Positions 1-64,000 of a stretch of DNA of 64,000 bases are shown in pieces. The position numbers were made by a program, and so were the translations under genes. The stretch comes from Leucoraja ocellata (Eukaryota). Numbering within the stretch: position 1 is the stretch's first letter; every line of letters starts with the position of its first letter. The notes beneath the pieces were generated by a model that saw only the letters and a program-made list of their open reading frames with translations, was not told where the DNA came from and did not search any database. The stretch lies in assembly GCA_036785375.1 (NCBI GenBank), contig JAWMAR010000531.1, positions 310,001 to 374,000 of the forward strand. The letters run 5' to 3'.

Positions 1-1810
1 TGTGATATCTTCTTACTGTATATATGTGTGGATTTCTGTCTTGCCTTCTTTCATTGTTAATATGTTCAAATAAAGGTCCATCACAAGCAACTCAATGTTT
101 TTCAACACCCATATGACATACACCCTGTGTTAGATTGCAACCCACGGAGTCAAAAACTTTAGTTAAATTGATTAAAAACTACTGCCATGTACTCCTGATT
201 TTTTTTTGAAATTGCTATTTTTAAGCAACCCTTCTGAGTGCTATGTAAAATTATGGCCTCAGTCCATCTCCTTAGTTTCTATATAAATATGTTTTGTATA
301 AAGTGGAGCTGATCTTAATAGGTCTCAGTTTATTGATGTTCCTCAATTTGACTGGACCATCAGACTTTGGAATTAAAAGCTATCATATAGCTTTGGTGTT
401 TTGGGGGAATTCACCTACACTGTGGCTAAAAAACTGTGTTAAAATATCTAATCTAAATTTTATCATGTCCTTTAATTTTAAACAATCCCAGCTGGCAACC
501 ATATCCTTTTTGAAATAATTTAGGTACAGGTGTTGATCACATGCCTACTAGGTTGGAGTTTGCTGTGACTCACAATAATAATCAATGTCTTATTTGGTGA
601 GTGCGACCACTGCCTATGCATGTATGTCTTTTTGCTGATTACTTCCTCCGGTAGAATTTATTACCAATGGCATCTTGAGGTTTTTTGTGGAGGTGGAAGC
701 TTGATGGAAAGTGTGACTTAATTCACCGGACTCTATGTTCCTGCCTTTAACAAAGCATATGTCATCTTGTGCAGGCATTTGCTACCATAAATTGTATACT
801 GGTTATAAAAATGCTAAAATGATTGTACAAGTGAAATGGATGCTGATCAACATTTGCATATAGTTGGCATCTCTGCAAACAAACCTCACTGGATAAGTTC
901 CATGATAGAGTCAAAAATTTGCATTGCTTGACCTCTTGTTTTTGGAGGAAGCAGGCAAGGGATTTTACACTTTGCCTGAAATATCTAATTTGAGGATGTA
1001 TTTACTAATTTGTAGAAAAAGAGTAAGCTGTTCTGTCATACATTTATAACATGGTAGAATTGTAACTTAATTACAACCTCCTCCCATTTCAAGCACAGAA
1101 AATTGTAGGCAGCAAATGCGCAATTGGGAGTTCGACAAATGCTGAGGCACGAAAGCTGTGCCTTAATTCACTCTACCAAATTTTTGCATCCATAACATGC
1201 AGGTTCACATGTAGTTCTGCAGATAGAGCAATAGCTACTATTTCATTTTATCATTAACTGTAAATAGATCAGTTCTGGCACTTCTTGCCCTATCCACAAT
1301 GGTTTTAATTTTCACAGAATCCTAAATGTGGTAAAACTGCTTAACAGTAATCTGTTAATGTGTGATTCAAGTTGTGTTTTTATGCTTTTATGTATATTCC
1401 AGACAGATTACTTGTTTCAAATGAAAGTATCATCAGCCATCAAGCCATCTGAGGTCAACAAGTAGAAGCAAACAAACTGAATGAACTCATACATTTTTTT
1501 TAAACTGAAGGAAATAAATTGCATGTATCAACAAACTTAACTTAATTCTAGCAGAATGTCTTTATTTACTGAAAATGCAAATTTAAGTTTAAAATTGCAT
1601 CTTTTCCCAATGTTAATGTCTTTCTGTTTAACGATGGTTTCAATCCTTTTCTGCTGCTGGGCCTGTAATGGAACAGTAAGATCCCTGAATGAATGGCCAA
1701 CCAGAGAAAATGGTTTTAAAACTACAAAGATTATGTTGAATCCAAACTGCAGCCACAGTTCAAGCTTTGTTTCCATCCATCCAGCTCCCACCTGCATATC
1801 AAATTGTTAA

Positions 1811-2235
1811 TGAATGAATAATAATGAATAAATCTCTTTATTGTCATTGCCATTTCCCACGGTGCAATCCCACGATGCGATTCACAAGAGCACTTTTAAA
1901 TATATAAGAAAAGGTAAATATATATACATATTAAAAAAATTACAGATAAATAACAATAGCAGCTGAGGTAGAACCATTCAGTTGAATGTGAGTGTTATTT
2001 CTTATTTTGCATTGTTAAGTTCACGTGTGGCTATGGGGTAGAAGCTGTCTCTGATTCTGTTTGTGCGAGTTTTGAAAGACCTGTACCGTCTGCCAGAGGG
2101 CAGCAGGTGGAACAGGTTGTGTCCAGGGTGGGAAGGGTCCTTCAGGATGTTGGCTGCCTTGCCAAGGCAGCGAGAGCTGAAGATGTCCTTCAGGGAGGGC
2201 AGTGGGCAGCCAGTGATTTTTTGTGCTATACCTGT
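1811..2235 (-). mobile_element. Rex1/Babar-type non-LTR retrotransposon, 3' fragment
   Basis: Minus strand translates as AQKITGCPLPSLKDIFSSRCLGKAANILKDPSHPGHNLFHLLPSGRRYRSFKTRTNRIRDSFYP, typical of the Rex1 ORF C-terminus, followed by a 3' UTR with AATAAA. Confidence 0.85.
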
Positions 2236-2489
2236 AATGTAATTTTGGAATTACTGTACCCTCAAAGGAATGTAGAAATGTCAACAGTAGAGTCAATAGT
2301 AGAGATAAGGTTATGGAAAATGTTCTTAATATGGAAAACAATAGACTGAGGGACAAATGATAGAGGGACAGAGAGCACAAATGTAAATAGTGAGGGTTTC
2401 TATTGACATTTAAAAAATGAAAATGGTTAACAAAATGATTCTGGGAAATTCCATGGATGTTTCACTTCATTGGAAAACATCAAATGTAA

Positions 2490-2850
2490 CTTCTTCATTC
2501 AAGTAGGGATGGAGTCAGAAAACAGGAAACCTCAGGCCAGTTTGTGTCACGGCTGTCGTGGGTAAAGTGTGGGAACCTATTAAAGACATTGTAACAGGGT
2601 GCCAAGAAAAAATAAAAACAAATGGGCAAAGTCAATGTTGTTTCATTGAAAGGGAAATCATGTTTGACTAATTTACTGGAGTTCTTTGAAGAAATAATGT
2701 GCTGTGGATTAAAGGGAATTGGTGAATGTACTATACAAATAGCAAAAAGGCATTTGATAAGGGGCCACATCGGAGTTTATTGCAAGAATTAAATGTTTAT
2801 GGTCTAGAATGTAACATTTTGGCATGGATAAAAATAATCACTGGCTTAAA
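2490..2850 (+). mobile_element. Degenerate CR1/HER1 LINE, RT fragment
   Basis: AAAGGGAAATCATGTTTGACTAATTTACTGGAGTTCTTTGAAGAA = KGKSCLTNLLEFFEE, followed by KAFDK. Confidence 0.85.
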
Positions 2851-3074
2851 GGAGGCCGAGCAGACATGAACATGATGGAATTAAATTTCTCTACAACTCT
2901 CACTGCTCTATTTAGCAACAATTGCTCAATTTGATCCACTCAATTTGTACCTGCTGGGGTCTTAAAATGATAAAAGCCAGAACAAATCCTTGTATTGGAA
3001 TGACACAATAGATTGTTGCACTGAGCAGAGAATTTAATTCAATTCATCACTATACTTATAAAATTGTCATCTTG

Positions 3075-3750
3075 TATGTGGATTTGTGTGTGTATAATCA
3101 CATCTCGAAAAAACGACGCGGTAACGGTAAATATTTTACATATTCCGTTAGACATTTTTCCCGTGGAGTCCAAAATCGCCTTATCTGGAAATGTCATGCT
3201 TTATTTCTCGAGTTATTAATGAAAATGTTCAAAATTCTAACAAAACGTTGAATTTAAAAATGACTCTTTCACTGATGATGTCACAGTGGGTCTACGTGCC
3301 TTCTTCCTCATGCTGCGAGTGACGTCACCTCCTCCCTTCCCCCCCCCCCCCCCCCCCGTTATTCAAAGGACGCAGCTGGAGATAAAGTTGGACCCTGGAC
3401 TGAAGATCAAAGACTGCCGCAGTCCAACTCGCGGTCCTTTGGTCGACACCCGCCCGCTCGCCACCTCGCTTGGCGTCCTGCCTCTGTCGCTGCCCTCTAT
3501 GCCTTCTGCCTCTACCCGCTGTCCTCTGCCTTCTGTCTCTGCCCTCTGTCTGTCCATCTGCCCACTCTCTGCCCCTGCCCTCTCTAGCCGCGCCTGCGAG
3601 TTGGGGGCTATGCGTGAGTGGATAGGGCGGGGGATGGGGTAAAAGGAGCGAATGAATAATATTAATATAATATCAAGAGGGGTGGTTAGTGTGTGTATGA
3701 CGCAGCCCCCCGCAACCGCGCGTTGAGGGGACGGGTCCCACTTGGTGTAG
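3075..3750 (+). mobile_element. CpG-rich non-autonomous element with Helitron-like 3' end
   Basis: Sharp CpG-rich block with an internal (CCTCTG)-like simple repeat. Ends in a GGGAC-GG-GTCCC hairpin (3728-3739), then GTGTAG|T, resembling the Helitron hairpin+CTAG|T end with one mismatch. No TIR or TSD seen. Confidence 0.45.
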
Positions 3751-4164
3751 TATTTATTATAATTGTTCACAATGTTTTATCGTGTTTTCATATAATAACA
3801 CATCAAGGAGTTGAGAAACAAACTATGATTAGACTGGATATTTTATAGGTTGATACATGGCTGCAATCTTGTTGACTTGATGTGTCCTGTAGTGAGGCAA
3901 TTGAATTAGGAGAAATGTAGGTAACCCTTATGTGTTTCAAATGCCAAGTCATTTTGGTTGATCAATTCCTGGATAAGTACTTAATGAAACCATGTTTTCT
4001 AGATATTCAAAAAATCAGTGTCCTGTAAATATCTCTGGAGCCATCAACTTAATTATCAAGCTTGGTTATCAGAAACACTGCTGCCTTTTTCTGTCACTGG
4101 AACTTTGCAGGTCAGTTGTACTAGCTGCATCCCAAATGCACACTTATAGGAATTAAAACATTTT

Positions 4165-4665
4165 TTAAAAAGGAGCAGGAGTGTGCCATTTATTTCCTGA
4201 AGCCTGCTCCTCATTCAACATGAGCATGCTGGTCTATTCTTGGCCTCAGCCCGATTTTTCCTGATCTCTGTGCATACTCCTTGATTTCCTTTAGTTTAAA
4301 TGCCTGTCGATCACAGCCTTGAATGTATTCAATTATTTCATTTCCATGAGCTTACTAGGATACTAAATACCAAAGATTCAAGATCCCTGTGGAATAATTT
4401 TTTAATATTTCCCTCTTAAATGGATTACCCCTGATTCTGAAACTACATAGCCCAACGAAGGGAAACATTGGCCTCTCAGCATCCACTTTGTCAACCCCCT
4501 TTAAAATCTTAAATGTCTCAATATCACTCACTATTCTTGCATACATTAATGACTATAATACAAACCTCCTCAACCTTTCTTCATTTGTCACTTCTTCACT
4601 ACAGGAAACAATCATGTGTGCCTTCCCTAAATTGCCTCCAATACAAGCACATCCTTTCCTAAATA
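4165..4665 (-). mobile_element. Degenerate CR1 3' end
   Basis: ORF 4355-4546 contains DIETFKILKGVDKVDAE...FPFVG...RIRGNPFKRE; CR1 3' UTR remnant at ~4170-4260. Confidence 0.85.
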
Positions 4666-5129
4666 AGCAGTCTTTTCTCATATATAACATCAGAAAGTGG
4701 ACATAGCAAACCCACTGTCGTTTAGGAATTATCTTGCTCAAACATTTCATCCCCTTTAGCCTTGGACAGTGACTCAACTTAAAATACTCCAGTACTCTAA
4801 AGTGCTTCATAAGAGAATTATTAAATACAATTTGAAAATGTTTACAGATATTGGAAATCTGGAAAAATGAAAATGATGGAAAAACAGGTAGCACCTGACG
4901 AAAGGGAAACAGGTTTTTGGTTTATGTCATTCCATTCAACAAAATTATTATTTTTAATTGTCTTAGGGAGAAAGTTAGGGCAGCTGATCAAAAGCCTGTT
5001 GGAAGATGTACGTTTTAGAATACGGTATCCTAAAGAAGAAAGGAAAACCAGAGAGACAGATTTTGAATGGGACATTTTGAGTTTAGGACCTAAGTTACTA
5101 AGGTACAGCCATTAATGCAGGAAGGATTA

Positions 5130-6285
5130 AAAAGCAAAACGTTGAAAATGTTCAGTACATCGGGCAGCATCTTTAGAGAGAGAAACATAAATATTAACAA
5201 TTCAGATTGATGGCCTTTTATCAAAGCTGAGTTTTAACTTTGTGTCTCTTCCCACTTTTGCAGCCTGAAGCGAAAGGGTCCCAGCCCAAAACATCGTCTA
5301 TCCATGTTCTCCACTGGCTTACTCCAGTACTTTGTGTTTTGTGCTCCACAAGCCAACATGTTGGTTAATGAAGGAAAGAAACAAAGTGCTGCAGTAACTT
5401 GAAATAGAAACAAAATGCTGGAGTAACACAGCAGAGTAACATTAGCAATGTTGGATGGATGTTGGCTGTGGGCCTGGAACGCAGGTGAGGCGAGAGCTCT
5501 GGCCTGCTTGTGTTACTGCTCCAAGTATTCTGTGACTATCTTTGGTGTGAATCAGCATCTGTAGTTCTTTCCCACACTTTTTGTCTGCTGGTGTAACTCA
5601 GCGGGTCAGGCAGCATCTCTGGAGGGCATAGGTAGGTGACATTTTGGGTCAGAACTCTTCTTCAATATGAACAGGAATGAGTTAACGTGAGTTAAGGCTG
5701 AAGGTTTGGGATAGTCAAGCTCATCCATTAAGCAGCACATTTGGCACACTTTGTAAACTCCTGTTAAGATAAAAGGTGCAGGAGGGAACTGCAGATTCTG
5801 GTTTACACCGAAGATAGGCACAAAATGCTGAAGCAACTCAGCGGGACAAGCAGCATCTTTGGAGAGAAGGAACGGGTGATGTTTCGGGGAGCCTTCTTCA
5901 GACTGAGAATCAGGGGAGAGGGTGACTGGAGAGATATGGGAGGGTATGGTGTGAAAACGACAGATCAAAGCAGACGATGCTCAAGGAAAATAGAATGGAT
6001 CATTGTTAGCTGTGGGGAAAATGACAAGGAGGCATACACGATACAAACAGTAAAATTAATCAATTCTGTCAACCCCTTTCAAAATCTTATGTCTCAATAT
6101 GACTCCTTATTCTTTCACACTAATTAATATACAAAACTCCTCAATCGTTCTTCATTTGTCAACTTATTTCTTCATTTGAGAACTTGTTTCTTCATTTGAG
6201 AATTAGGATGAGGGGGGGGGACGGGGAGAGAGGGAAAGCAAGTTGGAGAAATCAAATATTCATGCAACAAACTGGGTTGTAAAAG
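5130..6285. mobile_element. Cluster of Penelope-like element (PLE) terminal repeats plus ORF C-terminus
   Basis: Several copies of the GAAGGAACTGCAGATGCTG...CAAAATGCTGGAGTAACTCAGCGGG.CAGGCAGCATCTCTGG repeat in both orientations. 6243-6285 reads on the minus strand as a frameshifted LQP...DFSN end typical of a PLE GIY-YIG ORF. Confidence 0.7.
5878..5901 (-). ncRNA. Degenerate minimal hammerhead ribozyme motif
   Basis: Minus strand CTGAAGA-A-GG-CTCC-CC-GAAA-CATC: core present, stem II shortened, ACGU palindrome mutated to ACAU. Confidence 0.45.
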
Positions 6286-6620
6286 GTGCCTCCGCCGTGC
6301 ACGCGCGCACGCTGCACCGCCCGTGGGTGTGCGGTGCGTGCGCGCTCCCTGTCACCGCAGTGTGGTTCGCCCCGCGCCGGGAGCGGGGACGCGCCCCACA
6401 GGCGTCGACGCCGCCGCCGTTACCCCGAGCGACCGGAGAATCGGGCCCAGTCAGTCCCCGCGGAAAGGGGCAGCACGGTAACTGTGACAGTCTGCGTCTG
6501 GCCCGGTCCCCCCCCACCCGGTGCATCACATCGCCTCCCCCACCCTCACCTCACCAATTCCCGGCGTTGCAACTGGTGGCTTGCCGACCTGTGCCAGCCA
6601 GAGGCCGTCAGCGGGGCAGA
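6286..6620. promoter_or_regulatory. CpG island / GC-rich structured block, function unknown
   Basis: Very GC-rich with dozens of retained CpGs in a CpG-depleted window. GCGCGCACGC...GCGTGCGCGC inverted repeat, GGCGTCGACGCC palindrome (6401-6412), TGCRCNC motifs. Confidence 0.5.
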
Positions 6621-7074
6621 GGCTGGGCCTCAGGGCATGGTGGTGGGGTTGGGGACAGTGTGGCAACAAATAACCAAAGAGGCGAGAGGTGGAGGACACT
6701 TCCTGGACAGGCTATCAGAGTTGGGAGAAGAGGATGGGAGAGAGAACATTTGCAAGAGTCTGCAATGGTGAAGCACGTGTTGTGGATGTGTCAACCATGG
6801 CTGAACGGGCATAGCAGTGCCGCCCCCCTCAAGCAGAGTTGTCACTTTGCCTCTTGCCTCGCCAACATGAGGACAAAGTGTAGTCTGCACGCTGCGGGGC
6901 AGTAAAGGGACACCACGCCCAGTCCCTAACAACGAAGGAGCACCACTGTTGCAAATGCGATCCTTCAGATGAGTCAACTAAACTTACCAAACTTGGGCGT
7001 GTGTGGAAGATTTCTTGACTCTATTCAAAGAATGTTCTTCTTCTTCTTCCTGGAACCGCACCAACGTCATTCAA

Positions 7075-7220
7075 ACTGGTTGTCAGGTTCACATCACATT
7101 GCTGTCTGTGGGAGTTAACTATGTATCCTCCATTACAACAGAGACCATTATTTAAGAAATACCTATCTGTCTGTCACATGCTCATTGAAGGCAGGAAGAG
7201 CACTGTTGAAATGTAAGTTT
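7075..7220 (+). mobile_element. DeuSINE-like (SacSINE1/AmnSINE-type) 3' fragment
   Basis: ATCACATTGCTGTCTGTGGGAG...CATTACAACAG...AAATGTAAGT resembles the Deu domain and tail. Confidence 0.55.
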
Positions 7221-7539
7221 ATACTTTTTGAGAAATGTGGAAATATATCCTTGAAGTATGTAAAAACAAGGTCAAACAATCTTATGGTACAAAGTAAATA
7301 AATCTGTATGTATACAAAGCGGAGTTTTGGTTGGTATGTTTATATTTTGAAGAAAAAGTAATATTGAATGAATAAGCACTAATGTGTACAATGTGAACAC
7401 CTTCCAAGATGCAGTTACAATCTTCAGGGTAAACACCTTGGGAATGATCAGTGGACGGGGATAGGTGTACATGACAATGAGTGTGAATCCAATAGTTGGC
7501 ATTTGGGACGCAGCTAGTACAGCTGACCTGCAAAGTTCC

Positions 7540-7960
7540 AGCGATCCTGTTTGCATTTTGAGTTCCGGTGTTTTATGTGTAGAGTTTACAATTCTTTCTG
7601 TACCATGAGGTTTTGTCTGGGTGTTCAGGTTTCTTCCCATTTGCCAGCGACGTGGATGTTAGATTAAATGTGTAGGAAGGAACTGCAGATGCTAGTTTAC
7701 ACTGAAGATAGACACAAAATGCTGAAGTAACTCAGCGGGACAGGCAGTATCTCTGGATAGGAGGAATGGGTGACGTCACCCAGAGATGCTGCCTGTCCCG
7801 CTGAGTTACTCCAGCATTTTGTCTCTCTTGGGTGTTAGATTAATTGGCCACTGTACGTTGCTCCTAGAATTTACGTGGCTGGTGGAATCTGGGAGAGGTT
7901 TATGGGAATAAAGAAGGATTAGTATAAACGAGAACTTCTTGGTTGGCACACAGATGGAAT
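7540..7960 (+). mobile_element. Degenerate HE1/V-SINE interrupted by an inverted PLE insertion
   Basis: V-domain remnant GGTTTCTTCCCA...GTTAGATTAA resumes at ~7832 as GTTAGATTAATTGGCCACTGTA. Confidence 0.6.
7669..7828. mobile_element. Palindromic PLE terminal-repeat insertion
   Basis: Inverted arms ~7711-7756 and ~7781-7824. Perfect GGGTGACGTCACCC palindrome at 7768-7781. TGTTAGATTAA duplicated on both flanks. Confidence 0.8.
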
Positions 7961-8039
7961 GAAGAGCTTTTTCATGTTTTTCATGCATAGTTCTTTCATG
8001 TCCAGCAGGCAAGACATCCTGTCTGAAAGAGAACACAAA

Positions 8040-9400
8040 CTGCAGGGAGGAAGAATGAACATCACAACGCCCTGGTGGGGTGGGGAAGTGGTTGTGGTAG
8101 AGGATAATATACGTGAGGTGATATTATTCGGTATTGCTGTGAGCATTGGTCCAAAAGGTTTTTGTGTCTGCCTGTTGTTAGTGTTAAGGAAAAATCATTG
8201 AGGTTGGAGAGGAATGTGCAATAAGATCCAGTAGTTGTGGTACACACGGTACCAATGATATAGATAGGAAGAATACAGTTCTGCTGGCAAATTAAATAAC
8301 TAGGGCTTTATATAGTGGGGAAGAGGATCCAAGTGAGGCAAAACTTTAAAATAAATTGAGGAGAAAGGATAAGGAAATAGCATGGGGTTTGCAAAGTGAT
8401 AAGTGTCCCAACTCAAAACATTGCCTATCCATTTCATTCACAGCTGCTGCCTGTCCCACTGAATTCTTCCTGCACTTTGTGTTTTGCATTTCAGGGACAT
8501 GGTTGTCAGGTGACCATGGCTGGGATCTAAATATTCTTGGATACTTGACATTTTGGAAAGATGAGTGGAAAGGAAATGGAGGTGGGGTTGTTTTGTTAGG
8601 TGAGGATGAGACCAGCACAGTAGCTAGAACTGATCTTGAGTCAAAAGATCTGCAAAGATGACCAGATTAGAAACATTTTAGGAACCAGCAAAGAGGGCGG
8701 AAAACAGATAATGGTAGTTAGTTAGCAAAAAAAAGATGGCAATATTATATATTCTTGCACATAAAAAAAGAAGAGTGTTAAGATAAACATTGATCTCTTA
8801 AAACGTGAGAATACGGAATTAATAATGGGAAATAAATGGTCAAAACTTTGCACAAATATTTTGTTTCGGTCTTTAGGGTATAAAACACTAAAACCATTCC
8901 ACTGATACTAGAATATCAGGGGGAGGGGGCAAATGAAAGAAAGTTCACAGGTTGATTCTTGAAATGAAGAAATTATCTAATGAGGTAAGAATAAGCAGTT
9001 TGAACCTATGCTCATGAACATATATAAAAATGCAAGGTGATCTTATTGCAACATTTAAGATTTGGAAAGGGCTTGACAGGGTAGATATTGAGAGGAGGTT
9101 TCCCTTGTGAGGGAATCTAGAACTAGGAGGCATAGATTTAGAATAAGGTGATGCTTGTTAAGATAGACATGAGGAGGAATGAGTTATCTCAGAGGATAAT
9201 GAATTTTGAGAATTTGCTGCCCTGGAGATGTGGGGCTGAGTTATTGAACTTCAAGGCTGAGACAGAGTTTTCACCTCTTGAAGAATTGAGGTTGTGTGGG
9301 GAAGAGGCAGAAAGGTGAAGCTAAGGTTAGATAAATCCTGATCTCTGAGAGGTGGAGAAGACTCCAACAGACAAGTGGCCTACTCCTGCTCTTATTTTTA
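8040..9400 (+). mobile_element. Internally deleted, degenerate CR1 LINE (ORF1 esterase, ORF2 endonuclease and 3' end remnants)
   Basis: DPVVVVH/GTNDIDRK esterase motif at ~8225-8270; TWLSGDHGWDLNILGYLTFWKDEWKGNGGGVVLL endonuclease motif at ~8500-8600; GDLIATFKIWKGLDRVDIERRFPL and GGCCTACTCCTGCTC tail at 9030-9395. Confidence 0.85.
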
Positions 9401-9719
9401 CGTAACAAACTTGGGATTGAGGATGAAAGATAGGAAATAGGCATTTCATATGAAGGAATTATTTGGATATGGGTCAAGCACCTAAAAACATGTAGACCCA
9501 TGTCAAACAAACAAGCTTTTATATCATAAGAGGAGTAAGAATTTGACAAATGACGGCCTATTTTGACACGACAGGATGTGGGTTAATTTCCCTGGAGAAT
9601 ATTTATCTGATTTAAGCACTATACTTTTGAGATACTTACTTATGGTCTTTATGGCAGGGCTGAAACTTTCTCGTAGAAATTGGTATGGAGCCCCTGTTGA
9701 CTACGATACCCACATTCAT

Positions 9720-10530
9720 TTTAATAGGCAACGCAGTACAGCGCAGAAACAGGCCCTTCAGTCCAACACATCTATGCCAACCAAGTTGTCTGACCAAGCT
9801 AATTCCACATGCCTACACCTGCCCACATCTCTCCAAAACCTTTTTATCCATGTACTGTCCAGGCAATTTTTAAATAGACAATAGGCGCAGGAGTAGGCCA
9901 TTCGGCCCTTCGAGCCAGCACCGCCATACAATGTGATCATGGCTGACCCCATTCCTGCCTTCTCCCCATATCCCCTGACTCCGCTATTTATAAGAGCCCT
10001 ATCTAGCTCTCTCTTGAAAGCATCCAGAGAACCTGCCTCCACCGCCCTCTGTGAGAAAAAGTGTTTCCTCGTCTCCGTTCTAAATGGCTTACTCCTTATT
10101 CTTAAACTGTGGCCCCTGGTTCTGGACTCCCCCAACATCGGGAACATGTTTCCTGCCTCTAGCGTGTCCAAACCCTTAACAATCTTATATGTTTCAATGA
10201 GATCACCTCTCATCCTTCTAAACTCCAGAGTGTACAAGCCCAGCTGCTCCATTCTCTCAGCATATGACAGTCCTGCCATCCCGGGAATTAACCTTGTAAA
10301 CCTACACTGCACTCCCTAAATAGCAAGAATGTCCTTCCTCAAATTAGGGGACCAAAACTGCACACAATACTCCAGGTGTGGTCGCACTAGGGCTCTGTAC
10401 AACTACAGAAGGACCTCTTTGCTCCTATATTCGATTCCTCTTGTTATAAAGGCCAACATGCCATTCGCTTTCTTCACTGCCTGATGTGCCTGCATGCTTA
10501 CTTTCATAGACTGATGAACAAGGACCCCCG
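9720..10530 (-). mobile_element. Young CR1/HER1 LINE 3' end plus a second CR1 tail
   Basis: ORF 9758-10312 (RFTRLIPGMAGLSYAERMEQLGLYTLEFRRMRGDLIETYKIVKGLD...ESRTRGHSLRI) and QAVKKANGMLAFITRGIEYRSKEVLL; GGCCTACTCCTGCGCCTATT tail. Confidence 0.95.
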
Positions 10531-11019
10531 AGTTGTATCTGCCTTTTCCACTTCCTCTGGCAGTTTGGTTCGTATTCAGAGATCCAAACTTCATCTCATG
10601 TTTATTATCCTTGGGCTTGTGGGCATCACAAACATAAGCCAGAGTGGCCACACTAATTTATTGTCTGATTGCCCAACAATAATTGCAGGACTGGTCAATA
10701 TATGCTTCAGCTCAATGTTGCCAAATGCAAATATTCTTCTTGCTTCAGGTTAAGATCATTGACAACACTGATGGTCACACGCCCATCCAGTTAGCAGATT
10801 GATTTATAATACACAATGTTAACTTTCACCAAGACCACGAGAATTCCTTATTCCTTACCCCACATCCAAAAGACTTGTATTTCTGTCCTTATCGCTTCCA
10901 CCACTGCCAAATCCCTTGTACCACTCCTATGTCTATGGAGGTTTTCATCGTGGGGTTTCCTCCAACCTTCTACAAAAAAAGTCATCCATGCATTTCAGCT
11001 GATAATCCTCCACACTGAT

Positions 11020-11260
11020 GGAAAAGCTTGCATTTATATTGAAGTGACAATGTGTTGTAATAGAGGGCAACCCGACAGCTAATTAGCACACAGCAGTGTC
11101 TCACAGACAGCATTTAGACAATAGATCAGGTGGCTTGTTATGGTGCTGCAGGAATGGGATGAACACTGCCCACTGAGAAAATTCCTGTGGCTAATGAAAG
11201 GATTAACAATAAATTTAAAGGAACAGCCAGGCAGATCACATAATCTGTTATGGTGCAGTT
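11020..11260 (-). mobile_element. DeuSINE-like fragment
   Basis: Reverse complement of the tail (CTTGCATTTATAT) and Deu-like segment (GTTGTAAT...CAGCTAATTAGCACACAGCA...CACAGACAGCA). Confidence 0.5.
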
Positions 11261-12685
11261 ATCCCTCATTACTGAAACAACAGCTTTGATTATGTACGTC
11301 TCCTTTTTCCATTGATGCACATAGATTTCTGGTTTGTTCTCCCGGCTTAGCCATCTAGGACCTTGCCAAGTTTACTGGTTCAAGTTTGAAGAAGGGTCCT
11401 GACCTGAAGTGTCATCCATCTTTTTGATGTTCTTAATTACTCTGACACTGCTATATCTGTATGTTTGACTATATGTGCAGCTGTAGGAGTTTCCCCTCAT
11501 GTAATTATAAGTAATATGATGAAGTTCCAGTAAGCTAGCAGCACATTCAGATGAGTTTGGGCCTGCAACATTTCTCCTTGGTTATAGAGATCGATGGTAT
11601 TGGGCTGCAATGATTTAGGCTGTGAGTCACCTTCTGCCCTGCTCGTGAATTTGCAGTATTCAAGCTGCAGAGAAGCACCTTGGCTGAGTCTGAAGAGCAG
11701 ATTTTTGTATCACTTGCCTTTCTTTGATGGGAAACTGTAGATGGGTGATAAGTTAGAGCTCGTTTAAGTGTCAATTACAGCATCCTCCACACAGTCTGTT
11801 TCACCTTCTATTCAGATAATTGGTAAAGAAAGTGAGAGGAGGATGGTATTTAACACCTATAGTGTTTCTCTGTTCTGATTCTCTTGACCTTACCTTTTGA
11901 GGTGACAACATCATATTTTTATGTTCTGTGGGAAAAAAAGTACATCTTGATCTTAAAGTCTTAGGTGTAATATTAAGATTGCTGCCCCTTGTGTTGGATT
12001 CCCCCACCAGTTTCTCTTTAGAGCCATGTCATTGAGCTTTGGGCCTCATGCCTGTTCCTTAGCAATCATTTTTTTTCCTTATTACATTTCCTTGGCTTAG
12101 TTACTGCTGAAACCCTCATCCATTCCTCTAGTAACAGTACTATTCCAACGTCCATCCCTCTCCCCTGTTGGTTTTATTCCAAATGTTGCTATCATGTTTG
12201 AGCGGCCCCTGCCCATGGACTGCTAAATCGCTTTCAAACTTTATGTTATGCCTTTTACAAAGTACAAGCTCTGGTATTTGTCGTTGTGGTTCAATGTGGG
12301 CAATGTCGCTCCTATCAGCTGAGCAGACTGGAGAAGGCCCCGACCCAGAAAGTCATTAGTCCATTTCCCTCCACAGGTCCACAAGATTCCAGTACTGTAT
12401 CTGCAGTCTCCTGTGTCTCCATTAACTCTGTCATAGTGTCATTGTTAATTCATGCTCCAATCCAATCTTGCCACCAATTTTTGTGCCATTGGCAAACTAT
12501 ATAATTATCCAATGTCAGCTATTTCTCATCTGAATGAAGCAAGTAATGGAGGTCTTGCTCAGAGCTTGTTGGATGCCACTGGTTGGTTCTTCCAATGTAA
12601 AGGAGCAAATGAATGGGAATGTGTATAAAGAAGATTCCGCCTTGACGCTCAATTCTGATTTCAGACCATGATCATTTACAGAGTG

Positions 12686-12942
12686 AGGGCAGCACAGCGG
12701 TAGAGTTGCTGCCTTACCGTTCCAGAGACCCGGACCCGGGTTCGATCCAGACTATGTGTGTTGTCTGTACAGAGTTTGTGCGGAATCCGGTTTCCTCCCA
12801 CATTCCAAAGACATACAGATTTGTAGGGTCATTGGCTTGGCAAAATTGGAAATTGTCCCTAGTGTGTGTAGGAAAGTGTTAGTGCGCGGGATCACTGGTC
12901 GGCGTGGGCCTGGACCTGTGTTTCAAAACTAAACTAAACTAA
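12686..12942 (+). mobile_element. HE1/V-SINE (tRNA-derived)
   Basis: GCACAGCGGTAGAGTTGCTGCC (A box), CCCGGGTTCGATCC (B box), GGTTTCCTCCCACATTCCAAAGAC (V domain), (AAACT)n tail. Confidence 0.9.
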
Positions 12943-13799
12943 GAGTTTTTTTATATAAGGTGCAATACATGTCCTTTTGACTGGAGATTAATCTTAAATC
13001 CAGACCTGTCCAATGTGACAGTATTTGGGGTCAATGGCCTACTTCTGCTCCTATGTCTTATGATCTTATTTCTCATTCTACTTTGGATACATGTGAGGAC
13101 ATTGTTAACCTGGTTTCTATTGAATTGTGAGCCACATTGTATAATTTGGTATAATACTTGTATTTGTACATCCAGTGAAATGGAAACAATCATTTAATCC
13201 ACTAATCTAATGGGGTCATTACTTTAAGTTGGAAGCCAGACATCTTTAGTGTTGATTTTCTAATAGTCAGCAGGTTTTGTATCAGGGTGCGGTGCTTAGT
13301 AAAGAGGCATGGAGTTGAGGATGAGTAATCACTCCTTAATGCAGGTACAAGCATGCATAATACTACATTGCTGTGCAAAAGAAAAGTAGCTGTGACAAGC
13401 TTGGCATTGAGTATTGAAACATTTCAAGAAAATATGATATTTTAACTTTTATGGTGACTCATGTCTGAGCATTCGTAAACTCATTGTGAATATGTAATAC
13501 CCCTTTTTGGTAGTCACTGTTGATAGCTCTTCCTCTCCTAATTGGTGAACCAGTGTCTCGAAGACAGCACAGGAAAGGCACATTGAACTTGCACCTACTA
13601 TCTAGGACTAACACTGAGCTCAAACTAAGCAGCCGTATTTAACTTAAAAAAAAAAAAAGATAATTGTGACTCAACCCTAGTTAAGAAAGTAGACAGTTAA
13701 AAGTCTGGAAATTAGACATGGCGGCTTAAATTTCCTCAGCTTGGTTGGCAGGGCTTGTATCTTAGAAAGTTGAGGACCCGCTCCATAATATTTGATCTC

Positions 13800-14230
13800 T
13801 GCTGATAGTCTTCCACTGAATCAAATTTTGGGGTTCAAGCCCTAGTGCCAGTGACTTAAGGACAGCTGGGTTCATGTGTGTGTGTATGCTTGACTGAAGG
13901 AGTGCTGCTTGGTGGAGTTGGCCTCTTTAGTTTGGGATGTTAAACCAAAATGTGTCTTCCTCCTCAAGTAATGTTAGGGAGCCCTCAGTGTTATTCAAGG
14001 GGAGTAAGTAAGTTTTATTTTGCTGTTCTACAAGCATATCTTACAAGCAACATCCCAAGTGGATAACATTGTTGCTGCTTGCGGAGGCTTGCTTTGTGTA
14101 AAACTGGTTACCCATCATTATAGTATTTTGCGTCTACCTTGGTGTATGCCAACATCTACAGTTCCTTCCTACACATTATAAATGCACTTGCAGTTAAGAA
14201 GTATTTCATGAATTGTAAACTACCCTGAAA
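13800..14230 (+). mobile_element. Near full-length degenerate DeuSINE-like element
   Basis: GGGTTCAAGCCC B box, ACTGAAGGAGTGCTGC, GATGTTAAACC, CATTGTTGCTGCTTGCGGAGGCTTGCT. Small PLE tail inserted at ~14130-14175. Confidence 0.55.
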
Positions 14231-14281
14231 GGTTTATTTGCTTCTAAAAACATATTTACTGTTTACTCATCAATCATACTT

Positions 14282-14426
14282 GAGGTGGGAGATTGCAACG
14301 TTCACGTGGTCCGCCATGTTTCGACGAATGCAATCAACCTGGCGTGCACTATCAAATAAGATCAAATAGAACAAGTTGTCCTCCAACTTTAGGTTGTGCC
14401 CGCCATACGCAAGAAGAAGACGAAGA
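14282..14426 (+). repeat. Short CpG-rich retroelement 3' tail ending in (GAA)n, possibly RTE-like
   Basis: CpG-rich block ending CGCCATACGC-AAGAAGAAGACGAAGA. Confidence 0.4.
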
Positions 14427-16084
14427 TTGATTCTACTTGCCCTGTTTCCACTTTAAAATAATTTTCTGTATGTGAATGCTGTTCATGTTTTCATACATCA
14501 GAGCGCATTTGGGAAACTGAACATTCTTTATTTTCAGGGCTACCTCCAGCACTTGTAGTCAAACATGTGACCACTCTCCCATTTCTCATACAGAGTGGTT
14601 ACAGAGTGAAGGTCACACAACACCATTTCATAAAGCATTTCTAGGTTTGGCATAGCAAGTGTCAAATTCAAAGTAAACTTTACATTGCCGCATCATGCAT
14701 AGCCAAGGACGTTGTAATTTAAGTTAAGTTCAAGAACAGTATCATGTTTTACATTGACAATTTGACGTAACCTCAGACTTTGAATCCTGAACTTTGAATG
14801 TCGTGCTTATAATCAGTAAACTAATCATTTGGATCTGCTAGAAAGAAATAATCATGTTTAAATTATTGAAACATTTACCTTCTGATAAATGGGTTGACAC
14901 TGCATCAGATTCATTTAATGTACAATCTAACAGTGGAAGCTCATTTTAAATCTACGTTGCCATGGGAAAATGGTAAATGGACCATCACTGAGACTGGAGC
15001 TTCCACACAAATGGAATTTGTTTGTCAGGTGACCTGTACCATTTTTCTTCTGGATGTAGCAGCATGATTAGTTTAATTATATTTCTGACTCTTCTCCGTA
15101 CACTCTTAATTGTTTGGCCATTATGTAGAGTGGTAGCTTAAGCGTCATTGCAAATTTAGAGAGTGCTAAGTGTTTTAGTTCATTGAAGCATTGATCATAT
15201 TGTAGCCACTGTGTGTTTATAGAGGTTGTATATAAGAAGATGCCCTGGTGTGTGGTTGCTCCCTCAACCTTAGATGATTACCTTTATGAGGATAGGAAGT
15301 CAGTCTTCTAGAGAGAGCCTGTGATCAATCGATAGGATCCTTTCCCCCTCGCTGTTGGCATCTTTCACCTTAGCTGCCGCCATATTGTGCAGTTGTTTCT
15401 ATTGGATTGGGGATTTGCATCTGAATTTGAAGGGGTAAATAGAGTTTAACTCATCAGTGTTTCAGGAACAAATTATGTGGAGAATTTATTAAATTTGCAG
15501 ATATTCCATTTTAGCACTTTTAGATTTTTTAAGGAACATGGATTTATCTGGATGATCGATATTGGTAATTATCAATGATCTGTTTCTTTGTTTCTGATGG
15601 TAATACTGCATTTTGTTGGTTATTGCTCCATTAGTTGTTTGATCACCACTATTATAGCATTGGTAGTAGATTTTCCTGTATACAGCAGGATGAGTCATGA
15701 GCAGTTTGTCATATTCCATTTTAAGTTAAACTGGATTTTGTGTTGTCACTCCAAGTCAAGCCAGTTTAAAGAAGAAGATGTAACTGTAGATTATCGGGCA
15801 TTAAGAAAAACTTGAGGAAAATTAGGTGACTCTTTTTCAGATGGCCTCTCGTCCCCTCTCTTATTCTTCCTCATTAAGCCACCTTGTATTTAAGGTGAGG
15901 ATTTTTCCAACTCAGATACATAAAACTGTGTAGCAGAGAAATTAAGGAGCCCAAGCAAATGACAATTAATTTGTGACTTTAGGCGAACATCCAATTCGCT
16001 TATTGTGAATGGTCCTCCCCCCCCCCCACCCTCCCCGAGCACTAGTCTGAGGGGAATAGTAAAATTAATGGTTAATGTGATTAA

Positions 16085-16229
16085 GAAGGAACTGCAGATG
16101 CTGGAAAATCGAAGGTAACCAAAAATGCTGGAGAAACTCAGCGGGTGCAGCAGCATCTAAGGAGCGAAGGAAATAGGCAACGTTTCGGGCCGAAACCCTT
16201 CTTCAGTCTGAAGCATTTTTTTGTACCTT
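16085..16229 (-). mobile_element. Short PLE-derived element (family 2) with 16-bp TSD
   Basis: TGGTTAATGTGATTAA at 16069-16084 and 16230-16245. Near-identical copy at 51751-51874. Confidence 0.85.
16179..16206 (-). ncRNA. Minimal type-I hammerhead ribozyme motif, intact core
   Basis: Minus strand CUGAAGA-A-GGGU-UUCG-GCCC-GAAA-CG-UU: conserved core, 4-bp stem II with UUCG loop, palindromic ACGU stem III, GUU cleavage triplet. Confidence 0.7.
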
Positions 16230-17129
16230 TGGTTAATGTGATTAATGGTTAATGGTATAAAGTGATTCCAATGAGAACAGGATTGTGGAGTGGGGAATGT
16301 TACACCAGCCACAGTAACCACAGTATAACTTATATTTGGGTCTGTTCTTTAATATATGTTTTCACGTCTGCAGAACTATTATGAATTCTCAAGGAATTCA
16401 AATCAACAAAACAAGCAACGTTGGGGACAAATTGTTGGAGTATATTTTCCCTGATTGCATTTGATCTATGATTATTTTAAAAAGTATCAACCGTGGGAGA
16501 GCAGAAGCTTGTTAGAAAAATTGGGAATCCTTCAGTGTGCTTTCCTTTGGGAAGTCCATTGACTAGAAGCATGGATACATTGAGCACCAAAGGCAGGGGA
16601 ATGAAGGTGAGTCAGATGGAGGCGATAAATTGAAATTACAGCATGTGTGGGATGAATGTTCAGCTGACTAGTGACAGGTGTGACTCTGGCCCTCTGTATG
16701 ACATTAAAAAAAAACAGGAATGTGTTGGCATCTCCTTTCTTCACTGAACGCAGCATCGCATCAGTACCTGGTATTGGACTCTTAATATAACTCATATTCT
16801 GATACAAAGGGAATGGGGTATTATCCAGTGCTACCTGTTGTTTCACAATTTTTTCAAGACAGCCTTTATTGAGCTGCAGGGTGTACTTCAAAATCAATTG
16901 ATACCCATTTTAGTAGAGGAAGCAGTGCAGAATGCAGGTGAATGTTGTGTGTGGAGGCCATCCTTGTGTAATTAATGTTTTGGCTAGAAGCATTGAATGA
17001 CGTCCTGTCTGGCAGCAATGCAGAATGCAACCAAATATTCATGACCCCAATTAAATTATATGTTGCCTCTCATAACCTGAGAAAACCCAATAGCTCTTTG
17101 CAGACAATACCACATTTGATAAATCTATT

Positions 17130-17420
17130 ACTTGCTCGGTGGGGGGAAATGTGGCAGCTTGTTTACACATAGCAAGATGCCACAAACTGTATCATGATAA
17201 TGACCTTGTATTAGTGACGTTAGTTCATGGATAATTATTGGCCAGAAGATCAGAGAACTCTATTGCTCTTTTGAACAAATGTCATTTGACAGGCAGGCAG
17301 GGATTAAACACCTCCTTGGAAAGATCCCAGTTCCGACAGTGTGGCACTTCATCAAAGCTGAACAGCCAGGATTTCATGAAAGGTTACAATCTCACAACTC
17401 TCAGAATTAGAAACAAGCTG
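17130..17420 (-). mobile_element. DeuSINE-like element
   Basis: GGAAATGTGGCAGC...CACAAAC...GATAATGACC...ATTGGCCAG...GAGAACTC...TGCTCTT...CCGACAGTGTGGCACT matches the reverse complement of the 13800 family. Confidence 0.6.
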
Positions 17421-17774
17421 ACATGCATGTACTGGTTACCAGCAGAGTGAATTGAGGTCCTGAAATTCGGTGAATAATTCTGGAGGTACATTTTGGTTAA
17501 GGCTATTGTTGCCCATTGTCCCAGAGGAGTGAAGCAGTGTTTACAGCTGTGTTGCTTATGCCCTAGAACATGGAACCTGCAAACTAGAAATTGTTCATCT
17601 GACCCAGTTAGATTTTGAATGTCTGTCTGTGAGTATGTCCTAGATAGAACTGAAGTGTGATGAAATACTGAGAGATGTAGTGCAATTACACAACTGAACA
17701 CCTGTTGCTTTATTAAAGCTATTAAAGATCTGATGATCTAAGTGGAAAGAAGCGGGGTTACTCTGCACCCAGGA

Positions 17775-18060
17775 TCCAAAGTATTGGAGTAACTCATCGG
17801 GTCTGGCAGCATCTCTGGAGAACGTGGATAGGTGATGTTTCAGTTCGGGACCTTTCCTCAGTCTGATTGTAGGGGGGGGAGAAGAGAAGAAAGCTAGAAA
17901 AAGGGAAGGGCAAGATATAGTGTGGCAGGTAATTAGGTTGACACAGGTTTAGAGGTATATGAGCCAAACCCAGGAAGGTGGGATTAGTGTAGATAGGGCA
18001 TCTTGGTCTGTGTGGGCAAGTTGGGTCGAAGAGCCTGTTTCAATGCTCTATGACTCTTAT
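17775..18060. mobile_element. PLE terminal repeat followed by a CR1 tail
   Basis: GGAGTAACTCATCGGGTCTGGCAGCATCTCTGGAG repeat, then GGGCAAGTTGGGTCGAAGAGCCTGTTTC...CTATGACTCT. Confidence 0.7.
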
Positions 18061-18124
18061 TTGTTTCGGTTGTGTCTTGTACTTATCAATTGTCGTCAAG
18101 TAGTTGCTGATTTGAACTCCAGCA

Positions 18125-18500
18125 GAGGCAGGTAATGTGGAAATGATAGTTCCTGCTATGATGTTTTGGCCATTGTGGAAACATGGTTGAGATCGAGACA
18201 TGACTGGAAACTCGATGTTCCCAAGTTTTGAGGCTTCAGATGTGATCGCGATGGAGGCAAAAGAGGTGGAGGAGTTGTGCTACTGGTCAGGGAGACTGTC
18301 ATGGCGGCACACAGAGATGACATACTGGAGGGTTCATCCACTGAGGCAGTTCATCCACAGAGCTTAGAAATAAGAAATCTGCGTGCATTTTAATGGGTTT
18401 GTACTCTAGCCCTCCCAATAGCAAGCGGGAGATACAGGAACAGATAAGTAGACAGATTACCAAAAGATACAAAGCAACAGGGTTGTCTTAGTGGGTGCTG
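18125..18500 (+). mobile_element. CR1 ORF2 endonuclease fragment
   Basis: YDVLAIVETWLRSRHDWKLDVPKF*GFRCDRDGGKRGGGVVLLVRE. Confidence 0.85.
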
Positions 18501-18655
18501 GACTTCTTCTCAATGGCAGGAGTGAAATGAGAGTGTAGCCAAGGGTTGTCAGGATCCTTTGATGATGCTGGCTACCTTTTTGAGGCTGCACCTCCTATAG
18601 ATCACTTTGATGGTGGGAAAGTCAGTGACCATGATGGTACTGTCCATCATGGGTA
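18500..18655 (-). mobile_element. Rex1/Babar fragment
   Basis: Minus strand PTIKVIYRRCSLKKVASIIK. Confidence 0.7.
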
Positions 18656-19449
18656 CTGACCCTTGGCAAGCTATCCCTTGTGGCCCAGCAGCTACTGTTT
18701 GTCTGCAGCTGCGGCCGGAAAATGGTGGGTGCAGCTGACTATCACTGAAGAATTGTGGAAGTTCCCTGGGTAACTTGGATAGCCTGTGTGTGTTGTTACA
18801 CAAGAGCGTGGAGCAAGATGTGAACTTTTAACCTTTGCATTTACTCTTTAAGTTCACTCATGAAGAACATCTACTTAAAGTTACCAATTGATAAACACTC
18901 CAGCCCTGTCCATACACCCTGTTTGCGATCTGAATTCTCTGCATCAATGAGCTCGGATGTAGGAACTTTACCTTTTCTGAACAATCGATTGCCAGATTAT
19001 CAGACTTTTACTGCATCTGCTTCTGCCTCCATGCAATCTCAGCCCTGTAGTTCTTAGGGCTTTTAAATGATGGGCACCCATTCTAGGCAGTTCTTGTGAA
19101 CTGGCAAGTTGGTGACTACAGGTTGGTGACCTGTCCAGCAATCAAACACGGTACACCATACCACTCCAATTTTTAAGGCTTATTGCAAAATACATAATGT
19201 GTTACATTTGCAGATAATTTCTCTGTTATTGGGATTTTGGTTTCAGGTGGACTCCACATTTAAAAAAACTCAACCTTGCTGAATAATTTACTACATCTTC
19301 ACATCCTACATTATTATAATTCATTGATTTTAGATGCCTGAGCACGGGAAATGGAATTTATTACGATACAATTATGCAGGGGGCATTTATTATACCTGCA
19401 AAATGCATGTACTTTCATATACTGATCTATTTATTTATGTTGAATAAAT

Positions 19450-19730
19450 AAATATCTGCGGGCCCGAGATGTGTTTTCCCAGTCTCGCATGCTTCTTCTT
19501 GTCTGTCAGGAAGTTGATGATCCACTGACAGGAGGGGTTCAGGCACAGTCAACTGGGAGAGTTTGGAGTGTAGTAGCTCTGGCACAATGGTGTCGAATGC
19601 AGAGCTAAAATCCACAAACAAAATCCTTGCATAGGTCCCCTGGCAGTCTAAGTGCTGGAGGATGAAGTGCAGGCCTAGGTTGACTGCGCCATCCACTGAT
19701 CTATTTGCCCGGTATACAAACTGCAGGGGG
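19450..19730 (-). mobile_element. Rex1/Babar RT fragment
   Basis: DGAVNLGLHFILQHLDCQGTYARILFVDFSSAFDTIVPELLHSKL. Confidence 0.9.
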
Positions 19731-20135
19731 TTCTCAACCCCATTCTCCTACCTTCTGCCCCTAACCAATGACAGCCGTATTGTCAATCTCCGCTTTAAAA
19801 ATATCCATTGACTTAGTCTCCACAGGCGTCAGTGGCAATGAATTCCACAGATTTACCACCTTCTGGCTCAAGAAATTCCACCTCAGCTCCTTGATAAAGG
19901 TATGTCCTTTTATTCTGAGGCTATGGCCTCTGGTCCTAGATTCTTCCACTAGTGGAAACATCGTCTTCACATCCACTCTATCCAGGCCTTTCACTATTCG
20001 GTAAGTTTCAATGAGGTCCCCCTCATCCTTCTCAACTCCAGCGAATACAGGCCTAGTGCTGTCTCATGCTCATCATATGTTAACCCAATCATACCTGGGA
20101 TCATTCTCGTAAACCTCCTCTGGACCCTCTCCAAT
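19731..20135 (-). mobile_element. CR1 3' fragment
   Basis: KGLDRVDVKTMFPLVEESRTRGHSLRIKG...FLSQKVVNLWNSLP. Confidence 0.92.
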
Positions 20136-20186
20136 GTGGGATATTATTCACTAATCATTAAATTTCTAAATTTAATCTGATTCACT

Positions 20187-20502
20187 GGGACTGCACGGTG
20201 GCGCAGCGGTAAAGTTGCTGCTTTACAGCACCAGAGACCCGGGCTCGATCCTGACTATGGGTGCTGTCTGTATGGAGTTTGCACGTTTTCCCGTGATCTG
20301 CATGGGCTTTCTCCAGGAGCACTAGTTTCCTTCCGGACTCCAGACGTACAAGTTTATAGGCTAATTGGCTTGGTAAAATTGTGAATTGTCCCTAGTGTCA
20401 GTAGGATAGTGTTAGTGTGTGGGGATTGATGGTTTGTGCAGATTCAGTGGGCCGAAGGGACTGTTTCTGCGCTGTTTCTCTAAACTAAGAGAAACTAAAC
20501 TT
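20187..20502 (+). mobile_element. HE1/V-SINE, full length
   Basis: GCACGGTGGCGCAGCGGTA A box, B box, V domain, GGGCCGAAGGG...CTCTAAACTAA tail. Confidence 0.92.
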
Positions 20503-20962
20503 AAAAAAAGCTATGCTTTAAAATAGGAAAAGTTTCTGCATTGTGAACTTTCTCCAAGTGTATACACTGAAGGGGATGGAAGAATAAGCAAACTAAGGAA
20601 GGTACTAAAAGTTCCAGCCATGTCTCTTTGTCTACTTGTGACTGATTGAAATGTTGACAGTCCAAACATATCTAAACTTGACTCAGCAGCCTGAAGAAGA
20701 ACATTGTTACTAATGGATACTGGAATAAATGATTCATCACAGTGAGCTGACTTCACTAAAGCACCACAGAGGGCTGGCTGGGACTTATCAGCAATTGACT
20801 GATTACACTTATTTGAGTTGTATTACGAAACACGTCAGCTTAACTCTTAATGAAAATTAAAATAAGCCTATAGATGTTGGAAATCTGACATATCGGTAGC
20901 ATCAGTGGAAATGAGAAACAGTTAAAGCTTTAGGTCCAGACTCTTGAAAGGAACTAGACCCG

Positions 20963-21340
20963 ACGACACGGTAGCACAGCTGGTAGAGCCGCTGCTTCAC
21001 AGCTCAGAGACCCGGGTTCGATCCTGACCTTGGATGTTGTCTGTGTGGTGTTTGCACAGACTCTCTGTTACCCTGTGTGTGTTTCCTATTGGTGCACCGG
21101 TTTCCTCCCACATCCCAAAACGAATTTGGGTTTTGTAGGTAAATTGCCCCAAATGTGTCGGGAGTGCCAACGTGGAATAGCACAGAACCAGTATGAACGG
21201 GAGATCGATGGTCAGCGTGGACGTGGTGGGCTGAATGGCCTGTTTAATGGGGTGGCACTTAGGCCCACCTGCCTGCATTTGGCCCACATCTCTCTAAACC
21301 TATCCTATCCATGTACCTGTCCAAATGTTTCTTGAATGTT
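20963..21340 (+). mobile_element. HE1/V-SINE followed by a minus-strand CR1 tail
   Basis: A/B boxes and V domain at 20963-21245. CCCACCTGCCTGCATTTGGCCCA...TCCATGTACCTGTC at ~21262-21340. Confidence 0.85.
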
Positions 21341-21849
21341 AAAATTGCCGCAGTGCAATTTATAGCTGGTACAAAACAGGTAGAGGAAGTGAATGGTTAA
21401 GATGCATTGTGAGTTTTCTTCGAGTGTATAATCAGAATGGGACCTAAAGATAAGCTAGCATTTAGAGAGCTATAGCTGCTTCCAGCTGTACCCCTTACAG
21501 CTGTAAGTGTAGATAATCAAACGGGTCAGAATTCAAACAGTCAAAAATCATCCCATCTTGTGATCATCATAGAGAGCTTTGACTGTGCTAAGGGGGTGCA
21601 TGAGCAGCTTTGTCATGACGTGGATCTGCATGAAAGGTATTGGAGTTGAACTTGCCACACAGGTGGAAAGTATTCCATCATACTCTTGGGAGTTTTGCTA
21701 TTGGCAAGTTGGGAAGTCCAATGGCAATTCATTTGCAAAAATATTACTCAGCCTCGTTAATGCTGTTGTTTCTGCAGCATTTATGTGGGTGATCCATTGA
21801 GCTTCTAGTTGAAGGTGATTGGTGTTGATGTCAGGAGTGTCAATGGCAA

Positions 21850-22460
21850 TAAAACAGAAACTGCTAGAGCCAGTCAGTAACTATTGAGAGGGGACATTCC
21901 AAAATCTTTCATCAAAACTGGGGAAAAAAAAAAAAAAAAAACATTTTAAGCTGCAGAGAAAAGATGGAACAAAATGAAAGGGAGACCAAGTGGAGATAAA
22001 GTGGAGACCATAAGAGAATAAATTGTGGGATTGCAGGCTAAAAGATGTAATGAATACAAGGCATATCGAGGGAAAAGTAAATTGGGGGAGATGAATGAGG
22101 TCTGAAATTCAGGAGAGGGAAGGGGAGAAAAAAAGACTGAATCCTAGAAGTATGAGATATGAGGCGAGAATGACTGATTCCCTGAAATAGTTAATTAGGT
22201 CTTAAGTTCAGAGGACTCTAATGTGCCAAGTCGGCAGAATGAGACGCTGTTCTTCTGGTTGATGTTGAGCTTCATTGGAACACTAAGGAATAGAAATCGG
22301 AATTATAGTATTGGTATAGGATTAAAGTGCCAGGCAAATGAAGCTCAGGCTCACTCTTGCAGATTTAACAGGACTCTGCAAAGTGGCCATCTAACCTATG
22401 TTTGGTTTCAGCAGCATAAAGGAGACTATTGTGAGCTTCGAATGAAACAAATAAATTGCA
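21850..22460 (-). mobile_element. Penelope-like element remnant with GIY-YIG endonuclease C-terminus
   Basis: Minus strand reads ...LLYAAETKHRLDGHFAE... and CSNEAQHQPEEQRLI..., degenerate forms of the PLE LYIGETKRRLGDRFAEH and EAQRKLEEQHLIF motifs. Confidence 0.7.
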
Positions 22461-22499
22461 AATTATCAAAGTAAATTGCTCCTTCACCATTTGCTCCGA

Positions 22500-22830
22500 T
22501 CTGGATCTGGATAGGATGTTTCCAGTCGTGGGAATGTCTTAGACCAGAGGGCACAGCTTCAGAATAAAAGACCTTTAGAATAGAGATGAGGCAGAATTTC
22601 TTTAGCCAGACGGTGGTGAATCTGTGGAATTCATTGTTATAGATGGCTGTGGAGGCCGTCATTGGGTATTTTTTAAAGCCGAGGTTGATAGATTCTTGAC
22701 TAGTAAGGGCAAGAAAGCAGGAGAATAGGATTGAGTGGGAAAAAATAGATCAACCATGATTGAATAGTGAAGCGGACTCGATAGGCCAAATGGCCTAATT
22801 CTGCTCCTATGTTCTTCTGATGTTGGTCTT
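22500..22830 (+). mobile_element. CR1 3' end
   Basis: AGACCAGAGGGCACAGC...GGTGGTGAATCTGTGGAATTC...AATGGCCTAATTCTGCTCCTATG. Confidence 0.9.
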
Positions 22831-23699
22831 ATGATACAGGCAATGTACCAGAATTCCCATGCAGCACAAGACATGCATTCTTCAGATCCTAGGTGTTCTT
22901 TGATGCCTCTATTTATTATATCGGCTCAAATGCTATTTAAATACGTCAGGAGTCAATTTGCTTGGCTCTTTTTATTCACTGGAACACTGATTCCTATGTT
23001 CTTTTCAAATTCACTAGTGTTCAGTTTCTGTTTTTTAACTAAGTAGGATTCTACATCACAAAGGGTTTATTGGCTGATCTTCTTTTAAACACTGGACTTT
23101 GCTGCTTGGTCTTCTTTGCAACTGAGTTAGAGTCTGCCTTCCAGCCTTTTCAAACCAGGAGAGCCACACATATATTTGATGTCCACATGAGAAGAAGAGA
23201 GGGAGTGGAGACAATTTATCGAAAGGAAGGGCACCATTGACAGTGCAATAGTCTCAGTACAAGATTTGTGTTCAAATCTTTAATGTGGAATACAGCCCCC
23301 AGTCTTCTATTATAACAACCGATGGTTCAATGGTGTTTTGTTTTCAGATATGCGTCTGCACAATTAACTTCCTTTTTTCATATATTACACATGTGGATGC
23401 CGCCATTTATTAACGCCATTATTCAAAGTCCCGTCAGCCCACGCACTCGATGTACTGGAGTATTTACCAGCGAACCGACGTCCCTCTTCTCTCCTCACCC
23501 GGCCATCTTTGTGTTCTGGGTGCCCCGCTTGCCTCTGACCTCCTACCCCGGTTCAACCCCCCTAACGGCCCATTCCTAGTGGCCGGCGTCTCCAGCTCCC
23601 TCCCTGTTACGCTCTCCGACAAATGATTTGCAATTGAAAAATAAATTATAAAATGTGCAGCTCATTGGCTTATGGTATGTGAATATATATGAAAATATC

Positions 23700-23915
23700 A
23701 ATGCATTTTTAAAAATCTGCTCTTTTTCTGTAATTGTAACGACATTGTGCTGTAACAATATTCTGCATTCTGGTATTTTTTTTTCTCTTTGCACTACCTG
23801 TTGTACTTGTGCGTGGCTTGATGGTATTCATGTATAGTATAATTTGACTGGATAATATGCAAATTAAGGTTGTCTCAGTAACTCAGTACACATGACAATA
23901 ATATACCAACCAATT
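23700..23915 (+). repeat. LINE 3' UTR tail (Rex1-like); second copy at ~62490-62650
   Basis: Both copies share CCTG.TG.ACTTGTGC...TGTA.AGTATAATTTGACTGGATA and end in an AATAA signal. Confidence 0.55.
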
Positions 23916-26339
23916 TATTGTGCAATTTATTGCACAAGATGCTGCACATGTTTTATATAATAGAGATCCAAGTCATTGCATGGTTAACCTTGTGCACTTG
24001 TTTGCATGGATTGATGCTTTGAATGACTTTTTCCACGTTTAAATCAACTCCATTCACCCACTTTTGAAGCACATCATATTGAATGCTGTCAAACTCATCT
24101 GAGCACATCATTTATTGGATTCATGACGTTATCAGAATACAAAGGGAGAATTACTTACTTACTGGAAAACTGAATTAAGGGATCATAAACATAGAAACAT
24201 CACAAGGTCATTCATTAAAAAGTGAATCATTTTGTATTGAGGAAGTAACTCAAAGTATTTGAGGGAGGAGAGAACTGAGCAAATTGTTGAAGTAGGGCAT
24301 GACGTTGAGTATGATCATCTGTTTCTCCACTACAAATTGTACATGAAAACAACATCGGTTTTACCCTTCTGCACACATTAGATGATTAGTGTGTCCATCA
24401 GAGTCCAGGAGAAGGCTCCATCCTCGTAGTATCGTATCTCAAGCACAGCTTATTTTATCATTACATTCTGTTTTGTACTTTGCCGAGCCAATTCTCAGCC
24501 CAGTAGGGTTTCAGTTCACCTAGTTTACTTGCCAATCAACTTGATGAGCTATAACAGCCTTACATTTGGAAACATGTTCAGTGTTGTCTTCAATCCAAGA
24601 AAAAATATACTTTTTAAATGTGTTAATTCACGAAGTTATTAGCTCCCAGTGGAATTGAGAATGGCAGCACCTGTATAAAATCATGCTGACTCATGTCTGT
24701 TGAGACATTTGTGCTAAATATTCTTGAGAAATTATCACTGCACATGATAGAACAGACTGATGAAATTCTCAGTTAATATGTCTCATCATTCTTTCTAAAT
24801 TTAGAGGTTTTATTTACCATGTGCTGTTCTTGTATCGTTGTTTGAACTTAACTGTTTCATTTTTTTACATATAAAAGAGATTGGGATGAGGGACCTGGCC
24901 CATTGTTTAGTAGAATGACAACCAACAGAGAGTATTAGAATGAAAGTAAATAGTTTCAGGAAGTAATGATGAGGAAAATCTAAACGGGTTTCTTATGAGA
25001 AGAAAATAATAGTTTGTAAAGAAGTTTTACAGAACCTATGTGTGAGTGAAGTTATAGAGCAGAAAATAAACTTGAAGACTTTGAAACTCTTCAACTCTTT
25101 AATTATGTCGCACTTTTAATAAAGTAGATTGTTCTTGAAGTTTATTGCTTAGAAAAGATTGAACAGGCTGGAGCATTTTACAAAAGGTATAATGATGATC
25201 CATAAAAGGAATTTTGGAATATAAAGCATTTCAATGGGGTTGACTGTAGCAGAAGCCTCTTGTGATATAGTCCAAAATCAGAGGTGATAGCTATAGGGAG
25301 ATTGTTAAGAATTTCAATTTAGAGTTTAAAGGGCAAAAAGAGCAAATTGCAGAAGGTACTTTACATGGACTGGAACCGAGTCATGGTGCAAATCGGTGTC
25401 CATCCCATAGCTTCCACAAATACTTGGTCCACAGCATTTCTCTAGTAGTTTGGTTTTTGCTCCAAATTCCAGCATCAAAGTCTCTTGTGTCTTCGAAGAG
25501 TTTGAGGGATTGTTTAGATGTTTGGATTAAGTGTACATAGAGTGCTGGATGCAACTACAAAAGGTTGTATGGGAAAAATTGATAAACCCAAATAGAAGAA
25601 TATGTGAGATTGGGGGCTGAAATAATGTGAAGGACACTGGGGTGGAGTATAACTGCTGACAGAGACCCGTTGGGCTAAACAGCCAATTTCATGTTGTAAA
25701 TTAAATGTAAGAAGAGCATTGTTTGTGGGTAATGCTGCATAAACAGAAGTGGTTACACAATTGTACTCTCAGCAAATAGAGATGACAGGAAATGAAATTT
25801 GATTGCCAACCTATCATTGGAATCTCCTGCACTGTGGTTCAAAACAAAGTTGTACTTTAAATTCTGTTGGCTCAGTATCTGAATAAAACTACTTAACACA
25901 GCTCATCACAGTTGGGAAATCAGAAGTGGTAGGAGGAGTTAATTCCTGCTATTGGAATATGATGAACCAGATTGATGAACAGTCGATTACTTCTGGGAAT
26001 AAGGGTTTTGCTTCGGAAACAGCCAGATAAAACCATTCCAGCAAAGATAGCAGGCAATCAGCCCACTGTTCCATAAAGAGCAATCCAATCACCCCTCATG
26101 TCTCTGCAAGTTATTTTCCTTTGGGTGCCTACAAATGTGAGTTAATCCACCCCCCCCCCTCTCTTCCCCCCCCAAACCACCCCTCTCCCTCTCCCCTACC
26201 CCCCCCCCCCCCACACACACACACACAGAAAAGCCTTCAAGATGATTTGTTTTAAAAAATGAATGGATGAAAGGAATGTCTTCAACTCTGCACCATGGAA
26301 CTGCCTGTGCAGTAGTTGGTTCCAGCTCACTGAAGTGGG

Positions 26340-26600
26340 AATTAACATCCTGAGTCATGTCTGGCTATTTCTGTTGCAACTGGAACGCACCTCCCTATTG
26401 GTGAGCTTTCCCAGCTGAAGGATAAGCAAATTGATGTTGGGACTATGCACTGCTGCTGACGTGCAATCCAATCGCGAGGCCTCCAGACAAGCTAAAAGAA
26501 GCAGTCTGTGTGTAATGTAATTACAGTGCTGACGAGGGCTATGATGCAGGATTAGGTGCTATATACAGTACAGAAACAGCTCAACACTCCAGTAGCATAG
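26340..26600 (+). promoter_or_regulatory. Putative Pol II promoter
   Basis: TGAGTCA (26351-26357), ATTGG (~26397), TGACGTG (26457-26463) next to CCAAT (26468-26472), second TGCTGACG (26527-26534), GGATTA (26549-26554), TATATA (26560-26565). C-rich/(CA)n tract upstream; TE-poor surroundings. Confidence 0.55.
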
Positions 26601-26851
26601 GTGGGCGACGATGCTGCATTAGTTGGTCAAAAAGGATGCTTAACTTGTTTTTAAAAGCCTTTGACAAGCAGGATTGCAGAGAAAAGATTGCTTATAGGCA
26701 GAAACAATTTTTCTAATTCAGGCCACATGCAAGGCATGGGGTGACTAGATTCTTGTAAATCTATTTTATTTTAATAAGTGGTCTATAGAATATTATTTTT
26801 AAAAGCACTTTTTTAAATCCTCTTCTCTGTTCTCCCAAATCTCCTTTGCAG

Positions 26852-26906
26852 GGCAGTGCCCTTCTGCATTTCAATCTGCATTTCCCATGTCTCGTGGAGT
26901 TTCAAG
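26852..26906 (+). CDS. Candidate exon (5' UTR plus possible ATG at 26887, MSRGVS-), gene unidentified
   Basis: Long pyrimidine tract TCCTCTTCTCTGTTCTCCCAAATCTCCTTTGCAG| and consensus donor AAG|GTAAGA. Confidence 0.6.
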
Positions 26907-27491
26907 GTAAGAGCTTTATTCCATAAGATAAGCATAAACCTTTAAAGCAGAGCCCTTTCTAGAAAAGTGACTTCTTACTGGCTGCCGAAATAATGAAACC
27001 GTGTGGTTTGTTCAACAAGGTGCTGTCCATTGAACGTGCAGAATTATGCTCACTCGTGAATGTTATTCTGAGGGGAGCAAGTTGTATTAGTCTATATGTT
27101 ACAAGGGCAACGCCGACCTAAATTTGACGCAGGTAAAGCAAGACGAGGTTGAGTCATTTCAGGTCAAAGGAGATGACAGTGCTTTGCCATGTAGCGTTGC
27201 AGTCGCCAGATATCCTGTTAGTGGATTGTCTTCCTGGTCGGTTGCGTTGTGCCTCATGGGTGGAGGTCTGATGTTTTGTAACAGCTCAGGCATGCTTTCA
27301 GTTGTAGTGATGTCTGCACTAACTCTCCCTCCCACAAGAAAACAGATGGAGAGGTTTTCTCACAATCAATTCTCATTTTAAAGTGGGGGCACTTGACACC
27401 ATTTGTAGAGAGAAACTCAATAATTACCCCAGCCAGGAGAACCATTCCTGTTTTCCTACCTGTTTTTTTAATTTATTTTTAGCTCTCACAG

Positions 27492-27514
27492 GTCAATTGA
27501 TGAAGGATGTCATG
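27492..27514 (+). CDS. Candidate 23-nt micro-exon (alternative in-frame acceptor gives start 27483)
   Basis: T-rich tract ...TTTTTAGCTCTCACAG|GTCAATTGATGAAGGATGTCATG|GTATGA. Splices in frame to the previous exon, giving MSRGVSRSIDEGCH. Confidence 0.45.
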
Positions 27515-28759
27515 GTATGATTAGTGATGTTATTGTTTGTGCTAGCCCCTTTCACTGAAAGAAAGTTGCCTGGATCATTGCAGAAAAAATGAAAAAGGAG
27601 ACATCTTTGAATTGTAAAATTGATGTAACACATAGTGCTCAAGCCTCAAGGAACGAACGTCGGTGCGAATGAACTGAGAAAGCATCAGTAAACTATGTGC
27701 TTTAACCTGCAGTTTATTAAAAAAAAAAGCATTTTATAGAACAATGATTGTGCAAATGGGGAGTTAAAACTCATTTATGCTTTAGGTGAAACCATTATGT
27801 CCTCTAAAAGAGCCTCAAATAGTGCCAAGCCAACTGCCTCTAGATCGGTTTTAAAGTAAGATTAGCACCATTCAGGATTAGCTGGAAAAGCATACAGTTC
27901 TCTCCTTTTTGTAGCTTCCTTTTTATCCATCTTTCCATTTGAATGCTTTGTGTTATTTGACATTCAGCCATATACAGTTTCCCTTTCAGAGTTGGAAGCA
28001 CCTTCATATCTTTTTGCTTCCACTCCACCCTGCACATTCTCAAGTGTGTGAATGCACATGTCCATCAGTGTTTGTCACTGCAATTTCTCCTGACTTGTAT
28101 ATTTGATATAATATCAGGGATATTGTAAAAAAAAACCACAGTTGTGCAGAATGCACTTTCTCTTTATTTTATTAGCTTTACTTCGGGAGAGTTATAGAGC
28201 ATGCACAGTTTTTGCGCTATAGGCAATAAATCGAGCCTACGCCCTGTCCTCGATTGGGTAACATCGAAGGGTCATTAAGCTTAGCCTATGACCTTAGCAT
28301 TCTCGCTTAAAAATCTAATGGGTTAAAACAATTCCTTAACCAAAGTCTTAAAAAAAAAATCATTAGAGCTCTCCAAAATATTTTTTCACAAAGGATAATG
28401 TTTCAGCAGTAAGATGTTAGGTTTAGTTGTTGCAGGGTTAATCCATCGATCAAGAGAAGGTTGGAGAATCTCTCCTTGTAATTGAAGAAAGGTGGGTTTA
28501 ATGATATGAATTCTATGCATTTACCGAGGCTCTCTTTAACATTATGGTTTAAAGTACATAAAGCCTGAATTATGGGTGATGGAAAGGGGCAGGTGAATGT
28601 GAGAGCGTTTTCTTTTACAATGTGAAGAATTATAAAATAATATTGCTGAATATAGCAGAATGAACAGACTGAGAAATATGTATCTGCATTGGTACTACAT
28701 TCCAGTGCTGCAACAGTCACATGCTTACACTTTGAATGAAGCCTTAAACTAAACCTTGT

Positions 28760-29100
28760 CTACCACTCCTGGTGATTAATATTTTTAAACTGAAGTGCCA
28801 GTCTGCTGATCTACATTAGCTGCAATATGACATATTTAAAACCCGCATCCTCTTCTTCAAATTCATTCACGTCCTTATCCCTTTCTATCTCTGAGGCCTC
28901 TGTGAGCTCTAAAATTTCTGACTTACAATGCGTTTTGATCTCCTTTACACAACCTCTCCCCACTGTTAATATGCCTCTGGTCATGGAATCTTCTCTCTAA
29001 ACTTTGTATTTCCCTAAATCCATTTAACGAACCCTTCCTGTTTTTTCTTAGCTTTTTGCCCAAAAGGAAAAAATTAAGCAAAAACCTGCTGTAACGTTTA
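28760..29100 (+). mobile_element. Very old L2-like LINE 3' remnant
   Basis: CTACATTAGCT...TTTAAAACCCGCATCCTCTTCTTCAAATTCATTCAC...CTATCTCT resembles the L2 LHWLP..FKIL..FKS.H...YL region. Confidence 0.4.
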
Positions 29101-30734
29101 TCCATACCGCAAATTGAATGTAACACAATTGATAAATTAGGGAACAGTAATTATATTATACAAGCCAAATTGGTTATAACGCAATGTCGATTGACAACTA
29201 GAGAACCAGTTAAAAGCTACTGTGAAAATTGACAAACAGGAAAAAAAGCTGTCTTGCAAAATAAAAAGTGTTGGGAGGAAAAACTGTTTCCTCCCGTTGT
29301 AATCAGACACCACTGTCCCTCAGGAACATGGTCAGTTTCACAGCAGGTGGCTATTGACGAGCAATGGTTTTGATTAAGACTTTTGTAATGATATACTATT
29401 AAATAATGTAATATACAGCATTTAGTATTGTTAGCTTGCAATAATAAAAATAAACTAATGGCTATTAAAAGGACCCTTTGTTTTTGAAAACCTGTAGAGA
29501 AATCAAACTTTGTTATTGTGAGTCTGAAACTGTCTAGTGCTTAACCCCGTTTTCCCCTTGACACAATTATTTTTATAATATGATCGTCTATAATGTGAGG
29601 ATTGGTAGGGACATAGCTTTCATGTTACAGCAGAGCTATCTGTACAGGAAATTGAAAATTTAAAAATAGTTCAGAGAATTATCAGATCCGGCTACATCCA
29701 TGGAGAGTTTGGTCAAAATAAAGACATTGAAACTACAGGTGACAGGTTATAGACATGAGATGACAACAGTGTTTCTCCCTCCATAGTTACCACCTGGCCT
29801 GCCGGGTGTCTCTAGCACTTTCTCTTTTCATCTCTTTCTTGCTTGCTGTCAAATATAGACAGTTCATATATTCATATAGACAATGGTGTTGTAGTTGTTT
29901 GCTTTATTAATCATACTGTTGAACAAGAGTTTTTAACTTATGAAAACTGCTGCTAGCAATTCATGTTGGGGCAGATGAAAAAAAGTTAGACCTCTGCACT
30001 TGAAAATAAAAGAAACTGCAGATGTTGGAACTTTAAAGGGAACAGTGAAATTAAAGGTCAACAGTTAATGTTTCCACTCCCTTTCTGTTTTCACAGATGC
30101 TGCCTGATCTGCTGAGTATTCCGGGCATTTTCTGTCCTTATTTTGGATTTCTTATTGTTAACATTTTTTCAGCCTAGTCATTGTTTTGTAGGTAGGGGTG
30201 TGCAACACCTCAGGTGGCTGAACAATGTCACATTAACAAGTAGCCCAAAATGATGATGCATCATGTTCCGAAAATCTATGTCAGCCTGACTTCCGGTCGA
30301 TTGATAGCTTTCTCTGTAACTGTGATATAACTGCTGCAGGGAGAGGATGCTGGCTTTTACATTCCATTTACAAGCCTGGATTATGAAGTGCAATGGGGTT
30401 TGATTAACTCGGAGAGCCGTGCGGTCTGTGACCCACCCCATGATCTCCGTAGATGTGGCCAGCACCGGATTCATTTGTTGCTGTGTCATGTCTTGCACTT
30501 CCAAATACTCTCTGATTTAATTGAAAATGAAACGGCTGCAAGTATCTTGCTGTCTATTTTCAGTCATGTTCCATTTAAAGCGCAATTAGTATTGCTTGAC
30601 ATTTTTACAAATTGTACTGCAGGAGGATAACGTTTTACAAATCTAATCAAGAAAATAAATTGAAATGACTAACACTTCAGTTTAGTATTTATTTTCAGTT
30701 TATCTTTTAATTTCCGTGTCGGCCTTTATATATG

Positions 30735-31830
30735 GACTTTCAAAAAACCTTTGACAAGGTCCCACACAAGAGATTAATGTACAAAATGAGAGCGCATGGT
30801 ATTGACATGGATAGAGAACTGGTTGGCAGACAGGAAGCAAAGCATAGGAAATAACGGGTCCTTGTCAGAATGGCAGGCAGTGACTAGTGGGATGCTGCAA
30901 GGCTCGATGCTGGGACCCCAGTTATTTACAATATAAACGATTTAGACGAAGGAATTAAATGTAACATCTCCAAGTTTGCGGATGACACAAAGCTGGGTGG
31001 CAGTGTGAACTGCGAGGAGGATGCTATGAGGCTGCAGGGTGACTTGAATAGGTTGGGTGAGTGGGCAGATGCATGGCAGATGCAATATAATGTGGATAAA
31101 TGTGAGGTTATCCACTTTGGTGGCAAGAACAAGAAGGCAGCTTATTATCTGAATGGTGTAAGATTAGAAAAAGCGAAGGTGCAACAAGACCTGGGTGTCC
31201 TTGTACATCAGCCACTGAAAGTAAGCGTGCAGGTACAGCAGGCAGTGAAGAAAGCAAATGGCATGTTGGTCTTCATAGCAAGAGAATTTGAGTATAGGAG
31301 CAAGGAGGTCCGACTGCAGTTGTACAGGGCCCGGGAGTATTGTATGCAGCTTTGGTCTCCTAATTTGAGGAAGGACATTCTTGCTATTGAAGGGGTGCAG
31401 CTTAGGTTCACCAGGTTAATTCCCATGATGGCAGGACTGACATATGATGAAAGAATGGATCGACTGAACTTGCAATCGTTGGAATTTCAAAGGATACATA
31501 GAAACATAGAACATTCTTAAGGGATTGGACAGGTTAGATGTAGGAAAATTGTTCCTGATGTTGGGGGAGTCCAGAACCAGGGGTAACAGTTTAAGAATAA
31601 GGGATAGACCATTTAGGACTGAGATGAAATACTTTTTCAACCCGAGAGTAGTGAATCTGTGGAATTCTCTACCTCAGAAGGCAGTGGAGGCCAGTTCACT
31701 GGATGTATTCAAGAGAGAGTTGGATATAGCTCTTGGGTCTAACGGAATCAAGGGATATGGGGAGAAAGCAGGAACAGGGTACTGATTCTGGATGATCAGC
31801 CATGATCATATTGAATTGCAGTGCTGGCTC
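30735..31830 (+). mobile_element. CR1/HER1 LINE, 5'-truncated (RT to 3' UTR)
   Basis: ISKFADDTKLGG RT active-site motif; ORFs 31005-31520 and 31525-31785. Confidence 0.96.
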
Positions 31831-33124
31831 TGGTCTATGACACGTCTTAACACAATCAAAATAGTCCATGACAGCACCAAACCATTAATGAATGAAAAAC
31901 ACTTGCTAGCCTGTCTTTTGTTCTCATGTAGAAGGTTTTCCCAGGTACATTGAGAAGAATTGTGAACAAATCTAAAAATGGCTATACATTTGGACAGGTA
32001 ATTTATGAGTGCTTTGGACTTAGGCCTCAACCGTACGTTAAAGACAGTCTAACTTTGAATAGTCTGTGAGTGGCATTTTGGTTGATATAATCTCTTACTT
32101 CATGCCTTTACACATTATTGTGCAGGTATCAATTTGTTAGAAAATTGAATCCATGCCAATTGTGGTTTAAATAATATGATTATGCTGTAATGCACAGCAT
32201 ATATTTGTAAATGTTTTAGGACATCATTCTCGGTAAATATTTTGAGAATACTACTATGGTGATGGACATTGGACAGTGTTGAAGATGAAATAAATATCAC
32301 ATAGTATGCATTTCAATATCACCTAGCTTCAATTTCACGGGTAACAAACCACATTATTCTGTTTACCTGTTAATTCATCTAGAGCATTTAATTGTTTACA
32401 GGTTTTCAGCAATGCAGAATTGTTTAACCTGAATGTAACTATGTTATTTCTGATGACGAAAAAGCATATGTGTGTGCGTGTATATATATAAATTATAATA
32501 TATGAATGCCTTTCAGTCACTAGAAATAAATACATACATGCACGCATACAAGTGCGAACCTTGCCTCTGAATTTTACTCGTAAGGGAACTTTGCTGCCTC
32601 TCACAAGGAAGAGAAATTCTCTGCAGATTAATATCTATCCAATGTGACAAGTCTGCCTCCCTTGAGCACATATGCAAGTTAAATAGTTTGATGCTATTGA
32701 CTTGCTTGAGCAGAGGTGCAGGGACTCTACACCGGGACAAGCAGAATGTTCCATTCTATTTCACCATGTTTGGATGCCTCATTTAAATCTGGGGAGTGTT
32801 TTAAATCCTTCAGAACAAATTGAATTTGTGGACTGACCTTGTGAGAGATATCTGTGGGAGTGGTGGGTCACACAGTTGTGCTTTGCCTCATTGATGATCA
32901 TTATAATTGCCTCGAGGTGAGACAAGATGGTAACGATTATTTTTTTTTACATAAAGATTGAATATTCTTAAAATACAGCTAGGATTTTATTTGGGTTTTT
33001 TTTGGCTTCTCGGTTACTTTTAAAAATTGTGCCTTAAAACGGAAATTGATGACTTTTTTTTGGATATTTAATTTCAAAAATCAAGAAACTTGCAAGTCAT
33101 TGCCACGCATAGCTATCTTGTACT

Positions 33125-33660
33125 CAAAACCAGAAACTGCAGATGCAAAAGAAGATGCAAAGTGCTGGAGTAACTCAGCGGCACAGGCAGCATCTCTGGA
33201 GAACATGGATAGGTGATGTTACAGGTCGGAACCCTTCTTCAGATCGATCGCAGGTAGGGGAAAAGAAAGCTGAAGGAGAGGCCTAGAGACAGGACAAAGC
33301 CTGGCAGGTAGTAGGTTCAATATGTAGGAAGGAACTGCAGATGCTGGTTTATACCAACGATAGATACAAAGTGCTGGAGTAACTCAGCAGATCAGGAAGC
33401 ATCTTTGTTGTAAAAGGATGGGTGACATTTTGGGTTGGAACCTTTTGTCAGTCCCTTAGGTAATAGGTTGATATTGGTGTGGAGGGTGTTTTGACAGGCA
33501 GATGGTTGGACAAGTTGTGAGACAAAAGAATTGAAGAGTTACCAATTGTGAAGATAGAGGAAGGAATGAGGGGAGGGGGAGAAATAGGTGTGTTCACGTG
33601 GGGCAAGGGGGGGGGGGGATAGAGGGAGAGGGAGGAGGTTATATGGGGTAGTGCTGAGGG
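33125..33660 (-). mobile_element. Two tandem PLE terminal repeats with UTR
   Basis: Repeat units at ~33130-33245 and ~33322-33452, each ending in a mutated hammerhead-like segment. Confidence 0.75.
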
Positions 33661-33866
33661 TTCAAAGCCCCGACCACCACGGGTGAGCAAAGGAGGAAGA
33701 TGGCTGAACTTTATTGCCTTCCATCACAGCGAGGAATGTTGATTCCACTGTGGTGGATGTTTATGTTAAAATTATTGTGCATTGCGTTCTATTTTTACTT
33801 GTAAGGCAACTCAATTGTCACTGTACCCTAATTGGTGTTTGTGACAATAAATGTGAACTTGAACTA
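33660..33866 (+). repeat. Unclassified retroposon tail; longer copy at 50488-50915 (-)
   Basis: Shared AACTTTATTGCCTTCCATCACAG.GAGGA.TGT...TCCACTGTGGTGGATGTTTATGTT, then TGACAATAAA and a short repeat tail. Confidence 0.7.
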
Positions 33867-36214
33867 TGTGCACTGGCCCCTGTGTGATTCCTGACCCACT
33901 GGTGAGATTGTCTCTTAAATAGATGGCAAGCCACACTGTTCAGGGGCAATTAAGGATAGACAGCAAATTTTGGTAATGGCCAAACCTAGTGAAATGACAC
34001 CTTTTTTTAGTTAACTTAATTATCTTGCAACAATGCAAGGTTGCTGCAGCTTGGTTTCACCAAGACAAATTAATCTTGTAAAGTCATGCACAAAAGACAC
34101 TTACTCAATGATATTTTGTAGATGGTCGAGAAAATGATGATCATCTGGGAAGAACTAATGATATGTTCTTACTGACCTTAACAGGCAATGCATTTAAGAC
34201 TTGATTCTATTCTACTTGGAAATATATATATATATATATTGTTCCACAGTCTTCTCAGAAGTTTTCCTATCTCACAAAGCATTGGTTAGAAAACTGGAGG
34301 AGGCAGCTTGAAAGTATTTCGGATACATCCAGGATATTTATTTACATCTAAGATATCTTTTTGCATGATCAAAGTCGAAAATTAATGTTGATTAAATTTA
34401 GCATGAAGAAATGCTTATCCTTTTTGCTGGATTAGAAGGAGACTAAACTATCTTAGTTCCAAATAACTTCACTCGGTCCAATGTCCTGAATAATTTTCTG
34501 TTGTTGTCTGTGTTCAAAAATTAATAGATAATTATTTTCCATCTGTGTATATTTGTATTAGATTATAGATTGGGGGTGGTAGTTCAAAATAATCTATTTT
34601 ACATTACTAAAGGACATCTTGACAGGATGATTTCACATAGCTGCGGCCTGCGGGAGTATTGAGGAAGGATATGGAACTGCGGATAAGACTTTTTTCATCT
34701 TAATTATTGCTCTTATTTGACTGGGTTGGGTGGGATTTAAAACCCTGCAGTTGTGGAAGTCTATCATTGCCTGAGTGTCTACAGGAGAGCTGATCACGCA
34801 GTTACTCCATTGCTGCAGCTCGTTTACATTAGTTCACTCATTATACATATTTTATATACATTATCTAAATAATAAATACAATAAAATTGTTATCCATCTT
34901 CTAATTTTTTTGTCAATGAGAGCACATGACCTCTAATGTGCTATTGACTTCAGAAAATTGTGACCTATTTCCATTGTGGATTCAAGCCAGCTTTTATTTT
35001 AGACTTTAATGCTGTTACATTTATTTCCTGAAAGATGTTCTGGAAGAAATTAATTCGAATTTCTGTCTGTGAGATGGTTTCACTTATTGATTTTAGGAGC
35101 CATTAGTTATTATTTATCTATATTTCTATCTCATTATGAGCACATCCAAGATATAGCATTTGAAAAATGGGTGACTGTGCTGAATCCAAAAATGAATTGA
35201 CATATTCAATATAAAAAAATTTGTAAGTCAAAACACATCGCAGCCATTACTCAAAAAGGGCCGTTTTGGATGTCCAATAATTATAACTATGCTTGATATT
35301 TAATTCCATTTATTGCAATTTTTATCCTTTGGACCTTTCTGCAGTATAGGATCTTTTGGTTGCTTAAACTAATTTCTATAAAAAATAATTGTACATCAAA
35401 ATATAAAAGGAATTGTAAAAGGGGAATGGCTCTGTTAACTGATTTTCTGATTTCATTTACACAGGACTCTGGCAATGCTGTAAAGGATTTTCTTTTGGAC
35501 AAATTAGTGCGCAATGCTGACAGGTACTCTGATATCCATATTTATTTCAATATCAAGAACTTTCTATCCAAAGGTTAAGGCATTCTTTTTATTTCATAAA
35601 TTGATAGATGAAAGCAAGTATTTAATCAAAGAGTCACTCAAAACATAAACTGGTCCCTCAGCCAGTTGCATCTGTGCTGCTGAGCAACAAGCATCTCTTT
35701 AGGTTGATCCTACACGAATCCCATTTTATTCTTATCACATTCCCATCATAGACTCCATCCTCCTCACACCTTGTTTTCCAGCCTATCTTTGTGTATTCAG
35801 GAACCTGACACATTGTACTCAGTTCCTCATTCTCGTCACTGATATGGGCCGCAACCAGTTGAGCCACAGCATTGATCTGTACAGCATCCTACTAATCACA
35901 GTGTGCCAGCTTCAGTGTCATCCATTTATCCCCTCATTTTTCCTGTCAGTTAATCAGTCCTCTAGCTACATCAATGGTACGTGTTCTCACCGTTCTAATT
36001 CTCAGCTGTGACATCTTATTAAAAATATTGTTTGGAAAATGTAAATAGACCTCGTATCCAAACAATTTATTACATCCTCCAAGAATTTTAATAAACCTTT
36101 CAAGCCCTCTCTCCCTTCCCGAAAAACCACTTTACTCTGCGCGTTGAATATTTGTTTGAAGTCTCTGTCATTTATTTATTTTTCATTATTTCTTCCCCAG
36201 TCATTACCTTCAAG

Positions 36215-36660
36215 GGGCCGATGACGAGCGTTTGTCGGCACTGGGCCTGTACTCGCTGGAGTTTATACAAATGAGGGGGGACCTCATTGAAACATACAGA
36301 ATAGTGAAAGGATTGGATAGAGTGGATGTGGAGAGGATGTTTCCACTAGTGGGAGAGTCTAGGACTAGTGGTCATGACCTCAGAATTAAAGGACGTTCTT
36401 TTAGGAAGGAGATGAGCAATTTCTTTAGTCAGACGGTGGTAAATCTGTGGCATTTTTTGCTACAGAATGCTATGGAGGCCGACAGTGGACATTTTTAAGG
36501 CAGAGATAGATTCTTGATTAGTACGGGTGTCGGGGGTTATGGGGAAAAGGCAAGAGAATGGGTTTAGCAGGGAGAGATAGATCAGCCATGATTGAACGGT
36601 GGAGTAGTCTTGATGGGCCGAATGGCCCTATGCTACTATTCCTTATGACCTTATGACTTT
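36215..36660 (+). mobile_element. CR1 3' end
   Basis: ORF 36232-36498 (LGLYSLEF..MRGDLIETYRIVKGLDRVDVERMFPLVGESRT) and (CTTATGAC)n tail. Confidence 0.93.
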
Positions 36661-37842
36661 TACCTAAGGCTTCATTCTTGCTTTTTATTTAGTTGTAGAA
36701 ACAAAAGCATTGGTAACTGTTGAATATTGACTTGGGACTTACAAGTGCAACCTTCACTGTCAGTCAAGATAAGATGTTAACTCCAACCTTGATCCTTCAA
36801 CCCACCTCTTCAAAGTTTAAAATAGCTTTCACAACTTTAGCATGAGCATCTACTTACCAAGGAAATGGTGAGAAATGATGGTGTGTTTTCATAACGTAAA
36901 GAGCCCTTTAAGCTTCTCCAATGTATTCTCTGCATGCAATATTCCACACATTTGGCTGTATCTAATATTCGGTGGATAAACATTGTCGGGAGCCTAATGC
37001 AGAGCATATTCAGAAAGAAGATGAGAATAATGACTGATAATGAGGGTCATCAGTTGCAATGAAAGTGATGGGGAATACAAAACGATGATAGAAAAGCTGC
37101 AAAAGGAAGATCTGAACTGCAAAGTAACCGTCAATTATAATTGATTTGCGATCATGTTTGCAACAAATGTTCATGAGTGGGTCCACATGAACTGTAATGT
37201 CAAAACTTGAACTTTCTCACTGATCTGTTGTTGCCTCAGTTAGCCTGCCCTTCTCTCTTTTGCTTCACCCTCACATTCCTCTTTATCTCCAGGGGTCTCT
37301 CCCACCCTTGGGAAAGTTCCCAATATCTCAGACAAACCCAGCACACTCCCCTGTCACTGTCCTCGCCTATCTCGTGTCTCTGCCCATCTCCCTGAACGTT
37401 TGCAATCTCAGGATGATCTAAACCCTCAGAAATGGCTCCCCACCTACAGCCGCCTCCTAAATAATCTCCCAACCCCTTGCATCATGCTTGTTTTCTCAAG
37501 GAATCCATGGAATCATTCCATTCGCTTCAGCTAACCCCACTCCCCTGCTTCAGGCTTGCTACAAGTTCACTTCCCCACCACTTTTATCATTCCACCAAGT
37601 AAAATCTTGCACCTTGCCATTCACTAGAGCAATTTATTTGGTTTCTTTCCTTCCCTGATTGCTCCTTTTCTCAGAAACCAATTCCCCTTTAGGCACCTAC
37701 AGCTCCTCTTCAATTTCCAGCACTTTCTTTGGCCTCTCTTGCTCCCAGAAACACTAGTCTCCCTCATTCTTTGAGGTAATTCCTCAACCTACTAACATAA
37801 AATATACGTTGCCATTCAAAGGCCTGTATAAAGAGCGAGATG

Positions 37843-38110
37843 AGGGTGGCACGGTGCATCAGCAGAGTTGCTGCTTTAACACCAGAGACCCGGGTTCGAT
37901 CGTGAATACAGATGCTGTCTGTATGGAGTTTGTACTCTGTGGTGGGTTTTCTCCGATTTCTCCCACATCCCAAAGACATGCAGGTTTGTAGATTCATTGA
38001 CTTCTGTAAATTGTCCCTAGTATGTAGCTCATAGAAATAGTCTACTGCTCAGCGGGGACTCGCTGGGCAGAAGGGCCTGTTTCCACATGGTATCTCTAAA
38101 ACTAAAACTA
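37843..38110 (+). mobile_element. HE1/V-SINE
   Basis: A/B boxes, V domain, GAAGGGCCTGTTTCC...CTCTAAAACTAAAACT tail. Confidence 0.9.
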
Positions 38111-38494
38111 GAAACAAAATGCATGCTATTCCCTAAACCTCGCATTCTACTTTGGAGTTCAAAGCTTCTTGCATTCCCTTGGGTAGTCCCTTCCCACATT
38201 TCACGCTGGTCTATTATCTTCATATGGTAAAATGTGAATGACATTTGGAGTAACCTTTTATTTCTAGAGGTTCCCTATCCTTAGCACGTTAGATCTGTAG
38301 AAGCATCCATTGAATTGCTTTGGAGGACGCCTCCAGGTGAACACTGCAGAGGTGCAAGCTTGTATCCAGGTCTGGAGATTGGGACGTGTCACACTCGTTC
38401 TTCACTGGCTAGCTTTATTGCTTGACTTGGGTAAAGCTGCCAGTTGAAGAGCTGTTGTGGGCGGCCATTTTATCGTTGATGGCTTCTGCTAAAC

Positions 38495-38594
38495 ATGCAA
38501 CGAACTTTGCCAAGAGAGGAGTTCCGGCACACGACATTATCTGTGGGCGAACAAAATGATCACCAGGACCTTGTTCAAAAGGAAGCGCTGCCAG
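38495..38594 (+). CDS. Weak candidate first coding exon (MQRTLPREEFRHTTLSVGEQNDHQDLVQKEALP-)
   Basis: ATG with A at -3, 33 open codons, strong donor CAG|GTGAGA (phase 1), YY1-like GCGGCCATTTT at 38461. No homology recognised. Confidence 0.25.
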
Positions 38595-38804
38595 GTGAGA
38601 AGTTTGTTTTACCACCTGAACCTGCTCTGCAAGTAACTGTTCCAAACCATTATCTCCCTAGAAGCAATAGGTTGGAAGAATGTCAATATCTGATCTGGTG
38701 CGGTTAACTGAAGATCCCAGACACATAGAATGCTCCTTTTTACACAGCAACACAGAATGGAGGGCCATGTTCCATTGAATTGAACAAGTGATCTGTAAAA
38801 GGAT

Positions 38805-38942
38805 CATAGAGTCATACAGTGTGGAAACAGACCCTTTAGGCCAACGTGCCCAAACCGACCAACATGTCCCAGCTACACTAGTCCCACCTGCCTGCATTTG
38901 CCTAATATCCCTCTAAACCTATCTTTTCCATGTACCTGTCTG
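38805..38942 (-). mobile_element. CR1 3' tail
   Basis: TCATAGAGTCATACAGTGTGGAAACAG...CCCACCTGCCTGCATTTG. Same family as 61680-61870 and 62938-63235. Confidence 0.85.
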
Positions 38943-39360
38943 ACTGTGAAAGTTGAGGGAGGGAGTGATAAGGGATAGGGCGAATTGGTGGGAGAAGAGG
39001 CATGGGGAAGTTCTCTAATTGTAGTATTTCTGTGCAGCTGATTCACACCAGTATTTTTCTGCATCTATTTAATTATTTGCATGATTGATTCTTGCATGTT
39101 GTTATATTTTCAACAGTGCCTCTTCTGTTAACCTTGTGTTGAATACCACAATGGAGCTGAATGCACTGCTCCCGTCCATGGACTCTAATCGTAAAACATT
39201 AAAGAGGAATTTAGTTTGTCAGCAGTTGCCCAAGGCCTAAACTCTGCCACACCTGGTCCTCGGCTCAGAGAGACTGCGAATACTCGATTATAATAACCTC
39301 ATGGAAACTGCCAAAAGGACAGTCGTGAGTCATGGTCTTTGTTCTGCTGTTCAATTAAGC

Positions 39361-39566
39361 TAGAGGTTCCCAACCTTTTTTGTCCCGTTTACCCCTGGCA
39401 ACTTCAATAGCACATAACTATGTTATTTCACTTATTTATGAACAACTAGTGATGAACAGATATACCAGAACCAAACACAGTCAGTCAATGAGAAAAAATA
39501 TGTACAAATCCAGAATCAACAAATTTACCCCCTGGGGGTAAATTTACCCCAGGTTGGGAACCCTTG
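39361..39566. mobile_element. hAT (Charlie-like) MITE
   Basis: TIRs TAGAGGTTCCCAACCT / AGGTTGGGAACCCTTG; 8-bp TSD AATTAAGC / AATTAACC; subterminal TTTACCCC repeats. Confidence 0.85.
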
Positions 39567-39744
39567 AATTAACCCTGATAAATGTAGTGTTTGATGTTTC
39601 TGTTGTATTAAGGTATTATTTGGGGCAATTCCCTCTAATTTGGATTTTTACAGTTAAAGGTTTTCTTATATCTTCCTACTTTTTCATTTCCATTCTATTC
39701 TCCAAAAATATTAATTTTGTAGATTCTGACAAATAATCTTTGCG

Positions 39745-40003
39745 GGAGCACCACCACCAGAGCTGCCACCTCACAATGCTTGAGACCCGTGTTCAATTCC
39801 TAACTCTGATGATGTCTAAGTGGCGTTTGCAGTTCTCCCTGTGAGCACGTGGGTTTCGTTCAAGTGCTCTGCTTTTCTCCTGCATGCCAAAGACTGGTAG
39901 GTAATCAGGTTAGACACAAAATGCTGGAGTAACTCAGCGGGCCAGGCAGCATTTCTGGAGAGAGGCAATGGGTGACATTTTGGGTCGGGACCCTTCTTCA
40001 GAA
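39745..40003. mobile_element. Degenerate HE1 SINE plus PLE terminal repeat
   Basis: SINE head and V domain at 39745-39910; PLE repeat at 39911-40003 ending in TTCTTCAG. Confidence 0.75.
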
Positions 40004-40635
40004 TGAATTGTTTTGGTAATAATTGGGTAACAATCAGAATGTTTTGTTAATTTTACGTGAAGGAGAGTACAATTGATGCTTATGGTTGTTTTGTGGTCAA
40101 ATTGTACATCTTCAGATGAAGCCTCAGGCCGCCAAAGTGATGTTATCGTGGGAACAGAGGGAGAAATGGGAAGGAATTATCCAGGACTGTGTTTTAAATG
40201 GAGAGACAGGAGCTTCAGGTTGTGTATAAGAATCTGTAAATGACAGTAGGTCCTAAGGAATGTTGAACATTCCTTCTCTTGCCATAAAGAAATCCATGAT
40301 CCATGGGAGGAGGATGGGAAATTATTGTGTAGGAATGGGAAGTCCAGTGAAATATGCGATGCCGTAGCCAGGCATAGCAGTCAGGGGTTTGAAAATTGCT
40401 GCTGGCCTGAATGATGGTAAGAGTTTGAACATTCTCCAGATATTCTATTGACATAACATGGGTGGTTTCTTGGGATAGGAGTTTTACAATAGCATCGTAA
40501 TGTGCAGTCAAAATTTGTTGGAGGAAGCTTGTAGAGAGGGGGGTAGACACAAAGTGCTGGAGTAACTCAGCGGGACAGGCAGCATCTCTGGAGAAAAGGA
40601 CTAGGTGACGTTTCAGGATGAGAGCTCAGTAGTGG

Positions 40636-40698
40636 GTCCAGTTAGCTCAGTTGGTTTGAGCATAGTGCTAATAACACCAAGGTCGTGGGTTCAATCCC
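40636..40698 (+). pseudogene. tRNA-Ile(AAT)-derived pseudogene, 3'-truncated
   Basis: GTCCAGTTAGCTCAGTTGGTTTGAGCATAGTGCT-AAT-AACACCAAGGTCGTGGGTTCAATCCC aligns to vertebrate tRNA-Ile(AAT), mostly with CpG-decay changes. Anticodon at 40670-40672; 3' acceptor strand missing. Confidence 0.85.
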
Positions 40699-40714
40699 AC
40701 TCCCTAAGGTGAGA

Positions 40715-41047
40715 GGGGCAACAGTAGAGTTGCTGCCTTATAGCACCCGAGACCCGGGTTCGATCCTGACTACGGGTGCTTGTCTATTCAGTTTGTACAT
40801 TCTCCTTGTGATTGCATGAGTTTTCTCCGGATGCTCCCATACTCCAAAGATGTGCAGGTTTGTAGGTTAATTGGCTTCTGTAAATTGTCCCTAGTGTGTC
40901 GGATAGAACTAGTGATCAGTGTCGGATAGAACTAGTAATCAGACTTTGGCCCACAAAGTCCATGCCAACTAGTAATCAGTGCTCACCAGTCATCATGGAC
41001 TTTGTGTGCCAAACTATCTGTTTTCACTGTATCTCTAAACTAAACTA
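40715..41047 (+). mobile_element. HE1/V-SINE with internal tandem duplication
   Basis: B box CCCGGGTTCGATCC, V domain, duplicated GTGTCGGATAGAACTAGT, (CTAAA)n tail. Confidence 0.9.
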
Positions 41048-41954
41048 AAGGAATAAGGAATAGCTGTTTTGTCCCAAGATATGTTTGATTTACGATATCT
41101 ACCGCCATACTAAGCTGTAAGGAAAACAAATACTTCTGAGGTTGCAACAGTATAAACAGGAAAGATGCCTGTTGTGAGATATACAGGGCCCAGCCCACAA
41201 TTCCACCAAAAATATGTAATATAATCAGTTCCTTGCAGACAGTGGAAGGAAAGATTAATCCGTGAGGTCTGGCCATCTGTCTAATCCAACTGGGGGGATT
41301 CATATCACATTATCACTTTGTAAATAGACCATTGCAACTGTTTGATTGCTAGATAATGTGTTCTATATAGATTCACTCATCAGTGTAGAATCAGTAGAAA
41401 GTCCCAATAATAAACTTGCTTTGGTTTTAACACTTGCTTCTTTTGAAATCTCAGGGTATATTTTTGGAAGGTGCAAGAGACCTTAATATGTTCTTACCTC
41501 CCTCCTCCCTTCCCCTTTTCCAATAGTTTACATTCTTCCTCCTCAATATCAATGAATGCATCACACTTCTTCTGCAAAGACTAATGTAAAGTTCAGGCAG
41601 TAGAAACAACCACTGCAGAATGCTGTGGGTCAGGCAGTTTCTCTGGTGAAAAAGGATGGGCGACATTTCGGGTTGGGACCCATCTTCAGATCAGGAGAAG
41701 CCCCTTCTTCAGACCCCACCTATTCCATCTGCCCATCCATCACCCCCACACTCTTCTGACTGAGTTGCCTACGCTCATTGTTCCCATCAGTGTATGCTAC
41801 CTCCCATATTAGGTTCCATGTTTTATCTTCCTTTCCTCCAATTCCATCATCCACCTCCCCTTTGTTGCCTCCACCAAGCACCCACTTACACTATTCCTAT
41901 ACCACTTCTATTTTATTCTTTCGCAACCCCCTCAACCTGCCCAGATTCTCCTGC

Positions 41955-42140
41955 ACACAAGGGGCAATTCACAGTTGACTAATTAAACTACCAACTCGCT
42001 CGTCTTTGAGTTATGAGAGGAAACTGGAGCACCCAAAGGAGTCACAGTCCGTACAGTCACAGACAGCACCAGAGGTCAGAATTGAATTGGGGTCACTCAA
42101 GCTCTGAGGCAGCAACTCCACCAGCCGCTACTCTGTAACG
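41955..42140 (-). mobile_element. Degenerate HE1/V-SINE
   Basis: Reverse-complement V domain (CGTCTTTG...AGGAAACTGGAGCACCC) and head (GAGGCAGCAACTC). Confidence 0.8.
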
Positions 42141-42269
42141 CCCCTTTTGAGCATTACTTAGTCTATAGTTAATATTAACATTGAGGATAGCTGAACCTTG
42201 ACGGACTGCAATCCGACAACATACCTGGGAAGCCCATGAATAATACAACCTGCATTTCTGTAGCATTTG

Positions 42270-42530
42270 AAGATAGACACAAAATGCTGGAGTAACTCAA
42301 GCGGGCCCGGCGGCATCTCTGGAGAGAAGGAATGGGTGACGTTTCGGGTTGAGACCCTTCAGACTAGTCGGGAAAGGGAAACGATAGATATAGATGGTAG
42401 AGAGATATAGAAGAAATGAATGAAAGATATGCAGAAAAGTAAACATGATAAAGGAAACAGTCTATTGTTAGCTGTTTGCGAGGTGAAACAAGGTGAAATG
42501 ATGATAAGGAACAGGCCATACTGTGATGTC
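42270..42530 (-). mobile_element. PLE terminal repeat plus UTR
   Basis: GAAGATAGACACAAAATGCTGGAGTAACTC...GGTGACGTTTCGGGTTGAGACCCTTCAGAC; hammerhead core has a 3-nt deletion. Confidence 0.8.
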
Positions 42531-43064
42531 AGCTATAGGGGATATTCATTATGAAAAATGGCACATTGAGTAAAATAGCAGAGGGGTCCAACAGACATGA
42601 AGCAACATTATTTTAGGAGAAATTGGAAAAAGAAGAAATGTTAGCGTGAATGGGAAGTAATATAGATGAAGCTAACCTTTTAAGTAGTTTAGGGTCTATG
42701 ATAATTATGTTTCTCCATCCATTGAGACCAACAGCAGTTCAGTTTTGATTGTTGCGGGCCAGTGTTGTACCCCAGTCTGTCTGAGGATGATGGGAAGATG
42801 GTTTGAGAATTGTTGCGTTTGCTATATAAAGATTGGAGGAGTGAGTCAGAACACAAAAGCAGCAGGAAAGCAATTAGTCTCTCGTGTAATGAAAGTAAGA
42901 AGGAGTGTCAGAGAAAAAGATGGTAAAGAACACTGCGTTCAACTTAAATATAAAGATCCTGCTATCTTATTTGAATTCTTTGAATAAACAGGATGTGAGA
43001 CTGGTAGCAGTCATTTTTAGAAATGATTTCACTGCTCCTGCTTATAATAGTGAATTCAGGATTA

Positions 43065-43370
43065 GTTTTAGAGATCCAGCATGAAAACAGGCCTTTCAGC
43101 TCACTGACCATCGATCACCCATTCACACTTGTTCTATATTATTCCACTTTCCCATCCACTTGTTACAAACTAAGGGCAATTTACAGAGGCCAGATAACTT
43201 AACCTACAAACCCACATGTCTTGGGCATGTAGGAGGAAACCAGAGCACCAAGAGGAAACCCACATGGACACGGGGAGAACGTGCAAACCCCACATAGAAA
43301 GTACCCAAGGTCAGGATCGAACCCGGGTCTCTGCTCCTATGAGGCAGCAGCTCTACCAGCTGCGCCACTC
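43065..43370 (-). mobile_element. HE1/V-SINE
   Basis: Reverse-complement tail, V domain, GGATCGAACCCGGGTCTCT B box. Confidence 0.9.
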
Positions 43371-44149
43371 TGCATCAGGGTTCCTTCCGAATTGTATGAA
43401 AAACAATGCATTTCACTGTACCGAGGTACATGTGATGATAAAGAATCACTGAATCTTCATGTTAGGGTCACAGATACATCTCGCATATTATACTTAATTA
43501 TCAGTACAGTATTTTAAGATTTCCGTGGTTTGCCAAATTTAATACCGTTTCCAGGGAGTCTAGCTTGAGATTGAGATCATAATGACAGTGTTCCATTCCT
43601 ATATTGTCAACTTATTATTGCTCACCTGAGGCCAGAACAAGATTTATCTGCCTACTGGGTGTTAAATTGATAACTTTCTTAGTTTGCGGCTTACTTTGAT
43701 TGATATTCGCAATCTGGGCTCAACAAATGAGTTCTTAACTGCGGTCCTTCCACATACGCACAAAACGATCATTCCCGATATCCCTAAAGTCTACATATTG
43801 AAATCTGAGTTGACATTGTTTGAAATTCTTGATATTTATAATTAAAATTCAGAAAACTGTCAAGATACCTGCTTTGAACCCAAGCAAGTAAACACTTGGT
43901 CAGAACCTGCAAATCTACAAGAGATGAAAGCTCATCGGCTATCTGCATCCTTGAACTTATTCATTAAGAGAGAAATAACTCTGTCTGGGACACAGTAGAA
44001 TTTTATAGAGATTTAATTTTTGAAACCTAATGGTGGTGAACTAAATAAAATGGTTCCTGTATGATGATCAAACTTGAAAATGCTGGCTGTTTCGGTCCCA
44101 CTGGAATTGCTGGTCACACATGTAGTAGTGAATTCAGCTAAACATAAAT

Positions 44150-44380
44150 GCATAGGAAAGAACTACAGACGCTGGTTAACACAAAAGATAGGCACCAAAT
44201 TGCTGGAATAACACAAGAAAAGGTGTCGTTTTAGGGTCAGACTGAGAGTCAGGGGAAAGGAAAACTTCCTATCCTGGGCCTCATCCACTGTCACAGTGAG
44301 TGAGAAGGTAACTATGTTATACGGTTTCTCCAGAGATGCTGCCTGATCGACTGAGTTACTCCAGCATTTTGTGTCTTTCT
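44150..44380. mobile_element. Inverted PLE insertion with short ORF remnant
   Basis: Minus-oriented repeat at 44150-44260, ILGLIHCHSE remnant at ~44270-44300, plus-oriented repeat at 44325-44378. Confidence 0.7.
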
Positions 44381-45654
44381 AAGCAAATGCATTCTGAACT
44401 CTTGAGTTACTCAGCCTGCACAATCAATTCAAATGCTGAAAGACATTTCTCTCTCGGGCGTTGAAAAAGGTAGAAATACATTTGAAATTTTCTGAGACAC
44501 TTTGTCAATCTTCCAAATCTTGAAGGATTGCTGCACATTCCTTTAACTTCACTAAGTGGTCCAATTCTCAGAGAAATGACTTTACAAACTGTTCACTCCT
44601 CCCATGCTGATGTTCAAATCAGCCTCAGTGGGCCTGAGAAACCGCATGCGACTGACTAGTAGAAGAACAGGACTGCCAGCAGCTTCGTGGAATAATCACG
44701 TTGTATTCCCTACGCTTGACAGGTTACACTGTGACGCCCAAGTAATGCCAGCACTCATGTTACTGAGGTGACAGTGGTAGTAGCCACTATTAGGGCTGCC
44801 TCCCCAGGATGCTGTTGGACCATGCAAGGAATCAATGAAGGGATGAAGCCATTGCAGAATGCAATGTTGCTGTGACATGGCCGGGAGGAGTGCAGTTTGA
44901 ATACTGAACCGGCCCTTCTTTTGGAAATGTCTGTGTGTGCCTCTGGAATTAATGCAAAATAACTTTGCTTAATGAATTAGTGTTGTATGAGCCTTTAAAA
45001 TTCATTTCAGTGAATGGAGCAGGCAAATGGGACCTCCATTTATCCGCATAGCATAGTTACCTTCACAAAGACAGCTGAGTAAAGGTCTTAAATGGTGTAT
45101 AGACCTCAACAATTATTTCTGACAATCCAGTATGTCCCAAAGCTGCACTTGGGTGTATCAGCCTGTTTTTGTCAAGAGCATTGAACAGAAGGCTCAACTG
45201 ATGAGGTTCAGTTTGTAAAAGGGGCCGTAATAATTATGACTTTTTCTGTACTAGTTCCTACGTTTGTCTTCCCTTGCTGCAATGTTCAATTGGCAGAATG
45301 AGGCAGAGACTCTAAACAATCCACATCGACCGGTCAGGTGTCTGGCTTTGATTCAGTCTGCGCCCAAAGCAATAAATAGCTATCCGGTGACATCCTGATT
45401 TAACATCTCCGTTGGTCTGTTCCATTGCCAATAACTCCTGGTAGAGGACCTGTATCTCCAAACAAATGTGGTGGCAGCATTAGGATGGCATACTGTTAAT
45501 CATGTCACATCACAGGTGACTGATGAAAGAAACTGCACTGTAAGGCGACAGTGAGATATGAATTTGTGTGGCCTTTGCAAAATTGACCACAAATTTTGCT
45601 CTCAGCAGTTGCTGGAGAATAAAACATTTGTTAACCAGCATCCACTGTCAAACA

Positions 45655-46130
45655 CTTTTTACTTTAGACTTTAGTGATATACTGTGGAAACAGGCCCACT
45701 GAGTCCGCTGCGACCAGTAATCATCCCATACACTATCACTAACCTACACACTAGGGACAATAGGATAGGCTAAATTAAGCTTTGTGGCTTCAGCCTATTC
45801 CTTTTTCGGTCATTGATTATGTGAACGTTGTGTGAAATGGATACAGTGTTGGTTCATATTTATACAGATTGTAAAGTTTTGTTCTTTTTAATGTATGACC
45901 TAAATAAACTGTCCATTCATTCATTCATTCAATTTACAATTTGCTGAAGCCAATTAACCTACAAACCTGTACGCCTTTGGAGTGGGAGGAAATCGGAGCA
46001 CCCAGAGAAAACACATGCAGTCACAGGGAGAACGTACAAACTCCGTACAGGCAGCACCCGTAGTCAGGATCGAACCCGGGTCTCTGGTGCTGTAAGGCAG
46101 CATCTTTACCGCTGCTCAACGGTGCCGCTG
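45655..46130 (-). mobile_element. HE1/V-SINE interrupted by a ~170-bp plus-strand insertion (45762-45930)
   Basis: SINE tail at 45655-45761 resumes at 45931. Insert ends AATAAA...(CATT)n. Confidence 0.88.
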
Positions 46131-47149
46131 TAACATTACCTTCTGCCCTCTGTTAATTTTCATCCAAATGGATTGGATCATGTTGTTTTTGTTCTTGGCA
46201 TGTGGTGTTTGGCCTGTGATAAGAGAACAAGCTCATCTGTGAAGTCAAGGCGTTCAAGGGAGGGGAGTGGTGTCCACCTGTTGCCCTCTGGCATGTTTCT
46301 GTTGCTAAGCATGTCACCCAAGCAATGGCAGCATTAATGAGAACTGCAGACATGACTCACTCTGACGCATTCCTGTTTTGACTGCAAAACCGAGCTCACA
46401 GTGATCAACATCACGTTTACAGTAGCAGCTTTTGATGATGTTGATTAATATCAAGAGCCTTCTCATTTCCCTGCAAAACATCCGGCAGGCTGGTCGTGTG
46501 AATGCTGTTGAGCCTTCTCAAGGTCCATGAGTTTATATTGGATCGTTCCCTTATGTTTTGTGAAGATCTGGTCTTTGCTTCACACTCTTTCTGAGAGCTG
46601 GCTTGGTCTTATCTTAGAATGCCGTCAGCTACCTCTGATGTGCTCTGGACTAGGGGCTTGCAGAAAACCCTGCTCGGCCCCTTAACCAGCCATCCAAGCA
46701 GGCCAGCTATGAGAATCATTGTAGTCATCTTCACTAAGCTCCCATTAATCAACTCATCTGTTACCACCTCCATTTCCCAGTTGGGCAATAGAGGGCCCAG
46801 GGGCTGCTAGTTCCAATTTCCCATGAACAACGTTTTGTCAAGTTGTCCATGTCAGGAGCCTTCCTACTTTTCAACGAGTAGACAGTCTGGACAGTCTCTT
46901 AATTCATGTCTACTTGCTCCACAATTACCTACCCCCCCCCCCCCCCCGATGACCCTATCGTTCTCTGTGAAGATCCTACCCTGGCTAAACTTCACAAATG
47001 CCTTCACCTCACTTTCCAGAATGAACCCATTGCTTGGCCCGCTTGCTCAACTGATCAAAGACGCTGTAATCATTGAAAACCATTTTTGCTGTCAACGATA
47101 CCACCTATTTTCATGTTATCTGCAAACTAACATCTCATCCAAATTGTTT

Positions 47150-47470
47150 ATATAAACCACAAACAAGAATGGGCTCAGTACCGATCCTTCAGGCACACCA
47201 CTAATCATATAGGTCTCCATTCTGCTTCCCTCCATGAAGCCAATTCTATCTCCAGGAAGCTAGCTCTCTCTGGATCCCATGCAATCTAACCATCCAGAGC
47301 AGCTTACCATGCAGAACCTTATAAAAGGCCTTGCAGAAGTTCATACAAACTACGTCTACATCCCTGCCCGCGTCAACATTCCTAGTTATTTCTTCAAAAA
47401 AAAATCCTGAGACACAATCTCCCACATATAAAACCATACTGACTATCCCTAATCAATCACATGATCTCCC
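47150..47470 (-). mobile_element. CR1 RT fragment
   Basis: FFEEITRNVDAGRDVDVVCMNFCKAFYKVLHGKLLWMVRLHGIQRELASW. Confidence 0.9.
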
Positions 47471-47709
47471 AGGACACAATTTCCTACCCATAACATTAGA
47501 CACCTCTCCAGTGTCTAACACTGATTCATGTGTCTCAGGTAGGACTCTTGCAATTTCTTCTCTTGCTTCCCACTGTGTCCTGTTCAGGCATATCTACATC
47601 TTAGGATGTCCTAAGAACATGCCTTAATATGGAGTGTCCCCAATGCATCTCCATTAACTCTCCCAAGTTCCCTAGTCTTCATGTTCTTCTCTGAGGTAAG
47701 GATTAATTG

Positions 47710-48102
47710 ACAACCTTAATCATCAGCCATCAGGTTATTAAAAGCTACAACCCCCAATAAGCTCTGAACTACATAGACTATTATCGTTATTATTGAACTA
47801 TTATTGTTTGTTTTTTATGTATAAGTATGTGTGCGTGTGTGTATATATATGTAAGATAGACCCAAAAAGCTGGAGCAACTCAGCGGGACAGGCAGCATCT
47901 CTGGAGAGAAGGAATGGGTGACGTTTCGGGTCGAGACCCTTCTTCAGACACACACATGTGAGTATATGTACATCCACTGAAATTTTTTTCTTATTTATCA
48001 TATTGTTTATAGTACTATGTTTACATATTCCATTCTGCTGCTACAAGTAAGAATTTCATTGTTCTATTTGGGACATAAAACAATAAAACACTCTTGACTC
48101 TT
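47710..48102 (+). mobile_element. Rex1-like 3' UTR with a PLE repeat inserted into its TG/TA microsatellite
   Basis: CAGCCATCAGGTTATT...CAAGTAAGAATTTCATTGTTC...AATAAAACACTCTTGACTCTTG; PLE at 47852-47949. Confidence 0.7.
47920..47947 (-). ncRNA. Minimal type-I hammerhead ribozyme motif, intact core
   Basis: Minus strand CUGAAGA-A-GGGU-CUCG-ACCC-GAAA-CG-UC^ACC. Predicted cleavage between 47920 and 47919. Confidence 0.75.
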
Positions 48103-48686
48103 GTCAAACTCCTGTGGCTCCACACACAGACGGCCACTTTGGTTTCTGAAGGGCCCTATTCTGATTTCTTCCTCTGGAGGGTTTGGAGCGAGTCATTAAT
48201 TTGCCGTTTAAATTTCTCTCTGCAAAGTGCTGTTGTGGATCCTCACTCGTTGATTATATTGAAGGCTGAAGCAGATCGAGGCGGAACCTATGGGTATGTG
48301 GGAAAGTGGCCTACGTTTGATGGGCTGAATGGCCTCTACTGCTATATCCTATGCCCTTTAGGCAGCCGTAATATCTAATTAAATAATTTTGATGCAAATC
48401 TCGTAGATCTATTCGTAAGAGTTTTATGTTTAAGCAGTGCTCGATTTGGCATAGAAGCAGTCCATTAGGCATTGAAGGGTTAAATGTGTCAAACCTGTAC
48501 TTGCTGCTGACAACGTTTAGAAAGCATGAGGACAAGCAGGTCCTAAAACTCGGACAGGAGATTAGGAGCAACTAATGAAACAACTGCAAACCGTCTCCAA
48601 CGTGGGTTGACTGGGGATGTACTGCTGTCCGCCCACAGATGTGACTGCAGTCAGAGAGTTGTCAGGCCACTATTTATATTTAACCT

Positions 48687-48990
48687 CATAGAAACATAGA
48701 AAATAGGTGCAGGAGTAGGCCATTCGGCCCTTCGAGCCTGCACCACCATTCGATATGATAGAAACATAGAAATTAGGTGCAGGAGTAGGCCATTCGGCCC
48801 TTCGAGCCTGCACCGCCATTCAATCTGATCATGGCTGATCATCCAACTCAGTATCCCATCCCTGCCTTCTCTCCATACCCCCTGATCCCTTTAGCCACAA
48901 GGGCCACATCGAACTCCCTCTTAAATATAGCCAATGAACTGACCTCAACTACCCTGGCAGAGAATTCCACAGATTCACCACTCTCTGTCA
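48687..48990 (-). mobile_element. Young CR1 3' end with tandem 70-bp duplication of its tail
   Basis: ATAGAAACATAGAAA.TAGGTGCAGGAGTAGGCCATTCGGCCCTTCGAGCCTGCACC begins at both 48688 and 48758. Confidence 0.92.
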
Positions 48991-49789
48991 AAATAAGCAG
49001 TGAGGCTTGTGATCTTCAGATTCACACGAAGTTTGACCCAGTGTCCCATTTTTTACCTTCATGTTTGTTCTGATTTAAAATCCTACCCAGTTCCAGTTCA
49101 CCTGCATCAATGTACCTATTCTGCAATGCAGGGAAATATTTGTGCTTGCCTTGATTTACAAGAGGTACTGAATTAAATGGAAGTTAAAACAAAATTAAGT
49201 TATTTTAGTAAAATTTGCTACTTTAAACACAACTCTGGTGTTCGTCAACTATTTATAACGAGTTAGTCAAACTCAATAGCAAAATATCCAAGTTGGGATG
49301 TTACCTAATTGTTAAAAAGGGATGTTAAAGATTCAGGATAAATAAAAGGTATACATTTCATTTAAGTGATTAACACTGCCTGGTTTGTGAATGTTTTAAA
49401 TGATCATGTTTCTAGACTAGAATGGTAAAAATCTTACAGGTCAGCCGGTGATGTGGCAATCTCCAACTACAGAGATGGGCAACAATATCGATGAAAATAA
49501 TACAGCTCAGTATCTGTTGCATATTGATCATTGAGGGTCAGTGGGAAGTTTAAATTTGCGGGTACATAAATTCAATGACGCACATGGCTTTGAGACAAGT
49601 AACTTGCTTGTCAGTGTATGTTGTGAGAAATTTAAACTAATATTCAGGACTGGAGCAGAGTGCACTTGTCGTGTGGTGGAAGCTGCAGCACTCTCACAGT
49701 CTGAAGTGGCCAGATTGAGACCTCAAACAGGAAGATACTAATTGAAAGCAGGAACTTGGTCCAATAATTCAGCAATGCTGTGCATTCCA

Positions 49790-50180
49790 AGGGGCGTGGA
49801 GGTTTAGCTCTCCAGCTGCAATCACCCCCCTCCCCCCGCCCCCCAATAACCAACTTCTACCTCGCCCACCCTCTCCTCACTCTATTCTCTCCACCCTCCT
49901 TCCTCCAGCTTCGCCTCAGCACTCCCCCCCTTCCTTCCTTCCTCCGACAACTCTCTTCTCACTGCCCCCCCCTCCTCTTTCCTCTGCTCCTCCCCCCTCA
50001 GTCAGCACTAACTGGACGCAGCGCTCCCATTAATGAGAGCTGAGCGTGTGTTCTGCGCCCACTGGCTTAGCTGCATGCTTGCTGTTTAATGTAACCCTCA
50101 CCTTTGCCTCAGTGCTGATGAGAGTTGTCCGTGCACGGGTTTCTCTATCTCAGCACTGCCATTGAAAACTTTAATCAGGT
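49790..50180 (+). promoter_or_regulatory. Possible second promoter / regulatory element
   Basis: GC boxes GGGGCGTGG (~49791) and CCCCGCCCC (~49834) with adjacent CCAAT, ~170-nt C/T-rich tract, locally retained CpGs, no recognisable repeat. Confidence 0.4.
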
Positions 50181-50487
50181 TTGTTTTAAATAGCTGCCTC
50201 GCATCTCTGAGGGATAGCTTCCAATTTCCAGTCTTCCTTACTGACTCCCTGAATGAGATTGCTCAGGCCATGAGCTGAACGCAGCATTTTACATGCTGTT
50301 GGTTTGTAACTAGGCCAAGGTGATCCCATTACTCATTTTCCTCAGGCCTCATGCTGCTGTCTGGGAAAGAAGGTTTTAATCCCATCCCTGCGGAGTAACT
50401 TCCAACCGTGATTCTTTAGACCCACTTTATAACACCTTGCTCCCATTCTGACAGATCTTCTCCAACTGATTTAATAGCAGCTTGAAG

Positions 50488-50915
50488 TTCCAAGGTTCAA
50501 AGGTATTTTATTGTCATGTGTACCAATTAAGGTCGAGTGAAACTCGTATTACCCATACAGCCGTACCAAACAAACTACAACCACATAAAAGTTAACATAA
50601 ACATCCACCACAGTGGATTCCCCACACTCCTCACTGTGATGGAAGGCAATAAAGTTAAATCTTCTTCCTCTTTGTTCTCCCACGGACGGGGCAGTCGAAC
50701 CATTCACAGTCGGGGCCATCAAAGCCCCCGTCAGGATGATCGAAACTCTCCGCAGCATGGAGCTCCCGAGTCGGCCTCTTCGTACCAGAGACCGCGGGCT
50801 TCCAAAGTTAAAGTCCCACATACTCCCGCCGCTTGGAGCGCCGGGTCGATCTCCAGTAAAGGCCGCCAACTCCACGATGTTAGGCCGCAGTGCGGACAGA
50901 TTTAAAAAAAAAAAT
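50488..50915 (-). repeat. Unclassified CpG-rich retroposon (same family as 33660-33866)
   Basis: Tail GGTTCCAAGGTTCAAAGG-TATTTTATTGTCA on the plus strand; shares core with 33660-33866. Confidence 0.7.
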
Positions 50916-51242
50916 CCAACATGAACAGTAATATTTCAGAATTGGATATGTGAAGAGCCACAATGTGAATTTGACCAAACAGTCAGACTGGTGTGCTTCA
51001 AATTAATTCTGGAGTCTCCAACTTTCAAGGTGTCAGAATGAGTAGTTTTAAATGAATTATTTACATTATGATTTTGCGGTTGGATGGAAGAGAAGACGGA
51101 CTTGCCTTTGTTTACTTGTGTGGGCTAACACACGTCTGGTCACTCCCACTCGATACTACTCCCAGCCACTGCCTCCTGTATAATGAACTTATATGTTATG
51201 CTGTATCTCTCAATGCCTACGGTTCTGTTTGAGGTTTAAATT

Positions 51243-51330
51243 AAGGGTCTGAAGAAGGGTCTCGGTCCATTCCTTCGCTTCAGAGATGCTGCCTGTCCTG
51301 CTGAGTTACTCCAGCTTTTTTGTGTCTACA
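51243..51330 (+). mobile_element. PLE terminal repeat, hammerhead partly deleted
   Basis: GGGTCTGAAGAAGGGTCTCG then CCATTCCTTC...GATGCTGCCTGTCCTGCTGAGTTACTCCAGC. Confidence 0.8.
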
Positions 51331-51750
51331 CAGTAATTATATTTCCTAATTCAACATTCATGTTCATCGCTGGAGCCATTTTTTAATGCTACAGAGTAAT
51401 GGAAGGATGAATTTTTAGCTTCAATAAGGTGATTTTCCCCTGCTGTTTTGTCCTCGTTTCATGATTTAGGATCCATTTACTGTCCCTTGGAGTAAGCTCG
51501 GTTAATGTAAATGGTGTAAGTCACCATCTCTGGCCATGGTGGCATTAATTTTGTTCTTTATCTTGCAATGTGAAAATTGTCCAGAAGCTGAATGTGATTC
51601 TGTTGTTTGAGGGGGAAAACTAGACTGAAAATATTACTCTAGCAACTTGCTGTGATTGGAGATGGAGAGTACTTTCATCTTAAACTGGTTATTGGGCTTG
51701 AGGGGTTTAACCTGAAAATGGAACCTGATATTGTAGGGGTCTGTGTTTCA

Positions 51751-51874
51751 GAAGGAACTGCAGATGCTGGAAAACCGAAGGTACACAAAAATGCTGGAGA
51801 AACTCAGCGGGTGCAGCAGCATCTATGGAGCGAAGGAAATAGGCAACGCTTCGGGCCGAAACCTTTCTTCAGAC
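51751..51874 (-). mobile_element. Short PLE-derived element (family 2)
   Basis: Near-identical to 16085-16206; hammerhead GAAA mutated to GAAG. Confidence 0.85.
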
Positions 51875-52149
51875 AACCACAAATGTCTCACAAGGTGACA
51901 TGAAGGAGGAGGAAGATCTTTAAGGCAAAGATCGATGGGTTCCTTGATAAGCAAGTGGATAAAAGCTTACCACAGATAGAAGGAAATTACAGAGTTAATA
52001 TTATAGCAAGATTAACCATAATCTTAATAAATGGCACATTCACGTGGAGCTAAATGACCTACTCACATTCATAATGTATGTTCAGCTGATCTTTTACTGT
52101 GGCATTAAAGAAACGTTGAACTGCAGCCCACATTTTAAACTATAGGTTG

Positions 52150-52290
52150 TCGTTATCTCATTGCTGTTTATAAGAATTTACTGCATACAAATTGGCTGTT
52201 CTGTTTTCTACTTCACAACAATGACCACAGTTTAGTCTAAAAGCACTTTGAAAAAGGACAGAAGTCGTACAAGATTTAAGTTCTCTTTAA
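52150..52290 (+). mobile_element. DeuSINE-like 3' fragment
   Basis: TTATCTCATTGCTGTTT...CAAATTGGCTG...CACAACAATGAC...AAAGCACTTTG. Confidence 0.55.
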
Positions 52291-53254
52291 TTTTAACAGG
52301 ATTCCAAAACGATTAGCATAATTGCACTATCAATATTACCACGTTTTGCCTCGCTTGGTCCTTTTTATTGTGTTAGATGCAGAAACACGCTTGCCAGGAT
52401 CAGCAGATGTGCCGCTCGAGGAACATAATGTCATCTGAAAGAACCCCATACAGGACTTTCTTTTTATAAAAAAAAGTACATTTCCCATTATTGCTTAACA
52501 GATTTACTAGAAACCACACCAATTCCTTTTAGATGATCAGAATGTGCAAGAGCCTTGTCTGGGTCATTGTGTGACCATCAGTTTCTCAATACAGTGAGCC
52601 GTGGACCCAACAGGATAACATTTAGAGTCAGTCGCTCTTGTCAACAAGGGGTCAGGGAGAAACATGCAGTAGAGGCCATATGCAATATAGGGTTGAGTGT
52701 AGGCATGGGCACAGGCAAGAAGACCTGATACCCTTCACCTTCATTGGCACACTTGAGTAAGGAACTGCTTTACTTTTGGATGTTTGGTGAGTCCCCATGT
52801 GGAGTGAAACATGGAGTTGCGAGGCTGATCTTCTGCTCCAGGCATTGCTGTCTTTCAAAATTGGAGACCACTGCCTTGATTCAAGAAAGACAGCAGCTTG
52901 ACCATTCTGTACTAAAGTGCGTGCTGCTATCCCCTCCTTGTCCCACCATCCCTCTCCACACAGCACAACCTACTGCTGGTGAATTTGTACTACAGAAAGG
53001 TCTGTCCAACTGAGCCACTGAGATCTGTTCCAAGCTGTGGCTTTGCCCAGGGCACAGGGTCCACTGGCAGTTTGCACTATGTGCCTTTGCCAAAGAGCCA
53101 AGACATGTCACCTGTCCTGAAAGACAAAAGAAACCCCCAAGGGTCATTATTGCCCCATGTAGCCATCGTCTTCAATAAAACTATAACTGCTGTGCAGGAT
53201 ATTTTCCAGCAAGTCTTAATTTGCACCCAGTTCTCTAAAGAACTGGTGTCAGTT

Positions 53255-53520
53255 GTACCATAGTTGCCTTTGAGTTAGAAGATTGTGGGTTCAAGTCTTA
53301 TTCCAGCCTCTCGGGTGCATAACCAGCTGAGCATTACAATGCAATTTTGACAGGATGTTGCACTGTTGGAAATGCCACCTTTCAGATATGAACATAAGAC
53401 ACAGGGGCAGAAATAGGCCATTCGGCCCATCTTCTGCTCCACTATTTGATCATGGCTATTTTTCCCCCTTAACTCCATTCTCCTGCCTATTCCCAGTGAC
53501 CTTTGATGCATTTACTAATC
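53255..53520. mobile_element. DeuSINE-like head (+) followed by a CR1 tail (-)
   Basis: GAGTTAGAAGATTGTGGGTTCAAGTC...GCACTGTTGGAAATGCCACCTTTCAGAT, then GGGGCAGAAATAGGCCATTCGGCCCATC. Confidence 0.65.
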
Positions 53521-54360
53521 TAGCTCACTCTCACATAAACATAATAATCCATGACATGATTAGATCCGGATATCTGGACAAATATTTATCTCAAAACGTA
53601 GCACATTGCCTTTTGTTGAACCTTGCATATTGGCTAAGTTGGGTCCCCTTAAAAGTCACTAAGTTACTGCAAACAATTCAAGGGCATTAGGATGGATTCT
53701 TCACAGAAGGAATATCAAATCGCAAACTGCACGACCCAAAGAGCAGACTCCTAACTTGTTATCGCGACTGACACTTTGTGATCAGAAAGCCCATAAAGAC
53801 TTGTGTCTCATGTCAGCCAATCTGCAACAAAATGATTCATGGCTACCATGGAGGACAGAGAGAATGGAGTAGGAATACAGAAGCACCAAAGTTGTCACAG
53901 AGAGAGAGACAAAGAATGGCAATAAATTAAATGTACATCTGGAGGGATAACCCACAAATAATGGAGCAATACTGGGAAGAAAAATTAATGACAGATCAAA
54001 AGATATGTAAAGTCTAAACGCTCTTCTTATTCATTTCCACCCCTCCTACACACCTCGAGCCCAACTCTTCACACCCCCATCGTAGACAGTTGATCACTAT
54101 AGATGAACATTTATTTAATACAAAGGGATTGATGTTGTATTATTCACTGAGGACACGAGGGAAGCTCCCCCTGGGCACCGTCCATCAGGTAGGCAAGGAG
54201 AACCCAACGCAAGCAGAATACACTTAGGTGCCCATTAAGTGAGTTCTTCAGCAGTTAAATTCTCCAGAAATTATTCTTTGGTGGTTTAAGAACAGACTGC
54301 ACAATTTAGGATCTCTGGTGGAATTTGGAGCAGCCTTGTCAAGGGGCTGTGTTCCTTGTG

Positions 54361-54572
54361 TTGTAGGAAGGAACTGCAGATGCTGGTTCACACTGAAGTT
54401 AGACACAAAATGCTGGAGTAACTCATCAGGTCAGGCAACATCTCTGGAGAAAAGGAATAGGTGACGTTCTGGGTCGAGACCCTTCTTCAGACCCTGAAAA
54501 CCCTTCAGTCTGAAGAAGGGTCTCAACCCTAAACGTCGCCTATTCCTTATCTCCAGAGATGCTGCCTGACAC
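54361..54572. mobile_element. Head-to-head inverted PLE repeats carrying two hammerhead motifs
   Basis: Minus-strand motif at 54463-54490 and plus-strand motif at 54510-54537. GCTGTGTTCCTTGT duplicated at 54346-54359 and 54573-54586. Confidence 0.85.
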
Positions 54573-55832
54573 GCTGTGTTCCTTGTTACTGCCAAATTGC
54601 TTCTGATGATCGCCTTGTGAGCTTCAGTTTATAATAGGATGACTTGAAATCTGAATGCGGACACAGAATGGAAGTGCCCAGTTAATTTTTGCGATTGTTG
54701 TGATTTTATCCAGAAAGTGTCATTCGTGCAATTTGGTTCGGAGTTATATCAATTCGGAATCAGTTGGCATTGGGGAAACCCAGCACCAGGAGAGTCATTT
54801 TATAGGCAAATGTCGTGATTTTGAGTGCAGTCAGCAGCTGATCCCAGTTCAAACACTTAGCAATGGTAGCTAAAGACAAATGCTTCCCCCCCCCCCACAC
54901 ACGCACACATTTGCTAACCAAATGACTCGTATTGCTCGTCCTGCAACAGGCCACCTACAAATTAAAAGACAACATTTTCACTGGAGGAAGATTACATGCA
55001 CATAAAACGTGTACAAGCATGCAACAATTCAGATAGAAACTGCTGATCCATCAGTCTTGTGACTAAACACATCTTTCCAGCAGTGGCCATACTTTTACCA
55101 ATGGTGGATGAGTTATATTAAAGAATAAAACTACCAACTACCTACCAGCCATGATGTTCAAATATCCTTAAGAACGAGAGCACAGAGGAGGAAAAAAGAG
55201 ATACCTTGAGATGAGCATTATGTGACTACATTATAACTACTAAACCACCCCAATGTCGCATATGCCCTTTCTTGCATGCAAGGCCTCTAGATGTGGCTAC
55301 TGCAACATTACACACTGCATCTAGAAAGATGCTCACATTTCCATCTCTGCCAGTGTGTTGTCTACTCCAGCCTTTTAACCAAAACTGGATAGGTGTATGA
55401 ACAAATAAAACTGATGAACCATAGAAAAGCGACTGGGCCATCGCGCCTCGGCAGTTGAATCACGATGGCTCATGCATCACAATTTAGGCAGCACTTGTCC
55501 ACCAGAACCATGCAACCTCTTGGGAAAGGTGAGGACATATCAGTTTAAACATTTAATGCAAGTTATTGGGTAATTTTAATGCACCCCATCAGACATGATC
55601 CACTTCTTTCACGTCTTTATTGACATGGGATGCATCATTAGATTTGGAAATAGGGAAAAGGTTAGCCAGTAAAAAAATTAAATAAAAAAGTTTCTATTTA
55701 ACATGTCATAATTCAGATTGATTTTTGTTTTCATTTAAACTATGACGGGAGACAGCCCGAGTGGAGCTCTCTCTCCCCTTCTCCATTCGACAATCCCCTT
55801 CTGAATTATCATCTGTCCATCTCCTCCACAGA

Positions 55833-56328
55833 TAGGGTTGCCAGCTTTTTCACTCCCAAATAAAGGACAAAAGGTCAAAATAAGGAACAAATTCCCAACG
55901 GCACTTAGTTGACCGACTCGGCCGTGGCTGGGTGAATGATGAGTTGGGCCGGGTGCTGGACTGCACACAAAGCCCAGCCGGTGGGGCCAGCTGAGGAGTT
56001 TTGGCCCGCACGAAGTCCAGCACCCCATCCAACGCATGAACCGATGATCGGCCATGAGAAAGGAGGGGTGGTGATGTCGGCGGTAAGCGAAGGTCGGCCA
56101 GCTGGCTGGGCTGCCGACCAACACGGGCGAGACACTGCTGCTGCACTCCATGGGCTGCATTACGTCGGGACGGGTGAGGCAGGGTTGGACACGGCGCTCC
56201 GACCCGACAGTCCCTTCGTCCCGAGTAGTAGCAGTTAAATACGGGACAAGGGCGGTCCCATGTGGGACAAACCAATTTAGCCCAAGATATGGGATGTCCC
56301 GGTTAATAAGGGACAGTTGACAACCCTA
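55833..56328. mobile_element. hAT (Blackjack-like) non-autonomous DNA transposon
   Basis: TIRs TAGGGTTGCCA / TGACAACCCTA; perfect 8-bp TSD TCCACAGA (55825-55832, 56329-56336); subterminal GGGACA repeats; inserted into a PLE repeat. Confidence 0.92.
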
Positions 56329-57494
56329 TCCACAGATGCTGCCTGACCCGCTGAATTCCTCTAGAACCTTGTTTATTTGTTCAAATGGGATCGGTGGGCA
56401 TCCTGTTTAAACTAGTTGTATACATGAGAGGGTTTGTAACGTTACTTACTCGACATCCCTTTTCTTGATTGTCCTCCCAGATGCCATGACCTCTGCTACT
56501 TTAGACACAATGGGGTCATAGTTCATGCTCGACACGGCAATGACCTCATCGCTCCTGGAGAACGAAAACACAAACGTTACCCAATGTTCTTTTATTATTT
56601 ACCATTTTGTTTTGTGAAAGACACATGGAAGATCAAGGACGGTGAAAGAAGACAAACATCGTTAGTTATCTATCCTTGTTTGGCCTACAACAATGTACCA
56701 CGGAGAGAAAGGAAATCGGAGCAGTCTTGCCGATGAGCCCTCATTTTGAAATTCATCTCGTTGAAGATGAACAAATGAGCTTTGGTCTTAGTCACCAAAG
56801 GAAACTTGTGATTCTTATGTCAGAGTCTTGTGAAAGATCAGTGTATACTTTCCAGAAGTGTGCTGCTGTTCAAGTAGTCAAAATTGTATTCCTGGGTGTT
56901 ATATAGGGCTACTGGAGAAGCTCAGTGGATCAGGCAGCTACAGTAGAGTCAAGGAGACAATTGAGGGAGAAGAGAACATAAGGAATGCAGATGACTTCAT
57001 TGTAGCACAGATTGGCAGCCATTCGGCCCAGGAGGTTCATGCCAGCTCTTTGCCATGTTAGATTCCGTAGAGTAGGACGAGAAACCTTGGGCCCAATAAT
57101 GCTATTTCTGCACTACACATTTAATCTTCTGCCACTATCAGCCAAAATTCAAAACAAGAACATAGTTTTGAACAGTCTTCGTTTTTTTTTTTTACACACA
57201 AAAAAGTACAATTACCAAAATTAGAGAGTACATATAGAAGTATTAATATCAATATTGGTGAAACATGATCAGCAGGAGAAAGAAAATCACAGTTGGATCT
57301 AAACTGTTTGCAAGGACACACCTACAAAGAAAATGACATTGTACCAGACGATTGAATGTTATATTATTGTTAGGGTTAAACACCGTGATCATGCAAAGAC
57401 AAGAAAATATCGCTTGAGCTCTGAAGAATCTGGGAAATGTAATTGGCAGGAATTATTTTAAAAAAATAAAGCAGATAAATAACAACATACAAGG

Positions 57495-58395
57495 CATGAT
57501 TGGTAAGTTTGCAGTTGACACAAAAGTGGGTGCTATTGTAGATAGTGAAGGTGGTTGTCAAAAATTGCAGCAGGTTCTTGATCGGTTGGGCAGGTGGGCT
57601 GAGAAATGGTTAATGGAGTTTATTTAATGCAGAGGAGTGTGAGGTGAGCATTTTGGGAAGGCAAACCAGGGCAGGACCTACATGGTGAATGTCAGGGTGC
57701 TGCAATAGAGCAGAGGGATCTAGGAGTGCAGGTACACAGTTCCTTGAAAGTGGTGTCACAAGTAGATAGGGTGGTGAAGGTGGCTTTCAGCACATTGGCC
57801 TCCATCAGTCAGAGTATTGAGTATAGACATTGAGAGGTCATGTTGCAGTTGTACAAGATATTGGTGAGGCCACATTTAGAGTATTGTGTTCAGTTTTGGT
57901 CACCCTTTTATTGAAAAGATGTTGCTAAGCTGAAAATGGCGCAGAAAAGATTTACGAGGATGTTGCCAGGACTCGAGGGCCTATAGGGAGTGTTTGAGCA
58001 GGCTAGGACTTTATTACTTGAAATGCAGGTGGATGAGGAGTGTCTGACAGAGGTGTATAAAATCATGAGGGGAGTAGATAGGGTAAATGTAGTCTTTTAC
58101 CTAGAGTAGATTAAATTGAGAATCAGAGGATATTGGTTTAAGGTGAGAGGGGAAAGATTTAATAGGAATCTGATGGGCAACTTTTTTTATGGATATATGG
58201 AACAAGCTGCAGGAAGAGGTCGTTGAGGCAGGTACTATCACAACATTTAAGAAACCTTTAGACAGGTACATGCAATGGATAGGTTTAGAAGAATATGAGC
58301 CAAACGCAGGCAGGTGGGACTGGTGTAGACAGGGCATATTGTTTGATGTGGGCAAATTGGGCTGAATGGCCTATTTCCATGCAGTACGACTCGAC
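57495..58395 (+). mobile_element. CR1 LINE 3' part
   Basis: GKFAVDTKVG (decayed FADDTK), LVRPHLEYCVQFWSP, RFTRMLPGLEGL, CR1 tail. Confidence 0.93.
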
Positions 58396-59148
58396 AGATT
58401 ATAAAAAGATTGCCAAAGGAGAATAAAGGCAACTTAAAAATGCGGAAACATAGCAAGACCTGTGGATTCTCCACAGATTTAGCCAGGAATCTGGACTTTA
58501 AAAGGTCTTTAACAAACATGGGACGATATATCACCCCATGAGTGGCACACGTGCTTGGTTTAAGGATAATTTGTGAACATTAATGAACATAACACTAATT
58601 AATGTATCGATGCTGAGAATGTTGGAAGAGTTTTTGCATTGTTCTTGTTTTGTATATATTTTTGTTTTTCTGAATAACTTTTTTTTGGTGGGGGGGGGAG
58701 CAAACAACTTAAAAGGTACAAATAAAGATTTGAGGATGGCTAACTAGGATATAAAATAGAATGTGAAAAATAAATGGATAAATTGTAGGGAATTTAGAAA
58801 CAAGAACAGTGTTTACAAAAAATGGTAATGAAAAGTTGGGTCTATTACAAGATAAACTCTGCAGTAGCAAATAGAAAATGATGGATTCATCAGAAGGTTG
58901 TGAGATTCATCTTCATTGCCTGAAAGTAAATTGATGGAATACTTGTTCCCTTTAGAGCATCTACAATGAAATCAATGGAAATTAAATATGCAGTTAGTTT
59001 TAGTACTGATATTGTCAGGTTTTTGTTAGCTAATGTTGGCAATGGATATGGAGGTAAGGTGGAGATACAGATCAGCCATGATCTATCTAAATGAAAGTTA
59101 GGAACAGGCTCAAGATACTAAATGGCATGTTCCTAATTCCTATTTCAG

Positions 59149-59256
59149 ACACAATCTATGTAACTGGCTTCATACTGTCAAGAGAACTCAATGGAAAGGA
59201 CTATGAGTTGCTGAGTACAGTGGGTGGTCGAATTGATCCGATTAGTTACGCGGCAG
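59149..59256 (+). CDS. Weak candidate 108-nt phase-1/phase-1 exon
   Basis: CCTAATTCCTATTTCAG| ... GCAG|GTATTC; one open frame (D)TIYVTGFILSRELNGKDYELLSTVGGRIDPISYAA. The acceptor lies in a decayed CR1 tail. Confidence 0.2.
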
Positions 59257-61679
59257 GTATTCATTTTAACGTTTGGCATAATATTACTCCCTATGATTTC
59301 ACACTCAGATATAGACTGTTGATTTGAGAGTCTTAATAGTTTTTCTTGCAAAACCTTACAGCCAACAGACATTGGATCCAGTAGAATGTCATGACTAGAT
59401 TGTGTCTCTTGCACAAGGGATTGCAAGATCTTGAAGCAAAGGTCAAGCTTTGAAAATCCACCAATTCCATGGTCCCAACTATTGTGATGCAGACACCTTT
59501 TATTCTGGGTAGCAGTAATCAGAACAAGTGAAGATCTGAAGTTCAGTTCAATTTTCATCACTGATTTTACAATTCCAAGTTAAAGCTGTTTAACCTCCTC
59601 ACTGCCAGTGTACCTGTTCCCAAATGGGCAGTTGGATGGACAACAGAATCAAGCATAATGCAAGCCAGAAGAACATTTTGTACATAGCAGATTAAATAAA
59701 CTCTAGTGAGCTATTCCTATATCTGTACTCGCCCAAGTACACACAGACCCTGTCTCTATACCACTGTTATTGTAAACGTATGTTCTGTAATTCTCACATT
59801 TATCTGTACAACTCACGCACATCTATTCCCCACCATCTCCACATACATGCAATTGTGCCAGTCATTGTATACATCCATGCTCTTTATAACTCTTTATATA
59901 AACTGCAATGCTGTTGTATACTAATAGTTGTATACTGTGTAGTGGCCATTTGGCTTCATTTTGTGTGTCATAAATTATGGCATTTGCCTTTAAATTTTGT
60001 CTGCCTGTATTTATGTGGGTGGGATTTATTACGTAGTCGGAGGCGTGTTTGCTGCTGGGATTCTTGGGCAGAAGCTTGTAGTTTTTTTTAAGTTAGTTTG
60101 GAGTAAGCATGGCGGGAAGGCATCTCTTTCGAACATAGAGCATTCTAACATTGATCAGTCTGGATTAATATCTTACTGTTTTACTTCGACAATAAAGAAA
60201 CTATTAATCAAGAGACCGTTTTGAAAGTGTATCTTTCGAGAGGCTTTGAACGGTGCGTGGAGAGGTCCCATGCGTATACGACACTATCTCCTTACCCCGT
60301 GTCTCCTCATGGTGGCTAAAGGGACAAATTCCTTGAACGATATAATACTGCTGCTATATACTGTATATGTATACCTGCAATTCTTCATCTCTACATGTGT
60401 TTCCACACCTTGAAAGATCCATGCACAGGTTCCTGTACATTGATAAATCTATCATGATGCCATAACTCATGTTGTATATATCTATTTGCACCTGTTCCTA
60501 ATGTTCTCACTATTTATATCCATATCCTTGTTCCCAGATTTCTCAAAAAGACCAGCTGCAGTCCTGCAATTCACCAACAATTCTACTGGAGTATCTGCAC
60601 CATTTTCTAGGGCCAGGTCGGATCTCCTACAGAAACTATCCTGTATATATTGAAACCATTAGCATCCGTTGAAGCATAAGAGCTATTTTAGCTGGGTAGA
60701 TAGCACTCGCGATAGTTCCCTTTCAAATATTGGCCACGGTATTTCATATGATGGATTCCCCTGGCATCAATCTCAATGTTGCAAGTCATGCACAGCTCAT
60801 AACCTTCCTTACCAAGAGAATTACAGCTTTAGTATGAAACCTCGTGCTTTCATTGAACCCTCGCATAAACTAGGAGAATATGGCATTGAAAGACACAAAG
60901 TGCTGGAGTAATTCAGTGGAGAGTAACTCTGGAGAAGATGGATATGTGACGTTTTGGGCCGGTAGAAAAACAAAACTGGGTGAAAGTTGAGACTCATTTG
61001 CTAACCAATACAGCTGACCTTACACCTGGATAGTTATCCTTCTGAGGATACAAAAGATGCTAAATAAATTCCAAAGCCCCCTTTCTAATTGTTCATGATC
61101 TAACTATTATTGTGGTTAATCTAACACACAACTGGCATCAGCATTCAGCTAAGGAGAGTATACTAATCTGCAGATATTGGAAGGCACTTGGGCTGAAATG
61201 AGCGAAGTCCAGCAGTGGAGTGGAAGAGGTTAGACTGAGCTCTGCATGTGTCAGTATGAGTGGTTATCAGAATGATGATTGGGAAAGAGACGAAGAGAAG
61301 CATATATAGGGATGGATTCCTCCACCAGTGAACTCCATTTTTACCTCCAGGTCTGTATGCAGTTGTTCATCCCAGTGGCTTTCCTAAATTGTAAAATAAT
61401 CTCAGTTTTAAACGCCAGACACAAACAAAAGCACAATTGCACATAGAAATAAACTTATTTCAAAGAGTCAGTATAAAGCATTTATCATTATGTGGTCTGG
61501 TGCTGTCATCTTACTTTACAGTAGCTGTGAGAAATCTTGGATAGCCAAAGTCAGGACAGCAAATGGTTAGAAGCACCTACTTTGTGTAGAACGCCACAAA
61601 CTTCCGCTCATCCAAATCTCCTTGAATGATAACATCATCAAATCCTTCCCCATGACCTGCAAGAGGCAAGGAGTTGCAA

Positions 61680-61870
61680 TCATAGAATCATACAGCGTGG
61701 ATACAGGCCATTCGGCCCAAGTTGCCCATTCCAACCAACATGTCCCATCTACATTAATCCCAGCATATCCCTCTAAACCCGTCCTATCCATGTACCTGTC
61801 TAATTGTTTCTTAAATGTTGCCTTAAATAGTCCGTGCCTCAACTATCTCCCATGTCAGCTCGTTTCCTAC
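61680..61870 (-). mobile_element. CR1 3' tail
   Basis: ORF 61567-61842 includes ATFKKQLDRYMDRTGLEGY. Confidence 0.85.
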
Positions 61871-62937
61871 ACACTCAAAGTTGTTATGTTCAGTCAGGGA
61901 GAGCGATTAAGAGAAACATTGAAAAATAAAATTGTCCTTCACCAAAACACTTCAATCATTGAGGAAACTGTCTAACAAGCTAACGTAGCTCTTGCTCCCT
62001 CATTGCTTCCCACACTGAATTGTATCTGCTGCCTGCTACCCATTCCAGTAATGGATACATTTGGCCTCCTGTGAAATAAACTGTAAAAATTCCATAACCA
62101 TGGGCAGGATAGGATGTCCGCAATGGAAGGATGCAACAACGAATGGGCAGCTAGTGGTGGGGTGTGACCCTCTTCCATTAGAAATGGCGTGTCTGCAATT
62201 GTAATTGGTAAAGTTTAACATTCCTCCAGATTCTTCTGTTTCTTGGTTTAAAGTCGCCTCATAACTATCCGAAATCTCCTAACAGCCATTTTTTTCTGAA
62301 AATCCAATGACACTGTATTCACCCTCCTTTCTACTGATTCAGCCATTTCTTCAAAAAATCTTGTCAAAGTGATCAGTTTACAATAATTACAAACTCAATG
62401 CTGAAACTGATAATCCCACACATATTTAAAATTATTTTTTGTATATCGAGGATATTATCAACATTCTCAACAACAACCACTCCAACAAACTTTTCAAGAT
62501 ATTTATTACGTTATTGTGCTTTTTCTGTTTGCGCTGCCTGCTGCACTTGTGCACGACTTGATTGTTTTTATGTACAGTATAATTTGACTGGATAGCACAA
62601 GAGTTTTCACAATTCATGTGTATAAGTGGCAACAATAAACCAACACCAATCTCCTGTCCTCTCCTCGTCTGCCCTTTTGTTTACTTTTCTTCCCATTCCA
62701 CTTTGTACACTTCCTATTTTAATGGTGTCGTTTTTTCCAGTTATGATTAATCTCCAATGGTTTTGTTCTGCGTGTAACAGAGTAGTAGCTATTAAGACAA
62801 AGAACTGAAACATTCACTTTGCACTGCAAGGGAATAGCAAGGCCAAAAGAAATCAGTGTTGAAAAGACTGAATTTGAAAGTAACTTTCAGAATACGAACA
62901 ATGCCAGACATTTCTGTCAGAATTACCCTGGAAGAGG

Positions 62938-63235
62938 TATAGAGTGATACAGTGTGGAAACAGGCCCTTCGGCCCAACATATCCCAGCCACACTAGTCCC
63001 ACCTGCCCACGTTTGGTCCATATCCCTTCAAACCCGTCCTATCCATGTACTTGTCTAACTGTTTCTTAAATATTGGGATAGTCCCTGCCTCAACTACCTC
63101 CTCTGGCAGCTTGTCCCATACACTCAACCACCCTATGTGTGAAAAAGTGACCCCTCAGTTTCCTATTCCCCTTCACCTTAAACCTATGTCCTCTGGTCCC
63201 CGATTCACTTACACTGGACAAGAGACTGTGCATTT
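62938..63235 (-). mobile_element. CR1 3' end
   Basis: GTGATACAGTGTGGAAACAGGCCCTTCGGCCC...CAACTACCTCCTCTGGCAGCTTG...CACCTTAAACCTATGTCCTCTGGT. Confidence 0.9.
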
Positions 63236-63861
63236 ATCTGTGGTCCTCCACAGGATCTGATATTTCAATTCCTCGTCTATAGACCGAGCTTTGAAATCAG
63301 TGGAAGATCATGGATTATATATTTTCCCACTAAATGAAGCTGGAAAAGCTAAAGCATTTCTGAGTTAGTGAATATTTAAATGCAGGATGATATAATTGTT
63401 GCTAAGCAATATTCTGCCACTGAATTTTTAATTTTAACAACTCGGAAAGTTATTCCGTAGGAATTTAATTAGTGTCCAGAAATAATATAAGATGATGTTA
63501 TTTGTTCTGTCTGTCCCTTTTATATCTCTATTAATTCCTTTGAATTTCCTCTCTATGCTTATTCGTTTAAATCTAATTTATACTTCCTGGCTTACAATGA
63601 TAGGGTAGGAATTTGTCGTTGCTTGCACGGAATATATATGTCTATAGTTGTGGCTGCGTCTGAAATTTAGCTCCATTGATAAATTTCGAGCTTTGCATCT
63701 CAATGGGATTCATCATTTCATTAGTTTATAAAACACGTCTTTGCATGAACTGCTCTGAGGCACTGGAACAACAATGACTCACAAAGATGTCTTTCAAACA
63801 CCCAGGGGAACACTAGGCAACTGTTTGCACAGTGAATATCAAGCACTGTGTCCTTGCTGAC

Positions 63862-64000
63862 CTGGAACTGCAGATGCTGCAATCTTCAGCAAATCACAAA
63901 GTGCTGGAGGAACTTGGTGGGTCAGACAACATCTGTGGGAGGGACGTTTCGGGTCAGGGTCCTACTTCAGATTGATTTGGGGGGGGGGGGGTTCTTTGCT
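63862..64000 (-). mobile_element. PLE terminal repeat with mutated hammerhead
   Basis: GGAACTGCAGATGCTG...GACGTTTCGGGTCAGGGTCCTACTTCAG; minus strand reads CTGAAGT-A-GGACCCTGACCC-GAAACGTC. Confidence 0.75.

Follow-up and report, generated by a model that had tools for sequence, protein, structure and literature searches.

The 64,000 nt stretch of DNA analyzed here (the window) contains an abundant family of dispersed repeats which carry a minimal type-I hammerhead ribozyme motif. The most complete motif is found at 47920..47947 on the minus strand. It is highly probable, in our opinion, that these repeats are the ends of Penelope-like elements (PLEs), whose individual copies are passengers in the genome.

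Hammerhead motifs in the window

A pattern search of the 64-kb window for the exact motif finds two sites, 47920-47947 and 16179-16206, both on the minus strand. They are the two intact cores that an earlier sequence-only reading had pointed out. A generic minimal-hammerhead pattern has four matches (5878, 16179, 41662 and 47920), all on the minus strand, and a mean of 0.02 matches in 100 dinucleotide shuffles. A script that requires the core and at least 3 bp of helix II gives three matches (16206, 41689 and 47947, counted at C3), compared with one match in 20 mononucleotide shuffles taken together. When at least 2 bp of helix I are added, only 47947 (counted at C3) remains. Since all copies come from a few masters, these controls show that the repeat is real, not that the motif has independent origins.

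Covariance models from Rfam do not detect any hammerhead family among the 18 matches up to E=10 in the window. The Rfam hammerhead models describe canonical forms, not minimal ones. Three of the matches (plastid-psbJ, mir-9186 and mir-1296) are below their own thresholds and fall on head-to-head units of the repeat. Scans with longer-copy patterns give no match in metagenome contigs and none in viral contigs. A single match in a bacterial genome (L001:2575-2600) is attributed to chance; it only fits the degenerate pattern, with no hammerhead site or repeat around it.

The copy at 47920..47947 has C3 to A9 at 47947-47941, followed by an extra A. Its helix II has 4 bp, opened by G10.1-C11.1 and closed by a CUCG loop. 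Then come G12-A15.1, the palindromic C15.2/G16.2, U16.1 and C17 (47920), and the predicted scissile bond lies between 47920 and 47919. It is the only copy in the window with all these features plus a helix I of 2 bp, so one of the 21 hammerhead-spanning copies is complete. Judged by its sequence, it agrees with every item of the published consensus, including three features outside the published descriptor, which supports its earlier assignment to the minimal type-I hammerheads of PLE pseudo-LTRs. An additional nucleotide following A9 and a palindromic stem III, both given as known in the sequence-only reading, do belong to this consensus (PMC4209133), in which stem III has no loop.

No core defect is found in the copies at 47920, 16179 and 41662, and all three keep the core and helix II. 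The copy at 16179 has an intact core, but an inversion junction on its upstream side leaves helix I with an A.G mismatch where it should close; its cleavage triplet is GUU. At 41662-41689 the core and helix II are intact, the extra nucleotide is U, positions 15.2/16.2 are U.G and helix I has 1 bp.

When the copies are aligned, the nucleotide inserted after A9 is A (or U). The 10.1-11.1 pair is G-C in 10 of the 16 aligned copies and a standard pair in 14 of them. Positions 15.2/16.2 are complementary in 11 of the 13 copies inspected; core defects are common among these 13, and G12, which is part of a CpG, is hit most often. The CUCG, UUCG, UCCG and CCCG loops and the change from U-A to U-G described previously are all seen. 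Pairing over the 16 aligned copies amounts to 85.7% of cells in helix II and 56.3% in helix I. In the consensus, mismatches begin after the first 2 bp of helix I, which makes it as short as the shortest published examples (from 2 bp upward). The claim that stem II stays paired across subfamilies holds as far as pairing is concerned, but covariation does not exceed that of shuffles: the score is 0.156 against 0.146 +/- 0.024, and 152 of 500 shuffles reach it. Changes in helix II are mostly one-sided, from U-A to U-G, and the test has low power because the 16 copies are closely related.

The repeat family

A single repeat family, with a size of about 95 or 125 nt, holds the focal site and all 16 other listed sites. 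The family model, obtained by iterated nhmmer, has 122 positions and starts at C3. It gives 41 matches at E<=0.5 and 31 at E<1e-3, with none on the reversed window. Together, the 31 matches account for 4.1% of the window (2,604 bases); 21 of them extend into the hammerhead region. This represents one copy per 3 kb, slightly denser than the one per 4 kb estimated from sequence alone. The same estimate had included 16 positions regarded as mutated. All 16 correspond to a recognizable copy, but the one at 41662-41689 has an intact core and helix II; the copy near 12328 is a weak match (E=0.096 in nhmmer).

The 3' ends fall in two classes. Among the 27 listed, about 15 copies have short ends (model positions 91-97, approximately) and about 12 have long ends (approximately 122-130). 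The tail is therefore an optional segment of about 30-35 nt. Target duplications are present at both edges in five of the 20 units examined, with sizes of 16, 14, 11, 10 and 7 bp, and in the other 15 there is no target duplication above chance. As a control, 9 of 2000 random window pairs reached a direct repeat of at least 10 bp, none of them longer than 12 bp.

There are three head-to-head units, with the tail on one arm only, and the junction is palindromic in two of them. The unit 16085..16229 (minus strand, subfamily B) has a long tailed arm (16085-16206) and an inverted short arm (about 16207-16229) with an internal deletion. Its junction is a CAG/CTG palindrome overlapping C3, and the 16-bp target duplication lies at 16069-16084 and 16230-16245. 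In the unit 54360..54572, the long tailed arm (minus strand, with G12>A and A13>G) is joined to a short arm (plus strand, with G12>U) between 14-bp duplications (54346-54359 and 54573-54586). The unit 7668..7832 has a long tailed arm (minus strand) and a short arm (plus strand) joined at the stem-III ACGT, without the 5' half of the core. Its 11-bp duplication is found at 7657-7667 and 7833-7843.

The longest insertion (5780..6279, minus strand, 500 bp) lies between 10-bp duplications at 5770-5779 and 6280-6289. It has a tail and a pyrimidine-rich upstream tract which ends in CAG just 5' of helix I. Its hammerhead (5878-5901) has a 4-nt deletion in helix II, and the insertion is broken by a piece of another repeat (about 6059-6161), related to 4481-4590. 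The 7-bp duplication corresponds to a fragment with a 3' end and tail at 14123..14173 (plus strand).

The focal hammerhead is part of a tail-less solo copy (47853..47949, minus strand) inside a TA/CA microsatellite-like tract. It lacks a clean target duplication: there is a repeat of 8 bp, but 13 bases away from the edge. Several other copies on the minus strand deserve mention. The copy 41614..41689, which contains the intact core and helix II at 41662-41689, has an inverted purine-rich piece upstream. The region 33133..33451 is a partial tandem of two copies 209 bp apart, with broken cores (G8>A and G12>A; A13>U); this one and the pair at 5665/5901 are the only close same-strand pairs. A subfamily B copy with a tail (51751..51874) has A15.1>G and G10.1>A. 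Short-form copies are found at 39905..40003 (G12>A, CpG decay), at 42263..42620 (a 4-nt core deletion, and an extension upstream that is rich in pyrimidines but differs from the one in the 5901 copy) and at 17771..17900, the 5' limits of the last two being approximate. In the latter the core is intact (N7=G), helix II is mismatched, 15.2/16.2 are not complementary, and a pyrimidine tract with CAG lies upstream. Decayed members detected by nhmmer are dispersed over 5135..63970, for example 5272, 8401, 11387, 12329, 25378, 29776, 30085, 44322, 51249 and 56326 on the plus strand and 5664, 40625, 44215, 60962 and 63970 on the minus strand.

Several copies continue upstream into differing pyrimidine-rich tracts, some of them with YAG beside helix I. 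The upstream pyrimidine fraction is 0.78-0.88 at 5901, 17861, 33242 and 42360, against 0.50. No tandem arrays of the unit with complete hammerheads are found in the window. Folding z-scores of seven copies do not show any consistent stability: one is -2.75 and the others range from -1.0 to +0.9.

We should also note a short motif at family positions 74-81 and 105-113, approximately (for example in 54367-54490, minus strand), about 15-20 nt before each 3' end. It is complementary to a segment near position 50 (about 48-55), and two alternative long stems, present in some of the predicted folds, could define two starts of reverse transcription. In several copies an open frame runs through most of the sense module, such as 47847-47947 (minus strand); it has no Pfam or protein match and is probably due to chance.

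Related organisms and RNA reads

The region 38300-48300 was compared, at 85% likeness, with four of the 24 listed sequencing runs: DNA from organisms B, D and E, and RNA from organism B. The region is present in runs of six coded related organisms. The DNA runs give 640,495-826,608 contig records each on it, all repeats there taken together. In the bin of the focal copy the summed depth is 7.9-8.7 million, against about 20-70 in unique bins; it is not a copy number. This depth shows that the family is very large in organisms B, D and E, and agrees with the abundance proposed from the window.

A main boundary of loose ends lies at 47949; past it, other copies continue, but with mixed sequence (agreement 0.34-0.40). 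In B, D and E alike, there are contigs that join opposite strands at 47949/47950, and contigs that have the tail as a loose end. The 41614-41689 copy is bridged by contigs of these three organisms at the orthologous site, with flanks that differ by about 1-7%. Since it is common to three related species, this copy is old. For the copies at 40001, 40625 and 42360, the contigs end within the repeat, after 21-31 of its bases, a sign that the relatives may have these copies too. The focal 47920 copy lies outside every listed contig piece of the relatives.

The RNA run from organism B was prepared with oligo-dT, and about 5% of its reads were used. In total 92,164 reads were placed, 1,087 of them with at least 99% likeness. 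The repeat is abundant in this poly(A) RNA, with a mean depth of about 2,300-2,500 per direction in the focal-copy bin. Both directions are about equal, and 90% of the reads continue into sequence that does not match, which indicates that they derive from copies at other places. The depth is zero in 8 of 30 bins, which correspond to unique sequence and include the mir-22 bin.

Other features of the window

The window is vertebrate-type DNA, with a CpG observed/expected ratio of 0.36. The presence of this repeat would point to a cartilaginous fish as the host, probably a skate or a ray. Pfam does not find any host protein domain in 300 of the 306 stop-to-stop frames of at least 60 aa. A mir-22 precursor is found at 38382-38465 (plus strand), with 75.2 bits in Rfam against a gathering score of 48. 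No differences among the related runs are listed inside this precursor, and several flank it. Two CpG-rich stretches (6200-6900 and 3000-3800, with observed/expected about 0.75 against 0.36) are candidate promoters, perhaps of a mir-22 host transcript; the 500-bp insertion described above abuts the larger one.

A tRNA-like fragment at 40643-40700 (plus strand) has 33 bits, above the Rfam threshold, and lies 17 bases from the 40625 copy. ARAGORN does not find any tRNA gene in the window, this fragment included, which is a candidate tRNA pseudogene or head of a tRNA-derived SINE. Repeated 3' fragments of LINE-type reverse transcriptase are found at 9761-10529, 19430-20125, 30888-31830, 36160-36627 and 4458-4639. 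Other dispersed repeats of 150-300 bp are located at 12688-12890, 20192-20453, 20964-21340, 37849-38041, 38803-38947, 40715-40914, 43085-43374, 45930-46127, 58091-58392, 61679-61878 and 62939-63227. Wherever the related runs cover these repeats, they are very abundant there as well.

Probable relationship with Penelope-like elements

The anatomy of the family suggests that the repeat is the 3'-terminal pseudo-LTR module of PLEs. According to PMC3846280 and PMC8557442, Penelope elements have head-to-head pseudo-LTRs, junction palindromes, a 31-bp optional tail and duplications of 8-10 bp. In the Anolis PLE, PMC11167929 describes two internal start sites of reverse transcription, which define the tail, and the nicking and extension of both strands. 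Our family shares with these endonuclease-bearing (EN+) elements (Penelope/Poseidon and Neptune) the head-to-head arms, the junction palindromes and the tail on one arm. Other features in common are the target duplications (7-16 bp here), 5' truncation, a partial tandem and insertion in a microsatellite. Unlike the Anolis element, our family has no ATG at stem II. In D. virilis Penelope an intron ends at helix I (PMC4209133). The YAG found beside helix I in some of our copies resembles this intron end and, by analogy, might act as a splice acceptor.

The PLE link rests on structure, since no PLE reading frame was found. No GIY-YIG domain is detected by Pfam in the 300 of 306 stop-to-stop frames (at least 60 aa) that precede the last six, located beyond about 62.6 kb. 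Two weak RVT_1 matches (19430-19747 and 30888-31517) are away from the repeat family. A search of the translated 5783-5980 piece against longer proteins gives no match, which is weak evidence from one search. As the copies are truncated, the absence of a reverse transcriptase or GIY-YIG frame is expected. The 5' end of the 500-bp insertion (about 6240-6279) might conceivably be a remnant of the last codons of a PLE endonuclease: about 12 frameshifted codons resemble it when compared by eye with the alignment in PMC8557442, which is no more than a hint.

The following steps would account for these observations. In this vertebrate genome, the repeat would represent the 3' pseudo-LTR module of Penelope-like retrotransposons that have an endonuclease. 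In the master elements, this module would carry a minimal type-I hammerhead kept by selection. The cleavage that a minimal hammerhead can achieve is weak and limited to tandem dimers, which form by means of the ACGU palindrome, probably with the help of the element's protein. The endonuclease of the element would nick both strands 7-16 bp apart. If the process is similar to that of PMC11167929, reverse transcription would start at either of two internal sites about 30-35 nt apart, giving short or tailed 3' ends. An early stop, or the joining of strands at palindromes in or beside the hammerhead, would produce solo or head-to-head fragments. After insertion, the copies would decay neutrally. 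An origin of the copies from cDNA of cleaved RNA was considered and rejected: none of the 31 matches starts at model position 29, the cleavage site, and the 7776/7777 junction retains bases 5' of the site.

A separate non-autonomous element of small size (similar to a SINE, a MITE or a retrozyme), with a fixed 5' end at the hammerhead and amplified in trans by PLE enzymes, is unlikely to explain the family as a whole. Such an element would agree with the 13 of 31 matches that begin at the first model position, but the model starts at C3, so longer copies are also counted there. The absence of a pyrimidine-rich upstream tract in about 11 of the 18 copies that reach C3 is also in its favor. On the other hand, several copies do continue upstream into differing tracts, and one insertion bounded by duplications is 500 bp long. 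The strongest loose-end boundary in both RNA and DNA runs, 47949, might be seen as a fixed end, but it is explained by inversion at a palindrome. Retrozymes derived from pseudo-LTRs appear in one chondrichthyan genome, according to bioRxiv 10.64898/2026.07.22.740005, but our family has no tandem arrays and its hammerhead is minimal, not canonical. This alternative only differs from the PLE pseudo-LTR explanation in the RNA template, and it may hold for part of the family.

Decay of the copies and capacity for cleavage

Decay was studied in the 15 of 21 hammerhead-spanning copies that reach C3; in the six left out, the 5' part is truncated or deleted. This choice creates a bias toward intact 5' cores. 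Non-CpG cells of the core differ from the majority in 8 of 146 cases (5.5%), against 110 of 689 for all downstream positions (p=0.0006). When only positions that do not mark subfamilies are considered, 52 of 550 differ (9.5%), and the comparison with the core is not significant (p=0.14). At CpG positions 27 of 112 differ. The 11-nt core is intact in 5 of the 15 copies, where neutral decay predicts 4.2. In a comparison of four subfamilies, which were separated by eye and have 2-7 copies each, the core varies at 1 of its 11 positions and the rest at 27 of 77. The direction is that of the earlier expectation of a core better kept than its flanks between subfamilies, but the difference is not significant (p=0.16). 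The pattern fits a core selected in the master elements, and copies that later decay neutrally. The lower mutation of the core even in dead copies (5.5% vs 9.5%, not significant) counts against this explanation.

Cleavage had been proposed to need two copies. Stem III can indeed form only between copies, but the 4-bp duplex has a computed energy of about -1.7 kcal/mol, which makes it implausible that dimers form in trans. On its own strand, 47920 is separated by 6.3 kb from the next intact core, and where two copies of one strand do lie close together (209 and 236 bp apart), their cores are broken. For 47920, 16179 and 41662, which keep both the core and helix II, the predicted hammerhead fold is 8.0-13.2 kcal/mol above the minimum-energy fold, and the predicted probability of helix II is at most 0.01. 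In all three, the purine-rich core is predicted to pair with the pyrimidine tract that immediately follows the cleavage site (P 0.52-0.94). The same predicted pairing is weaker (0.0-0.5) in two defective copies.

Published results point in the same direction. The minimal motif of S. mansoni does not cleave as a monomer and cleaves weakly as a dimer, and solo copies are the usual state of minimal hammerheads (PMC4209133). Very low rates even as dimers are given in a review (PMC6765202), and one of nine Xenopus dimers was cleaved according to bioRxiv 10.64898/2026.07.22.740005. The Anolis PLE hammerhead cuts only with protein, and cutting is dispensable for insertion in vitro (PMC11167929). From these models and results we infer that the individual copies, 47920 included, are probably catalytically silent passengers.

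It is therefore very unlikely that the copies form a working ribozyme repertoire, in which solo copies would pair in cis or in trans, or be opened by a PLE protein, and cut host transcripts, sense copies inside genes being selected against. The energies and fold probabilities given above, and the published cleavage (nil for monomers, low for dimers; PMC4209133), are contrary to it. The core is intact in five of 15 copies and less variable than the rest, as a repertoire would lead us to expect, but the intact fraction equals the neutral expectation. All four descriptor matches and 15 of the 21 hammerhead-spanning copies (p=0.078, with no control family) are antisense to the mir-22 hairpin, as are 9 of 11 downstream of mir-22 (p=0.065). 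The 15 of 21 could hint at selection against sense copies, but the strand bias relative to the hairpin is not significant (p=0.065-0.096), and retroelements in general show an antisense bias. In organism B, the poly(A) RNA is rich in reads of the family, but no pile of read starts or ends is found at any cleavage site in this RNA run, where the only pile is at 42110. This test is weak, as poly(A) libraries are fragmented and a pile had to reach one fifth of the depth. The lack of end piles would agree, by analogy, with the Anolis result (PMC11167929).

The density of copies had been taken as a sign of a very large hammerhead repertoire, and this interpretation is not supported. Most copies are solo, old and decaying at a neutral rate. 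Three keep the core and helix II, one of these also has a 2-bp helix I, and none has an intact tandem partner.

There is a similarly small chance that the copies are autoinhibited switches forming the densest vertebrate complement. According to this model, the 3' pyrimidine tract would pair with the purine-rich core until the element's protein opens it. If so, young sense copies would make host transcripts cleavable whenever the element is expressed, and the antisense excess around mir-22 would be explained.

Finally, it is extremely improbable that the motif resembles a hammerhead by accident in a repeat of some other class and was spread with it. In favor of such an accident, the shuffle controls test the repeat and not independent origins, covariation and Rfam hammerheads (up to E=10) are absent, and helix I is weak. 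Against it, the copies match features outside the published descriptor (the nucleotide after A9, G10.1-C11.1 and the palindromic 15.2/16.2), the carrier independently shows PLE anatomy, and subfamilies with upstream tracts that cannot be aligned still have the core in common.

Known systems and significance

Minimal hammerheads in the pseudo-LTRs of metazoan PLEs were described by Cervera and de la Pena in 2014 (PMC4209133). Our family has in common with them the CUGANGA-H core, G10.1-C11.1, GAAA, the palindromic 15.2/16.2 without loop 3, the NUH site and a short helix I. The predominance of solo copies, the opposite-strand pairs and the presence of several sequence families per genome are also shared. 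A difference is helix II, with 4 bp here and often 5-8 in their motifs. The class was already regarded as known in the sequence-only reading, and rightly so: the motif class, its solo dispersal and the insertion anatomy have all been published. Figure S3 of the same paper includes 56 motifs from 40 species, some with a 2-bp helix I, and none from cartilaginous fish.

Non-LTR retrozymes, as described in PMC7229834 and bioRxiv 10.64898/2026.07.22.740005, are also non-coding, PLE-related, dispersed as monomers and provided with a type-I hammerhead. They differ from our family, whose hammerhead is minimal and not canonical, without tandem arrays of intact ribozymes or evidence of circular RNA. We have found no literature on this repeat family in cartilaginous fish, in a search that covered publications other than Repbase and Dfam. 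The nearest report refers to retrozymes in one chondrichthyan genome, in the 2026 preprint (bioRxiv 10.64898/2026.07.22.740005). Its retrozyme families may include this repeat, which may also be catalogued already in Repbase or Dfam.

Three strict matches in 64 kb (about 1 per 21 kb) correspond to about 100,000 when extrapolated to a 2.2-Gb genome, the assembly size of the little skate (PMC10115646), taken here as a yardstick. This figure is uncertain several-fold, since it comes from one window and three events. Published counts of minimal hammerheads are 4,000 in coelacanth and 9,000 in Xenopus tropicalis (PMC4209133). For retrozymes, a section title of PMC7229834 gives up to 120,000 copies in axolotl, and sharks and skates are not mentioned in its available part. 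The density found here may be a record, the highest among vertebrates if the window is typical.

In summary, a known class of PLE hammerheads is extended to a lineage missing from the 2014 survey. The family also provides a large natural sample of PLE insertion junctions, with two start sites, a tail on one arm and palindromic joints. This sample could be used to test models of PLE integration and the role of the hammerhead. The finding would carry more weight if the whole genome were as dense in copies as the window, and if intact sense copies in host genes proved to undergo cleavage or negative selection.
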